This document shows, piece after piece, positions 1 through 55,693 of a stretch of 55,693 nt of DNA. Under the pieces are notes generated by a model that worked only from the letters and a program-made list of their open reading frames with translations, did not search any database and was not told where the DNA came from. The DNA lies in the IMG/VR virus record IMGVR_UViG_3300030109_001698, positions 1 to 55,693 of that record. One strand, written 5' to 3'. Numbering within the stretch: position 1 is the stretch's first letter; each line of letters begins with the position of its first letter. The translations under genes and the position numbers were made by a program. This DNA is from a virus. Lineage: Duplodnaviria > Caudoviricetes.

Positions 1-10
1 TATTTTATTA

Positions 11-41
11 TATTATCCAACACTAATCGTATTTAATTTGT
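11..41 (-). promoter_or_regulatory. Early promoter-like motif copy 1 (its gene lies left of the window)
   Basis: + strand TATTATCCA-acactaa-TCGT-atttaat-TTGT; same spacing as 7 other copies. Confidence 0.75.
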
Positions 42-56
42 GATGCGTGTATAGCA

Positions 57-197
57 CTATTTATCATACCACACTCCGTATACTTTACAACCGTGATGTG
101 TGGTACAAAACAGTTTTCTTTTTATTTCTTTAGGTTTATTTACCTGGCTTTTGTCCCAGTATTTAGGATTCTTACTGTTTAGTTTTTTCTTTTTCAT
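57..197 (-). CDS. Small basic hypothetical protein (46 aa, MKKKKLNSKNPKYWDK...GVWYDK)
   Basis: Translated by hand, below ORF-track cutoff; fits the packed minus-strand gene run. Confidence 0.6.
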   Translation of the reverse strand: MKKKKLNSKNPKYWDKSQVNKPKEIKRKLFCTTHHGCKVYGVWYDK

Positions 198-312
198 TGT
201 ATTTCTTTATATTATTATTAAATATATTTCTTCTTATACTACATTTTATTTGTGAGGTAACATACATTCCTATTACAATACCTACACCTAATACTATTAT
301 TAATTCTATCAT
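172..312 (-). CDS. Small single-TM protein (46 aa, MIELIIVLGVGIVIGMYVTSQ...)
   Basis: Translated by hand; hydrophobic N-terminus; ATG just after the upstream stop. Confidence 0.6.
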   Translation of the reverse strand: MIELIIVLGVGIVIGMYVTSQIKCSIRRNIFNNNIKKYNEKEKTKQ

Positions 313-313
313 A

Positions 314-925
314 TTATTTTACTTTATATCTATGTCCATCTATTATTATTTCTACTGAACTTGGTGGTTCTTCTGTCCATTTATTCCAATAAGCATGTTG
401 CTCATGTACAAATACATCACCGTTTTCTAAGTTTTCTATCTGACCACCTGAGTATTTGAAATTAACCATATCTTCAGTATCTTGACACCTAAGGAAATTA
501 CCTAGTTTTGCTTCATGAACCCATTTAGGTACAAACTTACCATCTTCTATCATATTCGCTTGTTTAATATAATAGTTTTTGAGACAATAGTCTATTAAGT
601 ATTGTAATCTTTTTCTAGTACTATTTAACTTTATACGTTTTTTACTTTCAAATTTATTGTATTTACCTGTCCACTCTTGTTTCATTGTTCCTGTTATCCA
701 CTTGTAATCTTTATAATACTCTACATGTTGTTCGCATTTATTTAGTTGATACGCAGTATGTCCACCATTCATTCTTCTTACATAACCTGACTCAAACGAA
801 CCAACCTCTATGTATTCACCATATTGTTTAATTGGTAGTCTATATATTCTCGTACCATTACTTATTTGTTTATCAGTTGTAATATCCTTCCAACCTAATA
901 AATCTATTTGTTCTTTTAGTGTCAT
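314..925 (-). CDS. Hypothetical early protein (~203 aa)
   Basis: Track ORF 314..958; ATG at 925 (MTLKEQ) preferred because the upstream ORF stops at 927. Confidence 0.75.
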   Translation of the reverse strand: MTLKEQIDLLGWKDITTDKQISNGTRIYRLPIKQYGEYIEVGSFESGYVRRMNGGHTAYQLNKCEQHVEYYKDYKWITGTMKQEWTGKYNKFESKKRIKLNSTRKRLQYLIDYCLKNYYIKQANMIEDGKFVPKWVHEAKLGNFLRCQDTEDMVNFKYSGGQIENLENGDVFVHEQHAYWNKWTEEPPSSVEIIIDGHRYKVK

Positions 926-926
926 A

Positions 927-1097
927 TTATTTCTTTTCATTAACTTCTTGAATATCAATTAGTTGTGTCATGTAGTCACCATTATCTATCAACTCTATTT
1001 GTAAGTTTATAATCGCTTGTTTTTCGGTTACACCTTCTATTTCTACCATAGTTTTCATACTTATACAGTCTCTGTATACAATTTCATAATTTTTCAT
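927..1097 (-). CDS. Hypothetical protein (56 aa, MKNYEIVYRDCISMK...EVNEKK)
   Basis: Translated by hand; A-rich leader, fills the gap between neighbours. Confidence 0.65.
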   Translation of the reverse strand: MKNYEIVYRDCISMKTMVEIEGVTEKQAIINLQIELIDNGDYMTQLIDIQEVNEKK

Positions 1098-1115
1098 AGT
1101 TTTATTTTTTATTAA

Positions 1116-1358
1116 TTAGTTATTATCTTCATTTAAAAACCTATCACCGAACATATCTTCCCAGTCCATATCTGTTAGACACATATTAGTCCATGTAAAG
1201 AAGTCTCGTAATGTTTCTACAGTTAATTCACCCCAAAACTTATTATCTTGTAGTTTTTTTCTAATGTTTTGTGGGCCGTGTGTATAGCAACCTGAGTCTA
1301 TATACTCTTGTACTATAATTTTATACTCTGGTTTGAGTCTGTTCCATAAGTTATCCAT
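1116..1358 (-). CDS. Hypothetical early protein (80 aa)
   Basis: ORF track; directly downstream of the motif at 1381. Confidence 0.75.
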   Translation of the reverse strand: MDNLWNRLKPEYKIIVQEYIDSGCYTHGPQNIRKKLQDNKFWGELTVETLRDFFTWTNMCLTDMDWEDMFGDRFLNEDNN

Positions 1359-1380
1359 ATTATTATATTTTATTTGTTTA

Positions 1381-1411
1381 TATTATCCATTAGTAATCGT
1401 ATTCAATCCGT
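1381..1411 (-). promoter_or_regulatory. Early promoter-like motif copy 2
   Basis: TATTATCCA-ttagtaa-TCGT-attcaat-CCGT; overlaps the 3' end of ORF 1390..1683. Confidence 0.8.
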
Positions 1412-1683
1412 AATAGATCACGGTTCTCTTCAGACATAACTTCTAAATTATAAATGTAGTTTTCGTAATGACTAGAATCTACTCTTTCACTCCAAATATC
1501 TTCATTCATCCATTCTATTATGTCTTCACAAGTATTTATATTTTCTCTAATTACATTTTCAATCTTATAGTTTTGTAGTACGTTATTTAATTCTTTATCA
1601 GTTTGAACAAAGAACATACATATTACCCCGATAGTAAAACCAAATATACCACCTATTATTGTTGTTTGTGTTTCTATTTTCAT
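1390..1683 (-). CDS. Membrane-anchored hypothetical protein (97 aa)
   Basis: N-terminal TM (IIGGIFGFTIGVICMFFV), acidic helical tail. Confidence 0.75.
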   Translation of the reverse strand: MKIETQTTIIGGIFGFTIGVICMFFVQTDKELNNVLQNYKIENVIRENINTCEDIIEWMNEDIWSERVDSSHYENYIYNLEVMSEENRDLLRIEYDY

Positions 1684-1694
1684 ATTTTTTTTAT

Positions 1695-1913
1695 TTAGTC
1701 AATTTCATCACAGTTTTCACACTCATCTTTATAATATTCATTAATTAAACTATCTCTTTCGTACATATAATCTATCCATAGTTTATCTAGTTTATAGTTT
1801 ATTTTAACTTGTTTCTGTGTTACTTGAGTAGTTCCACAACTCATCATCATTAGTCCTAAAACTAAAGATATCCACGTTATTATAAATATATTTCTACTTT
1901 TTCTTTCACTCAT
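1695..1913 (-). CDS. Putative lipoprotein (72 aa)
   Basis: Basic N-terminus, hydrophobic stretch, lipobox-like MMS-C-GTT. Confidence 0.65.
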   Translation of the reverse strand: MSERKSRNIFIITWISLVLGLMMMSCGTTQVTQKQVKINYKLDKLWIDYMYERDSLINEYYKDECENCDEID

Positions 1914-1917
1914 AATT

Positions 1918-1998
1918 TTATTGTTTTCTATTTAATATTATACTTATCATTACTACAAAATATACTAATAGTAATATTCCTTTTATATATACTTCCAT
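1918..1998 (-). CDS. Possible 26-aa hydrophobic peptide (MEVYIKGILLLVYFVVMISIILNRKQ)
   Basis: Translated by hand; TAATG coupling to the upstream stop, fills the gap. Confidence 0.45.
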   Translation of the reverse strand: MEVYIKGILLLVYFVVMISIILNRKQ

Positions 1999-2249
1999 TA
2001 ATCTAGTCCGTCTCTATTACCTCTTAGTATACCACTCTTCTTGTCGTGTTGGTGGAGGTCGTGTATAGCACTCGAAAGAGGACTTATCTCACGTTTAACT
2101 TCGTTATCCCATATTTCTTGGGCCTCTTTATTTACTACTGGTGGAAGTAAATAATAACCTAAGTGATGTTCTTGACCGAAACTATCTATCACATGGACAT
2201 TATAGTGTGTATTACCTTCGTACTTATCTATTATTATTCTTCTACTCAT
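1998..2249 (-). CDS. Hypothetical early protein
   Basis: Track ORF 1998..2273 starts at GTG; ATG at 2249 (MSRRII) has an A-rich leader. Confidence 0.7.
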   Translation of the reverse strand: MSRRIIIDKYEGNTHYNVHVIDSFGQEHHLGYYLLPPVVNKEAQEIWDNEVKREISPLSSAIHDLHQHDKKSGILRGNRDGLD

Positions 2250-2295
2250 TTTCTTATTTGTTTTATAATCCACTTTTCGTTATAACTTTTCTTTT

Positions 2296-2553
2296 TCATA
2301 ATTTTTCTACTTTTTCACCGTTAACAATTAGTTCGTACTCACCATATTCTTTACGAGTCTTTACATACTCTAACGGAAACTCTTGGTGAGTCTTAAATGA
2401 AGAATATCCATTTGGTCCTTCACTTAGTATTTCTACATCACCATAACCTACCCAGTAAGGATTGTGGTTCATCTCTACTATTATTTGTTTTTTTTCTTTT
2501 ACGTTACTATAGTCTTGTTGTAAGAACATAGTTTTTAATTCTTGTCTAGTCAT
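2296..2553 (-). CDS. Hypothetical early protein (85 aa)
   Basis: ORF track, operon packing. Confidence 0.75.
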   Translation of the reverse strand: MTRQELKTMFLQQDYSNVKEKKQIIVEMNHNPYWVGYGDVEILSEGPNGYSSFKTHQEFPLEYVKTRKEYGEYELIVNGEKVEKL

Positions 2554-2555
2554 AG

Positions 2556-2702
2556 TTATATATCTTTATCTGTTAATAAATCTTTTATTTCGTCTTGTGC
2601 ACTTTCCAACCATTTATCTATACAATCAGTGTATGGATCGAAGTCTGGTAAGTATTTAATTAATAATCTTTTTAATTCTTTAAGTTCAGTTAGTTTGTTC
2701 AT
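2556..2702 (-). CDS. Hypothetical protein (48 aa, MNKLTELKELKRLL...DKDI)
   Basis: Translated by hand; ATG about 15 nt downstream of the motif at 2718. Confidence 0.65.
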   Translation of the reverse strand: MNKLTELKELKRLLIKYLPDFDPYTDCIDKWLESAQDEIKDLLTDKDI

Positions 2703-2717
2703 AATTTTATTTTATTA

Positions 2718-2748
2718 TATTATCCAATAGTGTTTGTATTCAGTCCGT
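2718..2748 (-). promoter_or_regulatory. Early promoter-like motif copy 3
   Basis: TATTATCCA-atagtgt-TTGT-attcagt-CCGT. Confidence 0.8.
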
Positions 2749-2755
2749 AAAAGTG

Positions 2756-2798
2756 TGACAAAAGGGTGTTACTCTATTTCCTTAACACCCTAATGTCA
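2756..2798. other. Intergenic inverted repeat (stem-loop)
   Basis: TGACA-aa-AGGGTGTTA ... TAACACCCT-aa-TGTCA, 3' of ORF 2811..3062. Confidence 0.65.
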
Positions 2799-2810
2799 TA
2801 CTCCAACTAA

Positions 2811-3062
2811 CTAAACTAGTTCCTTACCTCTTAGTATCATTGGTATATTATTGGTCGCGGTGTAAGACTTATACTTTTCCCAACATGGTAGAGTAGTCAA
2901 AGTTTCTTTCATTATATCGAATACTTTATCGTGGTTATAAGTTATTTCTTTACCTTTTTTCGTTACGAAAGTTATAATTTGGTTTTTACCGATTAATGAC
3001 TTTCTTACTACAAATCTTTTAGATTTTAATACATTTACTGTGTTTTTTTCTTTGTTTTTCAT
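2811..3062 (-). CDS. Basic early protein, paralog of 4139..4363
   Basis: Shares KRFVxRKSLIG, TKKGKExTYNHDxV, KYKSYTxTNNIP. Confidence 0.85.
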   Translation of the reverse strand: MKNKEKNTVNVLKSKRFVVRKSLIGKNQIITFVTKKGKEITYNHDKVFDIMKETLTTLPCWEKYKSYTATNNIPMILRGKELV

Positions 3063-3107
3063 AATTTTTTTAGTTTAGTTTAGTTTATATTTATTTTATT
3101 ACATTTA

Positions 3108-3138
3108 TATTATCCAATACTTTTCGTTTTTGTTCCGT
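3108..3138 (-). promoter_or_regulatory. Early promoter-like motif copy 4
   Basis: TATTATCCA-atacttt-TCGT-ttttgtt-CCGT. Confidence 0.8.
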
Positions 3139-3188
3139 AAAAGTATATTATTTGTTTAGTTGATATTTTTAGTTAGTAGGTATTAGTC

Positions 3189-3434
3189 TTACCTTGATTG
3201 TGTATGACTAAAACTTTTATGGAATACTAGTCTATCTTTGAAATTATTATAATCAAAATACTTATTATTATTATAGTGTTCGTCGAGACTTATATAACAG
3301 TAACCTTTTATATTTAAGTGTTCAGTATAATACTTATCAAACCATTTTGGTAATTGGTGTAATTGGTATGGTAAATAAATTTTATTATTTAATTTAATAA
3401 TTTGAAGAGAGGAGAATTTAATTTTATTATTCAT
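3189..3434 (-). CDS. Hypothetical early protein (81 aa)
   Basis: ORF track; directly downstream of the motif at 3448. Confidence 0.7.
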   Translation of the reverse strand: MNNKIKFSSLQIIKLNNKIYLPYQLHQLPKWFDKYYTEHLNIKGYCYISLDEHYNNNKYFDYNNFKDRLVFHKSFSHTQSR

Positions 3435-3447
3435 AACTTTTTTATAT

Positions 3448-3478
3448 TATTATCCAAACCACTTCGTCGCTCCTCCGT
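3448..3478 (-). promoter_or_regulatory. Early promoter-like motif copy 5
   Basis: TATTATCCA-aaccact-TCGT-cgctcct-CCGT. Confidence 0.8.
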
Positions 3479-3562
3479 GTCTCGGTGCTATACACCACAC
3501 ACCTTCGGTGTTCAGTCGGTGTGCCTCGCTTGTATGGACAATGAAGTTCCAATCGTTTATTA

Positions 3563-3593
3563 TATTATCCAAAGAGTGTCGTCGCTCCTCCGT
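3563..3593 (-). promoter_or_regulatory. Early promoter-like motif copy 6 (no ORF directly downstream)
   Basis: TATTATCCA-aagagtg-TCGT-cgctcct-CCGT; 17 bp identical to copy 5. Confidence 0.8.
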
Positions 3594-3620
3594 GTTGCTA
3601 TACACTTCGTGCTATACACG

Positions 3621-3636
3621 AGTGCCTTTCGGCACT
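3621..3636 (-). other. GAAA-tetraloop hairpin 3' of ORF 3644..3799
   Basis: Minus strand AGTGCC-GAAA-GGCACT; no U-tract. Confidence 0.55.
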
Positions 3637-3643
3637 TCATGTT

Positions 3644-3799
3644 TTACAGTAACTCAACTGACATGTTTAATGAATCCCACAAGTCTCCATACTCAGACTC
3701 ATAGATATTATCAAGAGTATACACTGTGTTGTTGATAGTCATTTCATAGATGTCATTATCTTCATCTAGTTTTATTGTAATTATAGGTTTTAGTTTCAT
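3644..3799 (-). CDS. Small acidic protein (51 aa, MKLKPIITIKLDEDNDIYEM...VELL)
   Basis: Translated by hand; A-rich leader. Confidence 0.65.
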   Translation of the reverse strand: MKLKPIITIKLDEDNDIYEMTINNTVYTLDNIYESEYGDLWDSLNMSVELL

Positions 3800-3824
3800 A
3801 GTTTTAATTTTATTTAGTTAGTTA

Positions 3825-4055
3825 TTATATATTAATAATTAGATATGATAATTCTACATCTTTAGATATATGATGAGAGAATGGTATTTTATTATTTAAT
3901 AATTCTATCATAATTTCTTTTATATTACTAGTATATTCGAACACTACTATAGAATCGTCATCATGGTGTGGATGTAGTTCTCTTTCTACTTCACAGTCGA
4001 TTAGATAGTGGTATTCAGAGTCTGATAGTTTTGGTAAATTAATTAGTTTAGTCAT
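3825..4055 (-). CDS. Hypothetical early protein (76 aa)
   Basis: ORF track; downstream of the motif at 4091. Confidence 0.75.
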   Translation of the reverse strand: MTKLINLPKLSDSEYHYLIDCEVERELHPHHDDDSIVVFEYTSNIKEIMIELLNNKIPFSHHISKDVELSYLIINI

Positions 4056-4090
4056 AGTTTTATTTATTTAGTTAGTTATTTATTTATATA

Positions 4091-4121
4091 TATTATCCAA
4101 TTATATTAGTATTCTCTCTGT
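4091..4121 (-). promoter_or_regulatory. Early promoter-like motif copy 7 (degenerate)
   Basis: TATTATCCA-attatat-TAGT-attctct-CTGT. Confidence 0.7.
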
Positions 4122-4138
4122 ATTCCAAACACTCTGTA

Positions 4139-4363
4139 TTATCTACAGAATGTTGGAATGTTATTTGTATTTGTGTATGACTTATACTTCTTGAAACAGT
4201 TCATAGATTCAAATCTATCTTTATTTCTTTCATACACTTCATCATGGTTGTAAGTAACTTCTTTACCTTTCTTAGTAGTGAATGTGATGATTGTGTTTGT
4301 ACCAATTAGAGATTTTCTGATTACAAATCTTTTAGTAATAATTTTGTTTAGTTTAGTTTTCAT
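4139..4363 (-). CDS. Basic early protein, paralog of 2811..3062; first gene of the minus arm
   Basis: Aligns by eye to 2811..3062. Confidence 0.85.
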   Translation of the reverse strand: MKTKLNKIITKRFVIRKSLIGTNTIITFTTKKGKEVTYNHDEVYERNKDRFESMNCFKKYKSYTNTNNIPTFCR

Positions 4364-4401
4364 AATTTATTTATTTATTTAATTAATATTCTATTCATAT
4401 A

Positions 4402-4432
4402 TATTATCCATCATCAGTCGTCACTGCTCCGT
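4402..4432 (-). promoter_or_regulatory. Early promoter-like motif copy 8
   Basis: TATTATCCA-tcatcag-TCGT-cactgct-CCGT. Confidence 0.8.
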
Positions 4433-4439
4433 GTCTATG

Positions 4440-4785
4440 CTATACATCAGGAGCGGGGGACATTTCCTGAAACATTTGATGGAACATCTATTTGTAGTTG
4501 TTGAGGTTAGATACATTAGTGACTAGATATTACAGGAGCAAGAAGCCAAACGAATAATAAGCAAATCTGTAGGAACCAAAGCGGGGTGGGCAAAAAAAAT
4601 CAATTTCCCTTTTTCAAAAAAAGCGGGGAGGATAGGAGCAGCACCCTACCCCTATATTTATAATGTACTTTTTTTTAGAAGGGCCGCCCCTTTTTATAGA
4701 AGGTACCGTTAAATATAAGCGGGCTATGTTAAATAAAGAAATTAACATGTAATTATTAGTATTAATAACACAAAGACAAGAAATT
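4440..4785. other. Non-coding divergence region with AGCGGG repeats; candidate genome terminus, packaging site or origin
   Basis: No ORF; strand switch; AGCGGG at 4452, 4580, 4622, 4718; A/T tracts. Confidence 0.45.
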
Positions 4786-5244
4786 ATGGGTTATACACCG
4801 TTCAAGATGAAAGGACCTTCTTTATATAATAGTCCAAATAAAAAATTTAAGAATGTAAGTAAAAAAGTATCTAAGGCTATGAAAGATGCTGAAAAAGGAT
4901 ATTCTACACTAGATGCTTTCAACGATGAAGGTAAAATAAGTAAGGTGGACATTTCAAATAGAATGCTAGACAAAGAAATAGAAAGAAGAAAGAGTGGAGG
5001 TAAAGTAGGGACGGTTTCGTCTCCTGGTGATGAATATATGAAGAAACTAAACAGAAAAGATCGAAACGTACACTATGACCCAAAAAATAATACACAATAT
5101 AGAACGTTTCACGACAAAAAAAACAACATGGTCTACATGCATAATAGAAACGCGTTACTAGGTGAAAAAACCGTGGATCATCCTAAATATGGCCCTCAAA
5201 CTACTGGAGAATATAAAGATATAACAGGTAAGAAAGGAAAATAA
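4786..5244 (+). CDS. Basic protein with FKMKG/SPxK leader
   Basis: MGYTPFKMKGPSLYNSPNK. Confidence 0.8.
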   Translation: MGYTPFKMKGPSLYNSPNKKFKNVSKKVSKAMKDAEKGYSTLDAFNDEGKISKVDISNRMLDKEIERRKSGGKVGTVSSPGDEYMKKLNRKDRNVHYDPKNNTQYRTFHDKKNNMVYMHNRNALLGEKTVDHPKYGPQTTGEYKDITGKKGK

Positions 5245-5474
5245 TGGCCGAAAAACGACCAGGTAACTCACAAGGGCTTAGTCCAACAGCTTTAAGAGCT
5301 AAACGAGCAAGAGACAAAGCTGCGGCTATGACCACTAAAAGAAAAAATAGAAAAGCAGAGAATCAGAGGATAGGACAAAGACCAGATAGTGATCTACATC
5401 ACACATCATCAGGTACAGTAAAAAGAACATCGATAGCTTATAACAGAGCGACACACGATAGAAAAGAAGTATAA
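5244..5474 (+). CDS. Small basic protein, possible degenerate HNH-like motif
   Basis: Arg/Lys rich; DLHH...YNR; coupled via TAATG. Confidence 0.65.
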   Translation: MAEKRPGNSQGLSPTALRAKRARDKAAAMTTKRKNRKAENQRIGQRPDSDLHHTSSGTVKRTSIAYNRATHDRKEV

Positions 5475-5475
5475 T

Positions 5476-5982
5476 ATGAAGAAATACGAACCGTTTAAAA
5501 TGAAGGGACACGAATTACCTGGGCCGAACCAAAGAAGTTCATCTCCGGTTAAAAATGTTGATGCTGACCCTAAATCGTATTTAGATGAAAGCGGTAGAAG
5601 AGTATATGGTGATGCTCATGCTAATACGGGTATAGAAGGTACTTCTGAAGGAGTTAGAGGTTCTGGTAGTAACTGGAGAGAAGCTACTTATTCGGATACG
5701 TCGCCAATGGCAGGTAAAACTTATCGTAATATATCAAGTCAAGACGTAGATATGGATAAATTAATAAGTGCTTCAGCCGGTGCTGATAACGTGGTAACTA
5801 AAACACAAGCTGGTATAGGTGCTATTCCAGTAGACCCAGTACAATCTGATTTTGTTCCTGAAGGAACAGAAACTGGAGGCGCACTTATGGATAGGAAAGA
5901 TAATTATAGTGGTTTAGGAAAAGCTATGGTTAAAAAAGAAAACGTAGACGTTGAAGTAACAGTAAACGGTAAAAAAATATAA
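5476..5982 (+). CDS. Protein with FKMKG/SPxK leader
   Basis: MKKYEPFKMKG...SSSPVK. Confidence 0.8.
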   Translation: MKKYEPFKMKGHELPGPNQRSSSPVKNVDADPKSYLDESGRRVYGDAHANTGIEGTSEGVRGSGSNWREATYSDTSPMAGKTYRNISSQDVDMDKLISASAGADNVVTKTQAGIGAIPVDPVQSDFVPEGTETGGALMDRKDNYSGLGKAMVKKENVDVEVTVNGKKI

Positions 5983-5984
5983 AT

Positions 5985-6350
5985 ATGGAAAAACCATTTA
6001 AAATGAAAGGACAGCCTTTCAAAAGAAATTTTGGTATAGGTGAAAAAGAATCACCAGCAAAAAACTGGCTTGCTAATGCTGGTAAAGCAATAACAGCAAA
6101 TGTAAAAGAAGCTGGTGGGTGGGGGCAAGTAGCGGCTAAGTCTTTAGCTGCTGGTATGAGAACGCTGAAAGGTGGTTACGATGCTTTTCAACCTACAAAA
6201 GAAAAACAAGAAGAACTTAGTACGTCTCAAATGTTAGAAAACTTCAAACAAGAACTGGATATGGATAATTTAAGTCAAGAGGAAAAAGATATGATAGAAG
6301 ATTTTGAAAACGTAATTAAAAAACAAAACGAATCAGAAGAAGAAGAATAA
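5985..6350 (+). CDS. Protein with FKMKG/SPxK leader
   Basis: MEKPFKMKG...ESPAK, then an Ala/Gly amphipathic segment and acidic tail. Confidence 0.8.
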   Translation: MEKPFKMKGQPFKRNFGIGEKESPAKNWLANAGKAITANVKEAGGWGQVAAKSLAAGMRTLKGGYDAFQPTKEKQEELSTSQMLENFKQELDMDNLSQEEKDMIEDFENVIKKQNESEEEE

Positions 6351-6351
6351 T

Positions 6352-6978
6352 ATGGGATTTAATTTTAAAAAATATAAAGGAGCTGTTACTGGAGACTCAC
6401 CCCTACACAAAGGAGAAAAGGGAGAGGGGTCTGGTAAATCTATAACTAGGAAACAACACGCTGGTGATGTTGGTAGAAGAGCTACAGCTACCAAAGCACA
6501 AGACAGATCTGGTTATTCAAGATCTGGAGGAGATTATATAAACGTACACTCTTTCACGGCTAACACAAGATTGTCACCAAGTTTAGCTAATACATTAGGA
6601 CCTTCTATATCACCAGCTGTTAGAGGCAAGGGCAACAGTGGAAGTGGAGAGTTTGAATTACCAGATATAGATACTACATTAGCAAACTTTGATGTAACTA
6701 CAGAAATAGTAAAAGGAAACAACAAGAAGAAAAGAGGTTTTCAAGAAATTTACGATGAATTCCCTATAGTAAATGGAAAAAGGTACAATAAAAGCACAAA
6801 CACATACTATGACGACCTTCAAGACTTTAAAGATGACGCGGCAAAAAACCCGTCTAAAAGTAGTGGAAAAGATAAAGTTGTAACAACAGTAAAAAAGGAT
6901 GGAAAAGTAATTATTCAATACGAAGGCGAGGGTGGTGATCTGTTTAAACAAGAAGATATATTAGAAAAAAATAAATAA
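6352..6978 (+). CDS. Protein with variant leader
   Basis: MGFNFKKYKG...DSPLHK. Confidence 0.8.
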   Translation: MGFNFKKYKGAVTGDSPLHKGEKGEGSGKSITRKQHAGDVGRRATATKAQDRSGYSRSGGDYINVHSFTANTRLSPSLANTLGPSISPAVRGKGNSGSGEFELPDIDTTLANFDVTTEIVKGNNKKKRGFQEIYDEFPIVNGKRYNKSTNTYYDDLQDFKDDAAKNPSKSSGKDKVVTTVKKDGKVIIQYEGEGGDLFKQEDILEKNK

Positions 6979-7013
6979 CAAAAACATAATAATTAATACA
7001 AAAATATAAAACA

Positions 7014-7943
7014 ATGGAAGGAAAACCTTTTAAATTAAAATCTGGAAATAAACCTGCATTCAAAATGATGGGTGCTAAAACTCCAGCAAAACACAAAGTA
7101 GACGGTAGCTATAGAGGCCACGACCACGAGGGTATGGGGCTTTTTGAAAGATTTACTGGTAAAAAATTCAAAGACACTAAAATCGGTAAAGGATTTTATA
7201 ATGAAGATGGAGATCTTAGAATAAAAGCTGATTTAGAGCAAAAAGCGCAAGATGTTAAAGATCTAGGTACAGACATCTCAACGAATCAAACACTAGGAAC
7301 TACTAAAGAAGAAAGAGAAAATACTCCACCAGAAGTAACATACACTAATTTAAAGTCTGAAAAAGGAGATCCTTATGAGTATAGAAAAGGCTCTGATAAC
7401 ACTTATCAATTTAGAAAAGGTAGTGAAGGAGAATTTACTACAGCAAAGGGTAAAGGTTTGGACGCTATTAAAGAAAGATATGACTCTCCTGCAGATATGA
7501 AAAGTCCTGTAAAAATGGGACACAAGTCACCTACTAAAGACTACAGCGTTGAAAAAGGGTCGCATGATCACCCTCATTCACCTGCTAAATTAAAAAAAAA
7601 TAGTCCAGCTAAAAGAGGGCACGATGATGGCGAACGAACTACCCAGCAAGAATTAAAACTTAATGCAGTTAAAAAATTTAAAGAAAAAGAATTAAAACTT
7701 AATGCAGTTAAAGACTTTGATGAAAAAAAAGGAAAAAAAGCAACAAACTCTAAGTATACAGAAAAAGTTGCAGATCTTCGTGATAAAATGAAAGAAATTG
7801 AAGCAAAGAATCCTGATGCAACAGTTAAAAACAATAAAAGACTAAGAAACTTACAAAATAGAATAAATAAAGAAATGGGCTCTAAGGTTCGTCATAGAAA
7901 AAATCTTTTAACTAAAGAGTATAAAAAAGTTACAAAAAAATAA
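7014..7943 (+). CDS. Lys-rich protein with doubled leader and multiple SPxK motifs
   Basis: PFKLKSG, AFKMMG, TPAK, SPVK, SPTK, SPAK x2. Confidence 0.8.
   Translation: MEGKPFKLKSGNKPAFKMMGAKTPAKHKVDGSYRGHDHEGMGLFERFTGKKFKDTKIGKGFYNEDGDLRIKADLEQKAQDVKDLGTDISTNQTLGTTKEERENTPPEVTYTNLKSEKGDPYEYRKGSDNTYQFRKGSEGEFTTAKGKGLDAIKERYDSPADMKSPVKMGHKSPTKDYSVEKGSHDHPHSPAKLKKNSPAKRGHDDGERTTQQELKLNAVKKFKEKELKLNAVKDFDEKKGKKATNSKYTEKVADLRDKMKEIEAKNPDATVKNNKRLRNLQNRINKEMGSKVRHRKNLLTKEYKKVTKK
7648..7712 (+). repeat. In-frame direct repeat, 26 bp x2, period 39
   Basis: AAGAATTAAAACTTAATGCAGTTAAA at 7648 and 7687 (ELKLNAVK x2). Confidence 0.9.
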
Positions 7944-7976
7944 CAAAACTAATATTAACCAATACATAAAACCAAA

Positions 7977-8264
7977 ATGACTTATTTGTATTACAAAAGT
8001 TCGTATACCACGAACACAAAACCGAACGAAAAAACAATTAACCAATGGAAACATTTAGCTGATAAAGGTAATTGGAGAATTACGCAGTTAGCAAATGGCT
8101 ACTACCAAACAGAGTGTTCTAATCCAGATACAGAGGACTGGCACGCTGTAACAAGAAGAGAAACAGTTGAAGGTGCTGAAACCGCAATTAACGGTAGCAT
8201 CGACCACTTTTCTAAAAAAATAGATTCTACAAAAGGACCTAAAGTTGTTAAAACGTTTAAATAA
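7977..8264 (+). CDS. Hypothetical protein (95 aa)
   Basis: ORF track, A-rich leader. Confidence 0.8.
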   Translation: MTYLYYKSSYTTNTKPNEKTINQWKHLADKGNWRITQLANGYYQTECSNPDTEDWHAVTRRETVEGAETAINGSIDHFSKKIDSTKGPKVVKTFK

Positions 8265-8284
8265 ACTAAATTAAATTAAATTAA

Positions 8285-9853
8285 ATGGAATATAATCTAC
8301 CTAGCGAGATTGTCAAAGACTTAACTTTTGGCAACGACGCTAAAAGCAAAATTATTATGGGTGTAGACAAATTAACAAAAGCTGTTAAATCTACACTAGG
8401 AGCCTCAGGAAAGTGTGTAATATATGAAGACGCTCGAGGCAACCCGGTCATAACAAAAGACGGAGTTACAGTAGCGGAATCTGTAGTCTTACTTGACCCG
8501 GTTGAAAATATGGGAGCTACTTTAATAAAGGAAGCTGCTAGAAATACAGTGAGAGAAGCAGGTGACGGTACCACAACAGCTACCGTCCTTGCTGAATCAT
8601 TAATAAAAGAAATTAATAATGGTAATTGGAAAAACGATACTGTTAGAGAAATAAAAGAAGGAATTACGTCTGGATTAAATAAAGTTAATGATTATTTAGA
8701 TAGTGTAGCTATAAAAGTCGAAGGTGATATGTTACAAGATGTAAGTTCTATCTCTTGTAATAATGATAAAGACTTAGGAAAAACTATATCAGAAGCTTAT
8801 GAAAAAGTAGGGAAAGACGGTGTTGTTCTGATGGAAGAATCAGAGACAGAAAGCACTTACGTTGAAGTAGTTGACGGCGTGCAAATCGAATCTGGACTTA
8901 CATCACCTCATTTTATAACCGATAATGAAAAACAAAGAACAATACTAGAAAACCCACTAATTCTTATAGTGGCATCGGAAATCCCAAACGTTAGAAAAAT
9001 ACAAAATATACTAGAATTTGTTATAAAGAACAATAAATCATTGTTAATTGTAGCACAAGTGTCTCAACAAGTTAAATCTGCGCTTTTAATGAACAAAGTT
9101 AAAGGTAATATTAAAGTAAATATTATAGATTTACCTGGTTTTGGTCCTACAAAGCAAGATACTATCAAAGATTTAGCAATTTTAACTGGCGCAGAGGTAA
9201 TAAACGAAGAATTAGGTGATGATTTAGATGGAATTTCGTTAAATGTACTTGGAGAAGCTGAAAAAGCTGTTACAGATGACAAAAACACGGTAATTACACT
9301 TGAAAATACAGTACAAGACGTTAAAGAACGAATAAAAGAAGTTAAAAAACTACATAAAAAAGAAAAAAATGGCTTTTTTAAGAAGTTTTTAGAGCAAAGA
9401 ATAGCTATGTTATCAGGAAGCGTTGGAATAATACGTGTAGGTGCTGGTTCTAAGATAGAATTAAAAGAAAAAAAAGATAGAGTTGAAGACGCTATCTACG
9501 CTACAAAGGCCGCGTTAAAAGAAGGTATTGTACCTGGTGGGGGCGTTGCTTTGCTTAACGCATCTCAACACATAAGACCTGAAAACGCGGGTGAAGAAAT
9601 ATTGTTAAACGCAATTAGATCACCATTTGAGACAATACTTTCTAATGCCGGTATAGAGCAAATTGGTCCTAGACCAAATAAAGGCATAGGAATCGATGTT
9701 GTTACAGGTGAAAGTGTAGATATGGTAAAAGCTGGAGTAATAGATCCCGTGCTTGTTACTAAAACAGCACTTAAAAATTCCGTTTCTGTTGTAACTACTA
9801 TTATATCCGCTGATTGTATAATTTCAAATATTAGGATCAATGAAGGCAGTTAA
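8285..9853 (+). CDS. groEL: Chaperonin GroEL (Cpn60)
   Basis: ITKDGVTVA, AGDGTTTATVLA, PGFG, ELKEKKDRVEDA, GIVPGGGVAL; no GGM tail. Confidence 0.97.
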   Translation: MEYNLPSEIVKDLTFGNDAKSKIIMGVDKLTKAVKSTLGASGKCVIYEDARGNPVITKDGVTVAESVVLLDPVENMGATLIKEAARNTVREAGDGTTTATVLAESLIKEINNGNWKNDTVREIKEGITSGLNKVNDYLDSVAIKVEGDMLQDVSSISCNNDKDLGKTISEAYEKVGKDGVVLMEESETESTYVEVVDGVQIESGLTSPHFITDNEKQRTILENPLILIVASEIPNVRKIQNILEFVIKNNKSLLIVAQVSQQVKSALLMNKVKGNIKVNIIDLPGFGPTKQDTIKDLAILTGAEVINEELGDDLDGISLNVLGEAEKAVTDDKNTVITLENTVQDVKERIKEVKKLHKKEKNGFFKKFLEQRIAMLSGSVGIIRVGAGSKIELKEKKDRVEDAIYATKAALKEGIVPGGGVALLNASQHIRPENAGEEILLNAIRSPFETILSNAGIEQIGPRPNKGIGIDVVTGESVDMVKAGVIDPVLVTKTALKNSVSVVTTIISADCIISNIRINEGS

Positions 9854-10097
9854 TCATTATATAATAATTGAACAAGTTAAAGAAGGGCCTAAAAAAGTTG
9901 GTGGATTAATTTTAACTGATGAAATTAACGAAGATAATAGATATTTAAAAGGTAAAGTAATATCTATTGGTAATTTAGTTCAAGGTATAAAAGAAAACGA
10001 TACTATATACTACGATAAACACGCAGGCCACGGTATACAACATAAAGATAAATTTTACGGCGTTATAAAACAACAAGATGTCGTGCTTATAGATTAA
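9840..10097 (+). CDS. groES: Co-chaperonin GroES (Cpn10)
   Basis: 85 aa, GGLILT mobile loop, GKVISIG; adjacent to groEL. Confidence 0.9.
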   Translation: MKAVNHYIIIEQVKEGPKKVGGLILTDEINEDNRYLKGKVISIGNLVQGIKENDTIYYDKHAGHGIQHKDKFYGVIKQQDVVLID

Positions 10098-10170
10098 ACC
10101 TAAACCTAAAACTTAAAACCTAAAACTTAATACAATTAACCTAATTATTAACTAAAAACACTTAGAAATT

Positions 10171-10539
10171 ATGATGCAAAATCCAAAAATGGTAATGCTT
10201 TATTTTCAAACTGGGGACGGTGTAAACGATGGTGCTGATGAAGGATATGCAGCTCCGTTATCAAAGTTCAGAGGTTTTAAATTTATTGCTGATACCGACG
10301 CGATTGAAATGCAATTTGATAGTATGCTTGGTACTGGTGCTGATATAGCAGCGGTAGACAAAGTTGTACTAAACATAACTGCAGCTAAGCAACATTTACT
10401 AATTGCAGACATTACTGCGGCTATTAATGGCCACAAGTACGGTGATGGTTTTATTACTATCGCTGACGACGCTACAAGTACTTATGTATCTTCTTACATT
10501 AGCTCTTGTGGAGCAATTACAGTAACTGCTGCTGCTTAA
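10171..10539 (+). CDS. Hypothetical, possibly virion protein (122 aa)
   Basis: ORF track; Ala/Asp/Thr rich, codon usage like the capsid gene. Confidence 0.75.
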   Translation: MMQNPKMVMLYFQTGDGVNDGADEGYAAPLSKFRGFKFIADTDAIEMQFDSMLGTGADIAAVDKVVLNITAAKQHLLIADITAAINGHKYGDGFITIADDATSTYVSSYISSCGAITVTAAA

Positions 10540-10545
10540 TCTTAA

Positions 10546-10986
10546 ATGAGATTAACAGCGCAAGATTTGCGTGAAATGAACATCCTTAAGTATTACAGGC
10601 TCACTAGAAAGTGGGCTTGTAAGACTTACGGATTAACAGACGCAGATTTAGAATTATTAATTTATTTAGATTGTAAAGGAAGATTTACACGACAAGAGTT
10701 TATAGACGGGGTTTATACTATGAGTTGGGATAAAAACCGTTGGGAAAGACTTAGAAAGAAAGGCTGGATAGAAGTTTGGAGACACAGAAACAGAACAACA
10801 ATAAAGTACTCGGTATTTAAAACATCATTTAAGTGTTCTCAGTTAATAAGTAGAATATACAGGGTGTTGTTAGGCGAAGAAGATTTGCCAGTATCAGAAA
10901 GAAGTACTTTTTATAACAACAAATCATATACAGACAAGGTTTATAATAAAGCTATAGATGATATGATTAAAGACAAAAATAGATAA
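10546..10986 (+). CDS. Putative winged-HTH (MarR-like) DNA-binding protein
   Basis: YGLTDADLELLIYL...RLRKKGWIE pattern. Confidence 0.6.
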   Translation: MRLTAQDLREMNILKYYRLTRKWACKTYGLTDADLELLIYLDCKGRFTRQEFIDGVYTMSWDKNRWERLRKKGWIEVWRHRNRTTIKYSVFKTSFKCSQLISRIYRVLLGEEDLPVSERSTFYNNKSYTDKVYNKAIDDMIKDKNR

Positions 10987-10987
10987 T

Positions 10988-11380
10988 ATGGCATTTAAAC
11001 TAGGAAGTAAATCAAGTCCTTTAATGGACAAGGGACAGTTAAAAGGTAGTTTATCTTTTAAACAAGATGAGTCATCTATACCTGGAACACCTGTTTTACG
11101 TAGAAAGTTAGATGGTGGCGTATTGGGAGAGGCTAATAAAGATGGATCCATATTTATCAGTGAGAAAGTAGAACCAGGTAGTGATGAAGAAAAACAAATT
11201 CTTATACACGAAATGGTACACATGACAGATATGAAAACTGGAAAATTAGGATATACAGACGAAGCTATAGAATATATGGGGCAAACGTTTCCTAGACACA
11301 AGGGTCACATACTGTATAATGACCAATGGCTACCAGAAGGTAGCAAAGAATTTCCTTGGGAAAGAATGCCTTGGGAATAA
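10988..11380 (+). CDS. Small zincin-like metallopeptidase with leader variant
   Basis: ILIHEMVH (HExxH), downstream PWE; starts MAFKLGSKSSPL. Confidence 0.75.
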   Translation: MAFKLGSKSSPLMDKGQLKGSLSFKQDESSIPGTPVLRRKLDGGVLGEANKDGSIFISEKVEPGSDEEKQILIHEMVHMTDMKTGKLGYTDEAIEYMGQTFPRHKGHILYNDQWLPEGSKEFPWERMPWE

Positions 11381-11391
11381 AATAATAAATT

Positions 11392-11784
11392 ATGAATATA
11401 TTAGGAAAAATATTTTCAGGAGGAGCTACTGAATTAGTGAAAGGTGTAGGTGGCGTTATAGATAATCTACACACGTCTAAAGAAGAAAAGCTCGAAGCTG
11501 AAAAAAAAATTAAAGACATGATAATGGGTTACGAGGCTCAAATGCAAAAAGAGGTTTCAGATAGATGGAAAGTAGATATGAACTCAGACTCTTGGTTATC
11601 AAAAAATATAAGACCTTTAGTGCTTATATTTCTAGTTGTAGCAACAGTGTTAATGATATTTATCGATGCTGGTGTTATTGCTTTTGAAGTAAAAGATACT
11701 TGGGTTGATCTATTACAATTAGTATTAATAACTGTGATCGGTGCTTACTTCGGTGGTAGATCACTAGAAAAAGTAAAAAAATAA
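11392..11784 (+). CDS. Holin, 3TM (GTA-holin-like)
   Basis: SDSWLSKNIRPL, two C-terminal TMs, YFGGRSLEK. Confidence 0.8.
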   Translation: MNILGKIFSGGATELVKGVGGVIDNLHTSKEEKLEAEKKIKDMIMGYEAQMQKEVSDRWKVDMNSDSWLSKNIRPLVLIFLVVATVLMIFIDAGVIAFEVKDTWVDLLQLVLITVIGAYFGGRSLEKVKK

Positions 11785-11787
11785 ATT

Positions 11788-12210
11788 ATGGCAAGTATAC
11801 AAGGAGGCTCAGGTAATGAGCTGTTTTTTCATGGATCAACATTTTTAAGTGGTGATGGCGCAATATTAGACTTATCACAATCTGATGCTAAATATTATGT
11901 TTGCGCTATAACTATTATTAGTGCAACAAAATTTGGTGGTAGCGGTCTAGGTATATTAGATGGTGGTGTAAACCTTGGTATGGGAAATACACATTTTGCT
12001 TCTAACGAAGACACGCAAACATTAGATACTGACTGGGGAGCAGACACAAACGCTGGTGACAACGATAGTGATCTTATAGTTTTAGATGGTAGTGGCACAG
12101 AGTTTCCTGCTGGTGTTACTATTTACGGTATGTATGATTATGTTGAATTACACGCTGGAGACATTATATGCTACGTTGCTCCAAGACCAGATTATACAAG
12201 TAGAGCATAA
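11788..12210 (+). CDS. Hypothetical, possibly virion protein (140 aa)
   Basis: Gly/Asp/Thr-rich beta-type composition. Confidence 0.7.
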   Translation: MASIQGGSGNELFFHGSTFLSGDGAILDLSQSDAKYYVCAITIISATKFGGSGLGILDGGVNLGMGNTHFASNEDTQTLDTDWGADTNAGDNDSDLIVLDGSGTEFPAGVTIYGMYDYVELHAGDIICYVAPRPDYTSRA

Positions 12211-12238
12211 ATTAAATAATTAAATTAAATTAAATAAA

Positions 12239-12508
12239 ATGGCAAAAACAAAAAAGAAAGCTGAGAAGGCTACAAAAATTACAAACGAAGAATTAAATCA
12301 AGTACAATCGGTAGTAAACAATATAAATAGAGCTCAATTAGAAATAGGAACAATAGAAACTAGAAAGCATAGTTTATTACACCATATTTCTGTTCATCAA
12401 GAGCAATTAGCGGCAATGCAAGGCGAGTTTGAAAAGATTTACGGAACAGCTGATATTAATATTCAAGATGGTACTATAAATCACACTGAAAATGAGCAAA
12501 CTAATTAG
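12239..12508 (+). CDS. Coiled-coil hypothetical protein (89 aa)
   Basis: Heptad helix, ends INIQDGTI. Confidence 0.75.
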   Translation: MAKTKKKAEKATKITNEELNQVQSVVNNINRAQLEIGTIETRKHSLLHHISVHQEQLAAMQGEFEKIYGTADINIQDGTINHTENEQTN

Positions 12509-12713
12509 AAAAATTACAGTAGGTAAAGATTACAAGGAAAACGCCATGCATTACGCTGTAGGCCAAGATGTTTATGGTGGGCATACTATATGTGATATAA
12601 TAGAAGAAAAAGATAAGTATTCTATTTACATAAAGAAAAATAAAGACGTGTTACCTTGGAAAGACTTTAACAAAAACATGGCTGTATCTGTTGAATATAA
12701 CTTAGAATACTAA
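12492..12713 (+). CDS. Hypothetical protein (73 aa)
   Basis: ORF track, operon packing. Confidence 0.75.
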   Translation: MSKLIRKITVGKDYKENAMHYAVGQDVYGGHTICDIIEEKDKYSIYIKKNKDVLPWKDFNKNMAVSVEYNLEY

Positions 12714-12714
12714 T

Positions 12715-13083
12715 ATGTATACTTATAAAATCTCACCATTAAAAATTGTTGATGGTGATACTATAGACGCTGAGATTGATTTAGGTTTTGATATTAAAGT
12801 TAAAAAAAGAGTTAGATTTATGGGTATTAATGCTCCAGAATCTAGAACTAGAGACTTAGAAGAAAAAGCTAAAGGATTAGCAGCTAAAGATAGAGTAAAA
12901 CAATTATTAGATGGTTGTAAAAATATAACACTAAAATCTCATGGTATTGGTAAGTTTGGAAGATGTTTAGGTGAGTTACATTTAGACACTATTGACGGAC
13001 AAGAAAAATTAACTTTAGTGAGTTTAAACGAATTATTAATTAACGAAGGCCATGCTACAAAATATGATGGCGGAAAAAGATAA
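12715..13083 (+). CDS. Thermonuclease (SNase-like)
   Basis: IVDGDTI, RVRFMGINAPE, GKFGRCLG, LINEGHA. Confidence 0.9.
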   Translation: MYTYKISPLKIVDGDTIDAEIDLGFDIKVKKRVRFMGINAPESRTRDLEEKAKGLAAKDRVKQLLDGCKNITLKSHGIGKFGRCLGELHLDTIDGQEKLTLVSLNELLINEGHATKYDGGKR

Positions 13084-13086
13084 AAT

Positions 13087-13263
13087 ATGAAAATAGATTG
13101 GATTAATGGTTACAAACCAGGTAACAAAAAAGAAAAGTACGAAATAACTTTTAGATTAGGAACGTTTACAGTTTTAGAAATTAAAGCTTGTTTATTTTGT
13201 GAAAAAGGATGCTCGTCTAAAAAGTTTAGATTTATGATATTAAACTTAGGGTTTCAAATATAA
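13087..13263 (+). CDS. Hypothetical protein (58 aa, MKIDWINGYKPG...NLGFQI)
   Basis: Translated by hand; fills the gap, TAATG-coupled to the next gene. Confidence 0.65.
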   Translation: MKIDWINGYKPGNKKEKYEITFRLGTFTVLEIKACLFCEKGCSSKKFRFMILNLGFQI

Positions 13264-13853
13264 TGAAAGCACCTTTTGACTTTGTTATAGAGCCAAAAGG
13301 TAATAGATATAATAATACCAAAAAAATTGGTGATAAAGACCTTATATTAAATACCGAAATATTTAACCATCAATTTGTAAATAGAGAAGCTATTGTTAAA
13401 TCTGTTCCTACAGCTTTTGAAACAGAAATAAAACCAGGAGATACTATTATAACACACCACAATGTTTTTAGGCGTTGGTATGACGTTAAGGGTAATGAAA
13501 AAAACAGTAGAAGTTTTTTTAATGAAAATACATATCTTATAAAAGAAGATCAAATATTTTTATACAAAAGAAAAAACGAGTGGATAGCTCCAAAAGGATA
13601 TTGTTTTGTGCAACCTATAAAACAAAAAGACAAAATGAGTGTAGATCTAGAAAAAGAATGCGTTGGTATTATAAAATATACAGACGGAACTTTTGACAAA
13701 GACAATCTTGTAGGTTTCACACCATTTTCAAAATATGAATTTATTATAGACGGTAAACGTTTATATAGAGTTATGACACAATTTATTACAATTAAATATG
13801 AATATCAAGGAAACGAAGAAGAATATAATCCAAGCTGGGCAGAAAGCTGTTGA
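13263..13853 (+). CDS. Putative tandem GroES-like protein
   Basis: Two halves each with FV(I/Q)xP...; IKPGDTI in the first, EFIIDGKRLYRV in the second. Confidence 0.55.
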   Translation: MKAPFDFVIEPKGNRYNNTKKIGDKDLILNTEIFNHQFVNREAIVKSVPTAFETEIKPGDTIITHHNVFRRWYDVKGNEKNSRSFFNENTYLIKEDQIFLYKRKNEWIAPKGYCFVQPIKQKDKMSVDLEKECVGIIKYTDGTFDKDNLVGFTPFSKYEFIIDGKRLYRVMTQFITIKYEYQGNEEEYNPSWAESC

Positions 13854-14073
13854 TGAATTAATCAAAGTAGCAAAAGAACCAATTGTAGATTCAGACGACG
13901 ATATATCAGCAGATAGACTTAAAAATGCCGCAGCTACTAAAAAATTAGCTATATTTGACGCATTTGAAATACTTAACAGAATACAAGAAGAAGAAAACTT
14001 ACTCGAGGGCAAAACACCTAAAGAGGCAGAGAAAACGGTCTTTAAAGGATTCGCAGAAGGTAGATCTAAGTAA
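13798..14073 (+). CDS. Putative terminase small subunit
   Basis: Helical 91-aa protein coupled to the large terminase; positional inference. Confidence 0.5.
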   Translation: MNIKETKKNIIQAGQKAVDELIKVAKEPIVDSDDDISADRLKNAAATKKLAIFDAFEILNRIQEEENLLEGKTPKEAEKTVFKGFAEGRSK

Positions 14074-16289
14074 TGTACAAGCAAAGTTTAGTTAAGGTTG
14101 TTGAACCTATAAAAAAAACCACTATAACACGTATGAATCGTGGTAAAAAGTGGAAATATGGATATGACAAAGAACACGATATTATTGTTATATCAAAGAC
14201 AGGTAAAATTGGGGAAATAATTGAAATACAAAATTTACAAATCGCTTTACCTTTAGCGCCAAAAGAAGTTTACACAAACGATAAAAAAAAGTGGGAAAAG
14301 ATAGAATATCCAAAAGAGTTAAGTAAACTTAAAAATATATTTGATTGGAGATCATATCCTGAAGATCAAAAAGAAAAGTGGTTTGATTTTATAAACGAAG
14401 AGTTTAAGTATAGAGAAGAAGGTTTTTGGTTTGTGAATGGTAAAACAAAAACATATATAACAGGCAGTCATTACATGTATTTACAGTGGAGCAAAATAGA
14501 TGTAGGCGCGCCAGATTTTAGAGAGGCAAATAGATTATTTTTTATATTTTGGGAAGCCTGTAAAGCAGATAAAAGATGTTATGGTATGTGCTATCTTAAA
14601 AATAGGCGTTCTGGATTTTCTTTTATGTCAAGTGCGGAAACGGTTAATTTAGCCACAATATCAAGTGATAGTAGATATGGTATACTGTCTAAAACTGGTA
14701 GCGACGCTAAAAAAATGTTTACAGATAAAGTTGTGCCAATATCAGTTAATTATCCCTTTTTCTTCAAACCGATTCAAGACGGTATGGATCGACCTAAAAC
14801 AGAATTAGCATATAGAGTACCGGCTAGTAAATTTACTAGAAAAAAGATAACAGCAAACGAAAAACAAGAGGATTTAGTTGGGCTTGATACTACTATAGAT
14901 TGGAAAAATACAGGTGACAATAGTTATGACGGTGAAAAACTTAATCTATTAGTACATGACGAAAGTGGTAAGTGGGAAAGGCCTGATAATATATTAAACA
15001 ATTGGAGAGTTACAAAAACTTGTTTGAGATTAGGTAGTAAAATAGTTGGAAAGTGCATGATGGGTAGTACTAGCAACGCTTTAGATAAAGGAGGTGATAA
15101 CTTTAAAAAACTGTATTATGCTTCAGATGTTACAGAAAGAAATCGTAATGGACAAACAAAGTCTGGTTTATATTCTCTCTTTATCCCAATGGAATGGAAC
15201 TACGAGGGATTTATTGATGAATACGGACAACCTGTATTTAATAACCCAGATCATGATGTACACGGACCCGACGGTGAATTAATAGATTACGGTATAATAG
15301 AACACTGGGATAATGAAGCAGAGGGATTAAAGTCTGACCACGACGCTCTTAACGAGTTTTACAGACAGTTTCCAAGAACAGAAGAACATGCGTTTAGAGA
15401 CGAAGCGGTTAATTCAATATTTAATCTTGTTAAAATATACGAACAAATAGATTATAACGACGGTACTGGTAATTCTACAAATATATCAACGGGTAATTTC
15501 CAGTGGATTAACGGAATAAAAGATACACAAGTAATATTTTATCCAGATCAAAAGGGTAGGTTTAAAATTAGCTGGACACCTCCTCATGAGTTACAAAATA
15601 GAATAATTGTTAAAAATGGCGTAAAGTACCCTGCTAATGAACACATGGGGGCGTTTGGTTGTGATAGTTATGACATATCAGGTACGGTTGATGGAAGAGG
15701 TTCTAATGGATCATTGCACGGCTTAACGAAATTTAGCATGGAAGATGCTCCACCTAATCACTTTTTTTTAGAATATATAGCTAGACCACAAACAGCAGAA
15801 ATATTTTTTGAAGACGTTTTGATGTCTTTAGTTTTTTATGGCATGCCAATATTAGCAGAAAATAATAAACCTAGATTATTGTATTATTTAAGGCGTAGAG
15901 GTTATAGAGGGTATAGTATGAACAGACCAGATAAAGTTTGGAATAAATTATCTGTAGCAGAAAAAGAAATAGGTGGTATACCAAACTCTTCAGAAGATAT
16001 AAAGCAAGCGCACGCCGCTGCAATTGAAATGTATATACAACAACACGTTGGTCATTTAGGAGACGGTAATTATGGTAATATATATTTTAACAGAACGTTG
16101 AATGACTGGGGTAGATTTGATATAACAAAAAGAACAAAGTTTGACGCTACGATAAGTAGTGGATTAGCTATAATGGCTTGTAATAGACATTTATACAGAC
16201 CAAATGCTAAAATAGAAAAACCAAAATTAAATATAAACATTGCTAAATATTCTAACAGAGGTAATGTTTCAAAGATAATAAAAGAATAA
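14073..16289 (+). CDS. terL: Terminase large subunit
   Basis: Walker A-like LKNRRSGFS, Walker B LLVHDESGK, MGST, nuclease FGCDSYD, ILAENN, FDATIS. Confidence 0.92.
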   Translation: MYKQSLVKVVEPIKKTTITRMNRGKKWKYGYDKEHDIIVISKTGKIGEIIEIQNLQIALPLAPKEVYTNDKKKWEKIEYPKELSKLKNIFDWRSYPEDQKEKWFDFINEEFKYREEGFWFVNGKTKTYITGSHYMYLQWSKIDVGAPDFREANRLFFIFWEACKADKRCYGMCYLKNRRSGFSFMSSAETVNLATISSDSRYGILSKTGSDAKKMFTDKVVPISVNYPFFFKPIQDGMDRPKTELAYRVPASKFTRKKITANEKQEDLVGLDTTIDWKNTGDNSYDGEKLNLLVHDESGKWERPDNILNNWRVTKTCLRLGSKIVGKCMMGSTSNALDKGGDNFKKLYYASDVTERNRNGQTKSGLYSLFIPMEWNYEGFIDEYGQPVFNNPDHDVHGPDGELIDYGIIEHWDNEAEGLKSDHDALNEFYRQFPRTEEHAFRDEAVNSIFNLVKIYEQIDYNDGTGNSTNISTGNFQWINGIKDTQVIFYPDQKGRFKISWTPPHELQNRIIVKNGVKYPANEHMGAFGCDSYDISGTVDGRGSNGSLHGLTKFSMEDAPPNHFFLEYIARPQTAEIFFEDVLMSLVFYGMPILAENNKPRLLYYLRRRGYRGYSMNRPDKVWNKLSVAEKEIGGIPNSSEDIKQAHAAAIEMYIQQHVGHLGDGNYGNIYFNRTLNDWGRFDITKRTKFDATISSGLAIMACNRHLYRPNAKIEKPKLNINIAKYSNRGNVSKIIKE

Positions 16290-16290
16290 T

Positions 16291-18690
16291 ATGAGGGAGT
16301 TTCCAAGTCAAATAGTAAGCGATTTAGAAAAGTTAAGTTACGAATATGGGCTTAAGGTAGCACAGGCTATTGAAGCAGAGTGGTTTGATAAAGACAACTT
16401 TTCAAATAGATATATTTATAATAGACAAAATTTTCATAACTTAAGATTATACGCTAGAGGAGAGCAGTCAATACAAAAATATAAAGACGAGCTATCTATC
16501 AATGGTGATTTATCATATCTTAATTTAGATTGGAAGCCCGTGCCAATAATCCCAAAGTTTGTAGATATAGTTGTAAATGGTATGGCTAATAGAGCTTACG
16601 ACATTAAAGCGTTTTCACAAGATCCTTATGGTATTGGTAAAAGAACAGAATATCTAAACGCTGTACTAGAGGACATGAGAAGTAAAGAGTTAAAAAACTT
16701 TATTAAAGAAAACTTTGGTATGGATTTGTTTAAAAACAATCCTGATTTATTACCCGAAACTCAAGAAGAATTAGACTTACACATGCAGCTTAGTTATAAA
16801 CAAGCTGTAGAAATAGCAGAAGAACAAGCTATAAACACCTTATTTGAGGCTAATAAATATGAACTTACCAAAAAAAGATTTTATTACGATTTAACTGTTT
16901 TAGGCATTGGTGCTGTAAAAACATCTTTTAATCCATCTGAAGGTGTTAAAGTAGAATATGTTGATCCAGCTAATTTAATTTATTCTCATACTGAATCACC
17001 TTATTTTGACGACGTGTACTATGTAGGTGAAGTGAAAAGTATACCTATAAACGAGTTAACTAAAGAGTTTCCACATTTAAAGAGTAGCGATTTAGAAGAA
17101 GTCGCGAAATATAACAATCAATACTCTGGTAGATATAACGCTTCTTCTAATAGAAATAGAAACACAGACAACAATAAAGTGCAAGTTTTGTATTTTAATT
17201 ATAAGACTTTCATGAATGAAGTTTATAAATTTAAACAAACTGGTACTGGCGCTGAGAAAGCTATAGCAAAAGATGATTCTTTTAACCCACCAAAAGATAC
17301 CGAAAACTTTAGCAAGCAATCAAGGTCTGTAGAATGTTTGTATGACGGAGCGTTGATACTAGGTACAGACAAACTAATAAAATGGGAAATGTCTAAAAAC
17401 ATGATGCGTAGTAAAAGTAATTTTAACAAGGTTAAAATGAATTACGCTATATGTGCACCACGTATGTACGAAGGACGTATTGAATCACTTGTAAGTAGAA
17501 TAACTGGTTTTGCTGATATGATTCAATTAACACACTTAAAAATACAACAAGTAATGTCAAGAATAACACCCGATGGTGTTTATTTAGACGCTGATGGGTT
17601 AGCTGAAATAGACTTAGGAAATGGAACGAATTATAACCCACAAGAAGCTTTAAACATGTTTTTTCAAACAGGTAGTATTATAGGTAGATCTTTTACAAGC
17701 GAAGGAGATATGAATCCTGGCAAAGTACCTATACAAGAAATACAGAGTAGCAACGGTGGTGCTAAATTACAGTCTTTAATAGGTAACTATAATTATTACT
17801 TACAGATGATTAGAGACACCACCGGTTTAAACGAAGCAAGAGATGCTGCTCAACCAGACCCAAAAGCATTAGTAGGAGTGCAAAAAATGGCTGCCGCTAA
17901 TTCTAATACCGCGACAAGACATATATTACAAGGTGGTTTATTTTTAACTAAAGAGATAGCAGAAGGATTGTCACTTAGAATATCTGATATTATAGAGTAT
18001 TCTCCTACTGCAGACGCTTTTGTGTCTGCGTTAGGTTATCACAACGTTGCAACCTTGTCCGAGATGTCAGAGCTTCACATGTATGATTTTGGTATATTCT
18101 TAGAGTTGTCACCTGACGAAGAAGAAAAAGCTATGCTTGAAAATAACATTCAAGTAGCTATAGCACAACAAAACATAGAACTAGAAGACGCTATTGATTT
18201 AAGAGAACTTAAAAATATAAAATTAGCAAATCAGTTGTTGAAAATAAGAAGAAGAAAAAAGTTACAAAGAGATCAAGAAATACAACAACAAAATATGCAG
18301 GCTCAAGCACAAGCAAACATGCAAGCTCAACAAGCAGCTGCTCAATCTGAAATGCAAAAACAACAAATGTTAACACAAACTTCTATGGCTTTAGAACAGA
18401 ATAAGAGCAACTTAGAAATACAAAAATTACAAACTGAAGCTCAAATTAAAAAGCAATTAATGGAACTAGAGTTTCAGTTTAATATGCAGTTAAAAGGTAT
18501 AGAAACTGAAGGTATAAAAACAAGAGAAAAAGAAAAAGAAGATCGTAAAGACGAAAGAACAAAAATACAAGCGACTCAACAAAGCGAGCTTATTGAACAA
18601 AGACAAAACGAGTTACCATCTAAAAGTTTTGAATCTTCAGGAAACGATATATTAGATGGTATAGATTTATCTATGTTTGGTCCTAGATAA
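16291..18690 (+). CDS. Portal protein
   Basis: Follows terL; VPIIPKFVDIVVNG, TGLNEARD, Gln-rich C-terminal coiled coil. Confidence 0.88.
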   Translation: MREFPSQIVSDLEKLSYEYGLKVAQAIEAEWFDKDNFSNRYIYNRQNFHNLRLYARGEQSIQKYKDELSINGDLSYLNLDWKPVPIIPKFVDIVVNGMANRAYDIKAFSQDPYGIGKRTEYLNAVLEDMRSKELKNFIKENFGMDLFKNNPDLLPETQEELDLHMQLSYKQAVEIAEEQAINTLFEANKYELTKKRFYYDLTVLGIGAVKTSFNPSEGVKVEYVDPANLIYSHTESPYFDDVYYVGEVKSIPINELTKEFPHLKSSDLEEVAKYNNQYSGRYNASSNRNRNTDNNKVQVLYFNYKTFMNEVYKFKQTGTGAEKAIAKDDSFNPPKDTENFSKQSRSVECLYDGALILGTDKLIKWEMSKNMMRSKSNFNKVKMNYAICAPRMYEGRIESLVSRITGFADMIQLTHLKIQQVMSRITPDGVYLDADGLAEIDLGNGTNYNPQEALNMFFQTGSIIGRSFTSEGDMNPGKVPIQEIQSSNGGAKLQSLIGNYNYYLQMIRDTTGLNEARDAAQPDPKALVGVQKMAAANSNTATRHILQGGLFLTKEIAEGLSLRISDIIEYSPTADAFVSALGYHNVATLSEMSELHMYDFGIFLELSPDEEEKAMLENNIQVAIAQQNIELEDAIDLRELKNIKLANQLLKIRRRKKLQRDQEIQQQNMQAQAQANMQAQQAAAQSEMQKQQMLTQTSMALEQNKSNLEIQKLQTEAQIKKQLMELEFQFNMQLKGIETEGIKTREKEKEDRKDERTKIQATQQSELIEQRQNELPSKSFESSGNDILDGIDLSMFGPR

Positions 18691-18724
18691 CAAAACAATT
18701 TTATTAATTATATAATATTTTATT

Positions 18725-19948
18725 ATGGCAAAAAAGAAAAAAGAAGAGGTGATTGAAAATGCACCCGAAAAACCAATTGTAGACGATAAAGTCGAAAAAA
18801 TTCAAATTAAAAAGAAACCTAAAAAATTTACACCTGAACCAGATGTAATAAAAGTTGATTTATCAAATGATAAAAAAGAAGCAAAGGAAGATGTTGTAAA
18901 AGTTGATTTATCAAATGATAAAAAAGAAGAAGTAATTGAGGTGGTTGAAGAAGCACCCGTGGTAGAAACAAATACAGAAAACACGGAACAACAAGACATA
19001 CCGGTATTAGAAGAAATAACAAGTGAAGAAACAACGCAAGAAGCTTCTGAAATAGCAGAGGTTACTGAACAGGCAATAGTTGAATCTATAGAAACAGGCA
19101 AAGAGTTACCTGAAAACATTCAAAAACTTGTTGACTTTATGGATGACACTGGTGGAGATTTAAATGATTATGTTAATCTAAACAAGAATTATGAAGATTT
19201 AGATAATGATCAATTACTTAGAGAATACTATAAACAAACAAAGCCACATTTATCTGCAGATGAAATAGAGTTTGTAATGGAAGATAACTTTTCTTATGAT
19301 GCAGATGTAGATGAGGATAAAGAAATTAAAAGAAAAAAATTAGCGTTAAAAGAGCAAGTTGCCAGCGCTAAAAGCCACTTGGACGGGCTAAAGTCCAAAT
19401 ATTACGAAGATATTAAAGCGGGAAGCAAGCTTACACAAGAACAGCAAGAAGCTATTAATTTCTTCAATCGTTACAACGAGGAGTCAGAACAATCTAACAT
19501 GGTTATGCAAGAACAAGCTAATACTTTTGTTAAAAAAACAGACCAAGTTTTCAACGAAAAATTCAAAGGTTTTGAATATAAAGTTGGAGATAAAAGGTTT
19601 AGATTTAACGTAAAAGATCCAAAAACTGTAAAAGAAACCCAGAGCGACATAAATAATTTTATCAAGAAGTTCTTGAACAAAGAAAATTTAATGGAAGATG
19701 CTGGTGCTTATCACAAATCTTTATTTACAGCTATGAATCCCGATCAAATTGCAAATCATTTTTACGAGCAAGGTAAAGCGGATGCGTTGAAAGAAAGTAT
19801 AGCTAAGTCTAAAAACGTTAGTATGGAACCTAGAAAATCACACATTGACAACGTTAATACTAGCGGTTTAAGAGTTCGTGCTTTAAATGATGATGGTCCT
19901 GATTTCAAATTTCAAATTAAAAACAAAAATAACAAATTTAAAAATTAA
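18725..19948 (+). CDS. Putative capsid scaffolding protein
   Basis: Highly acidic and helical, between portal and capsid. Confidence 0.7.
   Translation: MAKKKKEEVIENAPEKPIVDDKVEKIQIKKKPKKFTPEPDVIKVDLSNDKKEAKEDVVKVDLSNDKKEEVIEVVEEAPVVETNTENTEQQDIPVLEEITSEETTQEASEIAEVTEQAIVESIETGKELPENIQKLVDFMDDTGGDLNDYVNLNKNYEDLDNDQLLREYYKQTKPHLSADEIEFVMEDNFSYDADVDEDKEIKRKKLALKEQVASAKSHLDGLKSKYYEDIKAGSKLTQEQQEAINFFNRYNEESEQSNMVMQEQANTFVKKTDQVFNEKFKGFEYKVGDKRFRFNVKDPKTVKETQSDINNFIKKFLNKENLMEDAGAYHKSLFTAMNPDQIANHFYEQGKADALKESIAKSKNVSMEPRKSHIDNVNTSGLRVRALNDDGPDFKFQIKNKNNKFKN
18842..18929 (+). repeat. In-frame direct repeat, ~40 bp x2, period 48
   Basis: DVIKVDLSNDKKE / DVVKVDLSNDKKE. Confidence 0.9.
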
Positions 19949-19953
19949 AAATT

Positions 19954-21453
19954 ATGGCAATTACAGCAGGAGGTAGTTTGAATACTGTTCCTTCTTCACA
20001 GAAGCAAACACTATCAACAAACTACTTAGATTTTACAGGTACTACTGACAATACTTTTGCGCAGCAGTACTTACCAGATCTTATGGAGAAAGAAGCTGAG
20101 ATATTTGGTCCTAGAACCGTATCTGGTTTTCTTTCACAAGTAGGAGCTGAGGAGCCTATGAGCTCAGACCAAGTTGTTTGGTCAGAACAATCAAGATTAC
20201 ACATTTCAGTAAAAGGTACAGTAGCAACGGCGGGAGATACAAATGGTACTTTTACAGTTACTAGTGATATTGATGGAAACAACGCTTCATCTACACCAGC
20301 GTTTACACTAGCTAATCACGGTGTTAGAGTTAATGATATTGTACTTATCGCAAGTGCTGGTATCGTTACAAAGTGTAAAGTTGTTGAAGCTGCTTTAGCA
20401 AAAATTGAAGTAGAACCTTATGACAAAGCTGATTTAACTGGTCACGCTACAACGGCTGGTGGATCTACTTTATTAGTTGTAGGTTCTGAATACGGAAAAG
20501 GTACTAAGTACTACTCTAATTCAGACGGTTCTACTGAAAGTGATTCAAGAGGTGCTAACGAGCCAACTTTCAAGTCTTTTAGCAATAAACCAATTATAAT
20601 GAAAGATTACTACGAAGTATCAGGTTCTGATACAGCTAGAATCGGTTGGGTAGAAGTTGCTGCTGAAGACGGAACAGCTGGTTACTTATGGTACTTAAAA
20701 GCAGAAGCTGAAACAAGATTACGTTTCGCTGATTACATGGAAATGGCAATGATTGAAGCTGAGAAAACTCATGCTGATTCTGTTATTGGTATTTCTCACG
20801 GTTCTACTGATTTAGGAGCTGGAGGAGCTGGTACAGAAGGTTTATTCAAAGCTATCACAACTAGAGGTAATGTTACTTCTGGTATTACTGGGGTTAACGC
20901 AGCTACTGATTTAGCTGAGTTCGATGCTATTTTAGCTGAGTTTGACTCTCAAGGAGCTATTGAAGAAAACATGATGTTTGTAAACAGGGCTACATCTCTA
21001 GCTATGGATGACATGTTAGCTTCTATGAACTCTTACGGAGCTGGTGGTACTTCTTATGGAGTATTCCAAAACTCAGAGGACATGGCACTTAACTTAGGTT
21101 TCTCTGGATTTAGAAGAGGTTCTTATGACTTCTACAAGTCTGACTGGAGATACTTAAATGACAAAGCTACTAGAGGAGGTATTAATGCAGCTGCTACATC
21201 TGCCGCTGTTAGAGGGGTTATTATCCCAGCTGGTACTTCTACAGTTTATGATCAAATGTTAGGTAAAAACCTTAAGCGTCCATTCTTACACGTTAGATTT
21301 AGAGCTTCACAAACAGATAACAGATACTTCAAAACTTGGGTTACTGGTTCTGTTGGTGCTGCTACGTCTGCGTTAGATGCGATGCAAATACACATGTTAA
21401 CTGAAAGATGTTTAGTTACTCAAGGTGCTAACAACTTTATGTTAATGCAGTAA
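19954..21453 (+). CDS. Major capsid protein
   Basis: Position after scaffold, strong codon bias, followed by terminator, 499 aa. Confidence 0.85.
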   Translation: MAITAGGSLNTVPSSQKQTLSTNYLDFTGTTDNTFAQQYLPDLMEKEAEIFGPRTVSGFLSQVGAEEPMSSDQVVWSEQSRLHISVKGTVATAGDTNGTFTVTSDIDGNNASSTPAFTLANHGVRVNDIVLIASAGIVTKCKVVEAALAKIEVEPYDKADLTGHATTAGGSTLLVVGSEYGKGTKYYSNSDGSTESDSRGANEPTFKSFSNKPIIMKDYYEVSGSDTARIGWVEVAAEDGTAGYLWYLKAEAETRLRFADYMEMAMIEAEKTHADSVIGISHGSTDLGAGGAGTEGLFKAITTRGNVTSGITGVNAATDLAEFDAILAEFDSQGAIEENMMFVNRATSLAMDDMLASMNSYGAGGTSYGVFQNSEDMALNLGFSGFRRGSYDFYKSDWRYLNDKATRGGINAAATSAAVRGVIIPAGTSTVYDQMLGKNLKRPFLHVRFRASQTDNRYFKTWVTGSVGAATSALDAMQIHMLTERCLVTQGANNFMLMQ

Positions 21454-21468
21454 GCAATTTTTAAAAGA

Positions 21469-21500
21469 CCGGGGCTTCGGCCTCGGCCTTTTATTTTATT
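21469..21500 (+). terminator. Intrinsic terminator after the capsid gene
   Basis: CCGGGGC-TTCG-GCCTCGG followed by a T-rich tract. Confidence 0.85.
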
Positions 21501-21521
21501 AATTTTATTATATATTATATT

Positions 21522-22337
21522 ATGGCAAAGAAAAAAGAAACAAAAGAAATTATAGAAACAACTGAAGAAGTTGTACTAGAAAAACCAAAACCAGTTGAAA
21601 CACCAAAGAAAAATGTTTGGGAGGTAAAAGATAGAGTTTATTATTTAAAAGGAAAAGATAAACCTTTATCTAAATCAATAAAATCTGCTGGTATATACTG
21701 GTTTGATGAAAAAGAAGGATACGAAAGAGAATTAAAATACTGTGAAAATCAAAAAACTTGTTTTGTTGATGAAATGAAAGGAGATCAAAGACTTTCTCAT
21801 ATAGTATTTAGAAACGGAGCTTTACACGTTCCAAGACAAAAACAGACGTTACAAAAACTACTTTCTTTATACCATCCATTGAAAGATGTTGCTTTTTATG
21901 AGTGGCAACCTGTTGTTGAAGCTGAATCACAATTAGATTGGTTAGAGTTTGAAGTTGATGCTTTAAACGCTGCTAGAAATCTAGACATAGATATGGCTGA
22001 AGCTGTTTTAAGAGTAGAGTATGGTTCTGCGGTTACAGAGATGAGTTCTAAGGAACTTAAACGTGATTTGTTACTATATGCTAGAAACAATCCTAAATTG
22101 TTCTTAGAATTAGTTACAGATGAAAACGTAATGCTTAGAAACTTTGGTATTAGAGCTACTGAAGGTGGAATTATTAAGTTATCTCAAGATCAAAGAACGT
22201 TTGTGTGGGGATCTAACGATAGAAAACTAATGACAGTTCCATTTGATGAGCACCCATATTCAGCCTTAGCTGCTTGGTTTAAAACCGACGAAGGTATGGA
22301 AGTATACAAAAGTATAGAAAAAAGATTAAAAGATTAA
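21522..22337 (+). CDS. Structural-module protein (271 aa)
   Basis: Between capsid and tail-adaptor genes. Confidence 0.8.
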   Translation: MAKKKETKEIIETTEEVVLEKPKPVETPKKNVWEVKDRVYYLKGKDKPLSKSIKSAGIYWFDEKEGYERELKYCENQKTCFVDEMKGDQRLSHIVFRNGALHVPRQKQTLQKLLSLYHPLKDVAFYEWQPVVEAESQLDWLEFEVDALNAARNLDIDMAEAVLRVEYGSAVTEMSSKELKRDLLLYARNNPKLFLELVTDENVMLRNFGIRATEGGIIKLSQDQRTFVWGSNDRKLMTVPFDEHPYSALAAWFKTDEGMEVYKSIEKRLKD

Positions 22338-22343
22338 TCAAAC

Positions 22344-22382
22344 TGTAGTGGTAGTCGCCCTACGGGGCGATTACAAACTACA
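22344..22382 (+). other. Long intergenic stem-loop with cUACGg tetraloop
   Basis: TGTAGT-g-GTAGTCGCCC-TACG-GGGCGATTAC-aa-ACTACA. Confidence 0.8.
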
Positions 22383-22396
22383 AATTAAAAAAAATT

Positions 22397-23176
22397 ATGG
22401 TAAACGTAGATAGAGTGTATCAAAGAGTTTTGGCGTTAGCCAATAAAGAACAAAGGGGATATATAACTCCTCAAGAATTTAATTTACTAGCTAATCACGC
22501 TCAAATGGATATATTTGAACAATACTTTTATGATTTAAATCAATTTAGAAGATTACCCGGTAATGACACTGTACATTCTGATATGGTTACAATATTAGAA
22601 GAAAAAATATCACAATTTCACGAAGCAAGAGGAAGTAATTTTATGAGTCAGTTAGTTCCTAACGGACCTGGTTTTGAACTTCCAGATAATCTTTATAGAG
22701 TAGAACAAATTAGAATAAGAGGTACAGAGTGTGAAAGATTAAATGTTAAAGACTATAATAACGTTAGACAGTCTCCTTTAACAAGACCATCAACAACTAG
22801 ACCAGTGTACGTAATAAGAGGTCGTAATATTTTAATTTTAAACAACGGCACACTTAGATCTGACAACGCAAACCTAACTGGTAGTGATTCAGTTGACATA
22901 GCTGAAACTGACGATAATGGAGACATAGTAAATTCTACCAACATGATTATGATAAGAAGACCTAATTTAGTTAACTGGACATTTGTAATGGTTAACGGGT
23001 CTGCAATGGCAAATCCTCAAGCTGCTGATTATAATGATTTTGAATTACATGCTTCTGAAGAAACTGATTTAGTTATAAAAATATTAACCTTAGCTGGTAT
23101 TACAATAAAAGATCCTGGCTTATATCAAATAGGCGTAGGAGAAGACAATAAAAATATTCAACAAGAAAAATCATAA
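22397..23176 (+). CDS. Putative head-tail adaptor or tail ring protein
   Basis: NKEQRGYITPQEFN start; position in the structural operon. Confidence 0.65.
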   Translation: MVNVDRVYQRVLALANKEQRGYITPQEFNLLANHAQMDIFEQYFYDLNQFRRLPGNDTVHSDMVTILEEKISQFHEARGSNFMSQLVPNGPGFELPDNLYRVEQIRIRGTECERLNVKDYNNVRQSPLTRPSTTRPVYVIRGRNILILNNGTLRSDNANLTGSDSVDIAETDDNGDIVNSTNMIMIRRPNLVNWTFVMVNGSAMANPQAADYNDFELHASEETDLVIKILTLAGITIKDPGLYQIGVGEDNKNIQQEKS

Positions 23177-23180
23177 ATAA

Positions 23181-24677
23181 ATGGGATTATTAGATAACAC
23201 TACTCAAAGAGATTATTATCAAGGTTCAGAACAAGGTAATTATCAATTTGTTTCACTACAAGATATTATAAACCAATTTATGATAGTTTATGTTGGTGAA
23301 GAAAAAATTATAAGTAAAGCAAAAAGAACCGATGTTGCTTTTCATGCTCAAAGAGCTTTAGCGGAATTATCTTTTGATACATTTAAATCTTTCAAGTCTC
23401 AAGAAATAGTACTGCCACCCTCATTAACAATGATGTTGCCTCATGATTATGTAAATTACACCAAATTATCTTGGTCTGACGATGCTGGTGTAAAGCGTAT
23501 AATATATCCAACTTCTTTAACATCAAATCCTTTTAAAATACAACAACACGACGACGGTAGGTACGATTTTTCAATACCAACCACCGCTTTAATTACCAAC
23601 GGTGATTTTAGTGAGTCCTTTGGACAAACTGGAGGTTGGTCATCTTCGCCGCATCATGGAAGTTCATTTGGTTCTGCTTTGGGAGTTACAAATGGACAAT
23701 ACGAGTGGACGCATACTACTCAAGCTTTAAACGGAGTGTATTCTGGTAGGCACTTTGCAATATGGCAAGAAATAGACGTTTCTGAAATAGATACGATTAC
23801 AATAACCGCTAAAGGTTTGTCTTCTGCTGCTAGTACAGGTAAAAACGCTGGTGTAGTTAGAATTGGTTTGTCTAACTTTATAGATTTTAACCAGACATCA
23901 GGAACAAGTGGTTACGATCCAAATAGAACAAATCCAAATTTACCAACTAACCCTTCAAGAAACTTAGACCCTCTTGTTTTTGATTTACAAACCACAGCCG
24001 GTTTACCTAGTTATATAGAATTTAACGATGGCTCTGGATCATTATCTGCAGACGCAACTTTAGAAGATGTAGATGTTAGTGGGTTAAATACTGTTTATTT
24101 ACTAGTTGTAAGTGATGGTGGTCAAACAACAAGTTCTGCTTCTAACGGTACTAATGCTATTGATGATATAGTACTAACTTATGATGATATATCGTTTAAA
24201 TTACAAACCACCGGAGATTCTACAACATGGACTAATTTTAAAAGCCACTCTGCTCAAGATTTAAAAACTGATGATTATGAGTATGATGACGATATATTTA
24301 ACACTTATGAAGGTCAGCGTTATGGTATAGATCCCGCTCACGCTCAAGCTAATGGATCTTTTTATATAGATAATTTAAAAGGTTTAATTCATTTTAGTTC
24401 TAATATTTCTGGAAAAACTGTAATATTAGATTATATAAGTGATGGTCTTGGCACTAACGAAGAAATGAAGGTTCATAAATTTGCAGAAGAAGCAATGTAT
24501 AAGTATATAGCACACGCTGTGTTATCTACTAAATCTAACACACAAGAATATTTAGTGCAAAGATTTAAAAAAGAAAAATTTGCAGCCGTAAGAAACGCTA
24601 AGTTAAGATTATCAAACTTTAAATTAGAAGAATTAACTAGAATATTACGAGGTAAATCTAAACATATAAAACATTAA
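23181..24677 (+). CDS. Putative tail tubular/ring protein with inserted CBM-like domain
   Basis: LPHDYVNYTKL core; insert ITNGDFS...IWQEIDV...IDDIVL. Confidence 0.65.
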   Translation: MGLLDNTTQRDYYQGSEQGNYQFVSLQDIINQFMIVYVGEEKIISKAKRTDVAFHAQRALAELSFDTFKSFKSQEIVLPPSLTMMLPHDYVNYTKLSWSDDAGVKRIIYPTSLTSNPFKIQQHDDGRYDFSIPTTALITNGDFSESFGQTGGWSSSPHHGSSFGSALGVTNGQYEWTHTTQALNGVYSGRHFAIWQEIDVSEIDTITITAKGLSSAASTGKNAGVVRIGLSNFIDFNQTSGTSGYDPNRTNPNLPTNPSRNLDPLVFDLQTTAGLPSYIEFNDGSGSLSADATLEDVDVSGLNTVYLLVVSDGGQTTSSASNGTNAIDDIVLTYDDISFKLQTTGDSTTWTNFKSHSAQDLKTDDYEYDDDIFNTYEGQRYGIDPAHAQANGSFYIDNLKGLIHFSSNISGKTVILDYISDGLGTNEEMKVHKFAEEAMYKYIAHAVLSTKSNTQEYLVQRFKKEKFAAVRNAKLRLSNFKLEELTRILRGKSKHIKH

Positions 24678-24680
24678 TAG

Positions 24681-27600
24681 ATGGCTGAAATAAAAAACAC
24701 GTTTTCTCAAGGTAAAATGAATAAAGACCTTGACGAGAGACTTGTACCCAATGGACAATATAGGGATGCGATGAACATACAGGTTTCCACATCAGAACAA
24801 TCAGAGGTGGGAGCAGCACAAAATATATTGGGTAATATTAGAGTTGAAAATGAAATAGATAATACTTTTGTAAATCCTAGCTGTATTGGAAGTATTGCTG
24901 ATGAAAAAAACGATGTTTTATATTGGTTTATTTTTAGTGACAATAAAGATATTATACTTGAGTATAAACTAGACGGCACTACAACTCCGGTATTTGTAGA
25001 TACAAATAAAAATGTTTTAAATTTTTCTGCAAATAATTTAATAACAGGTATAAATATAGTAGACGATATTTTAATGTGGACAGACAATGAATCTGAACCA
25101 AAAAAAATAAACATAAAAAGATCTAAACAAGGAACCGTTAACAACGACACACATACTAAGTTAGTTGTTAATGAAACTATAACTAATGTAGAGGTGGTTG
25201 AAAAACACATTACAGTTATAAAAAAAAGACCTACACTATCACCGATAATTAAAATAAATCCTCCCGCTGGACAAAATGAAATATTAGCTAATTGCGATTT
25301 TACTCAAGGTAGCACCTCTGTAAGTAATACTAATACGGCCGGCCACCCTTTTGATCACGGCGGGGATGGTATAAATTTAGTAGGTACAGGTGATATTTCT
25401 TATGTTAGAATAAATAGAACCGCTAGTGGTTTTGGTCCTAACACTTCAGTTGAAATCATAGGCGAATTAGGAGACGCTCCTGTTCAACCCACAAATCTAA
25501 TAACACCTCCCACAGACTTTACTGGTAGTAATTCTAACATAGGTGAGTTTAATTTAGATCCTACTACGTTAGATAATTTTACTTTTTATAATTACGATGA
25601 TACTGACCCTAGTGGTAACGCTCCTAACGGGGCCGGGCCCGATTTTTTACATGATTCTACGCAGGGGCATCTTGTCTGGGACAAAGTAGACCCATTTACT
25701 TCTCATACAGATAATACTCAAGCCTATTTTAGGTTCAAAATGTTTAGTGATCCTGACAACGGTCCATATAATCATCCAGACGAAAGGTCATACGTTGAAG
25801 GTGATCAAATAACAGTTACTTTTGACTTTAATTTAGATAATCCATCTGGAGATACTAACGACCGTACTATAACTGTTGGTTTATTAGATTACTCAACCGG
25901 CGCTGGTCCTGGACAGGTCCCATTTTTTGGAAACAATTGGATAGAACTAGATAAACATGATTTTGTTATTACGCCTGGATTAACTACTGGTTACACATAT
26001 ACTTTTACAGTACCGTCAACCCACAGCGGCGGTTTAATAAGATTAGCTTTTTACAATGGTGGTAACAATATAATAGGGGAAACCGGTGGAGGTGTTGCTA
26101 CTTGGATGGATAATCTTGTTATACAACATACAGCTGAGTTAGGCCCATTGCCTAGTAACTTTTATACAGCTGGAAACCATATAATAGTTGACAACGCGGT
26201 TAATGCAAACGCTGGCGATTTAGTCACAATGCCTGGTTTTCCACAAGGCACGCACATTTTAACGACGCAAGCATTTGGAAATAATCAAACAAGATTACAT
26301 CTATCAAGTGGTCCAGATCCGGGTTTTTATACTCCAATACCAGAAAATAGTTATACGCAAGGCGCTGCAGGGTCTAATGACGCTTTTTTTACTAATGCTA
26401 ATTTTGCTAATTTTGAATCTACTGCTAGTTATGTCGTAGGAGACGCTTTGTTGCTTAGTCAAGTTAACACACCTGGATCTCTACCCACAAACTTTGAGGT
26501 TAGGTGTACTATAGTAGATATTTTTGATCAAATAGGTACGCCTGGTTTTACAGAGTATCAAGTTGAAGTAGAAAGTATAGATATTAGTGTTCCAAATAAC
26601 GCGGCGGAATTTGATACGCCACCTAATCCAAACGTTCCTGGTTTAGCTTTCAAAACTACAGCAGGTGTATTTATGAATGCTATATCAGAACTTGAAGGTA
26701 GTAGACTTTTTGAAGATAAGTTTGTAAGATTTGCAACTCGATGGAAATATGAAGATGGAGAGTATTCTGCGTTTTCACCTTTTTCAGAAGTTGCTTTTAA
26801 TGCTTCATCTTTTTCTTTTCATCCAACAAAAAATACTTACAACTTAGGAATGCAAAATAACTGCGAGACAATAGATTTATTAAATATTGTTACGCCTGAT
26901 ATACCAGAAGACGTTGTTCAAATAGATATACTTTTTAAAAAAGAAGATTCTACTTCTATTTATTCTTTAGATTCTATAAAACCTAACGATCCTATTCCCA
27001 CAGGAGAAACTAACAACTATTGGAATCAAAACTCCGCTCCTAGTGTAGAAATATACGACTCAAACAATTTAGTCAATAATTTACCTAGTATAAACTCAAT
27101 AAGTTTACCAACCTCTTATATGGGTAAATACATTGTTTCTACAGAAAATATATACGCTGCTTTGCCAGCAAATCAATTTCTTAGACCTTGGGACAATGTT
27201 CCTAAAAAAGCTTTGGCTCAAGAAATAACCGGTAATAGATTGGTTTATGGTAATTATACCCAAGGTTATAATATGGTAGATGTAAACAACAACGTTGTTA
27301 AACCTGAAATAATTACTAGCTATAGACAGAGGTCTTATTTAGATAATGATATTGTTGATTTTTCTAATGGTCAAAAATCTTTAAAAACATTTAGAACTTA
27401 TCAAGTGGGTGTTGTTTACGGAGATGAGTACGGTAGAGAAACACCTGTTTTTACAAGTAGAGACGCTTCTATAAAGATACCTTATGATGCGGATAATACA
27501 CCTGAGTTTAATGGAAATGCAAGTAGATCAATACAGCTTTCTCCAATGTTGGTTGGCACGCAACCCGCTTTTGCTAAATACTACAAGTTTTTTATAAAAC

Positions 27601-30600
27601 AAAATTCAGGTGAATATTACAACTTATCAATGGATAGAGTTTATAGAGCACAAGATGATGAAAACATGTGGATTTCATTTCCCTCTTCAGACATTAATAA
27701 AGTTCAAAAAGAAGATTATTTAGTATTAAAAAAACAAGCAAACCAAGAACTACAAGTACCTATTAACAATAAATTTAAAGTTGTTGATATAAAAGCTGAG
27801 GCGCCAGACTACATAAAATTCAAAATGATAGATATAGGATATGTAGCTAGTCCTAGTACTCTGTTTACTGGCTACAGCACGGGTGTTAACATTCCACAAG
27901 CAGGAGAAGATCAGTTGATAATATTTAAAGAAGTGTGGACAGATAACGGCGGTACTGGTAATTTACACGAAGAGACAGATAAACTTGGTTTAGAATTTTC
28001 TATAAATGTGGGTGGTAACACAATGTTCTCAGAAAGATATGAAATTTTATCTATAGAAGAAGTTGACGAAACAACAAGTGATCCTAAGTATAGAATAAAA
28101 CTAAACAAAGTAATAACAACAACAGATGATTTTGGCCACACCACTGGATTGATTAATTCTAGTTTAAAATTAAAAATATTAAAACTTATACCTAAGGACT
28201 CTGGAGAGTTTGAAGGTAGATTTTTTGTAAAAATTATTTCAGACGCAATAACATCAGCGTATTTAGAACCTTTAATAAACGAATTAACAAGTTACAAAAT
28301 AACAAGTAGTTTACCTGCTTATTATTTTGCTGATGATCAAGCCGATTATGATTCAGGTGAAGACCACAGAGATGGTGTTGCTAATTCTTCAGAGGCTTAT
28401 ACAGAAAACACAAAAACATTACACGGTTTAGAAAAAAGTGATACTATAGGTGCTTGGACTAATTTATTAGATTTTGGAACAGCTCAATTAGCATCTGGAT
28501 TTTTTATAGATAGAACTTTTATGGCTGCTGGACAACCTATAGATCCAGCTGATCCTAGTGGACAAACAGGTGCTACAAGAGCAGATTGGAGCGGTGGAAC
28601 GTGGAAGGGCAGTAGCAGTGTTAATGCGAGTTCTGTAGTAGATAGTATTGAAGGAGCTATAAATATAGATGGAGTAAGTAGTTATACCGGTTCGCGTAAA
28701 TGGAGAAATTCTAACGGTGGTTCTAGCTGGGACGATACGTACGAACCTAGCGATCCTAATAATCCAAGTACTTTTTACTTACATCTTTCTTTTGGTCCTG
28801 TAGGTAACAATTTACACAACGGAAACTTTAGCGGACCTATGAACTCTCAATATATGAACTGGCAAGGTATTGATAGAGGAGACTTTGGTCATGGAGCCAG
28901 GCCACTCACTGTTGGCTCAGGGGTAACTCAAACAAGTGTAGACAACCACAACAGTCAGTGGGAAATTAAAAATGTTAACCAAAAAGCAATCGCGGACAAA
29001 ATAATACCTGGAGCAAAATTTAAATTTTTAGGAAGTAACGAAGTTTTTACAATAAATAAAGTAAGAGTAAAAAGGCTTTATAATCACACAGCTTTTAATG
29101 AACGTATAAAAGTTTTTGATGGTAACAATCTTGTCAACCCATCTAATTTAGTTGCTTCTCCTTCTGTTGAATATTGGTATAATTTATGGGGAAGTACAAC
29201 TCCCACGGCGTTCAGTAGTGGTAGTGGAAACGCAGCTGTCTATAGAGATGGATTAAAAGACGCTATAGTAACTTTTGGACATAAAACAAATCGAAGACTG
29301 TTATATGTAATAGAACTAGACAAGGACCCAACAGATCCTCAATTTAATACTGGTATTTATTCTACTCCAGACGTAGATGATTTTTTAAATATAAGATTTG
29401 TAAAAGAAACAACAGCAGAAGGAGAAACAGATTCAGCTATTACACCGGCTATATGGGAAACAGAACAAAAAGACGATGTTGATTTAGATATTTATTATGA
29501 AGCTAGTGGAGCTATACCTATTAGTCTTGATAAAAATAAACAAACGTCTGAAATTTACGCGCCTATAGGATCAAGAGTATGGTGTAATAAATCAAACTCC
29601 ATGCCAGATTTTCCTGGTAATGCAGAGGGCCTTTCTTTAATAATAACAAATTGGGAAGCTAACACAAGTAACGGAACTTACAATATAGTTGAAATAGCCT
29701 CCCCAGGTTTAAACGTAGATACAAGCGTTGCGTTTACAAACGACTCTGCTGGATTAAGTGCGCAAACATCAAAATATCAAAATAGATATATAAGGTTTTT
29801 TAGAGAAGACGGAAGTTATGTTACTAGCAGGATATTTTCAGTAGTAGAAATAACTGGGCATTATATTACAAAAGTATCTTTAATGTTTCAAACTCACGGG
29901 TATGGAAGAAAAATTGGTCTCCCATATTACGATTGTTTTAGTTTTGGAAACGGTGTTGAGTCAAGTAGAATAAGAGATGACTTTAATTCTATGGTAATAA
30001 ATAAAGGTGTTAAGGCTTCAGCTGTAATAGAACAACAATATAAAGAAGAAAACCGTAAAAATGGATTAATATATTCTGGTATATACAACTCAACTAGTGG
30101 CGTGAACAACTTAAATCAATTTATACAGGCTGAAAAAATTACAAAAGACTTAAATCCAACTTACGGTAGTATACAAAAGTTGTTTCAAAGAAGAATAAAC
30201 TTAGTGTCTTTTTGTGAAGATAGAGTTGTGAAGATACTAGCGTTTAAAGATGCTTTGTTTAATGCCGATGGTAACTCACAATTAGTTGCTACCAACAAAG
30301 TTTTAGGTGAAGCAAATCCTTTTGTTGGAGATTACGGTATATCTAAAAATCCAGAATCTTTTGCCAAAGAATCTTACAGAGCTTATTTTGCAGACAAACA
30401 AAGAGGTTCAGTATTAAGATTGTCAATGGACGGTATAACACCAATATCTTCTGCTGGAATGTCTGATTTTTTTAAAGATAACTTAGTAAATTCAGAAGTT
30501 ATATTGGGAAGTTATGACGACCGAAAAAATAATTACAATATAACCTTAAAATCTGAATTGCAAAATTTAAATAGAGGTAGTGGGAGTCTAGAAAATGACA

Positions 30601-31037
30601 CAGAAGGCTTAACGTTGTCTTACAACGAGAATGTTAAAGGTTGGATTAGTTTTAAGTCTTTTATACCTGACACAGGTTTAAGTATGGGTAATAATTATTT
30701 TACCACGTTTAACGGTCAACTTTTTCAACACCATATTGAAGAGGATCAACAGAATAGAAATAATTTTTACGGAGTGCAGGCACCATCTACTATTACAGCT
30801 GTTTTAAACATGCAACCAGACATGGTGAAAAGTTTTAACACGCTGAATTACGAGGGTAACCCGGGTTGGAGATCAAACTTTATAAGAACAAACATGCAGA
30901 CTGGTACTGTAAATGAGTTTATAAGAAAAGAAGATAAGTGGTTTAACTATATAATAGGTAGACAACAAGATATAGATGTAAATGCTTTAAACTTTCAAGG
31001 ACTAGGCGTGGCAATACAAATAGATGAAAATATATGA
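24681..31037 (+). CDS. Tail nozzle/stabilisation protein (2118 aa) with large insertions
   Basis: GKMNKDLDERLVPNGQYRDAMN start, GNRLVYGNY, YGISKNPES; podoviral beta-rich tail protein. Confidence 0.75.
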   Translation: MAEIKNTFSQGKMNKDLDERLVPNGQYRDAMNIQVSTSEQSEVGAAQNILGNIRVENEIDNTFVNPSCIGSIADEKNDVLYWFIFSDNKDIILEYKLDGTTTPVFVDTNKNVLNFSANNLITGINIVDDILMWTDNESEPKKINIKRSKQGTVNNDTHTKLVVNETITNVEVVEKHITVIKKRPTLSPIIKINPPAGQNEILANCDFTQGSTSVSNTNTAGHPFDHGGDGINLVGTGDISYVRINRTASGFGPNTSVEIIGELGDAPVQPTNLITPPTDFTGSNSNIGEFNLDPTTLDNFTFYNYDDTDPSGNAPNGAGPDFLHDSTQGHLVWDKVDPFTSHTDNTQAYFRFKMFSDPDNGPYNHPDERSYVEGDQITVTFDFNLDNPSGDTNDRTITVGLLDYSTGAGPGQVPFFGNNWIELDKHDFVITPGLTTGYTYTFTVPSTHSGGLIRLAFYNGGNNIIGETGGGVATWMDNLVIQHTAELGPLPSNFYTAGNHIIVDNAVNANAGDLVTMPGFPQGTHILTTQAFGNNQTRLHLSSGPDPGFYTPIPENSYTQGAAGSNDAFFTNANFANFESTASYVVGDALLLSQVNTPGSLPTNFEVRCTIVDIFDQIGTPGFTEYQVEVESIDISVPNNAAEFDTPPNPNVPGLAFKTTAGVFMNAISELEGSRLFEDKFVRFATRWKYEDGEYSAFSPFSEVAFNASSFSFHPTKNTYNLGMQNNCETIDLLNIVTPDIPEDVVQIDILFKKEDSTSIYSLDSIKPNDPIPTGETNNYWNQNSAPSVEIYDSNNLVNNLPSINSISLPTSYMGKYIVSTENIYAALPANQFLRPWDNVPKKALAQEITGNRLVYGNYTQGYNMVDVNNNVVKPEIITSYRQRSYLDNDIVDFSNGQKSLKTFRTYQVGVVYGDEYGRETPVFTSRDASIKIPYDADNTPEFNGNASRSIQLSPMLVGTQPAFAKYYKFFIKQNSGEYYNLSMDRVYRAQDDENMWISFPSSDINKVQKEDYLVLKKQANQELQVPINNKFKVVDIKAEAPDYIKFKMIDIGYVASPSTLFTGYSTGVNIPQAGEDQLIIFKEVWTDNGGTGNLHEETDKLGLEFSINVGGNTMFSERYEILSIEEVDETTSDPKYRIKLNKVITTTDDFGHTTGLINSSLKLKILKLIPKDSGEFEGRFFVKIISDAITSAYLEPLINELTSYKITSSLPAYYFADDQADYDSGEDHRDGVANSSEAYTENTKTLHGLEKSDTIGAWTNLLDFGTAQLASGFFIDRTFMAAGQPIDPADPSGQTGATRADWSGGTWKGSSSVNASSVVDSIEGAINIDGVSSYTGSRKWRNSNGGSSWDDTYEPSDPNNPSTFYLHLSFGPVGNNLHNGNFSGPMNSQYMNWQGIDRGDFGHGARPLTVGSGVTQTSVDNHNSQWEIKNVNQKAIADKIIPGAKFKFLGSNEVFTINKVRVKRLYNHTAFNERIKVFDGNNLVNPSNLVASPSVEYWYNLWGSTTPTAFSSGSGNAAVYRDGLKDAIVTFGHKTNRRLLYVIELDKDPTDPQFNTGIYSTPDVDDFLNIRFVKETTAEGETDSAITPAIWETEQKDDVDLDIYYEASGAIPISLDKNKQTSEIYAPIGSRVWCNKSNSMPDFPGNAEGLSLIITNWEANTSNGTYNIVEIASPGLNVDTSVAFTNDSAGLSAQTSKYQNRYIRFFREDGSYVTSRIFSVVEITGHYITKVSLMFQTHGYGRKIGLPYYDCFSFGNGVESSRIRDDFNSMVINKGVKASAVIEQQYKEENRKNGLIYSGIYNSTSGVNNLNQFIQAEKITKDLNPTYGSIQKLFQRRINLVSFCEDRVVKILAFKDALFNADGNSQLVATNKVLGEANPFVGDYGISKNPESFAKESYRAYFADKQRGSVLRLSMDGITPISSAGMSDFFKDNLVNSEVILGSYDDRKNNYNITLKSELQNLNRGSGSLENDTEGLTLSYNENVKGWISFKSFIPDTGLSMGNNYFTTFNGQLFQHHIEEDQQNRNNFYGVQAPSTITAVLNMQPDMVKSFNTLNYEGNPGWRSNFIRTNMQTGTVNEFIRKEDKWFNYIIGRQQDIDVNALNFQGLGVAIQIDENI

Positions 31038-32335
31038 AATTAATAACTGGCTTTCAAATAGACACAAATGATTTATCTGCGTTAGAGCAAGCTAGATCAT
31101 TTAAAATTACAGGTGACGAAGGTGCCGCTTTTAATATGCAGGTAAAAACCTCTGATGGAAGATATTACAATTGGGCCACTAAACTTTTTGTTGCTAACTC
31201 TGTTCTTGTTGATAACACAAGATTAAAATTATCAAAAAAGATTCAAGGCGGTAGATATAGTAATTCTATAAATTTTCCAGCTGATGCAGATGGTGAGACT
31301 TATACGATTATACTACTTGCACAGCCACATTATGAAACAGAAATAGATCCTAACGTTATTGGAGATTATTTTAATGGCACTGAAACAGTAGCAAGACAGT
31401 TTAACAAACTTTTGTACCAAACAGATATAAGACAAATAGCTAATGTAACCGTAACGTTTCAACCTATAGCCGCTACAGCTGCTCAATACACAAGCGGATC
31501 ATTAAGCCAAACAGCAACTTCTACACAGTCCCCTTTAGTTGCAACCCAACAAGAAGTTGATATTAACTTTCCTGTTGTAAACGACGGTGACGACGCAGTG
31601 GCGTTTGGTTTTATTCAAGACAAAACAACCGTAGAAGACGGTGATTTTTACATTCAAACCACACAGACGGTTGATGAACCAGAAAGAGATGGTAGTACTT
31701 CTCACGCTAATTACGTTATGGACTCTATTAGTAATCTTTCTGTTGGTATGCAAGTAGTTGGAACTAGCAGTGGATCAATCACGGGTGTGCCAGCTTTAAT
31801 AAAAGTAGGTGTTTATTCAGGAAGCGCTTCTGAACCTCAAAAAAGGGGTAAGCCTTATATAAAAATGGATCAAAATGAAGCTTTTGCAGATGGTGTTACT
31901 TTAACTTTTAAAGGCTATGGTTCTGATATTTTTCAAAACGTCAATGGTTTAGAAGTCGAGTTTAAAGACTTAAAAATAGTAGCTACACCAGTCACAACTT
32001 TAGTTAGAGGGGCTATAAGCTCAAGTAACACTGTGACCGTTTCTGGTACATACGGTATAGGTGTTGACGCGACAAATGGTACTTATATAGAGGGATTTGG
32101 TGTTAAAAACAATTTAGCAGACAACAAAATAACAGCTATCGATGTTTCTGACGGAGCTGGAGGTTTAGTAATGACGTCGGTTCAAACTTTAACAGACAAA
32201 ACAAAACTAACTATTATTGGATGTGCTTTAACATATACTATAACAGGTAAAGCTTTAATTAAAAAATTCCCAACAGCTAACACTACTGTTTATTTAGATT
32301 TAGATAAATTACTATCAGTAGGAGTAGCAGCATAA
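31034..32335 (+). CDS. Putative tail-associated structural protein
   Basis: Thr/Gly/Val-rich, overlaps the stop of the nozzle gene. Confidence 0.7.
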   Translation: MKLITGFQIDTNDLSALEQARSFKITGDEGAAFNMQVKTSDGRYYNWATKLFVANSVLVDNTRLKLSKKIQGGRYSNSINFPADADGETYTIILLAQPHYETEIDPNVIGDYFNGTETVARQFNKLLYQTDIRQIANVTVTFQPIAATAAQYTSGSLSQTATSTQSPLVATQQEVDINFPVVNDGDDAVAFGFIQDKTTVEDGDFYIQTTQTVDEPERDGSTSHANYVMDSISNLSVGMQVVGTSSGSITGVPALIKVGVYSGSASEPQKRGKPYIKMDQNEAFADGVTLTFKGYGSDIFQNVNGLEVEFKDLKIVATPVTTLVRGAISSSNTVTVSGTYGIGVDATNGTYIEGFGVKNNLADNKITAIDVSDGAGGLVMTSVQTLTDKTKLTIIGCALTYTITGKALIKKFPTANTTVYLDLDKLLSVGVAA

Positions 32336-32344
32336 ATTAAAAAA

Positions 32345-32746
32345 ATGGCAGATAGAATACACTTCAACTCAATAAACGACTCTTTACAAATTGGTGACAT
32401 GGCTTTTGTTGTTATAACAAACGCTAATAATATAGTAACACCTATAGAATTAGGACCTGTAATTGAAATAGGTGAAACTTCTATAGTTGTAGATACAACT
32501 GTAAATGAACTAGATAATCTTGGTATTTTAAATAACTTACAAAATTCAATGTTTTTATTTAGAAAAGATAGTAGAGCAAATTTATCAACTTTGTTAGGTT
32601 ATTTTGCTGAAGTACATTTAGAACTAACTAATACAGACATCGTTGCACAAAACGATCAAAATGGAAATATAACAGGTGTTGATCCAACTATTATACAAAA
32701 TGAAATATTTTCAATAGGATCAGAAGTTTTTATAAGTAGTAAATAA
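32345..32746 (+). CDS. Putative tail-associated protein (133 aa)
   Basis: INDSLQIGD...LLGYFAEV; end of the tail block. Confidence 0.7.
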   Translation: MADRIHFNSINDSLQIGDMAFVVITNANNIVTPIELGPVIEIGETSIVVDTTVNELDNLGILNNLQNSMFLFRKDSRANLSTLLGYFAEVHLELTNTDIVAQNDQNGNITGVDPTIIQNEIFSIGSEVFISSK

Positions 32747-32785
32747 CGCATAAAAAGTGTAATTATAGATAAAATAAATAAAATT

Positions 32786-33676
32786 ATGAAATATACAGAC
32801 TTTAAAAATAAAAGAAGATTAGAAGAGAATACAAAAACCTCTCCTAATAAATTTATTAGTTTGCTTTTTGGAGGTAAGAAACGAAGAAGAGAACAAAGAG
32901 CGGCTAATGAAGATCATCAGTATTGGATGACGCAATGGGATAATCAAAAAATGACAAACCCTTATGCGGGTATGAAAAATCCTTATGCTGACATGGAGAA
33001 TGTATATGAAGATACTAAAGTTAATTTACAAGCCGCTGATTATGCTAGAGAGCAATCTCAGCAAAATATGGCTAATATAATGAATAATATGTCCGCAGCG
33101 GCTGGGTCTTCTGGTGTTGCTGGTTTAGCTCAAGTGTTAGCTAATCAAGGAGTACAACAAGCTAGACAGCAATCTATTGATATAGGAAAACAAGAGCAGG
33201 CCAATGAATTAAGAGCAAGAGCTGAAGCTGGTAGAATAGATCAGTTAACTAGAACACAGGAATCTAAAATAGATTTAGCAGAAAGAAAAGGAGAGGCTAT
33301 GGTAGAAAGGTTTGATTTTGCTAAAGTTGACAAGCAGTTGCAATTTGCGCAAGATAGAAAAAAATATGCCGACGCTGCTAGAGATCAAGCAAGAGCATCG
33401 AGAGATTCTTTTTTAAGTAGTGCTGTTAGTGCTGCAATACCTCTTATTGCTTCAGACGTTAGGTTAAAAGAAAATGTAAAACGTACAGGAACTTCAAGAT
33501 CTGGAATACCTATTTATAATTTTAATTATATAGGTAGTAAACGAAAATATTCTGGAACTACAGCTCAAGATTTATTAAAACTAGGTAGAAAAGACGCTGT
33601 AGGAATTATGGACAATGGTTATTATGGTGTAAATTATGATAAAATTGATGTTCAAAGAACAAAAAAAAGTAATTAA
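32786..33676 (+). CDS. Putative ejection/pilot protein with C-terminal peptidase S74-like domain
   Basis: Gln/Ala coiled coil; SDVRLKEN...IYNFNY...GTTAQD...VNYDKI. Confidence 0.7.
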   Translation: MKYTDFKNKRRLEENTKTSPNKFISLLFGGKKRRREQRAANEDHQYWMTQWDNQKMTNPYAGMKNPYADMENVYEDTKVNLQAADYAREQSQQNMANIMNNMSAAAGSSGVAGLAQVLANQGVQQARQQSIDIGKQEQANELRARAEAGRIDQLTRTQESKIDLAERKGEAMVERFDFAKVDKQLQFAQDRKKYADAARDQARASRDSFLSSAVSAAIPLIASDVRLKENVKRTGTSRSGIPIYNFNYIGSKRKYSGTTAQDLLKLGRKDAVGIMDNGYYGVNYDKIDVQRTKKSN

Positions 33677-33678
33677 AT

Positions 33679-34503
33679 ATGGATGCAAAAAAGTTAGATG
33701 TAATAGAATCTTATTATGAAAATTTACCGTATGGTAACAAATCTTTGTCATCTGAAGTGCATGGGCCTCAAAACCAAGCTGTAATAAATGAAAATATAAA
33801 AACATTGGTACAGATGAGTGACGTTGCAAAACAAAATGGAAATGAAGATTTAGCAGCGTCATTAAAAAGTGGTATATATAAAATATCAAAAGAATTAGAT
33901 GTATTAAAAAGTATTAAAGAAGAGCATGCTGCTGATCTTCGTACAAGATCAAACTGGACAGATCACGGTTGGGACGACAATGCTTTTACAGAGCTATGTG
34001 AAATATCTTTTGATGACAACATGAATGTTGTTGTTTCTGCTTATGACCCTACTTCACAAGCTCGTGTCAGTAAAAAAATAAATGAAATTACAAGAGACTG
34101 GGTTACAGTAGGGGATTGGATGCAAACTTTAAGCGAAGCTAAACAAGAGTTACTCAAGTCTAAAAACGACATGGACGTAGCACCGCCTTTTGATATAGAT
34201 TTTTTTGTAAGTAACTTATTAAAAAATAATTGGAAAAGTATTTTGTCCGATGCAGACCCAACTTTAGATCCTAATGGGCCTTCAAGAGGTTATAGACTAC
34301 AGCAAATATTAATAGAAGAAGCTGATGAAAACGGAAATTTACCTATTGATTACAATATAGATAAGTTTTCTTTTGATCCTACTTACGACACTAGACTTCA
34401 TAAAAATATATCTAATGAGTTAAAAAGAGCGTTTGATCCTTCTTATGAAACAGAAAAAGAAAAAAGTACTGCGATAGAGTTAATGAGTAGAATAAATAAA
34501 TAA
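33679..34503 (+). CDS. Putative internal virion protein (274 aa)
   Basis: Helical, lies in the ejection-protein block. Confidence 0.65.
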   Translation: MDAKKLDVIESYYENLPYGNKSLSSEVHGPQNQAVINENIKTLVQMSDVAKQNGNEDLAASLKSGIYKISKELDVLKSIKEEHAADLRTRSNWTDHGWDDNAFTELCEISFDDNMNVVVSAYDPTSQARVSKKINEITRDWVTVGDWMQTLSEAKQELLKSKNDMDVAPPFDIDFFVSNLLKNNWKSILSDADPTLDPNGPSRGYRLQQILIEEADENGNLPIDYNIDKFSFDPTYDTRLHKNISNELKRAFDPSYETEKEKSTAIELMSRINK

Positions 34504-34509
34504 TACACT

Positions 34510-37500
34510 ATGGCAGACGATATTAGACCTATAACATTACAAGAGGAAGAAAACAAAAAAATAAACATAAAAAAACAGATTCAAAATATAAGAAATCAGT
34601 ACGAGGAAATATATGGTAATATTTTAGGAGAAAAACAAGTAGATGTTACAACAACTATGAACCAAGATTTAGAATCTGCTTTTAAACCTTTTGTAGACTC
34701 TGATAAATACAGTCAAAAAGAGTTAAAAATTATAAAAGATCATCTTTTAAATACATTAAAAAACGAAAGAACTAGTAGAGGTATGGGTGAAGAAGCCTAT
34801 TCACCACAGCTACTAAAACAACCTTCAATGATTAAGTTTGGTAAATTTATAAAAAGGGAGGTTCCTAAATGGTTTACAGAAGAACACAAACAAAAATATG
34901 GTCAATTTAAATTTTTAGAATTTAATAAAAACTCTTTTACTAACTACTCTTTTGGTAGCAGCGTTGTTCCTTCTAACTCGACAAGTCCAATAAGTTATTA
35001 TGACGACGAGATTTTTGAAACATATGAAACAAGTGACTACAAAGACGAGCTTGAAAAAAGAAAAGAAAATAAATATAGTAGTGATTTAGATTACTTAAGA
35101 GTTTATAACGACGAAACTTTTGGTTTAGATACTGACAACGAGTATGTAGAGATAGATGGTATTAGACGATCTTTAGGTGAAAACGGTGATTTTAAATATG
35201 AAATATATAACATACAAGAAAACGTAGACGAAAATAACAATCCTATTATTGGAGAAAACTTAGAGTTAGCTAGTGAAGAACAAATAGAAAGTTTTGAAGA
35301 TAAATACTACGAGTACGAATATAACGCTGTAAAAAACAGTATTATTAACGACCCTTTATTGACAGCTAGTTCAGATACAGAAATAGACACGTACGTATCT
35401 AGCTCTATTGATCAAGTTAAAGAACAAGAGTTAAATGAAAAAGTAAACAAAGAGGTTGAGAGGGTTATTGAAAATAGTAATATTGTTGAGGCTTTAGAAA
35501 CACCAGAGGATATTGATAAAGTAAGAGATGTTTTAAAAAAAGCATTTTCAAATGTTCACGGAACTAAATCAGATAGAATTAGACTAAGAAAACCACTTGA
35601 AATTCCAAACTCTGTTTTAAAACAGCTTGAAGAAAAAGGAATTAACGTTAATATTTACAAAAAAGGAGAAAATGTAGATTTTTCTATAATATTCAACTTA
35701 GATTCTAGTATGTCTAAAGAAGCTGTATATAGAAACCCTACGGAGGAAGACTTTACGATAACAGACTACATGGAGACAAAGGGCATGTTAAAAGCTGAGC
35801 AGTACGAGAAAGAAATAAAAGAGTTAATGAAAGATGTTCAATTAAAGTTTGACAAAGATACACAAAAAATTAGAAATAAAACAAACAAAGTAGCTCAAAC
35901 CTGGTGGCAACATAAAGCCTTAAACGATTATAGTGAGTTTCTTGGCGACGCTGAAGACGGAGATGGTTTTTTTGTAATAGAAGATCAAAGTAAAGAGAAT
36001 ATAGACAGAATTATAAGCGAATATAAAAAGGCTGGTATTAAACTTAAAATTTATGATAGTGATTTTGGAAAAGGAATTGACTATAAAGATGCTGCCGCTT
36101 ATTATTCTTCAAGAGCGAATTACTACTATGAAAACGACGAGGATTATAAAAAATTATTAGCAGTAGCAGAGTCAACTCAAGAAGAATTAATGAAAAATTA
36201 TTCTTTGAAATTTAAACCAGAATATAAATATCTTGATTCAAATATTACAGATTTTATTAATGAAAAATTAAAAAGCTCTGGTTTTCACAACGCCAATACT
36301 TATGACAAGGCTATGATAACAGACAATATATGGTTAGGTTTAAAAGAATATATAATGTTATCAAACCCAGTTGAAAAAGGAGATCTTGAAGGTCTAAGTA
36401 AGCGTCGAGATATGATATTCAAGCTTCGAGATGAATTTTATTTTTCAATGTTTCACAATCACTTGGCTTTTCGTAAAGATTACACTCAAAAAGCAACCCA
36501 AGAAGATGTTGACGCTGGGGTAGCAACAGAGGTTGGTGGTCCTGTTTATGCTTGGAGTGTTTTTGCATTAAAAGATTTTGCGCGCGATTTAGTGTCGCCA
36601 GAACAAATAAATCTTAGCGATATGATAAATAAAGCTAGTGGAAAAGATAAAAAAAGATTAGAGTTGTTAAGAAGTTTTGCTGAAGAGGTTATAAATGCTG
36701 ATGAAGACATTTTGTTTAAAAAAGACGGTGGTTTTGAATCGTTTATGAAAGGTTTTACAAGTAACAAGTGGTATGAGTATCTTCCGTACGCAGGTTCTAT
36801 TGTGGGTATAAACGATTCTAGGTATATAAAAAACTCTGCAGAAAGAATAAGAGCAGTAGAAAGAAGAGATGCTCTAAACTTTAAAAAATCAAGAGGTATT
36901 AAATTAAGTAGTAACGAAAAAGAAGAGTTAAAACAATTAAATAAGTTGGGTCCTGTTACAGCATCAGATCAACTTATGATGGACATGTACACCTTGAAAA
37001 ACATGATGGATGGTATATTTAGTGAGAGTAGCACCGCTTATAGCGCTGGTAAAATAACAGCTGATATGTTACCTTATCTACCGGAATTTGCTTTATCAAG
37101 CCCTGCTTTTACCTGGGGTAAAGGCGCTAGTTTACATTATGGTAAACAAGTTTTAAATGCATCTGTTAAAGGTGGACTTTTAAATCCAGGCGCATCAATG
37201 TTTGGAGTCAACGCGTTAGCGTTTTCTGTTAAAACTAAAAACACTTTGTCTTGGTTATTAGGAACTGGTGCTCAAACAGCAGTTAATCCACAAATGTATA
37301 TAAAGTATACTATTGAAAACATGACACCCGAAATGCAGTTTGCTTTTTCGGAACAGGCTAATGATATATACAATGCGCTAGATGGTACAACAAGTGTTGA
37401 TAATTTAGAAGAAGGAGAAGTTTACACAGCTAATAACGGTAAAAAATCAAAGTTTAGCGCTAAATGGACTGGCCAAAATCCAGACGGTTTTTTTATAGCT

Positions 37501-37959
37501 TTTGCAAGAGCATACGGTGTTAGTTGGGCAGAAATGGCAACAGAAAGAATTGGTAGTTATTTACCTGGCGCTTTTAAATATATGACAAACGACCAGTTGG
37601 CAGGGTCGAAAACCTTTATGCAAGCAGTTGTATTAAAACAGTTTATGGGTACAAAAAAATATACTAATTGGTTAACAACAAAGAATTTAAAAGCTAATAA
37701 AAAATCTTTATTAAGATATATAACCGAAAACTCTCTAGGTTGGAACGGTTTGCTTTCTGAAATAGCTGAAGAAACTATTAACCAACCTTTGTCTAGTTTA
37801 ATAATGGGTAGACCAATGAACGAGGCTTTTATTGACAACGAAGGTAATTTTGATCCGCAGTTTTTTAAAGAAATGGGAATAGCGATGACAGTTACGTCTT
37901 TAACTTTTGGCGCTGGTAACTATGTTCAAATTAGACGTAAATTAAATAAAAAGAAATAA
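34510..37959 (+). CDS. Large putative ejection protein (1149 aa)
   Basis: Charged helical body; C-terminal Gly/Ala hydrophobic helices with EMATE and EIAEETI motifs. Confidence 0.7.
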   Translation: MADDIRPITLQEEENKKINIKKQIQNIRNQYEEIYGNILGEKQVDVTTTMNQDLESAFKPFVDSDKYSQKELKIIKDHLLNTLKNERTSRGMGEEAYSPQLLKQPSMIKFGKFIKREVPKWFTEEHKQKYGQFKFLEFNKNSFTNYSFGSSVVPSNSTSPISYYDDEIFETYETSDYKDELEKRKENKYSSDLDYLRVYNDETFGLDTDNEYVEIDGIRRSLGENGDFKYEIYNIQENVDENNNPIIGENLELASEEQIESFEDKYYEYEYNAVKNSIINDPLLTASSDTEIDTYVSSSIDQVKEQELNEKVNKEVERVIENSNIVEALETPEDIDKVRDVLKKAFSNVHGTKSDRIRLRKPLEIPNSVLKQLEEKGINVNIYKKGENVDFSIIFNLDSSMSKEAVYRNPTEEDFTITDYMETKGMLKAEQYEKEIKELMKDVQLKFDKDTQKIRNKTNKVAQTWWQHKALNDYSEFLGDAEDGDGFFVIEDQSKENIDRIISEYKKAGIKLKIYDSDFGKGIDYKDAAAYYSSRANYYYENDEDYKKLLAVAESTQEELMKNYSLKFKPEYKYLDSNITDFINEKLKSSGFHNANTYDKAMITDNIWLGLKEYIMLSNPVEKGDLEGLSKRRDMIFKLRDEFYFSMFHNHLAFRKDYTQKATQEDVDAGVATEVGGPVYAWSVFALKDFARDLVSPEQINLSDMINKASGKDKKRLELLRSFAEEVINADEDILFKKDGGFESFMKGFTSNKWYEYLPYAGSIVGINDSRYIKNSAERIRAVERRDALNFKKSRGIKLSSNEKEELKQLNKLGPVTASDQLMMDMYTLKNMMDGIFSESSTAYSAGKITADMLPYLPEFALSSPAFTWGKGASLHYGKQVLNASVKGGLLNPGASMFGVNALAFSVKTKNTLSWLLGTGAQTAVNPQMYIKYTIENMTPEMQFAFSEQANDIYNALDGTTSVDNLEEGEVYTANNGKKSKFSAKWTGQNPDGFFIAFARAYGVSWAEMATERIGSYLPGAFKYMTNDQLAGSKTFMQAVVLKQFMGTKKYTNWLTTKNLKANKKSLLRYITENSLGWNGLLSEIAEETINQPLSSLIMGRPMNEAFIDNEGNFDPQFFKEMGIAMTVTSLTFGAGNYVQIRRKLNKKK

Positions 37960-37960
37960 T

Positions 37961-40900
37961 ATGGCTAAAGGCGCTCCTTATAGAATAAAAATAAAAAATA
38001 AACCTACTAGAGTTTTTCAATCCGAACAGGAAATGAAAGACGCTTTAAGAAACGATCCTGAATTAAGAGACCAGCTTAAAAACAACGAGTATACAATCGA
38101 GACGGATAAGGACGGCCAGTATGTAGTTCCAGAATCATCTAAAATGGTGATGTATGAGACTATAATAATGTTAGAGGATAAAAAAAAGAAAAAGAAAAAA
38201 GAAAAAGAGGTAGAAATTAAGCCAGAAGAAACAAAAGTAGAGGTTAAGCCAGAAGAAACAACTACAGAAGAAGTAACTACCGATCCTGATCAAGCTTACG
38301 AAGAAGCTTACCCAGAAGAAAAAACAGTTATAAAAACAGATCCAGAAAGCGGTGCACAAGAAGTTGTTTTAACAGAAAAAAATAAAGAGCAAGAAAAAGA
38401 AGACTTTACTGATTTTATGCAAATAGGTAAAGAAACAGATCCTGTAACTCAAGCTATGCCAAAGTTTGGTTTATTTGGTAAGCAAATTGACCAAGAAAGA
38501 GTTTACAACTATTGGGAAAACAAGTTGCAGGACATGACAATAAAAAACGAGGAAGAAGTTCTTGATAGAGCTATAGCTGAAGAAATGGAGTTAGTTATGG
38601 AGATGGATAGTAAACTAGCGGAAACTGTAGAGAGTTATGAAGATAAAATAAAAAAACTTACAGATGAAAAAGAAGGACTTGAAGACGAAAAGAAACAAAT
38701 AAAAATTCAGAAACAAATAGATAAACTACAAACTAAAAAGAACGAAGTTTTAGAACCTGTTAGAAAAAAAATAAAAGATAAAAAACAAGTAGATATTTTT
38801 AATGAAAGACTTGCTAGAGTAGAAGAAATATCGAAACAAATATTTGGTGAGCAGTTTGAGTTTGATATCGCGGAGACTGGTGAAGAGTACGTAGAAAAGT
38901 TTGAATTAGATTTAATAAGACAAGTTGAGGAGTTAGATGTTTTGATAAACGAAACTACTGATCCAAAAAAGAAAAATGAGTTATACGAACAAAGAAGAGC
39001 TATTCAAAACGAGTTAAATGAACTTGAAGGTTATTTTCTTAACGAAAAAGGAGAATCAAAATTTAACGAAGCAAAAAGAGAAAACAAATTAAAACAGTTA
39101 AAAGAAAAAACACATGGCAACATGAGTATTGATGGTATGAAAGCTGTTATTAATGTCGCAGCTTCGTTATCAGAAGGAGGAAATATAAACGTTGCTGCTC
39201 ATGAGTTTTTACACAAGTTACTTTTGAATACCATTAGAAATAATGATAATATAAGAATTGTATTAGGATCAAATTTACATAAATATATAGCTAAAATCGA
39301 TCCTAACTTGGTTCAAAATAGTGATTTTAGAAGACGTTTAGTTTCTTACGGTAACAATATAGAACTTATAAATGAATTAGTAGGACGGTTAAACGAAGCT
39401 AGACAAGAGGGAAATACAGAATTAGCTAAAAAGCTAGAAAAACAAAGAGTAAAATTAGAAAGTAGCTTTGAAAACGGTTCTCAAGCTGAAGAAGTTTTAA
39501 CGTTGTTTTCAGACGCTATATACTATAACGAAGTAACATTTAATGAAAATCTTTATACTAAACTAGGTGATATGTTTAGGCGTATATTTAGATCTTTTGG
39601 TGTTACCGCTAAATGGGCTAACCCTAGAGACGTTTATAATTTTATAAGAGATTACAACAATACTATTGAAACGGGTAGAGGTGTTGCTGCTTTAATAAAA
39701 GAAGGTAGAGAGGGTGTGACATTAAAAGGTGATATAAAACAACAAATAGATATAGAATCTGGAGACGCGCCTAAAAAACGTAGACGTAAAAAAAGGTTTA
39801 CAATATTTCAATCTAAATCAGACGCAGAATCCGTAAACAATATATATCAAGAAAAAGGTAAAGATGGTGCTTTTGATATTGCAGAGGAGTACCGTGGTAT
39901 GGCAAACAAAATATATGATAGATATGTTTCGCAACTACCTAGAGATTTACAAGCTTGGATTAAGCAGCAAGATAATTTTAGAGAAGACTTAATTAACGGT
40001 ATATTATTTGCTAGTTATAAGTTTATTAACGAAGGAAACGCTAACAGAAGTGTTGTTGGTATGGTTCAAAATGAATTTGTTGAAGCTAGACAGACTTATG
40101 GTAATTTAGCCGCTTATATAAATAAGTTTATATCATTAAGAGCAATACAAGAGTTTAAAGATAATCTACCACAAGAAGCTAAACTACCTGAACCAACTGA
40201 GCCAACTGAAACAAAGCCTGAGGAGCAAGTAAGAAAAGGTAAAATAGCACTAAAAGAATTAAAACAAGAAGAAACACAAGAAGATGTAAAAAATATTGTT
40301 CGTACAAGCGGTGTAAAACTTCCTGCGGAACCAAGTTATAAAGATGTTAAAAATTTAATAACTAGTCACGATGGGGCTAAAAAATCAAAACGTATTCCTA
40401 CTGGTGAGTTGTTTCCAGTTTTAGAAAAAATATGTGAAGATTTATTTGGTGACGCTAGTATAGCCCTAAGATTAGTTAGAGAAGTAGATCTTACTAAAAG
40501 CCAAAGAGCTGCAATTCAAGATTATATACGTAGAAAACATATAGAGCTTATTACCTATGTAATACCTGAAGGTACTTCAAAAGAAGGTAAGGCTACTGGC
40601 GCGGCAAACACTAAGTTAGGTGTACTTTATACAGAAGGCGCTAGAACAAAAACAGGGCCAGGATTAAAAGAGCAAAAGAAACTACATATAGATCCAGCGT
40701 TTTTGTTAGAGCAAGCTGGTATGGTTAAGGGACAACCTACTATAACTACCACTAAAGTTGATCCGTTTTTAAGATCAATGGCTATTCAAATAGGTGTTAT
40801 AGCCTCTAATCAAGCTATAAGACAAGAAAAAGAATATCTTAATCTTACGGAGCTACAAGTTATTAGACTAAAAGATGGTAAGCCTAAATTAGCTTATTCT

Positions 40901-43900
40901 CAAGCAGCTAATGAAAATGTTTCTTGGATAAAACAACAGTTAGACAAAGGAGACTTTGATTCTATTAACAAAATAAATAAATTATTAGGTAATAAAAAAC
41001 TTATTTTAGACCCATCAAATCCAAATCATATAACGCAAATGGAGTATTTTGCAACTGATGTGTTAGCAAAATATTTACCTTGGGAGTTTGTAAACGCTGC
41101 TAGTTTTGGTGTTGGAACAAAAAGAAATACTGGTCAGTTTTTTACAGCTGAAGGAGGTGCTGAAGCAGGTACTAGAATAAAGCTTCAAAATAAAGTTAAA
41201 AAATACCAATCAAAAAATCCTTTAAATCTTACGGAAAAACAGATAAGATCTGTAAGGTTAGCTATTAGATCAAAAAGAGGTTATGGCAAGGGTGGTTGGT
41301 ATGATATGCACACTATAAAAACTGTAAGAGGTGAAGTTAAAAATAGAAGTTTTACTTCAGACTATTATCAAGAGGTAATAAAAGATCATAACGAGGGCGT
41401 TGAAATTATTTTAAACGCATTACAAGATATAATCAACATAGACAACGGTAAATATCTACCTGAAATAGCGGCTATGTTTAAAAGCCAAGCGTATGCGACT
41501 GATCATTTTATAAGACAAATGGCAATACCTAAAGGTAGAGAACAAGGAATAGGAGTTAACAATACTTATAGTGAACACTTTTTTCCATCTGGCAAAATGA
41601 GTGAATTAATACTTAGGGCTTTAATTAATAATCAAATTAATGATTTAATACCTTTTATGCAAGATAGTTATTACCAAATTGGTTTAACTTCTGTTACAAA
41701 TAAGAAAATTGACAATCTTTACAAAGAAGGTTTCCCTAAAGAATATTATGATGTTATTAATGAAAAACTTAAAGAAGGGTTTAGTAATTTACCAGATCCA
41801 ATAATTAGATACGCTCATTCTAATATTAATTTAAATAAAATAACGTTAAATAATAATAACACATTAACTCAAAACTATGGTTTAGCTTACGCAGAAACTA
41901 ATAGTTCTTTTGAACTTGTAGCCGTTGTAAATACTTTACTTCAAGAGTTTTCTTTAGGACAAATATCACAAGAAAAAGCTATAAATGTTTTACAGTCAAC
42001 GTTAAAAATATCTTATTCAAAAAATAGTAACAAAGAAAAGATATTGGATCTAGCTATTCAAAACGCAAGAGCTAATTATAATAATCCTAAAGGTATGAGT
42101 ACTTTTGATTTTGACGAAACGTTGATTGATAAAGGGGACAATTTTATTATAGCTACAAAAGACAATAAAACTATTAAAATAAGTAGTGGGCAATGGCCTG
42201 TTCAAGGTCCTGAATTAGCTAAGCAAGGTTATAAGTTTGATTTTTCAGACTTTATTAACGTTAGAGGTGGTATTGAGGGTCCTTTGTTAGAAAAAATGAG
42301 AAACCAAATAAAGAAGTTTGGAACTCAAAATGTTTTTGTACTAACAGCTAGACCATCTCAATCAGCGCCAGCAATACACGAGTGGTTAAAAACAAGAGGT
42401 ATTAATATACCTTATAAAAACATAACTGGATTAGGTAACAGTACTGGCGAAGCAAAGGCAGAGTGGATGCTTGAAAAGTTTGCAGAGGGGTATAATGATA
42501 TGTATTTTGTTGATGATGCTTTGTCAAATGTAAAAGCTGTTAAGAACGTGTTAGAACAGCTAGATATTAAATCTAAAGTTGTACAAGTAAAAATAAACTA
42601 TAGTAAAGAAGCTAGTAAAAGATTAAATGAAATAATAGAACAAAGTACAGGTGTTGATGGTAAGAAAATATTTTCTGAGGCGCAAGCTAAACTAAGGGGT
42701 GATAAATTTAAAGTTAGAGACATAGTACCTCCTTCAGCACAGGACTTTCTTGGTTTACTATATAATATGTTACCTAAGGGCAAACAAGGTGAGGAAGCAA
42801 TGGAGTACTTTAAGAAAACATTAATAGATCCGTTTGCTAGAGGCGTAAACGAATTAAACACGGCTAAGCAAAGAGCTGCTACAGAGTTTGCTGCTTTGCT
42901 TAAGACTTTTCCAGATGTTAAATCTGATTTAAAAAGAAAATTGAAAAATTTTGATGGTGTACCTAAACATATTGGTAATTATAAAATTGATCACGCTGTT
43001 AGAGTTTATTTATGGAACAAAGCTGGTTATGAAGTGCCAGGTTTATCAAAAAGAGATTTAAATGAATTAGTTGACTTTGTAAAGCAAGATGAAGAGCTTA
43101 GAGCTTTTGCTAATGCGGTTGGTAATATATCTAAAAACGAAAAAGGATATGCTGAGCCAGGTGAGTATTGGTTAGTAGAAAACATACAAGCTGACTTGCT
43201 TAGTGATGGAGCCATCGGAGAGGTTAGAGGAAAGTATCTTACTGAATGGCAAAATAATGTTGATTTAATGTTTACGCCGGAAAACATGCGTAAGTTAAAA
43301 GCTATATACGGCAGTAAGTATGTAGAAGCCTTACAAGATATACTTTACCGTATGAAAACAGGTAGAAACAGACCTAGCGGTACTAATAGATTATCAAACA
43401 TATATATGAACTGGGTAAATAATTCTGTTGGCGCTATCATGTTCTTTAACATACGTTCAGCTGTGTTACAAACTATATCTTCTGTCAACTACATTAATTG
43501 GACGGATAACAACCCGTTAAAAGCTGGACTTGCTTTAGCTAATCAAAAACAATTTTGGAAAGATTTTGTATACATATTTAATTCTGATATGTTAAAACAA
43601 AGAAGAGCTGGTAATAGAAGAGGTGTTAATGAGTCTGAATTGCTAAACGCTGTTATAGGTAGTAACAACCCAATTAAAGCTTCTATAGCTTGGTTATTAA
43701 ATAAAGGTTTTTTACCTACGCAAATTGCGGATAGTTTTGCTATTGCATCTGGTGGGGCTACTTTTTATAGAAATAGAGTTAACACTTATTTAAAGCAAGG
43801 CATGTCTCAACAGGAAGCAGAGCAAAAAGCTTGGTTAGATTTTCAAGAGGTTACAGAGGTGTCACAGCAATCAGCAAGACCTGATTTAATATCGCAGCAA

Positions 43901-45097
43901 CAAGCTAATCCATTGGGTAGATTAATATTAGCCTTTGCAAACACACCTATGCAATATGGCCGTATAATGAATAAAGCATTTAGAGATATTATAAATCGTA
44001 GAGGCGATACTAAAACACATGTTTCTAAAATAGTTTACTATGGTGTAGTACAAAGTGTAATTTTTACAAGTTTACAATCAGCTATATTTGCAGCCTTAGG
44101 AGAGGGAGACGAAGAGTTGCTCGACAAAAAGAAAGATAGAATGTTTAATGGTATTATAGATTCTTGGTTAACAACGTTTGGCTATGGTGGTAAAGCTATT
44201 AGCGCGTTAAAAAATACCTTGATGGAATATAAAAAGCAAGACCTGAAAGATACTGATGACGATTATTTCTCACGATCTGATCATGCTTATACCATACTAC
44301 AAGCGTTAAGTTTTTCTCCTCCTATTGGGGCAAAACTTCGTAAAATATATCAATCTACACAAACAAGAATATTTAATAGAGATATTATTAAAGAAAGAGG
44401 ATTTACTTTAGACAATCCAGTATGGGGAGCTGTTGGTCACGTTATAGAAGGTGTAACTAATATACCGCTTGGTAGATTATCTAATAAAATGTTAAACTTA
44501 GACAATGCTTTAGATACAAGAAACGAAAGTTGGAAAAGAATAGCTTTAATAATGGGTTGGAACACTTGGGACTTAGGCATAAAAGATCCTGATTTACAAG
44601 CTTTAGGAGAAGATATAAAAGAAAGAAAGAAGCAAGAAAAGAAAATGCAAAATGAAAAAGAAAAAGCTGAAAAACAAAGGGAGAAGTTAAGAGAAAAATA
44701 TCCTGACAAAACAGATGAGCAAATTGATGAAACTGTAACTACTGAAAAGAAAATAAAACAAATTTTTGATTTAAACAAAAGAGAACAAGTAAAAATAATA
44801 GAAGGTTTAAACTTAAATCCAAAAGATTATCCTAAGGAACAGGATAGAGTAGATATAATAATGGAAAGTTACAATGAAGATTCTAAAAAAATAGATTCTA
44901 CTTTAACAGCTATAGAAAACTACGTGCCATCAGAATCAGAACAAAGATCTATAGATTTATTTAAAATGAACAAAAAAGATCAAATAAATATGTTAATGCA
45001 ACTAGGTTTAAATAGTAAAGCTATAAAAAAACTTAAGTATGAAGAGGATAGAGTAAATAAAATATTACAATTAGAAGAAAAAGAAAAAAGTAAATAA
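37961..45097 (+). CDS. Giant multidomain (polyvalent) virion protein: zincin, sigma-region-2-like, HAD phosphatase, C-terminal helical domain
   Basis: HEFLH (res 414) with EEVL; EDLING...LAAYINKFISLRA; FDFDETL, LTAR, K, FVDD. Confidence 0.8.
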   Translation: MAKGAPYRIKIKNKPTRVFQSEQEMKDALRNDPELRDQLKNNEYTIETDKDGQYVVPESSKMVMYETIIMLEDKKKKKKKEKEVEIKPEETKVEVKPEETTTEEVTTDPDQAYEEAYPEEKTVIKTDPESGAQEVVLTEKNKEQEKEDFTDFMQIGKETDPVTQAMPKFGLFGKQIDQERVYNYWENKLQDMTIKNEEEVLDRAIAEEMELVMEMDSKLAETVESYEDKIKKLTDEKEGLEDEKKQIKIQKQIDKLQTKKNEVLEPVRKKIKDKKQVDIFNERLARVEEISKQIFGEQFEFDIAETGEEYVEKFELDLIRQVEELDVLINETTDPKKKNELYEQRRAIQNELNELEGYFLNEKGESKFNEAKRENKLKQLKEKTHGNMSIDGMKAVINVAASLSEGGNINVAAHEFLHKLLLNTIRNNDNIRIVLGSNLHKYIAKIDPNLVQNSDFRRRLVSYGNNIELINELVGRLNEARQEGNTELAKKLEKQRVKLESSFENGSQAEEVLTLFSDAIYYNEVTFNENLYTKLGDMFRRIFRSFGVTAKWANPRDVYNFIRDYNNTIETGRGVAALIKEGREGVTLKGDIKQQIDIESGDAPKKRRRKKRFTIFQSKSDAESVNNIYQEKGKDGAFDIAEEYRGMANKIYDRYVSQLPRDLQAWIKQQDNFREDLINGILFASYKFINEGNANRSVVGMVQNEFVEARQTYGNLAAYINKFISLRAIQEFKDNLPQEAKLPEPTEPTETKPEEQVRKGKIALKELKQEETQEDVKNIVRTSGVKLPAEPSYKDVKNLITSHDGAKKSKRIPTGELFPVLEKICEDLFGDASIALRLVREVDLTKSQRAAIQDYIRRKHIELITYVIPEGTSKEGKATGAANTKLGVLYTEGARTKTGPGLKEQKKLHIDPAFLLEQAGMVKGQPTITTTKVDPFLRSMAIQIGVIASNQAIRQEKEYLNLTELQVIRLKDGKPKLAYSQAANENVSWIKQQLDKGDFDSINKINKLLGNKKLILDPSNPNHITQMEYFATDVLAKYLPWEFVNAASFGVGTKRNTGQFFTAEGGAEAGTRIKLQNKVKKYQSKNPLNLTEKQIRSVRLAIRSKRGYGKGGWYDMHTIKTVRGEVKNRSFTSDYYQEVIKDHNEGVEIILNALQDIINIDNGKYLPEIAAMFKSQAYATDHFIRQMAIPKGREQGIGVNNTYSEHFFPSGKMSELILRALINNQINDLIPFMQDSYYQIGLTSVTNKKIDNLYKEGFPKEYYDVINEKLKEGFSNLPDPIIRYAHSNINLNKITLNNNNTLTQNYGLAYAETNSSFELVAVVNTLLQEFSLGQISQEKAINVLQSTLKISYSKNSNKEKILDLAIQNARANYNNPKGMSTFDFDETLIDKGDNFIIATKDNKTIKISSGQWPVQGPELAKQGYKFDFSDFINVRGGIEGPLLEKMRNQIKKFGTQNVFVLTARPSQSAPAIHEWLKTRGINIPYKNITGLGNSTGEAKAEWMLEKFAEGYNDMYFVDDALSNVKAVKNVLEQLDIKSKVVQVKINYSKEASKRLNEIIEQSTGVDGKKIFSEAQAKLRGDKFKVRDIVPPSAQDFLGLLYNMLPKGKQGEEAMEYFKKTLIDPFARGVNELNTAKQRAATEFAALLKTFPDVKSDLKRKLKNFDGVPKHIGNYKIDHAVRVYLWNKAGYEVPGLSKRDLNELVDFVKQDEELRAFANAVGNISKNEKGYAEPGEYWLVENIQADLLSDGAIGEVRGKYLTEWQNNVDLMFTPENMRKLKAIYGSKYVEALQDILYRMKTGRNRPSGTNRLSNIYMNWVNNSVGAIMFFNIRSAVLQTISSVNYINWTDNNPLKAGLALANQKQFWKDFVYIFNSDMLKQRRAGNRRGVNESELLNAVIGSNNPIKASIAWLLNKGFLPTQIADSFAIASGGATFYRNRVNTYLKQGMSQQEAEQKAWLDFQEVTEVSQQSARPDLISQQQANPLGRLILAFANTPMQYGRIMNKAFRDIINRRGDTKTHVSKIVYYGVVQSVIFTSLQSAIFAALGEGDEELLDKKKDRMFNGIIDSWLTTFGYGGKAISALKNTLMEYKKQDLKDTDDDYFSRSDHAYTILQALSFSPPIGAKLRKIYQSTQTRIFNRDIIKERGFTLDNPVWGAVGHVIEGVTNIPLGRLSNKMLNLDNALDTRNESWKRIALIMGWNTWDLGIKDPDLQALGEDIKERKKQEKKMQNEKEKAEKQREKLREKYPDKTDEQIDETVTTEKKIKQIFDLNKREQVKIIEGLNLNPKDYPKEQDRVDIIMESYNEDSKKIDSTLTAIENYVPSESEQRSIDLFKMNKKDQINMLMQLGLNSKAIKKLKYEEDRVNKILQLEEKEKSK

Positions 45098-45141
45098 AGT
45101 TAAAAACAAGTGATTCTATAATAATAAAGTATACTAAAAAA

Positions 45142-45426
45142 ATGGCAAAAGAATTAAATGAAGACACGGGCTTCGTATTAAGTATAAAAACAATAATAGG
45201 TTTAGGGTTTGCAGTAGCTACATTGGCTGGTATGTGGTTTACGTTGCAGGCAGATATAGCTGAAGCAAAAGAGCTACCGGTAATCCCACCGGATGAGGTT
45301 ACTAGAATGGAGTTTGACATGAAAGATCAAATGATTCGCCAGACTATTATGACAACTCAAGAAGACGTTACTGAAATTAAAGAAGATATGAAGCGTATTG
45401 AAGAAAAAATTGATAAATTAAGATAA
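45142..45426 (+). CDS. Single-TM coiled-coil protein
   Basis: TM IIGLGFAVATLAGMWF; C-terminal heptads. Confidence 0.8.
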   Translation: MAKELNEDTGFVLSIKTIIGLGFAVATLAGMWFTLQADIAEAKELPVIPPDEVTRMEFDMKDQMIRQTIMTTQEDVTEIKEDMKRIEEKIDKLR

Positions 45427-45432
45427 AATTAA

Positions 45433-45795
45433 ATGGAAAATACAGACGTCACATGGAGAACATTTAGTGTATATATGTTAGTTTTGCTTTTTATGTTGTT
45501 TGCTGGCGGCGTTTTTGGTCAAATAAAAGTTGTACACTTTAACGCAGAATGGAATAAAAACAACGGTGCTGATTGGATTATGTCTTTAAAAGACTGTAAT
45601 ACTAAAAGTTATGTTGATATAGCTAAAGACCCAGAAGCACAAAAAAAATATAAAATAGCAGTTGTACCTACAATTATAATATTTAAAGACGGGGAAGAAG
45701 TCGCTAGATTTCAAGCTGATTTAAGTTTTAAGTTGTTAGCAACTAGAGAAGAAGTACAAGAAGAAATAGACGAACAATTAATGAGCGATTTTTAA
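45433..45795 (+). CDS. Exported thioredoxin-fold protein lacking CxxC
   Basis: Signal ending VFG|Q; VVHFNAEWN, YKIAVVPTIIIFKDGEEVAR. Confidence 0.8.
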   Translation: MENTDVTWRTFSVYMLVLLFMLFAGGVFGQIKVVHFNAEWNKNNGADWIMSLKDCNTKSYVDIAKDPEAQKKYKIAVVPTIIIFKDGEEVARFQADLSFKLLATREEVQEEIDEQLMSDF

Positions 45796-45796
45796 T

Positions 45797-46159
45797 ATGG
45801 CATATACACAAAAAAATAATCCTTTTAAAGTTACAAGCTGTGGCAGAAGAAGAACCTTTATGTGTGGAGGTAATCCAGGCGATGACAGAACAAAATCAAG
45901 TCCTTTTGCTAGTAGAGAACCTAGAAAAACAACAAAGGGTAAGGGTCGTAATTTTAGAACAACAGAAGAGGGTGCCGGTATGACAGCTAAAGGTGTTGCT
46001 GAGTACAAACGTAAAAACCCTGGCAGCAAGTTAAAAACAGCTGTCACAGAAAAAAATCCTTCTAAAAAAGATGCTGCTAGAAGAAGATCTTTTTGTGCTA
46101 GATCGAAAGGTTGGAAAGGCGAAAGAGGTAGAGCTGCTAGACGTAGATGGAAATGTTAA
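45797..46159 (+). CDS. Basic phage protein
   Basis: NPGSKLKTAV...RRRSFCAR...RWKC; N-terminal NPFK...SSPF. Confidence 0.8.
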   Translation: MAYTQKNNPFKVTSCGRRRTFMCGGNPGDDRTKSSPFASREPRKTTKGKGRNFRTTEEGAGMTAKGVAEYKRKNPGSKLKTAVTEKNPSKKDAARRRSFCARSKGWKGERGRAARRRWKC

Positions 46160-46179
46160 ATAAATAAAAAATATATAAA

Positions 46180-46326
46180 ATGAGAAATGCACCATTAAAA
46201 GGTTTAATACACAAATCTTCACCTTTAACAAAAAAGGGACCTTGTTGGACTGGTTACGAAATGATAGGCATGAAGAAAAAGGGAGGTAGAACCGTTCCTA
46301 ATTGTGTTCCTAAAAAGAAAAAATAA
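46180..46326 (+). CDS. 48-aa basic protein with CWxGY...VPNCVP motif
   Basis: Translated by hand: MRNAPLKGLIHKSSPLTKKGPCWTGYEMIGMKKKGGRTVPNCVPKKKK. Confidence 0.75.
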   Translation: MRNAPLKGLIHKSSPLTKKGPCWTGYEMIGMKKKGGRTVPNCVPKKKK

Positions 46327-48525
46327 ATGAAAAAAATACTTCTGCTATTGTTATTACCTATAATAACCTTTGCTCAAAAAGAGGTTATTATACATATAAA
46401 AACAGATAGTTATCCAGGGGAGACTAAATGGACTTTATATAAAGACGCTTATCAAGGAGATACATTAGCGTTTGTTAATTATGGTCATTATACATCTGTT
46501 AGCACTATGAATAGTGATACTGTTTATATTCCAGATAGTATAACTAATATATCTTGGGTTATATTTGATCAATATGGAGATGGTATAACTAATGGCGAGT
46601 ATTACATTACTATATGTGGTGATACAATAGTTAATTATCCTGCTAGTACTTTTACCACGGGATTAATACATAACAGAGTTGTACCACAGTGCATGCCGCA
46701 ACCACCACCACTACAAATGGTGCCTGCGAAAGTTATAATAAATTTAGATCAATATCAAAGTGAAACAAGTTGGGATATAAAAGATACAAATGGAACAACC
46801 TATGCTTCTGGAAGTGGTTATAACGCTCAACCTGATTACGCTACTATAGTTATTCCAGTTCAGATACCAAAAGGACCTTTAGTATTTACTATATACGATA
46901 CTTATGGAGACGGATTAAATGGTAGTTTATGGCAAGGACAAGATGGTTCTTATTATTTAAAACAATGTAATGATACATTAATATATGGAACTGATCCTGC
47001 GTTTGGTAATGATACTTCGCATGTATTTGTTTCTGATTCTTGTCCACCTATATTAGGATGTACAGATGATGATTACGTAGAGTGGAACCCTTTTGCAGAT
47101 GTAGACGATGGTAGTTGTCAGACTTTGAAAATATTTGGGTGTACAGATAGCACAATGCACAATTACGATCCAAATGCTAATACAATGGAACTAATAGATA
47201 CCTGTGTTTATACGTTAGTATTACATGATTTAATGGGTAATGGCTGGGTAGGATCTCATTTAAAGTTAATACATCCTGACACATCGTACCAATTTACTCA
47301 CGCCGGTGGATTTGACGATGTATATTATGTAGGATTAACTGCGCCAGACCCTGTTACGTTTAGATTCCACATATCTTCACAAGCTAGTTTAACAACAATA
47401 GAATGTGGCTTTACTTTTATAAATCCAGAAGGCGATACACTTATAAGTATACAACCTCCGTTTATACAGCCTTTATTACCATATCACATTATAACAAATT
47501 GTGGCAACACTTGTGAAGAAAAAGTTTTTGGATGTTTAGATCCGTTAGCTATTAATTATGACAGTGTTGCAAACACCAGTGATAGTAGTTGTTATTACAC
47601 ACCTGGTTGTACTAATTCTTCGTATTTAGAATATTATACCCAAGGATTTGTAGCTGACTATGATGATGGTAGCTGTATTATAAAAGCAGTGTGGGGATGT
47701 ATGGATAGTACAGCTTTTAATTATGATTCAACTGCAAATATAGACAACGGAGGGTGCGTTCCGGTTATATATGGGTGTATGGAAAGTTTGGCATTTAATT
47801 ATGACCCATTAGCAAATACGCCTGATACGTGTATAGCATACTTGTACGGTTGTACCGATCCCACAATGTTTAATTATAATCCATTAGCTAACTCTGACGA
47901 TGGAAGTTGTATTGCTTTTGTTTATGGCTGTATGGATTCTACAATGTTTAATTATAATCCTTTAGCAAATGCTTCTAGCAATCTCGTTCCTTGTATTCCT
48001 TATACTTATGGTTGTACTGACCCAAGTATGTCCAACTATAATCCAGAAGCTAATACAGAAGACTTTAGTTGCGTACCATTTATTTATGGGTGTATGGATT
48101 CTACTGCTCTTAATTACGATTCAACTGCTAATACGGACAACGGTTCTTGTATCGAAATTGTTACGGGTTGTATGGATCAAAACGCTTGGAATTACGATAT
48201 CTTGGCGAACGTCCACGATACTAGCTCTTGTCTTTATGACGCTGGTTGTGTTACTGGGCCTGGTAATCCTTATTGGTTAAACGATCCTTGTTACGAGTGG
48301 GTAATATTAGTTGATGAGTATTGTTGCGAAAATGAGTGGGACACAATTTGCCAAGCTACGTACAATCATTGTAAAGGAACTTGGACAGGCCCATTGCCAA
48401 AAAGATTAGATAAAGAATTATTAATGGTAACAGATATATTAGGTAGACCAGCAAAGCCGGGTAATAATAAAATATTGTTCTTTATATATAGTGACGGAAC
48501 AGTAGAAAAGAGATTAACAAAATGA
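46327..48525 (+). CDS. Secreted Cys-repeat protein with T9SS-like C-terminal domain
   Basis: Signal TFA|Q; 11 GCxD repeats; C-terminus TDILGR...FIYSDGTVEKR. Confidence 0.85.
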   Translation: MKKILLLLLLPIITFAQKEVIIHIKTDSYPGETKWTLYKDAYQGDTLAFVNYGHYTSVSTMNSDTVYIPDSITNISWVIFDQYGDGITNGEYYITICGDTIVNYPASTFTTGLIHNRVVPQCMPQPPPLQMVPAKVIINLDQYQSETSWDIKDTNGTTYASGSGYNAQPDYATIVIPVQIPKGPLVFTIYDTYGDGLNGSLWQGQDGSYYLKQCNDTLIYGTDPAFGNDTSHVFVSDSCPPILGCTDDDYVEWNPFADVDDGSCQTLKIFGCTDSTMHNYDPNANTMELIDTCVYTLVLHDLMGNGWVGSHLKLIHPDTSYQFTHAGGFDDVYYVGLTAPDPVTFRFHISSQASLTTIECGFTFINPEGDTLISIQPPFIQPLLPYHIITNCGNTCEEKVFGCLDPLAINYDSVANTSDSSCYYTPGCTNSSYLEYYTQGFVADYDDGSCIIKAVWGCMDSTAFNYDSTANIDNGGCVPVIYGCMESLAFNYDPLANTPDTCIAYLYGCTDPTMFNYNPLANSDDGSCIAFVYGCMDSTMFNYNPLANASSNLVPCIPYTYGCTDPSMSNYNPEANTEDFSCVPFIYGCMDSTALNYDSTANTDNGSCIEIVTGCMDQNAWNYDILANVHDTSSCLYDAGCVTGPGNPYWLNDPCYEWVILVDEYCCENEWDTICQATYNHCKGTWTGPLPKRLDKELLMVTDILGRPAKPGNNKILFFIYSDGTVEKRLTK
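47056..48235 (+). repeat. Coding repeats GC(T/M/L)D-x4-NY-x2-AN-x-D-x-GSC, 11 copies
   Basis: Counted in the translation; 2 plus 9 copies separated by a globular domain. Confidence 0.85.
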
Positions 48526-49640
48526 AAAAACTATTACTATTATTACTAACTATTTTAATGTCTTGCGCCACTACAAAAACTTGTTGTGGACAGTTTAGTT
48601 ATAAAGGTTATGATTATGATATTCAAGATATTTTAAAAAATCAATTAAAGTTCTCTACTATATACGGAGCGGTAAACGGTGGTACATCTATATCTGACAT
48701 TAAACAGTTTTCAGTTATAGACGGTTTACAAACATCAATGATAGAAACTCCTTATGATTATTCTTTTACTTTAGGTATAAGAAAAATTGCAAGGTTTGGA
48801 TATGAAAATAAAGCCCAAACATTTTACGATGGTACAGAATCTAACTACACAGACGCTGCTACTGTAGGTAAAGTACAGGGTTTTGAATATTTATTTGAAA
48901 TAGACTACGCTAGACAGCAGGGTTTAGATTATATAGACCAACATCATTTTATTAGATACAGTTCTGATGATAATTGCGATGGACCTTTATGTATAGATCA
49001 CTTCGCTGCTAAAGTAGAATATTTAAAAGATGGTTTCGCTGATGTAGAGTATTTCGAGTTATCAGAAAGGTATAGATACAAGAAAGACAAAAACTTAGCG
49101 TTTAGTATAGGTGCTGCGCATAGACTGGCAGAGCCATACGGTTATGATCCGCTAAAAGAATGGATCTTGGATAATGGCAATTTGCATTACACTTACTTAG
49201 CAATACAAGAGGGGTATACGATAGATGTAGCAAATAGTGAGTATAAAGATCCAAGCGGAAACACCGTTGCTAACAGTGCTGACGTTTGGAAAGAAGTTGT
49301 TATACCACAAGTACTAGCGGATTATACTACAAGAAAAAGAAACGAATTAAGTAGAGTTATACAGCATTCATTGGTGATAGGTTTTGATTACTATAACTAC
49401 AGTAAGAGTTATTGGTTACATGCTTGGGGTAATTTACTACCTTACCACTACAACGATGGTAGTGAGTTTAGCTATCATAATTATATAGACGAAGATCAAT
49501 GGTATGATTATTCTGGTGGAATTATATTTGGTAGAAAGTTAGATAAACAATTAGGTATATTTGCAGAAGGTAAATATAATAAGTATTGGAATAGAGAATG
49601 GTATGATTTTAAGTTTGGCGTTAACTATATAATAAGATAA
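48522..49640 (+). CDS. Putative outer-membrane beta-barrel protein
   Basis: Signal peptide; Tyr/Gly-rich alternating strands; ends YDFKFGVNYIIR. Confidence 0.7.
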   Translation: MKKLLLLLLTILMSCATTKTCCGQFSYKGYDYDIQDILKNQLKFSTIYGAVNGGTSISDIKQFSVIDGLQTSMIETPYDYSFTLGIRKIARFGYENKAQTFYDGTESNYTDAATVGKVQGFEYLFEIDYARQQGLDYIDQHHFIRYSSDDNCDGPLCIDHFAAKVEYLKDGFADVEYFELSERYRYKKDKNLAFSIGAAHRLAEPYGYDPLKEWILDNGNLHYTYLAIQEGYTIDVANSEYKDPSGNTVANSADVWKEVVIPQVLADYTTRKRNELSRVIQHSLVIGFDYYNYSKSYWLHAWGNLLPYHYNDGSEFSYHNYIDEDQWYDYSGGIIFGRKLDKQLGIFAEGKYNKYWNREWYDFKFGVNYIIR

Positions 49641-49642
49641 CA

Positions 49643-50164
49643 GTGTTTCAAGATTTTAATATAAAACCGTACTTAAATAAAAAACCGCCTAATGATAATT
49701 CTATAACTACAAAAGGTGAAATAAAAGAATTAGTTAATATACCTATTAAAGAAAATTTTATAAAAGAAAAAGATGATATTAAAAAATCTTTTAGTAAAAT
49801 TGTACCAGAAGATAAATTAATACAAAAACTTATTGATGAGTCCGCTCCTGTTATAATTAAAATTAAAAAACATCACAATAGGCCTAGACCTAAAGTGATA
49901 GCTAAAAAACTAAAGACAAAAATGCAAGACATGGAAATGGCCTCAATGAAAACACCGTCATATCCATCTGGTCATTCAACGCAAGGTTATTTAATAGGTA
50001 TGGTGTTAAGTGATAAATATCCACAAAAGAGAGATAAACTAATGAAAAACGCTAGAGATATATCTTATAGTAGAAGAGTAGCACATGCTCACTATAAATC
50101 AGATTCTTTGTTTGGCGAAAGAATAGGTAGAGATATGTATCAGCATATAAAAAATAAAACATAA
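49643..50164 (+). CDS. PAP2 / vanadium-haloperoxidase-superfamily phosphatase
   Basis: KKHHNRPRP, PSYPSGHS, SRRVAHAHYKSD; GTG start. Confidence 0.88.
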   Translation: MFQDFNIKPYLNKKPPNDNSITTKGEIKELVNIPIKENFIKEKDDIKKSFSKIVPEDKLIQKLIDESAPVIIKIKKHHNRPRPKVIAKKLKTKMQDMEMASMKTPSYPSGHSTQGYLIGMVLSDKYPQKRDKLMKNARDISYSRRVAHAHYKSDSLFGERIGRDMYQHIKNKT

Positions 50165-50168
50165 TATT

Positions 50169-51101
50169 ATGGCATACTATATGAAAGGAAGCCCAATTAA
50201 ACGGGGTGAAATACAATCAAAAGATTTATTAAACAGTGTTAGAAGTAATCCTTTAAAAACAATGCACGACAAAAAAACCTATACTATACCTGCAGACAAC
50301 ACCGGTGGAGGATGGCATGGTACAAACACTTATGTTCCACCGTATCCAACGGAAGGAGAAGGAATTAGTTACATTACGAGTGATGATGGGAAAAAATACC
50401 CTATCAAAAAAATGGAACTCAAAAATAATGTAGTGGTGGGTTATCCACCTATGTTTGGTAGAGGTAAAGTTCTTAAATACGGTAAAGACATATTGAAAGG
50501 AATTTATAATTATTTCAAAAATCCTGGCAAGACTAAAAAAGTAATAGATGCTGTAAAAAGCGAAGCTAGTTTAATAAAAAACGTTCCTTCACAGGTTACA
50601 AAAAACGTAAAGACTTTTGTTACAAAAAATCCAGGAAAATCTGCTGCAGCTGGAACCTTCGTTGTTGGTAATAAAACTTTAGATGAGTTAGAGAAAATAA
50701 CTGAGAAAAAACAAGATAAAACTAGTGCTGAAGTTGGTGATATACTAAATAGTGAACGAACAGTTTACGAAATAGCCGTTGATAAAGCGAAAGATGAAGG
50801 TGTAGATCTTCGTAAAATTATAAGCGAAAGAGATAATATTCAAATGAATGTAGCTAGTGAAAATTTTGATTTAAATTTTAAAAATGTTGATGGTTGGAAA
50901 AATTACAGAAGTGATATAAAAAATGCAGAAACTCTTAGTAAAATTTACAAAATAGCTAATCAAAACAAAGATTACAAGTTAAAGAAAAGATATATAGATA
51001 AAATGTATACAAGTGTCAAAGGACAAAACGATCCGAACATAACACAAGACACAACAGGAGGAGGTGCTTGGAATATGGTTCCAATAGATATTACGTATTA
51101 A
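50169..51101 (+). CDS. Protein with leader variant
   Basis: MAYYMKGSPIK. Confidence 0.78.
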   Translation: MAYYMKGSPIKRGEIQSKDLLNSVRSNPLKTMHDKKTYTIPADNTGGGWHGTNTYVPPYPTEGEGISYITSDDGKKYPIKKMELKNNVVVGYPPMFGRGKVLKYGKDILKGIYNYFKNPGKTKKVIDAVKSEASLIKNVPSQVTKNVKTFVTKNPGKSAAAGTFVVGNKTLDELEKITEKKQDKTSAEVGDILNSERTVYEIAVDKAKDEGVDLRKIISERDNIQMNVASENFDLNFKNVDGWKNYRSDIKNAETLSKIYKIANQNKDYKLKKRYIDKMYTSVKGQNDPNITQDTTGGGAWNMVPIDITY

Positions 51102-51112
51102 AATTAAAATTT

Positions 51113-51607
51113 ATGAAAAATATAAGTAAACATATTAGCTGGCATGAAGGAACCTACAGCAGAACAGGAGATAGAAGAGGTTTAGATAACACTCCTAATG
51201 AAGAACAAATTAAGTGCATGAAAGAAGTTGCTGAAAATTTGTTTGAACCATTGAGAGAGTGGGTAGGTGGACCTATAAAAATAAATAGCTTTTTTAGAGG
51301 TGAACCAGTTAACACCGCTATAGGTGGTAGTAAATACTCTCAACATATGAAAGGCCAGGCTATAGATATGGATGATACTTTTGGACACAAGACGAACGCA
51401 GAGATGTATCATTATATAAAAGATAATTTAGATTTTGATCAAATGGTTTGGGAATTTGGTACTGAATATCCTAATGGTAACCCTAACTGGGTTCATATTA
51501 GCTGGGTATCAGATAGACCAAATAGAAAACAAGAAGTTATTGCTATTAAAAAAAATGGCAGAACTAAATATATAAAAGATATTGAAGAGTACTTAAAAAA
51601 TAAATAA
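51113..51607 (+). CDS. Peptidase M15 family endolysin
   Basis: INSFFR, N..IGG, SQHMKGQAID, WVHIS; ATG at 51113 preferred to the track start at 51068. Confidence 0.88.
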   Translation: MKNISKHISWHEGTYSRTGDRRGLDNTPNEEQIKCMKEVAENLFEPLREWVGGPIKINSFFRGEPVNTAIGGSKYSQHMKGQAIDMDDTFGHKTNAEMYHYIKDNLDFDQMVWEFGTEYPNGNPNWVHISWVSDRPNRKQEVIAIKKNGRTKYIKDIEEYLKNK

Positions 51608-51608
51608 T

Positions 51609-51941
51609 ATGGATTTTAAAATGAAAGGCTTTAGTGGCTTTGGAAATGAATGTGCTAAATGTGGTAGCCGCCCTTGTGTTTGTGTAGATTCTCCAGCTAA
51701 ATTCTGTGGGCCACACTCAGATTTTGCTAAAGCAGTCGTGAAGATTTCTCATAATATAAAAGATAAAATCAAAACTACTAAAACTAAAATTAAAAAGAAA
51801 AGGGAAACCAATAAAGAATTTAGAAAAAGAAAGAAAAATATAAGAAAGTATGGTAATCCATATGGACAATCCCATACTAATCCTAGAACGTTAAAAAGTA
51901 GCAACATGCGCACTTATGGAACTTTTGAAGGAGACGATTAA
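51609..51941 (+). CDS. Basic protein with FKMKG/SPxK leader
   Basis: MDFKMKGFSGFG, CxxC...CxC, DSPAK. Confidence 0.8.
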   Translation: MDFKMKGFSGFGNECAKCGSRPCVCVDSPAKFCGPHSDFAKAVVKISHNIKDKIKTTKTKIKKKRETNKEFRKRKKNIRKYGNPYGQSHTNPRTLKSSNMRTYGTFEGDD

Positions 51942-51965
51942 ATTTAAAATATAAAATAAATAAAT

Positions 51966-52370
51966 ATGGCGACAACTACAGCAACATTAACTATAAATAG
52001 CACAGATCTTTTAACAGATGAAATATCTTTGTCTACAACTTCAACGCTTACAGGTGCTGGTAATTCTACTGGTCTAACTGGTACTACTGGTTTAGCTAGA
52101 AAAACAGTAGCAGGAGCACACGGTCAATACACTTTGTTTGATGGATCAGATTTTACAGCTGATAAGGCTCATAAATTATATTTAAAAAATACTTCAACAA
52201 CAGCAACTGAATATTTTTTAATAACAGTTAACGCAGAAGACGTAGGGAGACTTTACGCTGGTGATTGGGCTTTAATACCTTGGTCAGCGCATGATAATGA
52301 CTGTGACATTAAAATAGACCCTAGCGCGAACGATATGACGTTAGAATATATGTTATTTACAGACGGATAA
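51966..52370 (+). CDS. Virion protein, paralog 1 of 3
   Basis: MATTTA...GRLYAGDWALIPW...LEY. Confidence 0.8.
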   Translation: MATTTATLTINSTDLLTDEISLSTTSTLTGAGNSTGLTGTTGLARKTVAGAHGQYTLFDGSDFTADKAHKLYLKNTSTTATEYFLITVNAEDVGRLYAGDWALIPWSAHDNDCDIKIDPSANDMTLEYMLFTDG

Positions 52371-52397
52371 AATTAATAATAATAAATAAAAAACAAA

Positions 52398-52832
52398 ATG
52401 GCGACAACAGCAACGATTACATTAACGAGTGCGGACATTGCTGGTGATCCAGTAAATGTCTCAAAAACTGCTACCTGTACAAAAGCAGGTACAACAACTG
52501 ATTTAGACCAATCAACTGGATTAAGTAGAGTTCACTTAAGATCTACAACCAACAAAGTATTACTTGCAGCTAACGCAGAGGGTAATGATTTAGCAGCTAA
52601 GGTTTATATAATAAACAAAGCTACAGATCCTACACTTTATGTTACTATAACTATTAATGCTCAAACTGTTGGTAAACTTTATGCGGGAGATTGGATGTTT
52701 ATTCCTTGGAGTCAAACAGATACTTCTGCTAGTATAGAAATAGCTGCGACTAACTGGACGGCATCAACAGGGGATATACCGATTGAGTATGCTTTATTCC
52801 ATGAAGATACAGATCTTTTAACTGACGCGTAA
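52398..52832 (+). CDS. Virion protein, paralog 2 of 3
   Basis: MATTAT...GKLYAGDWMFIPW...IEY. Confidence 0.8.
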   Translation: MATTATITLTSADIAGDPVNVSKTATCTKAGTTTDLDQSTGLSRVHLRSTTNKVLLAANAEGNDLAAKVYIINKATDPTLYVTITINAQTVGKLYAGDWMFIPWSQTDTSASIEIAATNWTASTGDIPIEYALFHEDTDLLTDA

Positions 52833-52863
52833 AATAAATTATAAATATTAAAAATTAAAAAAT

Positions 52864-53271
52864 ATGGCAACAACAACTGCAGCAATTAGCTTGTCTAGTG
52901 ATGTTACTGATAATACTTTATCGGTTTCAAACGAAGCTAATTTATATACAGCTGGTACTACAACTGGTTTAAACACAATGACTTCTGTTACTAAGGTTTT
53001 AGCTAGCACAAACCAGGTTGATTTAATTACAACTGGTAGTGTTTCTACTACTCATGGTTATGTATATATAAATAATCCTGATGCTGATAGTACTAGACAT
53101 TTTAAAATAACAATAGGTAACGCTGGAACTGGTTCTCCAACTGATACTGAAGAAATAGGTAGACTTTACGGTGGTGATTGGATGTGGTTTCCTTGGGATG
53201 TAGATGATGATATTTGCATTACACCAAGTGATTCCAGTAATATGACTGTAGAGTATATGGTATTTAGTTAA
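52864..53271 (+). CDS. Virion protein, paralog 3 of 3
   Basis: MATTTA...GRLYGGDWMWFPW...VEY. Confidence 0.8.
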   Translation: MATTTAAISLSSDVTDNTLSVSNEANLYTAGTTTGLNTMTSVTKVLASTNQVDLITTGSVSTTHGYVYINNPDADSTRHFKITIGNAGTGSPTDTEEIGRLYGGDWMWFPWDVDDDICITPSDSSNMTVEYMVFS

Positions 53272-53272
53272 G

Positions 53273-53614
53273 ATGGCTTTTACACCATTTCATAATATTA
53301 CAGGGTCAACAGGTGTTCACGTAGAGTTACTACAACCTGGTGATAACGCTAGTAACGTAAAGTCTATAAGTATTTGTAATAAACACGCTACAGCTGACGC
53401 TACAGTAAGTTTATCAATAACTAAACTGTCTGATTATTCTGATAGGAACACAGAAGAAGTTTATTATTTAATTAGTACTTTAGCCATACCATCAGATACA
53501 ACTTTATTACTAGATGATTCTAATTTTTTATCATTTGACAATTCAACTGGTGGTTATTCTTTATTTATAACTGTAGGTTCTTCTGACACTGTAGATGTAC
53601 TAATTAAAAGATAA
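53273..53614 (+). CDS. Putative virion beta-sandwich protein (113 aa)
   Basis: VKSISICN...IPSDTTLLL pattern; Ser/Thr rich. Confidence 0.7.
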   Translation: MAFTPFHNITGSTGVHVELLQPGDNASNVKSISICNKHATADATVSLSITKLSDYSDRNTEEVYYLISTLAIPSDTTLLLDDSNFLSFDNSTGGYSLFITVGSSDTVDVLIKR

Positions 53615-53616
53615 TT

Positions 53617-55080
53617 ATGAAATGGATAGGAACACAAACATTATATGACGGTATAAGATTAGCAGGAAATTCTAAAACAATACAGATTGGTGGTGCTGGT
53701 ACAGGAACGTTAAGTTTAACGGGAAATAAAATAAAGTTATATGATGCTACTAATGATGGTAACCCTACTATTAGCTTAGGATCAGCTGACGCTGAAAGAT
53801 TAAAAATAGAAGCAGTTTATGAAAGTGGCGCACAAGGATTAGATGTTGTTAAGTTTGTAACTCACACTGCTAGTGGTTCATCTAATGATGCTAGGTTTGC
53901 TTTTAACGTAGATGAAACTTTTATTTTTAATATACTAGATAACGGCGTAAGAATTAAAACTAGTGGAGAATTAGAAATAGGTAGTGGTAATACTATATTG
54001 TCTGATAGCAGTGGAACCACAACTTTAAGTAATATTGACGATTTAGATGCTACAACTATAGCTACTTTTAATTCTCATTTAACAGCTGGAGATATAACAG
54101 GTGTAACTGCTGGTAATGGTTTAACTGATGGCGGTACGTCTGGTGACGTAGAAGTAAATGTTGGAGCTGGTACTGGTATTACTGTAAACACTAATGACGT
54201 GGCTATTACAGCCGCACAAACAGGTATAACAAGTGTGTATAACACTAGTTTAAAAGTAGGTAGAGACGCTGATAATCTCATAGATTTTGGTACTACTGAT
54301 AATAAAATATTTTTTAGAGCATCTGGTGCTGATCAAATAGTTTTACAAGACGGTATTTTAGGACCAAGAGTAACAAATGAGATAGATTTAGGAACTGCTA
54401 GCTTTGAATTTAAAGATGCTTATTTTGATGGAACTGTAACTTCAGATGCTTTCGCTGGACCTTTAACTGGTAATGTAACAGGTAATTGTAGTGGTACTGC
54501 TGCCACTGTAACTGGTGGTACTCAAGGTTCTATTACTACGTGTGCAAATCTTACCACAGTTGGAACCATTGGTACTGGAGTTTGGCAAGGAACTGCTATT
54601 GCCTCAGCTTATTTAGACGCTGACACGGCTCATATATCCACAACAAAACAACTAACGCATCACGGTATATCAGATGATATTGATTCTGATGTAGTGTATA
54701 TAAGTTTATTAGAGTCTGATGCTGAGAATACAAGCGCGGCTAATAAACACCTACCTATTATAGCCCCTGCTGCTGGAAAGTTATTAAAGATATTTGTCAG
54801 AACAACAGTAGATCAATCTAGCGAGACCTTTACATGGAAATTATACACTAGAACTATATCACAATCTACAAATGGAGCGGCAACTGAAATTGGGGCACAA
54901 AGTGGAGCAGGTCCTACAAATAAAACTATGGTAACATATGATTTTACTACTGGATTAGATAGTGGTACTAATGTTATTGCTGCAGGTGATAAAGTGCAAA
55001 TATCTTTACAAGCTGGAGATGGCGCTACGGCTAATGGCGGTTATTTTATAACCTGCTTGTGGGAATGGGATTTAAGTTAA
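53617..55080 (+). CDS. Putative tail fibre / receptor-binding protein
   Basis: GDITGVTAGNGL, GPLTGNVTGN, LTTVGTIGTGVWQGT fibre motifs; C-terminal globular head. Confidence 0.75.
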   Translation: MKWIGTQTLYDGIRLAGNSKTIQIGGAGTGTLSLTGNKIKLYDATNDGNPTISLGSADAERLKIEAVYESGAQGLDVVKFVTHTASGSSNDARFAFNVDETFIFNILDNGVRIKTSGELEIGSGNTILSDSSGTTTLSNIDDLDATTIATFNSHLTAGDITGVTAGNGLTDGGTSGDVEVNVGAGTGITVNTNDVAITAAQTGITSVYNTSLKVGRDADNLIDFGTTDNKIFFRASGADQIVLQDGILGPRVTNEIDLGTASFEFKDAYFDGTVTSDAFAGPLTGNVTGNCSGTAATVTGGTQGSITTCANLTTVGTIGTGVWQGTAIASAYLDADTAHISTTKQLTHHGISDDIDSDVVYISLLESDAENTSAANKHLPIIAPAAGKLLKIFVRTTVDQSSETFTWKLYTRTISQSTNGAATEIGAQSGAGPTNKTMVTYDFTTGLDSGTNVIAAGDKVQISLQAGDGATANGGYFITCLWEWDLS

Positions 55081-55106
55081 AAAAAAAGGGGCGTTAGCCC
55101 CTTTAA
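55079..55106. terminator. Terminator between convergent arms (probably bidirectional)
   Basis: A-tract-AAAGGGGC-GTTA-GCCCCTTT; long U-tract on the minus strand. Confidence 0.85.
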
Positions 55107-55307
55107 TTATATAGTAACAGAATTTTTTTGGTTTTGAATTTCAACTCTAATCTGTTGCGCTAAGTTTTTTACTTTTTGCATTGATTTTCTAACCCGTGTT
55201 CCTGCCGAGTTATTACCTTCAACAAATTTTTCTGCATCAGGCATGACTTTTTCAAATTCATCACCCATTTTTTGGAACAATTTAATTACATTATTTTCTC
55301 CGTACAT
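55107..55307 (-). CDS. Histone H1-like (Hc1 family) DNA-binding protein
   Basis: DAEKFVEGNNSAGTRVRKSMQ...R.EIQ, the Bacteroidota Hc1-type signature. Confidence 0.85.
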   Translation of the reverse strand: MYGENNVIKLFQKMGDEFEKVMPDAEKFVEGNNSAGTRVRKSMQKVKNLAQQIRVEIQNQKNSVTI

Positions 55308-55318
55308 ATTTATTTTAT

Positions 55319-55693
55319 TTAAAATTTATAAGATATTCCTAATTTAAACTCTCCTTCTGAATCTTCTTTCATAGACATCATATAATTTGGTTCTACATAT
55401 AGCTCATCCCATACTTTCATAGAATAACCAACACCAAAAGTCATATTGTCCATCATGTCTTCAGTTGGAGCTTGTACAACTGCGTAGCATTTACTAAAAT
55501 AGTATCTACCCCACATATCGTACTCTTCACCGTTTTTTACAAGACCTAGAGTAATGTTATCATTTAACACATATCCAATCCCCATATTATCGGTGATGTT
55601 TGACATTTCCCACTCCGCGTCATCCTCTGGCATATTTATAGTTGTTACAGCCATAAACTGTGCAGAGCATAAAATTGTAGCAAGAGCAAAACT
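55319..55693 (-). CDS. Small outer-membrane beta-barrel protein, 5' truncated by the window
   Basis: Frame open to the window edge (SFALATILCSA|QFMAV); ends FKLGISYKF with terminal Phe. Confidence 0.75.
   Translation of the reverse strand, partial: SFALATILCSAQFMAVTTINMPEDDAEWEMSNITDNMGIGYVLNDNITLGLVKNGEEYDMWGRYYFSKCYAVVQAPTEDMMDNMTFGVGYSMKVWDELYVEPNYMMSMKEDSEGEFKLGISYKF

Follow-up and report, generated by a model that had tools for sequence, protein, structure and literature searches.

A conserved, probably promoter-forming motif ahead of the leftward genes of an uncultured marine phage and its relatives

The left end of the record

The window analysed here is the entire viral record IMGVR_UViG_3300030109_001698 (55,693 nt), which is incomplete, the part downstream of its leftward promoters being absent. 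At its left end a cassette of small leftward ORFs diverges from a 50-kb rightward operon. No family could be assigned to the ORFs of the cassette, which have no relatives in the libraries searched; two of them (2811-3062 and 4139-4363) are paralogues. A Shine-Dalgarno-like core is found at 1 of 62 start codons, and the 20 nt upstream are 60% A. The features are listed below, each distance being that between the last base of TGGATAATA and the first minus-strand ATG after it.

11-41, minus strand: putative promoter copy 1, ACAAA-N6-TACGA-N7-TGGATAATA, with the top family-matrix score (37 bits); downstream gene past the left end of the record; predicted start about 5
47-56, plus strand: GTGTATAGCA copy adjoining promoter copy 1
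57-4363, minus strand: the leftward cassette, some 15 small ORFs of 46-214 aa
1280 and 2061: two GTGTATAGCA copies within ORFs
1381-1411, minus strand: putative promoter copy 2; ATG at 1358 (80-aa ORF), 22 nt on; predicted start about 1375
2718-2748, minus strand: putative promoter copy 3, middle box ACAA; ATG at 2702, 15 nt on; predicted start about 2712
3108-3138, minus strand: putative promoter copy 4, then TAAATGTAA; ATG at 3062, 45 nt on; predicted start about 3102
3448-3478, minus strand: putative promoter copy 5, the G+C-rich variant ACGGAGGAGCGACGA; ATG at 3434, 13 nt on; predicted start about 3442
3486-3495, minus strand: GTGTATAGCA element, with 2-6 nt between it and the ACGG box that it precedes
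3563-3593, minus strand: putative promoter copy 6, G+C-rich variant, without a following ORF
3596-3605 and 3610-3619, minus strand: further GTGTATAGCA copies
3620-3637, minus strand: stem-loop GUGCC-GAAA-GGCAC (z = -5.48; 0 of 200 shuffles fold as well)
4091-4121, minus strand: putative promoter copy 7, boxes ACAGA and ACTA; ATG at 4055, 35 nt on; predicted start about 4085
4402-4432, minus strand: putative promoter copy 8, G+C-rich variant, the first motif copy past the divergence point; ATG at 4363, 38 nt on; predicted start about 4396
4438-4447, minus strand: further GTGTATAGCA copy, with one mismatch
4531-4559, plus strand: possible degenerate rightward copy (TACAGGAG...AAGA...CGAATAATA), weak, likened to the rightward copies of relatives
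4581-4612, plus strand: G-rich element GCGGGGTGGGCAAAAAAAATCAATTTCCCTTTTT, at the start of the rightward operon

The upstream boxes of copy 2 overlap the final codons of the ORF at 1390-1683. Copy 6, with no ORF ahead of the next motif copy, heads a non-coding stretch of about 100 nt (3457-3557) that ends at copy 5 and has a homologous counterpart in two relatives (G002 and L013). The stem-loop lies between the ORF ending at 3644 and copy 6, has no U-run after it, and may be a transcript end. With up to one mismatch, GTGTATAGCA occurs 10 times against 3.8 expected, 7 of the 10 falling inside 1-4450, and it is found in relatives too. The degenerate rightward copy is off in its spacing and is not picked up by the weight matrix; in relatives, the G-rich GCGGGGTGGGCAAAAAAAATCAATTTCCCTTTTT element stands immediately after a rightward-facing promoter copy. 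The family weight matrix finds zero motif copies in the 50-kb rightward operon of this record, and something else must therefore read that operon.

A preliminary description of this DNA had drawn attention to eight copies of TATTATCCA with TCGT and CCGT at fixed distances, and the same eight were recovered. On the plus strand TATTATCCA lies at 11, 1381, 2718, 3108, 3448, 3563, 4091 and 4402, all within 1-4432; the count of 8 compares with 1.00 expected (sd 0.91, maximum 4), and none of 100 shuffles reached it. The 31-nt pattern TATTATCCA-N7-TCGT-N7-CCGT, with up to two mismatches, occurs 8 times against 0.03 expected (at least 8 in 0 of 100 shuffles): it is exact at 1381, 3108, 3448, 3563 and 4402, has one mismatch at 2718 (TTGT for TCGT), and has two at 11 (TTGT for CCGT) and at 4091 (TAGT and CTGT), so that TCGT and CCGT are each exact in 6 of the 8 and the N7 spacing is the same in all. 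Across the whole record this pattern gives 8 forward and 0 reverse matches, none outside 1-4432, and a control pattern read backwards gives 0 in either direction. The family-derived weight matrix finds only these eight sites (7.6-37 bits; next best -0.8), with the caveat that 1 of 20 shuffles scored up to 16.8. The orientation along minus-strand genes held as described, six copies lying 13-45 nt ahead of an ATG; the copy at 11 runs off the record.

The motif among related phages

Four relatives (G001-G004; TerL 70-90% identical) carry 3-8 motif copies each at up to three mismatches, and AATACGA-N7-TGGATAATA recurs in marine phage contigs of 60-72 kb, of which IMG/VR supplies at least 119 stretches with the motif; the copies there always stand in sense orientation just ahead of small ORFs, in a module divergent from a crAss-like structural operon. 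Across many related phages the ORFs that follow are unrelated. Among 58 loci picked via a sigma protein, without regard to the motif, 133 copies of TGGATAAT run in sense and 21 in antisense orientation, and 69 of the sense copies have ACGA exactly 7 nt upstream. An ATG-initiated ORF of at least 30 aa lies within 200 nt of 228 of the 233 family sites and within 50 nt of 206 (random-position control for ORF proximity, 60 of 233), and orientation is mixed in 1 of 59 loci having more than one site.

The family logo is bipartite, TACAAAcTAAATACGA-N7-nnGATAATA. Relatives conserve the full 16-nt upstream block, not three separate box islands; the clade-wide invariant core is GATAATA, the two preceding bases vary, and the TG within TGGATAATA is variable in the wider clade. 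The earlier picture of three boxes on one helical face simplifies what in the family is an upstream 16-mer plus a GATAAT block. The hosts of the clade are probably Flavobacteriia: the cultured TerL relatives all infect that class, and the rarity of Shine-Dalgarno-like cores and the A-rich 20 nt before start codons bear on the host phylum too. The only RNA run contains contigs of related strains, from which transcript starts cannot be read, and no 5' end of a transcript was observed.

Promoter anatomy and known promoter classes

The sites have one orientation, adjoin genes and are conserved before unrelated ORFs in many phages; they therefore behave as promoters, and that they are promoters is very probable. 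The preliminary description called them early promoters: orientation, position and conservation bear out the promoter part, while early timing is suggested by gene order, in which the module matches the early module of phage phi14:2. Across the family, ORF starts peak at offset 14 from the T of TGG, 7 nt after GATAAT: 43 of the 233 fall there, while an offset has 3.7 on average. At 70 of the 233 sites RTGTAA stands at offset 12. The bipartite logo and the ORF-start peak together suggest that GATAAT, within TGGATAATA, is a -10-like hexamer, and that transcription would start about 14 nt past the T of TGG, some 5 nt beyond the motif, which would leave about one fifth of family members leaderless. 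Sigma-70-family promoters in general have two conserved elements about 17-19 bp apart and start 6-8 nt after a -10 hexamer whose second base is A and whose sixth is T. GATAAT has these two bases, and in the family logo ACAAAC lies 18-19 bp upstream of it, the start site being placed from ORF positions. The predicted geometry would thus be that of the sigma-70 family, but no promoter class mapped in a flavobacterium has a sequence like it; a simple -35/-10 model does not account for the eight conserved bases at about -29 to -22.

The mismatch to the Bacteroidota TTG/TAnnTTTG promoter pointed out earlier is confirmed. TAnnTTTG is in register (-12 to -5) at 0 of 8 sites, the family logo reading GATAATAtaaat, whereas the phi14:2 controls (g070, g075, g108, g110, g092 and g093) all have TAnnTTTGTA, the middle and late promoters of that phage being canonical TTG...TAnnTTTGTA. 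TTG or TTTG is absent 19-21 nt ahead of the -7 box, where the upstream element is TACAAAC or ACGGA, and TTG-N17-21-TAnnTTTG is in excess neither in the window nor in the sigma loci (14 sense and 64 antisense in 802 kb). The motif resembles Bacteroidota sigma-A promoters (TTG at -33, TAnnTTTG at -12 to -5) in being A+T-rich, with A near -11, T near -7 and short 5' leaders without a Shine-Dalgarno sequence, but it lacks TTTG and has the extra conserved AAATACGA. Flavobacterium psychrophilum, according to the accessible part of its published description, has sigma-A, one sigma-54 and seven ECF sigmas, and six promoter motif classes (TAnnTTTG variants, -24/-12, TAnnTTGY and CGT among them), none resembling the phage motif.

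Other classes were compared. FliA (sigma-28) promoters, with the consensus TAAA-N15-GCCGATAA, share the GATAA -10 core and an upstream TAAA; however, the TAAA-GATAA gap is 4 bp shorter in the phage motif (our own count on the logo), and sigma-28 is absent from flavobacteria as far as the accessible sources go. T4 middle promoters depend on sigma appropriation by MotA and AsiA, a -10 being combined with a box near -30 that replaces the -35; such a layout would explain a 16-nt block at -37 to -22, but the scanned ORFs include no MotA- or AsiA-like family. A T7-like promoter, which the AATACGA of the motif presumably resembles, was rejected, Pfam detecting no RNA-polymerase family in the scanned window ORFs or in 25 ORFs of the G001 leftward module. 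A sigma-54 promoter, in which 10 bp separate GG at -24 from GC at -12, was rejected as well: 12-14 nt after TGG comes aTGTa (70 of 233 sites), not TTGC, and in our own alignment the register is off by one. The DnaA box, a 9-mer resembling TTATCCACA in which the CACA half is conserved, was ruled out by the variation in relatives of the CC of TTATCC (TA, AA, TT or CG before GATAAT), and a cluster of such boxes or iterons by copies that run one way, ahead of ORFs, and vary at positions 8-9 among the eight sites.

Candidate readers of the motif

The clade yielded a single phage-encoded specificity factor, a protein of the sigma-70 family. It has 254 aa and Sigma70_r2 and r4 domains (TIGR02937, 53.3 bits against a cut-off of 42.9), and its closest solved relative is FliA (1rp3, E = 2.4e-8). 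Each of the 11 complete motif-bearing relatives tested (10 of 10 further records, and G001) has the gene, which lies 2-9 kb downstream of the motif promoters and within their leftward module. It also occurs in 58 IMG/VR loci; no homologue was found in 50,697 cultured phage records. A Pfam scan of ORFs does not find it in this incomplete record, where its presence would be expected from the relatives. Ninety sense motif sites lie upstream of the sigma gene and 1 downstream. About 38 of 46 loci have the gene behind motif promoters, and no consistent host-type promoter precedes the sigma operon (TAnnTTTG is found in 11 of the 46 loci, inside coding sequence, and is broken in L402). Since the gene lies downstream of the same motif promoters, its product is not obviously available at time zero.

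Our tentative preference is that the motif is read by the host core polymerase with a non-host sigma specificity, for which the phage sigma is the best candidate. The eight promoters would fire leftward into the small early genes of the cassette; a FliA-like sigma belonging to the clade, on host core RNA polymerase, would recognize the GATAAT inside TGGATAATA, and the 16-nt block TACAAAcTAAATACGA (ACGGA...ACGA in this phage) would cover about -37 to -22, the usual -35 plus eight bases. Phage-private promoters read by a phage sigma-70-family factor are known from Bacillus phage SPO1 (gp28) and coliphage phiEco32 (gp36), systems in which the earliest genes have host-type promoters and the phage sigma acts later. 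The clade shares with them a rigid phage-specific consensus before many genes, a predicted -35/-10-like geometry and, in its complete members tested, a sigma-70-family gene, but here the private motif heads the first genes by the divergence point as well as the sigma-containing operon, and scans of the window and sigma loci found no host-type promoter. The co-occurrence of sigma and motif may reflect shared descent only, and the usual cascade, with host sigma early and phage sigma later, fits the gene order as well.

That cascade is the basis of a possible, if rather doubtful, alternative, in which the early promoters are read by the holoenzyme of the uninfected cell, through a sigma-A tolerating a GATAAT-type -10 or through a host alternative sigma, possibly with help from a host protein on the -37 to -22 block, and the phage sigma serves middle and late genes. 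The succession of motif promoters, sigma gene and then the rest is the classical one, the need for a first supply of sigma is avoided, GATAAT and TAnnTTTG have both A at -11 and T at -7 (own alignment), and the motif-free rightward operon leaves the phage sigma a task. The motif nevertheless falls outside all six F. psychrophilum classes of the accessible description and differs from the host-dependent phi14:2 promoters. Matches in 596 Gb of prokaryote genomes are mostly single per record, as by chance, the few multi-match records being small contigs in Bacteroidetes or Flavobacteriaceae bins, so that no host regulon is visible. Moreover, related phages of the same host class carry other repeats, which a common host sigma would not predict: MW202828 has a GTGTCGTTAACGACAC palindrome and phi38:1 has AAACACTATCAAAA, both without the phage motif, and elemo, the third of three cultured or named relatives inspected, has neither such a repeat nor the motif.

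The earlier suggestion of a phage-supplied factor present at the start of infection has a strong form, an injected factor other than sigma, which we consider unlikely: either a virion RNA polymerase of highly divergent sequence, or a domain of the giant ejected proteins (1149 and 2378 aa) that would modify the host polymerase. In phi14:2 the early module is transcribed by the virion RNA polymerase gp66, and the accessible part of that study reports no common upstream motif for early transcripts (bioRxiv 10.1101/2020.03.07.982082). As far as that part goes, both phages share a layout in which small early genes (predicted as early in the present phage), leftward or rightward, lack host-type promoters and point away from a GroEL-TerL-portal-capsid-tail operon. 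Structural genes follow the phi14:2 order, and the two giant proteins occupy the gp65-gp67 position. The family that includes the 2378-aa protein comprises 1804 giant modular proteins; kinase or Zeta-toxin-like domains occur in some of them, and they are plausible ejected effectors. The promoters are phage-specific and unlike those of the host. The motif here is very strong, however, and a gp66-like polymerase is undetectable in the record, which, though incomplete, includes the structural module where phi14:2 has the gene. DFDxD is absent from all six frames (the sole D[FYWLM]DxD match is DLDND, in a 407-aa ORF), phmmer finds nothing significant against gp66 (C-terminal 1578 aa) or gp65, PDB sequences match none of the 2378-, 1149- and 732-aa proteins, and no RNA-polymerase Pfam or PHROG match occurs in the scanned window ORFs or the G001 early module. 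Promoters of the N4 virion polymerase are DNA hairpins with a 5-7 bp stem and a 3-nt loop, whereas 7 of the 8 sites show no hairpin when folded as ssDNA (z -0.81 to +0.99; the eighth, 3098-3147, has z = -2.67), and the predicted geometry suits a sigma-dependent enzyme. Quite improbable is that the boxes are mainly regulator sites (for a repressor or activator, DnaA-box-like, or origin iterons) over weak unrecognised promoters and do not themselves serve for recognition by the polymerase. The upstream block does exceed a -35 element in length, the DnaA box has TTATCCA as its first 7 of 9 bases, and the orientation-independent GTGTATAGCA element lies beside 4 of the 8 copies; but DnaA-box positions 8-9 are unconserved, no alternative promoter is seen nearby, and the single orientation, short fixed ORF distance and ORF-start peak point to an element that defines the start site.

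The motif thus appears to be a promoter class private to an abundant clade of uncultured marine phages, 60-72 kb in size, whose structural module is crAss-like. If, as we tentatively favour, the phage sigma reads it, the circuit would need a seed, since the sigma gene is itself behind motif promoters, and the first sigma molecules might be packaged or derive from leaky host transcription.

The repeated motif and its placement

The element TATTATCCA occurs eight times in the window, on the + strand only (11, 1381, 2718, 3108, 3448, 3563, 4091 and 4402), against a mean of 1.00 in dinucleotide shuffles, none of 100 of which reached eight. With up to two mismatches allowed, the longer pattern TATTATCCA-N7-TCGT-N7-CCGT returns the same eight sites and no others in the whole record (0.03 expected), and the pattern read backwards has no match there. 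The eight copies of the preliminary description were thus confirmed as written by a pattern scan of the window, as were its exact TCGT and CCGT boxes (six of eight each), its spacing, identical in all eight, and its six sites 13-45 nt ahead of an ATG that opens a small ORF on the minus strand. Downstream of site 3563 the next motif copy is reached before any ORF, and site 11 is oriented toward the left end of the record.

On the minus strand the sites read ACGGA/ACAAA/ACAGA-N6-(A/G)AC(G/A/T)A-N7-TGGATAATA-(T/A)A, three of the eight (3448, 3563, 4402) belonging to a G+C-rich sub-type, ACGGAG(G/C)AG(C/T)GACGA. An GTGTATAGCA element, in either orientation, lies immediately upstream of these three and of site 11, an arrangement also found in relatives. 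The small non-coding unit after the sixth copy (3563) has two homologous loci and a fold z of -0.79. Folding ruled out that the motif sites are hairpins, and a DnaA-box array was ruled out by variation of the relevant bases among sites and relatives; no Rfam family matches at the motif sites or elsewhere in the window, and a tRNA scan of the window was also empty. The first leftward gene is present twice in the window (2811-3062 and 4139-4363) and is kept in the related contig G001 (48535-48762), with the shared motif KRFVIRKSLIG...TYNHD; this gene, which matches no family, is conserved better than any other early gene seen.

An exact-pattern scan of IMG/VR returned eight contigs with one exact match apiece. 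Three of them (G001, G002 and G003), together with a contig reached through TerL (G004), hold three to eight copies each at up to three mismatches, and TerL identities of 70-90% mark these four as relatives; G005 was discarded as an unrelated contig with a single chance match. The relatives' consensus, AATACGA-N7-TGGATAATA, is present in at least 119 IMG/VR stretches, mostly from contigs of 60-72 kb. From 290 distinct TGGATAATA sites in these AATACGA-N7 loci the logo tatTACAAAcTAAATACGA-N7-TGGATAATAtaaatgtaa was derived, with ACGA exactly seven bases upstream in 253. Because those loci had been picked by part of the motif itself, the count was repeated on 58 loci picked through the sigma protein of the clade (below), where TGGATAAT occurs 133 times in sense and 21 times in antisense and ACGA stands at N7 in 69 of the sense copies. 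In some sub-lineages the bases preceding GATAAT are TA, AA, TT, AG or CG, not TG, and the pair differs even inside one genome; since these two bases vary across sub-lineages, the invariant core is GATAATA. Across the clade, conservation extends over the entire 16-nt upstream block. The earlier picture of three boxes 11 bp apart therefore holds for the window phage and not for the family, in which a 16-nt block is joined to GATAATA.

Placement was evaluated for the 233 family sites with enough flank. An ATG-initiated ORF of at least 30 codons lies within 200 nt downstream of 228 of them, and an ATG-ORF within 50 nt of 206, versus 60 of 233 positions drawn at random from those loci; orientation is mixed in only one of 59 multi-site loci. 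The downstream ORFs vary between loci and receive no family assignment, and metagenome contigs link different cassettes at motif sites. Promoters at the head of exchangeable early-gene cassettes would be expected to show such placement, varied ORFs and cassette joins.

The distribution of start codons also bears on the position of initiation. Counting the T of TGG as 0, ORFs begin at offset 14 in 43 of the 233 sites and at offset 12 in six (mean per offset, 3.7), and RTGTAA stands at offset 12 in a further 70. A start codon 5 nt past the motif requires transcription to begin at or before offset 14, and GATAAT as a -10-type hexamer (offsets 2-7) leads one to expect a start at about 13-15; where the two bounds meet, at offset 14, we infer the start. 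GATAAT would then occupy -12 to -7, AAATACGA -29 to -22, and ACAAAC (ACGGAG in the window phage) about -36 to -31, with predicted starts in the window near 5, 1375, 2712, 3102, 3442, 3557, 4085 and 4396. About a fifth of the family's messages would be leaderless; the figure reported for Flavobacterium psychrophilum is 5.5%. The X20 metatranscriptome run (about 5% of sampled words) was kept as contigs, which come from strains 90-99% alike and reveal neither starts nor strand; one RNA contig over ORF 1116-1358 ends about 13 nt past the ATG, before reaching the motif, which agrees with the inferred start and proves nothing.

The record, its host and the rightward operon

From 4786 to 55080 the window is a single near-gapless + strand operon encoding GroEL, large terminase, portal and capsid-type proteins, a 2118-aa protein with a crassvirus muzzle C-terminal domain, and two giant proteins (1149 and 2378 aa). 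The genes are arranged in the same order as in phi14:2, a crAss-like Cellulophaga phage. The named phages closest in TerL are MW202828 (64%) and the Flavobacterium phages 'elemo' (46%), along with Maribacter, Tenacibaculum and Cellulophaga phages (the phi13:2 group; phi38:1/phi40:1, Pervagoviridae). A Shine-Dalgarno-like core precedes only one of 62 start codons, and A makes up 60% of the 20 nt upstream. This SD-poor, A-rich start context is the Bacteroidota pattern and makes a host among the Flavobacteriia likely. Binning of motif-bearing small contigs lends some slight backing to the assignment, five (L235, L241, L252, L263, L289) falling in one Bacteroidetes MAG and two (L304, L306) in one Flavobacteriaceae MAG.

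At the right end of the record (55107-55693), minus-strand genes converge with the big operon. The features concerned, with the two giants, are as follows.

Giant proteins and right-end features of the window
34510-37959, + strand: 1149-aa protein, only the last ~330 residues of which are common to 59 other proteins (giants)
37961-45097, + strand: 2378-aa protein carrying an HExxH motif, a DxDxT stretch (HAD-like) and a hydrophobic C-terminal part that is conserved
~55081-55105: bidirectional terminator between the big operon and the right-end minus-strand genes
55107-55307, - strand: 66-aa ORF, Hc1 histone-H1-like
55319-55693, - strand: open-ended ORF with a signal-peptide-like start

The record is incomplete, truncated inside the leftward module, and contains no replication genes; its completeness estimate of 94% looks too high, since complete relatives measure 65-72 kb; the part of this genome that is missing comes to 10-15 kb. 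Only 10 nt separate the left end from a motif copy, and in four runs the metagenome contigs have their breaks or branches exactly at such copies (loose ends at 41, 2698 and 2731), so that this end is probably an assembly break at the repeat. Cassette joints in metagenome contigs connect, for example, 1403 to 4355, 2297 to 3888, and 3647 with 4138. Strain-level mosaicism marks the early region, in which the repeat defeats assemblers, and the motif explains the assembly breaks in the early region of these phages.

At the divergence point, a full rightward promoter copy is found in G001 (L099 8145), L355, L357, L378, L382, L384 and L387, with a G-rich element (GGGGCCCGGG-like), itself conserved, directly after it and, in some of them, GCGTTTTT as well; in the window (4581-4612) the G-rich element is kept and the promoter copy is degenerate. 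Promoter and G-rich element may constitute a short terminated leader, antitermination-style, before the 50-kb structural operon, and in some relatives a rightward promoter with G-rich leader and T-run might feed that operon through antitermination. RTGTAATWAT stands close to the start of the rightward operon in G001, G002, L042 and the window; considered as a second (late) motif, it is not enriched overall, with nine sense and three antisense copies in 827 kb and four in the window versus 2.9 expected, and is kept as a lead. The extended form RTGTAATWAT(T)AGTA, 25-35 nt ahead of the first rightward gene and of one internal gene (window 4755-4770 and 32757-32766), is a candidate structural-operon promoter element, statistically not enriched. 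The operon is headed by a paralogous family of four successive small proteins (4786-6978), three with the N-terminal sequence PFKMKG and the fourth with FKKYKG, a shared N-terminus that might target the virion. Three tandem-like units, AACCTAAAAC(TT)A, lie in the 73-nt gap (10098-10170) ahead of ORF 10171.

Other repeats are seen farther afield. In the freshwater phage MW202828 (L098), a perfect palindrome, GTGTCGTTAACGACAC, precedes eight early genes between 1500 and 8400, 20-25 nt from the ATG; tblastn detects no sigma homologue in this phage. In phi38:1 (L106; 11900-34000), leftward genes have about 12 copies of AAACACTATCAAAA at 10-20 nt ahead of their start codons; a time-course transcriptome of phi38:1 has been published.

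Candidate readers of the motif

Bacteroidota sigma-A promoters read TTG...TAnnTTTG. This pattern was recovered here upstream of those phi14:2 genes that were shown to depend on host polymerase in the report on that phage (bioRxiv 10.1101/2020.03.07.982082), whose authors found no promoter motif at all for the early transcripts. The mapped F. psychrophilum transcriptome gives six promoter classes (three TAnnTTTG variants, sigma-54, TAnnTTGY and an ECF class with CGT) and a set of sigma-A, one sigma-54 and seven ECF sigmas, and the motif fits none of the six. The preliminary contrast with the Bacteroidota promoter was borne out, the motif not matching the sigma-A class, and as far as sequence can tell the reader is not the ordinary host holoenzyme. 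Host-type promoter patterns are not enriched in the window or in the leftward modules of relatives, and an E. coli-type promoter scan of positions 1-5000 found 38 against 32.6 expected. TATCTTTGTAGG, a candidate host-type promoter before the sigma operon, was rejected: it is present in 11 of 46 loci, is coding (Cys-Ile-Phe-Val-Gly) and is broken in locus L402. Among the literature matches listed, the 9-mer was not found in a phage-promoter context, and the literature searched yielded no description of the motif or of promoters or sigmas of these phages.

Beyond the motif-rich 5 kb, the leftward module of the complete relative G001 continues with genes for a ligase, a 360-aa protein and, at 55470-56234, a 254-aa protein that has Sigma70 regions 2 and 4; ERF, exonuclease, primase-helicase, thymidylate synthase and ribonucleotide reductase come next. 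The 254-aa protein scores 53.3 bits on TIGR02937 (cut-off 42.9), its best solved relative is FliA, and it is a foreign-type (group 3-like) sigma. Homologues are encoded at 58 IMG/VR loci and in all ten further complete motif-bearing records, with none detectable in 50,697 cultured phage records. Sense motif sites lie upstream of the sigma gene (90 at 2.2-9 kb, versus one downstream), and a motif copy heads the sigma-containing operon in about 38 of 46 loci. The gene is not among the ORFs scanned in the window; by comparison with relatives, it should lie in the missing part of the record. Two sigma-like genes, with 56% and 54% identity to the query, lie toward opposite ends of the record of the complete relative G009 (3695-4444 and 64909-65658); they may be paralogues or may reflect assembly or a terminal repeat.

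The best single candidate, to which we give somewhat less than an even chance, is this phage sigma, which together with the host core polymerase would read the motif. It is favored because the geometry is sigma-70-like, the sequence is foreign to flavobacterial sigmas and the clade owns a foreign-type sigma, and also because relatives without a detectable homologue carry different repeats (MW202828 and phi38:1) or none (elemo). Against it, the sigma gene sits behind the very promoters that the protein would read, and no host-type priming promoter was found. The same gene order fits equally well the classical alternative, a holoenzyme already present in the cell with the phage sigma serving later genes, which we consider somewhat less likely than the phage sigma. 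That the conserved boxes are instead the sites of a regulator seems quite improbable.

An injected factor other than a sigma is a doubtful reader. The preliminary description had these promoters needing a phage factor present at the start of infection; this is possible, and nothing found in the virion module supports it. The DFDxD motif is absent from all frames of the window, window proteins show no similarity to phi14:2 gp66 (its virion RNA polymerase) or gp65, and the large proteins gave no Pfam, PHROG or PDB match in the virion polymerase search. The 2378-aa protein is one member of a 1804-strong family of modular giants (1300-4150 aa) with HExxH and HAD-like motifs, some homologues having Zeta-toxin/AAA_33 kinase-like domains. 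The 1149-aa protein has a weak LPD14 match, and the AlphaFold2 model of its C-terminal domain is all-helical, with a mean pLDDT of 58.5, too poor for a fold search. Both giants look like ejected polyvalent proteins. It is conceivable, as a long shot, that the phage delivers a sigma or other specificity subunit with its DNA, so that host core polymerase would be redirected at once to private GATAAT-type promoters, from the first minute on, and the early module would contain no host-type promoter at all; if true, this would be a third strategy of early transcription beside host-sigma promoters and injected RNA polymerases.

Meaning for the clade

Repeated promoters private to a phage and phage-encoded sigmas are known kinds of system. 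The present case differs in host phylum, in an E. coli-like GATAAT -10 within a phylum that uses TAnnTTTG, in an additional block conserved from -29 to -22, and in where the motif stands, at the very first genes as well as ahead of the sigma operon. E. coli expression signals reportedly fail in Flavobacteriia; if the sigma reads the motif, the pair would be an orthogonal promoter/sigma module for these bacteria. The motif is of interest mainly for its sharp definition, wide spread and direct testability. To our knowledge, transcription initiation in crAss-like and related phages of Bacteroidota is poorly understood, and for a large and abundant marine clade (at least 119 stretches, 58 sigma loci) there is now a 40-bp element, sharply defined, for which a start can be inferred and a reader proposed.

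Follow-up and report, generated by a model that had tools for sequence, protein, structure and literature searches.

A helical domain with a predicted sigma region 2-like fold in a giant, probably virion-borne protein of a marine crAss-like podophage

The giant protein P0001 of a marine podophage, which is probably carried in the phage particle, holds a small domain that is predicted to fold like the part of sigma factors that binds the core RNA polymerase. This domain, called here region A, is likely a sigma-2-like module for docking on RNA polymerase, and its predicted structure suggests that the phage may bring its own handle on the host enzyme; it is also plausible that region A acts as an injected sigma factor. 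The window, that is, the whole stretch of DNA that was analysed, is a virus record of 55,693 bases with an estimated completeness of ~94%. A preliminary description of this DNA had placed a sigma-like segment at positions 39818-40900, which correspond to aa 620-980 of the giant ORF on the plus strand, and the strings that it quoted were all found there: IAEEYRGMANKIYDRY at aa 640, FREDLINGILF at aa 673 (673-683), VVGMVQNEF at aa 698, and GNLAAYINKFISLRAIQEF at aa 714-732 (together nt 39878-40156). The positions of the features discussed below are collected in Table 1.

Table 1. Features of the record that bear on the proposed role of region A.
Feature	Position	Strand	Details
TGGATAATATA, seven exact copies	9, 1379, 2716, 3106, 3561, 4089, 4400 (span 9..4410)	-	candidate early promoters
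GroEL	8285-9853		annotation
GroES-like gene	13263-13853		annotation
Large terminase	14073-16289		annotation
Portal	16291-18690		annotation
Homologue of the crassvirus muzzle protein	24681..31037	+	2118 aa; PF25729, E 4e-11; phrog_14478, E 5.9e-145
Giant ORF, P0001	37961..45097	+	2378 aa; multidomain; probable virion cargo or polyvalent protein
Zincin-like region	39143..39640	+	HEFLH at 39200-39214, aa 414-418
Sigma region 2-like helical domain (region A)	39818..40180	+	aa ~620-740; predicted structure
Predicted beta-prime contact surface	39965..40069	+	aa 669-703, including FREDLINGILF; co-fold
Most conserved helix of region A	40106..40165	+	aa 716-735, LAAYINKF..R; model helix 121-140
Region B	40223..40915	+	aa 755-985; confident alpha/beta domain
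HAD-type phosphatase signature	42083..42640	+	aa 1375-1560; FDFDET at aa 1382
Conserved C-terminal part	42638..44650	+	aa 1560-2230; in 77 of 77 giant ORFs
Strongly hydrophobic helix	44042-44098	+	aa 2028-2046; hydropathy peak 1.56

The record belongs to a crAss-like, Elemovirus-like marine podophage of 55.7 kb. A search with its terminase led to 87 phage records, and the cultured phages among them all infect Flavobacteriia (Flavobacterium 68, Cellulophaga 15, Tenacibaculum 2, Maribacter 1), which suggests that the host is also a member of this class. The best annotated relatives are the Elemovirus podophages, which have genomes of ~60 kb with the same gene order and encode a 3694-aa "structural protein" at the position matching the giant ORF; a megablast search with 20 kb of the record gave no matches among phage records. 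Besides the chaperonin, terminase and portal genes, the annotated genes include those of virion proteins. The homologue of the muzzle protein is followed by several unassigned genes, a gene encoding a 1149-aa protein, and the giant ORF. The 1149-aa neighbor has a sub-threshold Pfam match to LPD14 and has no match among PDB or phage records.

The placement of P0001 in the virion module is based on the location of its gene downstream from the muzzle homologue, where crassviruses keep the genes of ejected cargo proteins (cf. crAss001). It is further consistent with the "structural protein" labels of partial relatives, including gp74 of Tenacibaculum phage Gundel_1, which matches aa 1930-2069, and with the single hydrophobic helix. 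Hence, the giant protein has the appearance of a polyvalent protein that is injected as cargo, with packaging and ejection that are presumed. A protein search detected 11 full-length homologues. Relatives of the giant protein occur on at least 532 viral contigs, from which 80 loci were kept, and the 77 giant ORFs in these loci were compared. At least five conserved segments were found in this family.

The zincin-like region of P0001 contains an HExxH motif and a downstream glutamate, as expected for the zincin-like domain of a multidomain polyvalent phage protein. Residues H414, E415, H418, and E511 do not vary in either of two comparisons (12 of 12 and 25 of 25 sequences), and an HMM of the HExxH segment matches 68 of the 77 giant ORFs. 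Pfam and a profile search of PDB sequences gave no significant matches to this segment, and so the zincin label rests on the motif. As the HExxH motif lies upstream of region A in the same protein, this putative peptidase could process the polyprotein. The HAD-type segment, which was found in all 77 giant ORFs, contains the four motifs that define HAD phosphatases (I, DxDxT; II, T/S; III, K; IV, DD), with residues D1383, D1385, T1387, T1462, K1499, and D1519 invariant and D1518 nearly so. The only likeness of this segment to a known family was a weak match to the phrog_415 polynucleotide kinase (E 0.0039), and since Pfam and the PDB profile search again returned no significant matches, the HAD label is likewise given by the motifs.

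The stretch between the HExxH and HAD segments is variable. Of the 77 giant ORFs, 19 contain region A and 25 region B, and an iterated profile raised the number for region A to 24, leaving 53 of 77 without the module. This patchy distribution suggests that region A is an interchangeable cassette rather than a universal mechanism of the family. The borders of the variable parts are often marked by a hydrophobic-Ser-[KQRE] motif, which occurs in 22% of background windows. It was found at the start of region A in 18 of 24 sequences, at the end of region B in 17 of 25, before the HAD segment in 45 of 77, and after it in 54 of 77. These borders, which are probably the "flanking motifs" of the preliminary description, may be cleavage sites.

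At the level of sequence, the likeness of region A to sigma region 2 does not exceed that expected by chance. Pfam found no sigma family in the whole 2378-aa protein at E<=1, and Sigma70_r2 matched none of the 20 members of the domain alignment, with the PF04542 sequence model staying below its curated cut-off. A search of the genome with PF04542 at E<=10 also gave no matches, while the control was matched in 11 of 14 genomes, and a profile of the region A family built from 20 sequences matched no PDB chains at E<=10. When region A profiles were aligned by hhalign with 30 real region-2 windows from three Bacteroidota genomes, the P values were 0.12 and 0.2 for the profiles of 31 and 13 sequences, and 0.083 for the profile of 185 sequences obtained from an exhaustive search. 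The best local alignment spans 74 columns, is colinear and has the register proposed in the preliminary description, and it is not significant. The exhaustive profile search detected 364 cluster representatives at E<=0.001, and the best 150 of these were all giant proteins or their fragments, with no canonical sigma factor among them. Seven free-standing small relatives of 108-240 aa were also found, none with a Pfam label; they may be fragments, because at least two of them come from contigs of only 515 and 1500 bp.

The conservation of region A is strongest in its last helix, AAYxN..L..R, which sits at the position of regions 2.3-2.4, the DNA-reading part of sigma. Among 31 sequences, A718 is conserved in 28, Y719 in 27 (F in 3), N721 in 30, and R727 in 24 (K in 7). 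The tryptophan pair of sigma-70 region 2.3 corresponds in region A to K-F, if one follows the register set by eye and by the non-significant hhalign alignment. In comparison to the short-form relatives, region A of this record contains an insertion of ~30 aa.

The predicted structure gave a different picture. The AlphaFold2 model of aa 596-1000, calculated without templates from 29 sequences, has a mean pLDDT of 74.6 and contains a helical domain in model residues 26-140 (pLDDT 72-80 over residues 30-90, below 50 over residues 98-117), followed by a second domain with pLDDT above 90. In the model of the helical domain, the helices corresponding to sigma regions 1.2-2.4 follow one another in order. 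A Foldseek search of the PDB with this 405-aa model, which was among the checks proposed in the preliminary description, returned nothing at E<=0.001, with sigma E ranked 50th (E 3.4); yet when the matches were re-examined, the best 14 of 423 chains were all sigma factors. Using VIA, the best 15 of 48,161 chains consisted of 13 named sigma entries and two chains of phage transcription complexes, and at least 24 named sigma entries were present among the 50 matches listed. The alignments covered nearly whole sigma-2 domains of the matched chains and kept the helix order. Additionally, a search of the ESM Atlas, which is based on a language model and uses no structure, found five of its 30 hits within a set labelled Sigma-70 region 2 (score 0.95), in which 41% of the members carry PF04542 and 93% are viral. 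Hence, in the models the likeness of region A is specific to sigma, which means that the resemblance to sigma70 region 2 noted earlier by eye holds for the predicted structure at the named place, while it does not rise above chance in sequence statistics.

This likeness ends with region A. The segment between the flanking motifs had been described as about 360 aa and sigma-sized, which does not agree with the models, as the sigma-like part spans only aa ~620-740 and region B is a separate domain. When region B was folded alone (pLDDT 87.3, pTM 0.86), VIA and Foldseek searches of the PDB revealed no likeness to sigma-3/4 or to another fold, and its only match in BFVD was a member of its own family. 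The ESM Atlas gave for region B scores of at most 0.85 with weak names of the tyrosine-recombinase type, on which we do not rely. Thus, region B yields no list of sigma factors in structure searches, unlike the adjoining region A. The helix-turn-helix of sigma region 4 was not found after region A by VIA and Foldseek on region B, so that the models do not bear out a whole sigma factor.

The predicted interaction of region A with the host polymerase was analysed by co-folding it with a 165-aa fragment of Flavobacteriaceae beta-prime, which contains the clamp helices (16 sequences, mean column identity 95%). The three runs gave ipSAE values of 0.83, 0.81, and 0.83, above a mark that 58 of 80 solved complexes and two of 110 mismatched pairs attained. 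Both replacements of the partner lowered the value to 0.00, and the replacement of beta-prime with an unrelated protein gave 0.52. The co-folding proposed in the preliminary description thus gave 0.83 against 0.52 for the best control. At least 70% of the contacts were common to the three runs, and the pLDDT of the partner was at least 79. On the beta-prime side, the predicted interface is formed by fragment residues 71-112, which are the clamp coiled coil and include the equivalents of R275, E295, and A302 in E. coli numbering. On the phage side, the predicted contacts are aa 638, 669-703, and 735, and the helix that had been aligned by eye with EDLIQEG of sigma (FREDLINGILF) is the one placed by the model on the clamp helices. 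The predicted docking hence uses the canonical faces on both sides. This result shows that a second, independent model treats region A as sigma-2, and is a sign of likeness, not of binding; because complexes of sigma-2 with beta-prime have been solved, it may only repeat the sigma likeness.

The record was also searched for an RNA polymerase of its own. The DFDxD motif is absent from every frame of at least 150 aa, and PF00623 gave no matches in the record, while the control was matched in 14 of 14 genomes, in agreement with the earlier remark that no polymerase motif is visible in the window. The control of a PF00940 search matched no genomes, and that search therefore carries no weight. The combination of DFDxD with similarity to gp66 of phi14:2 (6VR4), which marks two-barrel virion polymerases, was not found. 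A phmmer search of PDB sequences with the giant protein returned only two chance rows (E 0.9), and the large proteins of the record showed no similarity to PDB or phage polymerases. Three large proteins carry no assignment (34510-37959, 46327-48525, and 53617-55080), and a very divergent polymerase is possible in a record that is ~94% complete.

Candidate promoters for a factor of this kind were looked for at the left end of the record. The 11-mer TGGATAATATA occurs there in seven exact copies, all of which precede small leftward ORFs. With at most one mismatch allowed, 12 copies were observed against 3.1 expected, and none of 100 shuffled sequences reached 12. Exact copies were also present in the contig of the closest relative, where three are clustered at one contig end, and in none of the other four contigs, which are fragments of 61-82% completeness. 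The conservation of TGGATAATATA may not be purely regulatory, because the 3' ends of small paralogous ORFs extend into part of it. The motif is more like an extended -10 element than like the -7/-33 type of Bacteroidota, and the recurrence of this 11-mer at the left-end gene cluster fits the claim that the early promoters are of non-host type. It is possible that the TGGATAATATA sites are the target of the region A module. Of the words sampled from positions 1-5000, 7% are present in a metatranscriptome run, a figure that refers to contigs only and contains no start or strand information.

The reading that we tentatively prefer, with a chance somewhat below even, is that region A is a diverged sigma module consisting of region 2 only, which belongs to an ejected polyvalent protein, docks on the host core enzyme and helps early transcription. 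The domain at aa ~620-740 would be a diverged sigma region 2 without region 4, similar to the minimal sigma gp55 of T4. The giant polyvalent cargo protein would be packed in the particle and ejected into the host before or together with the DNA, and it might be cut into domains, either by the HExxH peptidase that it carries or at the hydrophobic-Ser-Lys/Arg borders. The released sigma-2-like module would then bind the beta-prime clamp helices of the RNA polymerase of the flavobacterial (Flavobacteriia) host and direct or tether the enzyme to the incoming phage DNA, most likely at the single-element TGGATAATATA sites of the left end, so that the early genes could be transcribed before phage protein synthesis begins. 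In this chain we infer the packaging, ejection, cleavage, binding, and promoter reading, and the likeness of the fold, the canonical docking, the family of the domain, and the context of the gene come from in silico analysis. A broader form of this idea is a third route to early transcription, in which the particle carries, instead of a polymerase or of nothing at all, a minimal sigma; this sigma-2-only module of an ejected polyprotein would capture the host core at DNA entry for transcription from single-element promoters. This route is doubtful, and the same holds when it is taken jointly with the view that the module is one of several interchangeable cassettes in a large family of cargo proteins of marine phages of Flavobacteriia.

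Binding of the beta-prime clamp by region A need not involve promoter reading. The module could be a decoy, which would block the binding of host sigma and shut host transcription at entry, or a tether in the ejection complex, by which transcription would help to pull the genome in, as in T7. Although we consider this rather unlikely, docking without promoter reading is nearly as good an explanation as a sigma module, and it draws on the same evidence from fold and docking. Neither region 4 nor another DNA-reading partner was found, and region A is embedded in a protein whose C-terminal part has an ejection-type hydrophobic helix. The absence of the module from 53 of the 77 relatives shows that it is dispensable, which fits an accessory role in host take-over better than the sole route to early transcription. 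However, conservation is highest in the helix equivalent to the DNA-reading regions 2.3-2.4, off the predicted beta-prime face; the conserved single-element motif TGGATAATATA stands ahead of the leftward genes; and gp55 of T4 is a sigma-2-only protein that is able to read a promoter.

An explanation of about the same modest probability is that the likeness is generic, and that region A acts in the cargo protein as a helical domain for spacing or packing. The sigma matches would then come from a common four-helix arrangement and from the models' memory of abundant sigma structures. The lack of a sequence-level signal, the non-significant Foldseek result, the only moderate pLDDT, the value of 0.52 in the co-fold control with the unrelated partner, and the variability of region A, which is often missing in relatives, are all consistent with such a domain. 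On the other hand, generic helices do not easily account for the lists of the best 15 of 48,161 and the best 14 of 423 chains, which are specific to sigma apart from the two chains of phage transcription complexes, nor for the failure of the neighboring region B to yield a similar list. The structure-free ESM Atlas search also reached Sigma70_r2 clusters, the docking is predicted on the canonical faces of both partners, and the best hhalign alignment, which is not significant, stays colinear for 74 columns and keeps the same register. Sigma-like subunits are also known from the non-virion polymerases of AR9 and phiKZ, and region A could likewise be the specificity subunit of a cryptic phage polymerase residing in one of the unassigned large proteins at 34510-37959, 46327-48525, and 53617-55080. 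The holoenzyme of the AR9 non-virion polymerase indeed contributes one chain to the top VIA rows, and the record is ~94% complete. We regard this explanation as very improbable, because no DFDxD or similar catalytic motif was seen in a long frame, PF00623 was unmatched with the control positive in 14 of 14 genomes, and no known virion polymerase in PDB or phage records resembles the large proteins. Moreover, the genome is small (55.7 kb), its annotated cultured relatives list no polymerase, and co-folding with the host beta-prime passes.

Returning to the sigma-module reading, one of the closest known parallels is gp55 of T4, a free late sigma of 185 aa that is made during infection and works with gp33 and the sliding clamp. 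It has only a region 2-like domain, as proposed here for region A. Unlike gp55, region A forms one part of a 2378-aa virion-module protein, and its action would precede phage gene expression. Another parallel is given by the ECF (group 4) sigma factors, whose region 2 is described by PF04542. Here, region A gives no Pfam, HMM, or hhalign signal and no region 4 was found; unlike ECF sigma factors, it is fused into a giant protein and has the ~30-aa insertion in comparison to its short-form relatives. Sigma factors encoded by phages and polymerases packed in virions have both entered the textbooks; to our knowledge, the delivery of a sigma-type module within the particle has not.

Giant virion-packed proteins that are ejected to start early transcription are described for N4 (vRNAP), phi14:2 (gp66), and crAss001 (gp47/49/50). 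According to the main accounts of these phages, crassviruses encode such virion polymerase proteins after the tail or muzzle genes; in crAss001 the muzzle gene is followed by genes for ejected cargo, among which are polymerase-associated proteins, and in phi14:2 the virion polymerase reads the early genes and the host polymerase the later ones. These polymerases contain a catalytic DFDxD motif or are T7-like, and neither was found in this record. Unlike in virion polymerases, the transcription-related part of P0001 would serve the host enzyme as a module for specificity or docking, if our preferred reading holds. The polyvalent proteins are described in the main text of the survey as zincin-processed, injected, and jump-starting transcription (Iyer et al. 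2017, PMC5512222), and N4-like polymerases are reported there to be fused to zincin peptidase domains in every case. P0001 shares with the polyvalent proteins of this main text the giant multidomain form, the HExxH peptidase-type motif and the enzymatic modules, and is presumably also delivered with the DNA. None of the domains named in that text was detected in P0001 by Pfam, and the word "sigma" does not occur in it. Similarly, our searches of the literature on virion or ejected sigma factors, crAss-like virion polymerases and polyvalent proteins found no description of a sigma-type domain in a virion or ejected protein.

If region A is indeed a sigma-2 module, podophages of this group, which have no visible polymerase, could read early promoters of non-host type without new protein synthesis, and the polyvalent injected proteins would gain a domain for the capture of transcription. 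In that case, at least 364 sequence clusters would form a family whose sigma-2 has diverged past recognition by sequence, which would inform on the minimal needs of core binding. In regard to the nearest annotated genomes, Flavobacterium phage vB_FspP_elemo (Elemovirus) has, as the record described here, GroEL, GroES, TerL (46% identity), a portal, a large tail protein, and a giant gene. HMMs of region A, region B, the HAD segment, and the C-terminal part gave no matches in gp18 of Elemovirus (3694 aa), and the HExxH motif is present in this protein, as it is in P0001.

Region B, the alpha/beta domain which follows the sigma region-2-like domain in the giant protein of the phage, was predicted with confidence (pLDDT 87, pTM 0.86). 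The comparison of this model with the PDB and BFVD yielded no match outside its own family. Region B, as modeled, may represent a new fold. Three glycines (G876, G880, and G973) and T879 are invariant in this domain, while a serine at its end is nearly invariant. Another conserved segment (residues 1000–1370) was found in 18 of the 77 related giant ORFs from viral loci; in this segment, which is not assigned to a protein family, E1205 is invariant, and H1206 and R1185 are nearly so.

In the family of the giant protein, a short motif recurs at four of the borders between domains; in this motif, a hydrophobic residue is followed by serine and then lysine or arginine (e.g., MFSK or VKFSK). At these borders it was present in 58–75% of members versus a background of 22%, and these motifs are considered as candidate processing sites.

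Features of the window and of a cultured relative
Feature	Position	Strand	Remarks
Border motifs	39800-39830, 40890-40915, 42060-42090, 42590-42620		giant protein
Region B	40223-40915		aa 755-985
Conserved segment	40961-42080		aa 1000-1370
TGGATAATATA, 7 exact copies	9-4410	-	upstream of small leftward ORFs
GroEL	8285-9853		phage-encoded
GroES-like protein	13263-13853		phage-encoded
PAP2-family phosphatase	49643-50164		E 2.4e-8; downstream of giant gene
Peptidase_M15	51068-51607		E 5.1e-12; downstream of giant gene
gp18, Flavobacterium phage elemoF_6-3D	L150:719-11803		3694-aa "structural protein," syntenic with giant protein

The gp18 protein of elemoF_6-3D contains an HExxH motif with surroundings resembling those of the HExxH motif in the giant protein of the window, while similarity to the remaining segments of the giant protein was not detectable. 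The ORF at 46327–48525 contains about seven tandem, cysteine-containing repeats of 78 nt (26 aa) each (47137–48143), and this repeat part is ∼50% identical to a structural protein of the Synechococcus phage S-CAM3 virion.

Relatives of the phage GroEL with 49–78% identity were found on contigs binned into marine MAGs. These MAGs are taxonomically unrelated, and the observation suggests that the contigs derive from phages and were mis-binned into those genomes.

In the left-end leftward gene cluster, four copies of TGGATAATATA, the 11-mer considered as a candidate early promoter, overlap the 3′ ends of paralogous small ORFs, and three of the seven copies (near 3441, 3556, and 4395) are followed to the right by an additional conserved, TCGTCGCTCCTCCGTGT-like stretch. 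Apparently structured stretches of high G+C content (3460–3640 and 4410–4720), which lie in surroundings of 30% G+C in the interval separating the leftward gene block from the rightward one, may correspond to small RNAs or to an origin.

Follow-up and report, generated by a model that had tools for sequence, protein, structure and literature searches.

Does a phage protein of 2378 residues work as one piece, or is it cut into several, and if so by what? The question is raised by P0001, a multi-module protein encoded in a 55.7-kb viral record (the window, that is, the whole stretch of DNA analysed here). Its modules end in the same short motif and stand beside a zincin-like module (Table 1), which suggests, on sequence grounds, that P0001 is cut into separate working pieces. 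Our preferred reading, held tentatively and at rather less than an even chance, is that P0001 is a polyvalent cargo protein packed in the virion and delivered to the host, with the junction motifs as processing sites and the built-in zincin as the likeliest protease.

The general idea that zincins process crAss-like and polyvalent virion proteins is already in print, in passages of two sources from 2017–2020 (PMC5512222; 10.1101/2020.03.07.982082). Polyvalent proteins were proposed to be processed by their own zincin-like MPTase domains (Iyer et al., 2017; PMC5512222), and the gp65–67 block of crAss-like phages, in which gp65 carries a zincin-like domain, forms a single polyprotein in some of these phages, described as 'likely cleaved' (10.1101/2020.03.07.982082). 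No cleavage-site consensus was found in the main-text passages of PMC5512222, where whole-word counts gave 'HAD' 3 times (as the English verb) and 'sigma' and 'linker' 0 times each. Set against these passages, what looks new is the candidate site consensus, together with a form of the system in which no RNA-polymerase motif was found.

Table 1. Features of P0001 and its upstream neighbour (window positions; aa, residues of P0001)
Feature	Position	Strand	Remarks
Upstream 1149-aa ORF	34510..37959	+	TAA stop, one base, then P0001 ATG
Multi-module protein P0001	37961..45097	+	ORF of 2378 aa; ATG start; end includes stop codon
N region, aa 1-384	37961..39112	+	small N-terminal piece; K/E-rich low-complexity, coil; common to few relatives
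Module Z, aa 385-613	39113..39799	+	zincin-like HExxH...E
Site 1, TIFQSK, aa 614-619	39800..39817	+	Z/S linker; off-pattern variant F-Q-S-K
Module S, aa 620-975	39818..40885	+	two conserved sub-blocks; matches no known family
Site 2, KLAYSQ, aa 976-981	40886..40903	+	end of module S; homology to relatives ends here
Module V, aa 982-1348	40904..42004	+	variable front part, conserved back part
Site 3, KISYSK, aa 1349-1354	42005..42022	+	linker ahead of HAD module
HAD-type phosphatase module, aa 1355-1543	42023..42589	+	DFDET 42107-42121, T1462, K1499, DD 42512-42517
Site 4, KINYSK, aa 1544-1549	42590..42607	+	end of HAD module
Further conserved F-S, KIFSEA, aa 1569-1574	42665..42682	+	~22 aa past site 4
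Module C, aa 1550-2215	42608..44605	+	universally conserved core
C-terminal tail, aa 2216-2378	44606..45094	+	K/E-rich; common to few relatives

P0001 lies after the muzzle and tail genes of a crAss-like phage

The viral record is crAss-like and ~94% complete, with crAss-type genes for TerL, portal, a PHROG-matched virion structural protein, and a muzzle protein that matches PF25729 at 43.6 bits (cut-off 27). The P0001 gene lies directly 3' of the muzzle and tail genes, where the genes for virion-packed proteins of crAss-like phages are found. In Cellulophaga phage phi14:2 this place belongs to g065–g067, whose products are an RNAP-associated zincin protein (gp65), the virion RNAP (gp66) and a structural protein (gp67). 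The two loci share this slot, the occurrence of split and fused forms, and a HExxH protein. They differ in that P0001 shows no similarity to gp65 beyond the HExxH helix, that strict matches to the junction motif are few in gp65, gp66 and gp67 (0–1 each), and that a DFDxD-type RNA-polymerase motif is absent from the 18 ORFs of the window scanned for D.D.D; the strings present in those ORFs are DTDDD (P0001, aa 2097), DVDLD (the muzzle ORF) and DIDSD (a 487-aa ORF). P0001 fills the genome slot of the crAss-like virion RNA polymerase block, with no polymerase motif detected.

The ORF immediately upstream gives a weak LPD14 signal, which adds to the likeness with polyvalent proteins, and in 6 relatives its homologue and that of P0001 form a single in-frame fusion; the fusion point of these relatives carries no [FY]S[KR]-type junction motif. 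Frameshifting or read-through between the two ORFs was considered and rejected, as they are separated by a plain TAA-1 base-ATG junction and the local fold is no stabler than shuffles. A promoter and terminator scan stayed at chance level.

In a search of a phage collection with P0001, one phage matched: Tenacibaculum phage Gundel_1, a podovirus of a marine flavobacterium. Its gp74 (2482 aa, labelled 'structural protein') is similar to P0001 over a stretch of the C core (aa 1930-2069, 28.5% identity, E 4e-6) and, like P0001, has HExxH; unlike P0001, it has neither the HAD motif nor a strict junction motif, and its remainder is unrelated. From the position of P0001 in the structural block and the label of this relative, we infer that P0001 is packed in the virion of a marine crAss-like podophage, from which it would be delivered to the host. 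Module C, which contains one hydrophobic helix (aa 2024-2047), is the only part of P0001 found in a cultured phage's 'structural protein', and we read it as the packaging or ejection part.

P0001 is built of unrelated modules that vary among relatives

We compared P0001 with 80 large relatives from IMG/VR. The modules follow one another as an N coil, Z (HExxH...E), S, a partly swapped V, a HAD phosphatase and the conserved C core, and coverage by the relatives changes in steps along this order: 31–42 of the 80 cover Z, 22–29 cover S, 9–25 cover V, and all 80 cover HAD and C. HSP ends cluster at aa 570-619 (19) and aa 980-989 (14), and HSP starts at aa 1350-1379 (51). Some relatives carry kinase (Zeta_toxin/AAA_33) or lysozyme domains swapped in. 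The prediction of several domains in one polypeptide is borne out by this stepwise coverage and by the swapped modules. A giant phage protein of several unrelated, varying enzymatic modules, with a mid-placed HExxH and a downstream Glu, has the makeup of the polyvalent proteins, a class that likewise shows varied domain combinations. The low-complexity K/E-rich stretches of the N region span aa 46-121 and 197-293. Pfam and PHROGs searches with the whole of P0001 returned almost nothing, and sequence and profile searches of the PDB with the whole protein and with each module gave no match below E 0.1.

In the HAD module, DFDET starts at aa 1383 (42107), and HAD motifs I–IV (DxDxT, a Ser/Thr, a Lys and an acidic pair) span aa 1383-1519. 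Their residues D1383, D1385, T1387, T1462, K1499, D1518 and D1519 are the same in all of 67 sequences. TIGR01509 is matched by 44 of these 67 members (best E 6.7e-6); P0001 itself scores 19.1 bits (cut-off 29.4) and reaches a PHROG polynucleotide kinase at E 0.0039. Motifs I–IV all fall between KISYSK and KINYSK, so the HAD domain is indeed bracketed by these two strings, as had been proposed.

The members of modules S and V match no consistent Pfam family. TIFQSK and KLAYSQ had been said to bracket a sigma-like segment. A conserved module does lie between them, with a P/E-rich linker prone to indels (aa 736-751) between its two sub-blocks; the sigma-like part of the claim finds no support. 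Pfam Sigma70_r2 had no match in the record at E≤10, hhalign of the module-S alignment against 30 bacterial sigma factors gave 1.1% probability over 34 columns, and 46 module-S members searched against Pfam gave one match each to HTH_60, Ribosomal_S7 and MCR_beta_N, from at most three members, and none to a sigma family. We read module S as a helical module of no known family. Module V holds the EHFFP string (aa 1205, 41573-41587) that had been called HNH-like. That label finds no support, as a Pfam search at E≤0.01 gave no HNH match for any of the 49 module-V sequences; nevertheless, the string belongs to a conserved EHxxP...RYxN block in which H1206, the His of EHxxP, and R1283 are nearly invariant.

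A [IVL]-x-[FY]-S-[KR] motif recurs at module ends

All four strings named in the original prediction are present in P0001, the coordinates given there falling on the S/K end of each. The pattern [KT][ILV].[YFQ]S[KQ] has 4 matches in six-frame ORFs of at least 100 aa across the window, all in P0001. The narrower K[IL].YS[KQ] is observed 3 times in P0001 against ~0.011 expected from composition, for a motif defined after the fact. Across the family these 'YSK' strings resolve into [IVL]-x-[FY]-S-[KR]. The related [ILVM].[FY]S[KR] occurs 101 times, compared with 29 in shuffled and 10 in reversed sequences, and two other sequence sets gave 127/42/17 and 156/34/18 (observed/shuffled/reversed), a 3–4.5 fold enrichment over shuffles with counts inflated by the shared ancestry of the sequences. 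Short forms of the protein starting MMFSK or MFSK were not taken as evidence, being indistinguishable from gene calls at contig ends.

Conservation differs from site to site. Site 2 has the family consensus DG[KM]Sxx[ML]FSK, with F/Y in 43/49 rows, S in 45/49 and K/R in 36/49; site 4 has VQAK[IV]xFSK, with F in 53/73 rows, S in 71/73 and K/R in 48/71, and is followed by a short conserved spacer bounded by KIFSEA. By column, site 3 has S in just 11/58 rows; counted anywhere within 62 aa upstream of the HAD motif, [FY]S[KRQ] is found in 40 of 81 proteins (background 9.8%). Site 1 is weak in the wider family (19/103, background 11.7%), and a 62%-identical relative has a canonical LVFSK at its position. 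In a relative with extra modules, xIQFSK bounds those modules. The motifs are thus kept at module ends in dozens of relatives, the conservation at domain-swap junctions for which the original prediction had asked. A DNA-level recombination signal as the cause of the motif was rejected: at the sites other than site 4 the serine is encoded by both codon families (TCN 42, AGY 25), which indicates selection at the level of the protein, not the DNA.

The motif could instead cap or dock the end of each module in a P0001 that works uncut, for example as a terminal strand with a basic residue, used to pack against the next module, to bind the capsid interior, the portal or the chaperonin, or to let the protein unfold in order and thread through the tail. 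We consider this possible, on balance rather unlikely. Site 4 sits between two conserved, indel-free stretches and the site 2 motif is the final part of a longer conserved block, as an end-cap would be; a GroEL-like chaperonin is among the phage's own genes; and N4 vRNAP, which has a HExxH domain of the MPTase kind, is described in passages of PMC5512222 as packaged unprocessed. An end-cap accords poorly with the same five-residue motif standing after modules as unrelated as Z, S, V, HAD and the extra inserted ones, and with its varying place in linkers (-10, -22 and -33 relative to the HAD motif). Placement after unrelated modules and mobility in linkers are typical of a short linear motif with one common reader, not of a fold element. 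It also accords poorly with the indel hot spots, which begin just past sites 1–3; homology breakpoints and indel hot spots coincide with three of the four sites.

Cleavage at these motifs might, in principle, need no protease at all. N-to-O acyl shift of a serine drives self-cleavage in Nup98, PIDD and the FIIND domains of NLRP1 and CARD8, and the same chemistry at the [FY]-S bond would leave P0001 to cut itself. The serine is the best-conserved motif residue (the 45/49 and 71/73 rows of sites 2 and 4), and known autoproteolytic sites read HF↓S or SF↓S (PMC3210808). We nevertheless regard this route as highly improbable. Those systems need one specific upstream fold, whereas the P0001 modules are unrelated to each other; HF↓S sites need His before Phe, and the P0001 family has K, Q or M at the -1 position. 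Neither the common fold nor the His is found at the junction motifs.

Module Z has the residues of a zincin metal site

The HEFLH and downstream EEVL that had been reported are present as described, HEFLH at aa 414 (39200-39214) and EEVL at aa 510 (39488), its second Glu being E511 (39491-39493). A second EEVL in P0001, at aa 198, is unrelated. A fragment-wise alignment with HExxH aligned in only 10/36 rows was discarded and replaced by alignment A2. HExxH is aligned in 43/45 long rows, and H414, E415, H418 and E511, the putative metal-site residues, are invariant in 43 sequences. Module Z thus has, at the level of sequence, the HExxH and downstream Glu (third metal ligand) of a zincin-like MPTase or gluzincin.

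The members of module Z match no consistent Pfam family, the closest peptidase signal being Peptidase_M78 (E=0.07). By hhalign it matches the N4 vRNAP HExxH region at 4% probability and phi14:2 gp65 at 0.7%, in both cases over the HExxH helix only; outside that helix, no sequence relationship of module Z to the N4 MPTase region could be detected, a difference from the described polyvalent proteins. As a control, the N4 region and gp65 likewise match no Pfam peptidase family. The family is large: a profile search with module Z reached 1589 representative clusters (E≤0.001), with ocean metagenomes the source of many.

The motifs could also be cut by another protease, either a phage head-maturation enzyme or one of the host, with some other role for the HExxH module, for instance against host targets or against the cell wall. 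Passages of the phi14:2 preprint do offer peptidoglycan digestion as an alternative role of the gp65 zincin (10.1101/2020.03.07.982082), and in giant phages such as SPN3US a prohead protease that recognises a short consensus cuts many of the head proteins that are ejected (PMC5694885, PMC7411985 and PMC10052503). We judge this explanation unlikely for P0001. The 24 larger non-P0001 ORFs of the window, scanned with PHROGs and/or Pfam, showed no protease family, the only matches being a weak Peptidase_S74 chaperone signal and the chaperonin; among the virion proteins of the window the motif is confined to P0001; and 119 of 121 relatives keep the HExxH module. Like P0001 as proposed here, the ejection proteins of giant phages, SPN3US gp245 for one, are described as virion-packed, entering the host and trimmed at a short motif, but by a separate head-maturation enzyme that acts on many head proteins. 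P0001 differs in that the motif is limited to one protein and in that no head-maturation protease was found in the ORFs scanned.

A model for P0001 processing

Returning to the reading that we prefer, the [IVL]-x-[FY]-S-[KR] at each module end would be a proteolytic processing site, and the built-in zincin would be the enzyme that cuts there, its identity as the protease and the timing of the cut both being conjectural. Zincin specificity leads one to expect a cut before F/Y, and the scissile bond would on that basis lie ahead of this residue. Processing would detach about four pieces on the N-terminal side of the C core. The original count of about five effectors rightly took the protein as modular; it includes the universally conserved C core, which we read as the packaging or ejection part and not as an effector. 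Bacterial MARTX toxins offer an analogy of working: one delivered polypeptide with swappable effectors, freed by a built-in protease that cuts the inter-domain linkers. Theirs is a cysteine protease with another site rule, and MARTX is a secreted toxin without homology to P0001, not a phage virion protein.

In a more specific version, P0001 would be a self-processing injected polyprotein in which the zincin cuts [IVL]-x-↓-[FY]-S-[KR] after ejection. The cuts would release early take-over enzymes, namely the HAD phosphatase, joined in relatives by kinases and a lysozyme, together with the conserved helical module, which may replace the virion polymerase, whose motif was not found, by redirecting the host transcription machinery. 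We give this fuller version a low probability. If it is true, phage polyvalent proteins would gain their first defined cleavage code in this motif.

The P0001 family offers a concrete consensus conserved at module junctions, a candidate cleavage site. It also bears on how infection starts, as this group of crAss-like phages appears to deliver enzymes other than RNA polymerase.

Genomic context of P0001

The window (55,693 bases, completeness rating 94%, G+C ~32%) has genes for the large terminase, the portal and virion structural proteins. It also codes for a muzzle protein of 2118 aa that matches PF25729 crAss_MUZ_C (43.6 bits, cut-off 27), on which basis we assign the phage to the crAss-like group. 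The phage also encodes a GroEL-like chaperonin (8285-9853, +; Cpn60_TCP1, E 1.6e-53) whose close relatives (49-78% identity) are found on 12 contigs that were assigned to various MAGs and are probably of phage origin. A 296-aa ORF (32786-33676, +) weakly matches Peptidase_S74, the endosialidase chaperone (E 0.0078), consistent with a tail fibre whose C-terminal chaperone is self-cleaving.

The muzzle gene and small tail genes are followed by a 1149-aa ORF and then by the gene for P0001, the 2378-aa protein studied here (see table). In Cellulophaga phage phi14:2 the counterpart slot is occupied by g067, g066 (virion RNA polymerase) and g065. According to the phi14:2 preprint, the products gp65, gp66 and gp67 are virion proteins, gp65 contains a zincin-like domain, and the three form a single fused polyprotein, 'likely cleaved', in some crAss-like phages (10.1101/2020.03.07.982082). 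A D.D.D scan of the window's 18 largest ORFs gave three strings, none of them DFDxD (that in P0001 is DTDDD, aa 2097); this is a crAss-like structural block with no DFDxD-type virion RNA polymerase motif detected in those 18 ORFs of a record rated 94% complete.

The 1149-aa ORF ends in TAA, and a single base lies between that stop and P0001. In-frame fusions of the two homologues occur in six relatives (L020, L021, L036, L052, L054, L066), so the arrangement here is a >3100-aa protein in split form. The 1149-aa product has a weak signal for the polyvalent-protein domain LPD14 (E 0.0021, below cut-off).

Features of the P0001 locus and BLASTP coverage of P0001 by relatives
Feature	Position	Strand	Length	Relatives covering
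Upstream ORF	34510-37959	+	1149 aa	
P0001 ORF	37961-45097	+	2378 aa	
N-terminal region	aa 1-175			1 of 80
HEFLH	aa 414			
EEVL	aa 510			
Module Z	aa 400-600			31-42 of 80
TIFQSK (site 1, Z-S linker)	aa 614			
Module S	aa 600-975			22-29 of 80
KLAYSQ (site 2, end of S)	aa 976			
Module V	aa 976-1350			9-25 of 80
EHFFP	aa 1205			
KISYSK (site 3, before HAD)	aa 1349			
DFDET	aa 1383			
KINYSK (site 4, end of HAD)	aa 1544			
HAD and C modules	aa 1375-2200			77-80 of 80

P0001 is built of exchangeable modules

An IMG/VR scan yielded 259 relatives; 80 loci were retained, with ORFs of 949 to >3233 aa, many of them cut at the locus edge. Coverage of P0001 by BLASTP against these 80 is stepwise and drops again beyond aa 2200. 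Alignment ends pile up at aa 570-619 (19) and aa 980-989 (14), and starts at aa 1350-1379 (51).

In module Z, H414, E415, H418 and E511 are invariant (43 sequences), and its profile retrieves 1589 representative clusters (E<=0.001) out of 1.84 billion proteins. Its best peptidase-family match is Peptidase_M78 (E=0.07), with no other; in hhalign comparisons with the N4 vRNAP HExxH region and phi14:2 gp65, the HExxH helix alone aligned (probability 4% and 0.7%). As these two accepted phage zincins also lack a Pfam peptidase match, the silence of Pfam on module Z is uninformative. All four HAD motifs are invariant in 67 sequences, 44 of which match TIGR01509 below its cut-off. Pfam and PDB searches found no family for modules S and V, and the PDB holds no sequence relative of P0001. 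Module S had been described as sigma-like, a resemblance that failed in both tests run. Module V carries a conserved EHxxP...RYxN block, present even in relatives unlinked by BLAST. Module C (mean column identity 44%, 78 sequences) has a single hydrophobic helix. Among cultured phages its one relative is a part of gp74 of Tenacibaculum phage Gundel_1, a podovirus protein annotated 'structural protein'. This 2482-aa protein has a weak GNAT acetyltransferase signal (aa 896-966, E 0.0018) and HEFGH at aa 1337, and may be another multi-module cargo protein, from a flavobacterial podovirus.

Precomputed Pfam matches among the 120 relatives listed, a wider set, include Zeta_toxin/AAA_33 kinases, a phage lysozyme and DUF5763. 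In one 3140-aa environmental relative (P0005), a Zeta_toxin/AAA_33-type P-loop kinase (aa 1490-1853) is nested within HAD directly after motif I, giving a kinase-phosphatase pair, and xIQFSK marks the boundaries of its extra modules. A short Cys-rich C-terminal tail (C..C....C.H type), absent from the window protein, is common in relatives (P0286, P0317, P0319, P0321, P0338, P0345 and P0011, the last with DUF5763).

A short motif marks module boundaries

Every string listed in the original prediction was found in P0001, and its 'YSK-type' strings are local versions of one family motif. All four matches to [KT][ILV].[YFQ]S[KQ] among the window's six-frame ORFs of at least 100 aa lie in P0001, where K[IL].YS[KQ], a motif defined post hoc, occurs three times against ~0.011 expected from composition. 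A logo pooled over three sites reads I/V/L (-2), K/Q/M (-1), F/Y (0), S (+1), K/R (+2) and a small or polar residue (+3). In the alignment of relatives, the end of module S has F/Y in 43, S in 45 and K/R in 36 of the 49 rows present; the end of HAD has F in 53 and S in 71 of 73, with K/R in 48/71; and the Z-S linker has S in 25/41 and K/R in 33/41. A further conserved F-S lies ~22 aa past site 4 (F/Y 66/74, S 70/74). Site 3 is not column-conserved (S 11/58); [FY]S[KRQ] occurs in the 62 aa that precede the HAD DxDxT in 40/81 proteins versus a 9.8% background, clustering at -10, -22 and -33. Where relatives carry another module V, their homology with P0001 ends exactly at site 2.

Across three sequence sets, [ILVM].[FY]S[KR] occurs 101, 127 and 156 times, compared with 29, 42 and 34 in shuffles and 10, 17 and 18 in reverse-order controls, counts inflated by shared ancestry. 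Strict matches to the motif are few in phi14:2 gp65-67, N4 gp50 and Gundel gp74 (0-2 each). The C-terminus of phi14:2 gp66 carries ENILFSQNN ~20 aa before the stop, adjoining the zincin-protein gene; this single motif-like string could be due to chance.

The motif serine is encoded by AGY at site 4 (34/34) and by TCN (42) or AGY (25) elsewhere; both serine codon families are used, and therefore selection acts on the protein.

Possible processing of P0001

Over the 25 aa that follow sites 1, 2 and 3, insertions amount to 10.5, 15.2 and 9.9 residues per row (mean 5.8). After site 4 there are none, versus the same mean, and its conservation on both flanks counts against processing; P0001 might instead stay uncut, the motif being a docking or end-cap element. 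Also against processing, site 1 reads F-Q-S-K, the motif was not found at the fusion point between the upstream-ORF and P0001 homologues, and [FY]S[KRQ] follows module Z in 19/103 of a wider Z-profile set versus an 11.7% background. The sites could also be cut by another protease, or the F|S bond could cleave itself, driven by the serine. The full chain, in which modules are delimited by a processing-site motif and cut in cis by the zincin, is tentative; judging from sequence, we give it somewhat less than an even chance.

The general concept has been published for polyvalent proteins (PMC5512222) and crAss-like phages (10.1101/2020.03.07.982082). Within the literature passages searched, we found no cleavage consensus for such proteins and no description of the HAD-bearing P0001 family; the candidate consensus and the family both look new. 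In the best-supported account, P0001 would travel in the virion as a cargo polyprotein, with a short linear motif bounding its modules and acting as a processing site, and the likeliest protease would be its nearly universal built-in zincin-like module.

Follow-up and report, generated by a model that had tools for sequence, protein, structure and literature searches.

Phage-encoded cargo of the T9SS has precedents in Cryophage and in gut phages, as described in parts of PMC7468147 and PMC6949934, and cargo genes accompanied by the gene of a cognate outer-membrane shuttle, as for T9SS type B cargo and PorP/SprF, have precedents in the portions of PMC12618676 and PMC9143113 concerned with them. 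Glutamine following the signal cleavage site is the Q-rule of Bacteroidetes, as given in a part of PMC5837995. Further described systems with which the locus was compared are the Rz/Rz1 two-component spanins, 12-strand outer-membrane barrels (EstA, NalP; Tsx; KdgM/NanC), autotransporters (type Va) and the conjugation proteins of the TrbC/TraF type.

The window, i.e. the whole stretch of DNA analysed, was the entire IMG/VR virus record IMGVR_UViG_3300030109_001698 (55,693 nt; CheckV completeness 94%). Its TerL matched 87 phage records at 46–64% identity, 86 of which were phages of Flavobacterium, Cellulophaga, Tenacibaculum or Maribacter; the top match (64% identity) was a record without host entry. 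Signal peptides were judged in sequences and alignments from a hydrophobic N-terminus and the cleavage-site residue. Gln stood directly after the likely cleavage site in 25/25 B, 38/40 D (the other two truncated) and 23/29 E sequences, which bears out the Bacteroidota pattern reported for three proteins in the preliminary description. Judged from the hosts of the TerL relatives and from the Gln after the signal cleavage site, the hosts are most likely Flavobacteriia. Integrase or lysogeny genes were absent from the protein families found in the window. The carriers of the module are an uncultured marine podophage group.

The four ORFs A, B, D and E (Table 1) were found to be real, with coordinates as first described and with E overlapping the stop of D by 4 bases; of the four initial protein descriptions, three stood. 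A hydropathy scan of the window flagged 19 ORFs (≥35 aa), many of them short frames within larger genes. Four of the 19 fall within the 4.5 kb of the module and the arrangement recurs in 35/40 related viral loci, so the clustering of exported ORFs exceeds chance; in the remaining five loci the set was cut by contig ends. The proposed check of gene neighbourhoods thus found the genes together elsewhere. Two gene orders were observed among the 35 loci, A-B-D-E (14) and E-A-B-D (21), with A and B adjacent in all 35 (gaps of 5–78 nt). Because two complete related genomes hold E-A-B without D, the conserved core is E-A-B and D is variable cargo; the four genes proposed as one unit do co-occur, but are not equal parts of it.

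The core was retained at identities down to 32–52%, while TerL of the same genome pairs was 78% identical, i.e. E, A and B diverge much faster. E was found in 3/3 TerL-related records of at least 90% completeness. The module protein families are large, unnamed and, in what was seen, confined to phage-sized contigs. One signal style is common to the three exported products B, D and E, among which a lipobox-type N-terminus is swapped across relatives. The exported set would act at the envelope of the infected cell.

Table 1 Features of the module and of its surroundings (all on the + strand)
Feature	Position	Description	Basis
A	45142..45426	94 aa	ORF; hydropathy; 24-homologue alignment
B	45433..45795	120 aa, predicted exported thioredoxin fold without CxxC; signal peptide end FG/Q	
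C	45797..46159	120-aa basic DUF6321 protein without signal peptide	PF19846, E 4e-13; phrog_10346
Mini-ORF	46181..46326	48 aa, Cys-containing, between C and D	read from sequence
D, whole ORF	46327..48525	Sec signal, three predicted beta-sandwich domains, 11 Cys-bounded repeats	
D, signal peptide	46327..46374	residues 1–16, cut before Gln17 (FA/Q)	sequence
D, beta-sandwich domains 1 and 2	46378..47037	residues 18–120 and 130–237	AlphaFold2
D, Cys-bounded repeats 1–2	47059..47205	residues 245–293	Cys positions
D, beta-sandwich domain 3	47200..47502	residues 292–392	AlphaFold2 block, pLDDT about 76–85
D, Cys-bounded repeats 3–11	47533..48231	residues 403–635, C-x17-21-C units	Cys positions
D, Cys-rich conserved segment	48247..48381	residues 641–685, with helices	alignment and AlphaFold2
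D, short C-terminal tail	48403..48522	~40 residues, three predicted strands	alignments
E	48522..49640	372 aa, predicted 12-strand-type outer-membrane beta-barrel	AlphaFold2, Foldseek, VIA
PAP2-type phosphatase	49643..50164	without signal peptide, variable neighbour	PF01569, E 2.4e-8
M15 peptidase endolysin	51068..51607	likely start ATG at 51113	PF08291 (Peptidase_M15_3), E 5e-12
Holin candidate	11392..11784	outside the module	PF11351 GTA_holin_3TM, E 1.6e-4

A contains a single hydrophobic segment near its N-terminus (residues 11–29 by hydropathy) and about 57 residues beyond it. In an alignment of 24 homologues, a Pro-rich linker differing in length by up to about 20 residues and a charged, conserved C-terminal part were recognized. 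Of the first reading as a TM protein with coiled coil, the membrane segment stood, whereas the helical or coiled-coil look of the C-terminal part was judged by eye from the sequence. A matched no Pfam or NCBIfam family; against PHROG, weak matches of the family were obtained to phrog_1009 (9/24), phrog_12220 (8/24) and Rz-like spanin (3/24, E 6e-4 to 0.03).

B scored just below the cut-off of the Pfam thioredoxin model PF00085 (E 7.8e-5, 23.1 bits vs. 23.5), and with a profile of 25 homologues, matches to 168 PDB sequences were obtained at E ≤ 1, the strongest with E 1.2e-6. Most of the best 60 carry the name thioredoxin, the others being glutaredoxin-like, thioredoxin-domain and designed proteins. 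The profile matches assign B a thioredoxin fold, as first described, with W40-N41-x-x-N44 (W-N-K-N-N) in place of WCxxC; both Asn were invariant in 25/25 homologues and none of 36 aligned sequences had Cys at the CxxC positions. B is predicted to be a redox-dead, periplasmic protein, able to bind and unable to perform redox chemistry. Its cleavage site was of signal-peptidase I type in 36/36 sequences of the first alignment, a lipobox being present only in B of locus L042. At E ≤ 0.001, 5694 homologues were retrieved, some of which are named thioredoxin by JGI. B shares an exported thioredoxin fold without redox Cys with the TrbC/TraF type, but the matches to PF09673 and TIGR02742 were weak (E 0.021 and 0.0014, far under the cut-offs) and B is nearer to true thioredoxins. 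Trp and the cis-Pro loop are kept in B, and Asn stands at both Cys positions.

D was confirmed as a Cys-repeat protein with 35 Cys and 11 C-x17-21-C units, the repeat count differing among homologues. Its hydrophobic N-terminus, ending in FA/Q, has the feature of a Sec signal (38/40 homologues, the other two truncated), and ≥90% of 40 homologues retain Q17. Domains 1 and 2 were modelled as a block with pLDDT 65–90, mostly >76, and residues 641–685 contain invariant Cys and Trp columns as well as predicted helices. Relatives of D range from 622 to 1121 aa and have swapped N-terminal domains; in about 15 loci, the match starts near residue 130. The architecture of beta-sandwich modules and Cys-bounded repeats suggests a binding or adhesin-type protein; D is termed adhesin-like from this architecture, because the fold matches are generic (Z ≤ 7.5), those of domains 1 and 2 including a Ca-dependent CBM (2xhh, Z 7.5) and PLAT/C2-like folds (Z 6–7.2).

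Like T9SS type A cargo (PF18962/TIGR04183), D starts with a Sec signal, has Gln in position +1 and carries a passenger that is large and modular, but its tail differs, being about half as long as a sorting domain. The short tail takes the position of the sorting domain in relatives, and the two types interchange at one junction; among 120 homologues, 101 carried the short tail, i.e. the type of the window, and 18 the canonical T9SS sorting domain. D of the window matched neither PF18962 nor TIGR04183 in searches of Pfam and NCBIfam, so that its designation as T9SS-type cargo was not upheld. Among 25 short tails, PF18962 was found in none and TIGR04183 in one (E 0.3), hhalign of short against canonical tails gave a probability of 3.4%, and a short-tail profile search returned 34 matches, exclusively D homologues. 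The type B domain TIGR04131 matched neither D (E ≤ 1) nor any of the 25 tails (E ≤ 10). PF18962 was detected in 7/7 long-tailed relatives tested, five of them over the cut-off, in 95% of the 433 viral proteins that form one Atlas cluster, and above cut-off in 4/43 related records. In these four, the ORF concerned was always as long as the D homologue of that record (610 to 1126 aa), and for one record the match was verified on the D protein itself. Since the tail is unmatched by type A and type B models and gave the low hhalign probability, D of the window need not reach the surface and could remain periplasmic.

E combines a signal peptide with a predicted closed beta-barrel, in agreement with the preliminary description. 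The AlphaFold2 model (pLDDT 75, pTM 0.70) gave outer-membrane barrels as all Foldseek matches listed (E ≤ 6e-5), and the best VIA matches were 12-strand barrels (EstA, Z 13.6; Tsx, 13.5; KdgM, 13.4; NanC, 13.0; NalP, 12.6) over residues 38–372; on these models, E is assigned to the 12-strand type of outer-membrane barrels. It differs from these proteins by a sequence identity of 8–13%, by a long insert of about 75 residues (204–278) that varies among homologues, and by its family, which comprises 3756 homologues (302 clusters when grouped at 50% identity) and was encountered on phage-sized contigs only, distant homologues occurring on contigs of ≤43 kb. Likeness to autotransporters is at the level of the fold only, as the chain consists of barrel and insert without passenger, and PF03797 was absent from 29 E members, in which no Pfam family was found. 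The N-terminus of E in the window has a lipobox-like Cys followed by Gln, the Cys being common to 44/120 close homologues; its C-terminus is Arg after an aromatic-rich last strand, the last residue in these 120 being Phe (71), Arg (45) or Tyr (3). As in T9SS type B systems, a cargo gene stands beside an outer-membrane barrel gene, with the overlap of D and E and the D-then-E order in 14/35 loci. However, D lacks the type B domain, PorP_SprF (PF11751) was found neither in the window (E ≤ 10) nor in the 29 E members (E ≤ 0.1), and E persists without D.

Lysis genes were surveyed in 30 of the 49 loci, namely those in which the sequence continues for ≥2.9 kb past the module, three near-duplicates being left out. 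In 22/30, an M15 (13), DUF5675 (8) or Amidase_2 (1) ORF was located 34–3452 nt downstream of the module; DUF5675 is taken as a probable endolysin from its swapping with M15 in one slot. Four of the remaining eight loci have a GTA_holin_3TM-like ORF 7–1321 nt downstream. The order in the complete genome G002 is giant gene, E, A, B, M15 endolysin, and in L043 D, E, A, B, followed by a PG_binding_1 and Amidase_2 endolysin; the enzyme type thus switches among relatives while the neighbourhood is constant. In the window, the nearby endolysin noted at the outset was recovered (phrog_894, E 1.8e-26), and the holin candidate reached 22.6 bits vs. a cut-off of 24.8 with the full profile covered. Adjoining minus-strand ORFs at 1390–1913 encode a lipobox-like product of 72 aa and a TM-anchored one of 97 aa, which leaves it uncertain that, as first stated, no standard spanin pair is evident.

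We tentatively favour, at a confidence short of even, the reading that the locus is a late, phage-specific envelope module that exports a binding protein and holds it at the cell envelope. It would consist of two layers, a conserved core of E, A and B and the variable cargo D, a large and presumably disulfide-rich protein, with A as tether to the inner membrane, B as periplasmic binder and E as barrel in the outer membrane. The module genes would be part of a long late operon with virion and lysis genes, late expression being suggested by gene position. B, D and E would pass the inner membrane via Sec and be cleaved before Gln like the host's own proteins, E would insert into the outer membrane and D would fold in the periplasm. 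In relatives with a canonical sorting domain, D would leave via the host T9SS, whereas the short alternative tail of window-type D may retain or route it at the envelope, possibly via the co-encoded barrel. As outcome, the surface of the infected cell would be altered late in infection, e.g. for adhesion or receptor masking. Of this picture, the analysis itself provides folds, signals, conservation and gene order, whereas localisation, partners, timing and purpose are inferred. Counterpoints to this envelope-export reading are that E matches no PorP/SprF or other Pfam family, that the core is kept without D, and that lysis genes adjoin the module in most relatives, which fits a lysis role equally.

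Such a role, in which the core of E, A and B, alone or together with D, performs or controls the final envelope step of lysis, is the main alternative and is rated somewhat less probable. Either A would be i-spanin-like and B would link its periplasmic helix to the barrel E, the three substituting for a spanin pair, or A and B would be a one-TMD holin and a periplasmic antiholin; in T4, T and RI are holin and periplasmic antiholin. Because endolysin and holin-like genes steadily adjoin the module in relatives, the spanin-like outer-membrane step deserves more weight against surface remodelling than the preliminary description gave it, but a neighbourhood shared by related genomes is non-independent evidence and the count includes DUF5675. 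The putative i-spanin layout of A (N-terminal TM, variable linker, possibly helical part), the few Rz-like matches and the tight A-B pair are reminiscent of Rz/Rz1, and lysis genes often diverge fast, as E, A and B do relative to TerL. On the other hand, A is short beyond the membrane, its partners would be the thioredoxin-fold B and the beta-barrel E instead of a small lipoprotein, and B has a signal-peptidase I site where an o-spanin would have a lipobox. We know of no spanin with a beta-barrel or thioredoxin fold. The binding-type D has no obvious part in lysis, and the window holds the separate holin-like gene and the possible lipoprotein/TM pair.

Superinfection exclusion or receptor masking, in which the barrel and its partners, including D if present, deny related phages either their receptor or their way of bringing DNA into the cell, is improbable. 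A variant would keep progeny from sticking to debris, as the T5 lipoprotein Llp does. The proteins are exported and fast-evolving, with swapped N-terminal domains and changing lengths in D and a differing insert in E, and outer-membrane proteins of phage origin are common in predicted viral structures. Exclusion genes are, however, usually early or lysogenic, whereas the module belongs to a presumed late operon of a genome without recognized lysogeny genes, and nothing ties its proteins to a receptor.

That four unrelated accessory genes merely share one variable genome region is still less probable: in some loci but not in others, the four genes are interspersed with C, the 48-aa ORF or PAP2, two genomes are without D and the order is rearranged, but the constant A-B adjacency, the retention of E-A-B at low identity, the single signal style and the exchange of the lipobox-type N-terminus speak against it. 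The least probable reading, in which the phage supplies E as a specific porin, with A and B as helpers, so that more nucleosides, sugars or phosphate are taken up during infection, draws on the small specific channels among the best fold matches (Tsx for nucleosides, KdgM, NanC) and on porin-like phage proteins in BFVD, but is countered by autotransporter barrels in the same Z range, by which the fold does not point to function, and by the late-operon position, and it leaves A, B and D unexplained.

C is an insert between B and D outside the exported set, and its position differs among loci. In L016, L032 and L033, the PAP2-type gene separates B from D. The DNA of the mini-ORF is 79% similar to that of the cyanophages S-T4 and S-CREM1.

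The four open reading frames (ORFs) of the envelope module, A, B, D and E, lie where the preliminary description, made from sequence without database searches, had placed them (see table). A search with E returned 40 viral loci, 35 of which carried A, B, D and E together; the other 5 contigs broke off 0–682 bases past the final visible gene of the module, which was E or a truncated A. Two gene orders were present, A-B-(inserts)-D-E, the order of the window, at 14 loci and E-A-B-(inserts)-D at 21, with A and B adjacent in 35/35 (5–78 bases between the matched stretches). DUF6321, the 48-aa ORF and PAP2 are inserts, variably present among the loci. Among 15 long terminase-related records, E was found in 9, including 3 of the 3 that were ≥90% complete. 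Two complete related genomes, G002 and G003, had no D homologue and kept E, A and B at 31–52% identity. In G002, E, A and B come after the giant gene and before an M15 endolysin; in G003, an unrelated exported protein of 252 aa separates E from A and B. The terminases of both are 78% identical to that of the window, and E, A and B thus evolve much faster. Judged by gene content, the conserved core is E-A-B.

Module genes and neighbouring or lysis-related features of the window
Feature	Position	Strand	Remarks
A	45142–45426	+	94 aa
B	45433–45795	+	120 aa
C, basic DUF6321 protein	45797–46159	+	C-terminal half, DNA 69–78% identical: pelagiphages HTVC027P, HTVC028P and Methylophilales phage Venkman
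Cys-containing mini-ORF	46181–46326		48 aa; between DUF6321 and D; DNA about 79% identical to cyanophages S-T4 and S-CREM1
D	46327–48525	+	732 aa
E	48522–49640	+	372 aa
PAP2-type phosphatase	49643–50164		all three signature motifs; no signal peptide or TM segment
Three tandem Thr/Ser-rich paralogues	51966–53271		134–144 aa; no family match
Holin-like ORF	11392–11784		130 aa; matches the full GTA_holin_3TM profile, E 1.6e-4, slightly below cut-off; far from module
ORF pair, side by side	1390–1913	minus	72 aa, lipobox-like Cys and C-terminal Cys pairs; 97 aa, N-terminal TM, acidic rest

No significant Pfam, PHROGs or NCBIfam match was obtained for A, D or E, using the window proteins and 29 E-family members, and no source held a name for E or D past 'hypothetical protein' or gene-call coordinates. 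By tblastn against 50,697 deposited phage records, A, B and E had no match, and D was matched via its repeats only. A has a single hydrophobic segment (residues 11–29); next come a Pro-rich linker, which differs in length between homologues, and a C-terminal part that is charged and conserved. B starts with an N-terminal signal ending FG↓Q; its profile, built from 25 homologues, hit 168 sequences of the PDB at E ≤ 1, the lowest E being 1.2e-6, and the best 60 of these 168 mostly bear the name thioredoxin, the rest being glutaredoxin-like, thioredoxin-domain and designed proteins. At the W-C-x-x-C site of thioredoxin, B reads W-N-K-N-N with the cis-Pro loop retained; both Asn are invariant (25/25 homologues), and Cys was absent from the WCxxC positions in all 36 aligned sequences. 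The homologues of B form 5694 clusters at 90% identity, some of them labelled thioredoxin by JGI.

The model of E (pLDDT 75, pTM 0.70) was compared by Foldseek, where all of the matches listed at E ≤ 6e-5 were outer-membrane barrels. The best full-library matches were 12-strand barrels, namely EstA (Z 13.6), Tsx (13.5), KdgM (13.4), NanC (13.0) and NalP (12.6). An insert of about 75 residues (204–278) contains helices. The PorP_SprF and Phage_OMP models had no match in the window at E ≤ 10, and E is unlike the PorP/SprF-type cognate shuttle barrels of T9SS. The family comprises 3756 clusters at 90% identity and 302 at 50%; ten distant clusters occurred exclusively on contigs of ≤43 kb. The N-terminus of window E has a lipobox-like Cys followed by two further Cys. 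Such a lipobox-like N-terminus was present in 44/120 close homologues and a plain cleavage site in 75/120; it was also seen on B of locus L042 and on D of locus L019. Distant E homologues have Asp/Asn/Gly-rich DxDxDG-type loops in the insert (alignment columns about 330–400), which look like calcium-binding sites and are missing from window E. At one locus (L016), both known positions are occupied by E copies, at 4270–5361 (before A) and 10001–11065 (after D). Prediction of a complex of E (24–372) and B (31–120) with A (36–94) as partner gave a score of 0.00 in a single run without controls, which has no bearing either way.

The signal of D ends FA↓Q. The protein has 35 Cys and is repetitive, with 11 C-x17-21-C units, and its family comprises at least 5371 clusters at 90% identity. 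The AlphaFold2 model, good in parts only (mean pLDDT 63), contains beta-sandwich domains at residues 18–120, 130–237 and 292–392 plus a three-stranded tail. Fold searches gave no more than a general beta-sandwich likeness, at Z ≤ 7.5, with matches to a Ca-dependent carbohydrate-binding module (Z 7.5) and to PLAT/C2-like domains (Z 6–7.2); Foldseek returned C2 arrays of ferlins at a TM of about 0.1.

D had been described as T9SS-type cargo, which applies to some of its relatives only: of the best 120 homologues, 18 end in a canonical T9SS domain, 101 in the window-type tail of about 40 residues (short tail), and 1 is truncated. Window D itself was matched by no T9SS sorting-domain model. The sorting-domain model PF18962 was found in 7/7 canonical-tailed relatives tested (5 above cut-off) and in 0/2 short-tailed ones. 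It was above cut-off in 4/43 related virus records, on ORFs of 610 to 1126 aa, each as long as the D homologue of its record, with the D protein itself confirmed as carrier for one. A protein-atlas cluster of 433 viral members had PF18962 in 95%. In the alignment, both tails interchange at one junction, directly C-terminal to a conserved Cys-rich segment. As a T9SS sorting domain, the short tail found no support, neither from PF18962 (0/25 short tails), nor from TIGR04183 (1/25, E 0.3), nor from profile-to-profile comparison with canonical tails (probability 3.4%, last 13 columns aligned only). Its profile, run against all frames of the collected loci, gave 34 hits, on D homologues only. With canonical domains in the relatives and an unrecognised tail in the window, the D family is, by its predicted C-termini, T9SS cargo in part. 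Phage-encoded T9SS cargo is described for 'Cryophage' (PMC7468147) and for gut phages (PMC6949934). Within this one protein family, a canonical T9SS domain is naturally exchanged for a 40-residue tail, which offers a ready-made experiment on T9SS signals.

Gln followed the likely cleavage site in 25/25 homologues of B, 38/40 of D and 23/29 of E. The predicted signals of all three match the Bacteroidetes Q-rule (PMC5837995), which according to PMC10367356 is seen in phage proteins of Porphyromonas as well. Because B, D and E bear these cleavable export signals, a role of A, B, D and E as virion components was considered unlikely.

The window covers an entire IMG/VR virus record (55,693 bases), with a CheckV completeness of 94%. 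Nearly all genes from 4.7 kb on are on the plus strand, among them those for GroEL, the large terminase (TerL), the portal, virion proteins and two giant proteins, 2118 and 2378 residues long. TerL matched 87 deposited phage records at 46–64% identity, 86 of them with hosts in Flavobacterium (68), Cellulophaga (15), Tenacibaculum (2) or Maribacter (1). In the closest match (64%), the uncultured freshwater podovirus MW202828, the late operon stops at the giant gene and the module is absent. IMG/VR held at least 600 terminase relatives, the best 80 at 76–87% identity. From these TerL relationships, Flavobacteriia are the most likely hosts of the large, uncultured marine clade to which the phage belongs. 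These bacteria are major degraders of marine algal matter, and their phages shape carbon turnover. Six loci on genome contigs, collected with a narrower E alignment (L042–L047), stem from metagenome-assembled genomes labelled Parvibaculum, Flavobacteriales, Nitrosopelagicus, Rickettsiales and Maricaulis. These labels are too inconsistent for naming a host, and their mixture indicates that the module-bearing contigs in public assemblies are probably mis-binned phage.

The window stretch was present in two DNA runs of a single study. In one metatranscriptomic library, contigs of relatives (85–95% alike) lie on the endolysin and on A, B, D and E, and a single contig links the 3′ end of E with the 5′ end of A; as RNA libraries can contain DNA, these contigs are no proof of transcription. 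Scans for sigma-70 promoters, which do not cover Bacteroidota promoters (83 sites, 81.9 expected), and for terminators (10 found, 8.1 expected) gave counts near expectation and were uninformative.

Of 49 loci, 30 were examined for lysis genes; these had 2.9 kb or more of sequence downstream of the module, three near-duplicates being excluded. At 22/30, an M15 peptidase (13), DUF5675 (8) or PG_binding_1 with Amidase_2 (1) was located 34–3452 bases downstream; the distance from E to the start of the M15 endolysin is about 1.4 kb in the window. DUF5675 (L015, L019, L020, L025, L028, L030, L035, L131) takes turns with M15 in one slot, which suggests that it is an alternative endolysin; by sequence, it had no relative in the PDB. 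Four of the eight loci lacking these genes (L005, L023, L039, L045) have a GTA_holin_3TM-like ORF right behind the module, 7–1321 bases downstream (21.8–26.4 bits, cut-off 24.8). In the window, the ORF at 11392–11784 is the likeliest holin, and because this separate GTA_holin_3TM-like ORF exists, A as sole holin was set aside. Given the two ORFs at 1390–1913, which had no family match and could be a spanin-like or an exclusion pair, the earlier statement on the lack of an evident spanin pair is not safe.

We tentatively favour a module that displays a binding protein on, or remodels the surface of, the infected cell. D has the build of a binding protein, and relatives of D are genuine T9SS cargo. 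In the window, the D and E genes overlap, and the pairing of cargo with a cognate barrel is established for T9SS (PMC12618676 and PMC9143113). Against display speak the unrecognised tail of window D, the dissimilarity of E to PorP/SprF and the occurrence of the E-A-B core without D. If a binding protein is displayed, these phages would change how their hosts stick to particles and to each other.

A role in lysis is the main rival reading, somewhat less probable. Endolysins of differing families and a holin-like gene persist nearby, the layout of A is i-spanin-like, and E, A and B diverge fast; however, neither a barrel nor a thioredoxin fold occurs in any known spanin, B is not a lipoprotein in 36/36 sequences, and D has no evident place. 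Spanins are seldom recognised in phages of Bacteroidota, and a module supplying the missing outer-membrane step would fill a gap in how these phages exit the cell. The readings are compatible in part, as E-A-B could be lysis-linked with D a separate cargo. An unlikely reading, though of wider consequence, is that E-A-B is a trans-envelope device private to the phage and built of three parts, in which A would be the inner-membrane tether, B a redox-dead thioredoxin adaptor and E a 12-strand outer-membrane barrel. Such a device would substitute for spanins in Bacteroidota phages or serve as the phage's own shuttle or anchor, taking short-tail cargo to the cell surface without a canonical T9SS signal; in either form, if true, phage envelope machinery of a new class would be present in marine phage genomes by the thousand. 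Superinfection exclusion is improbable, the lack of any joint function still more so, and a nutrient channel the least probable of all.

There are precedents for the single ideas, i.e. phage outer-membrane proteins, phage T9SS cargo and Cys-less thioredoxin folds. No paper on this module was found among those returned by the literature searches, although supplementary lists of phage T9SS cargo may hold related proteins; likewise, none of the returned papers describes the conserved triad of E, A and B, a barrel family restricted to phages, or the exchange of T9SS domain and short tail. By the cluster numbers of E, D and B, the module is abundant, and it is entirely without annotation.

Among the neighbouring genes, the cyanophage likeness of the mini-ORF indicates sharing among unrelated marine phages. 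In PHROGs, the DUF6321 domain is C-terminal in much longer proteins. In G003, PAP2 is part of a 288-aa fusion with a longer C-terminal portion, and the Thr/Ser-rich paralogues differ in copy number and position among relatives. In some related records, genes for crAss-type tail ring proteins 1 and 2 (PF24228, PF25702; E 1e-36 to 1e-59) lie a few genes downstream of the module (L023, 15821–17854; L039, 13634–16185), and these domain matches link the marine clade to crAss-like tail architecture.
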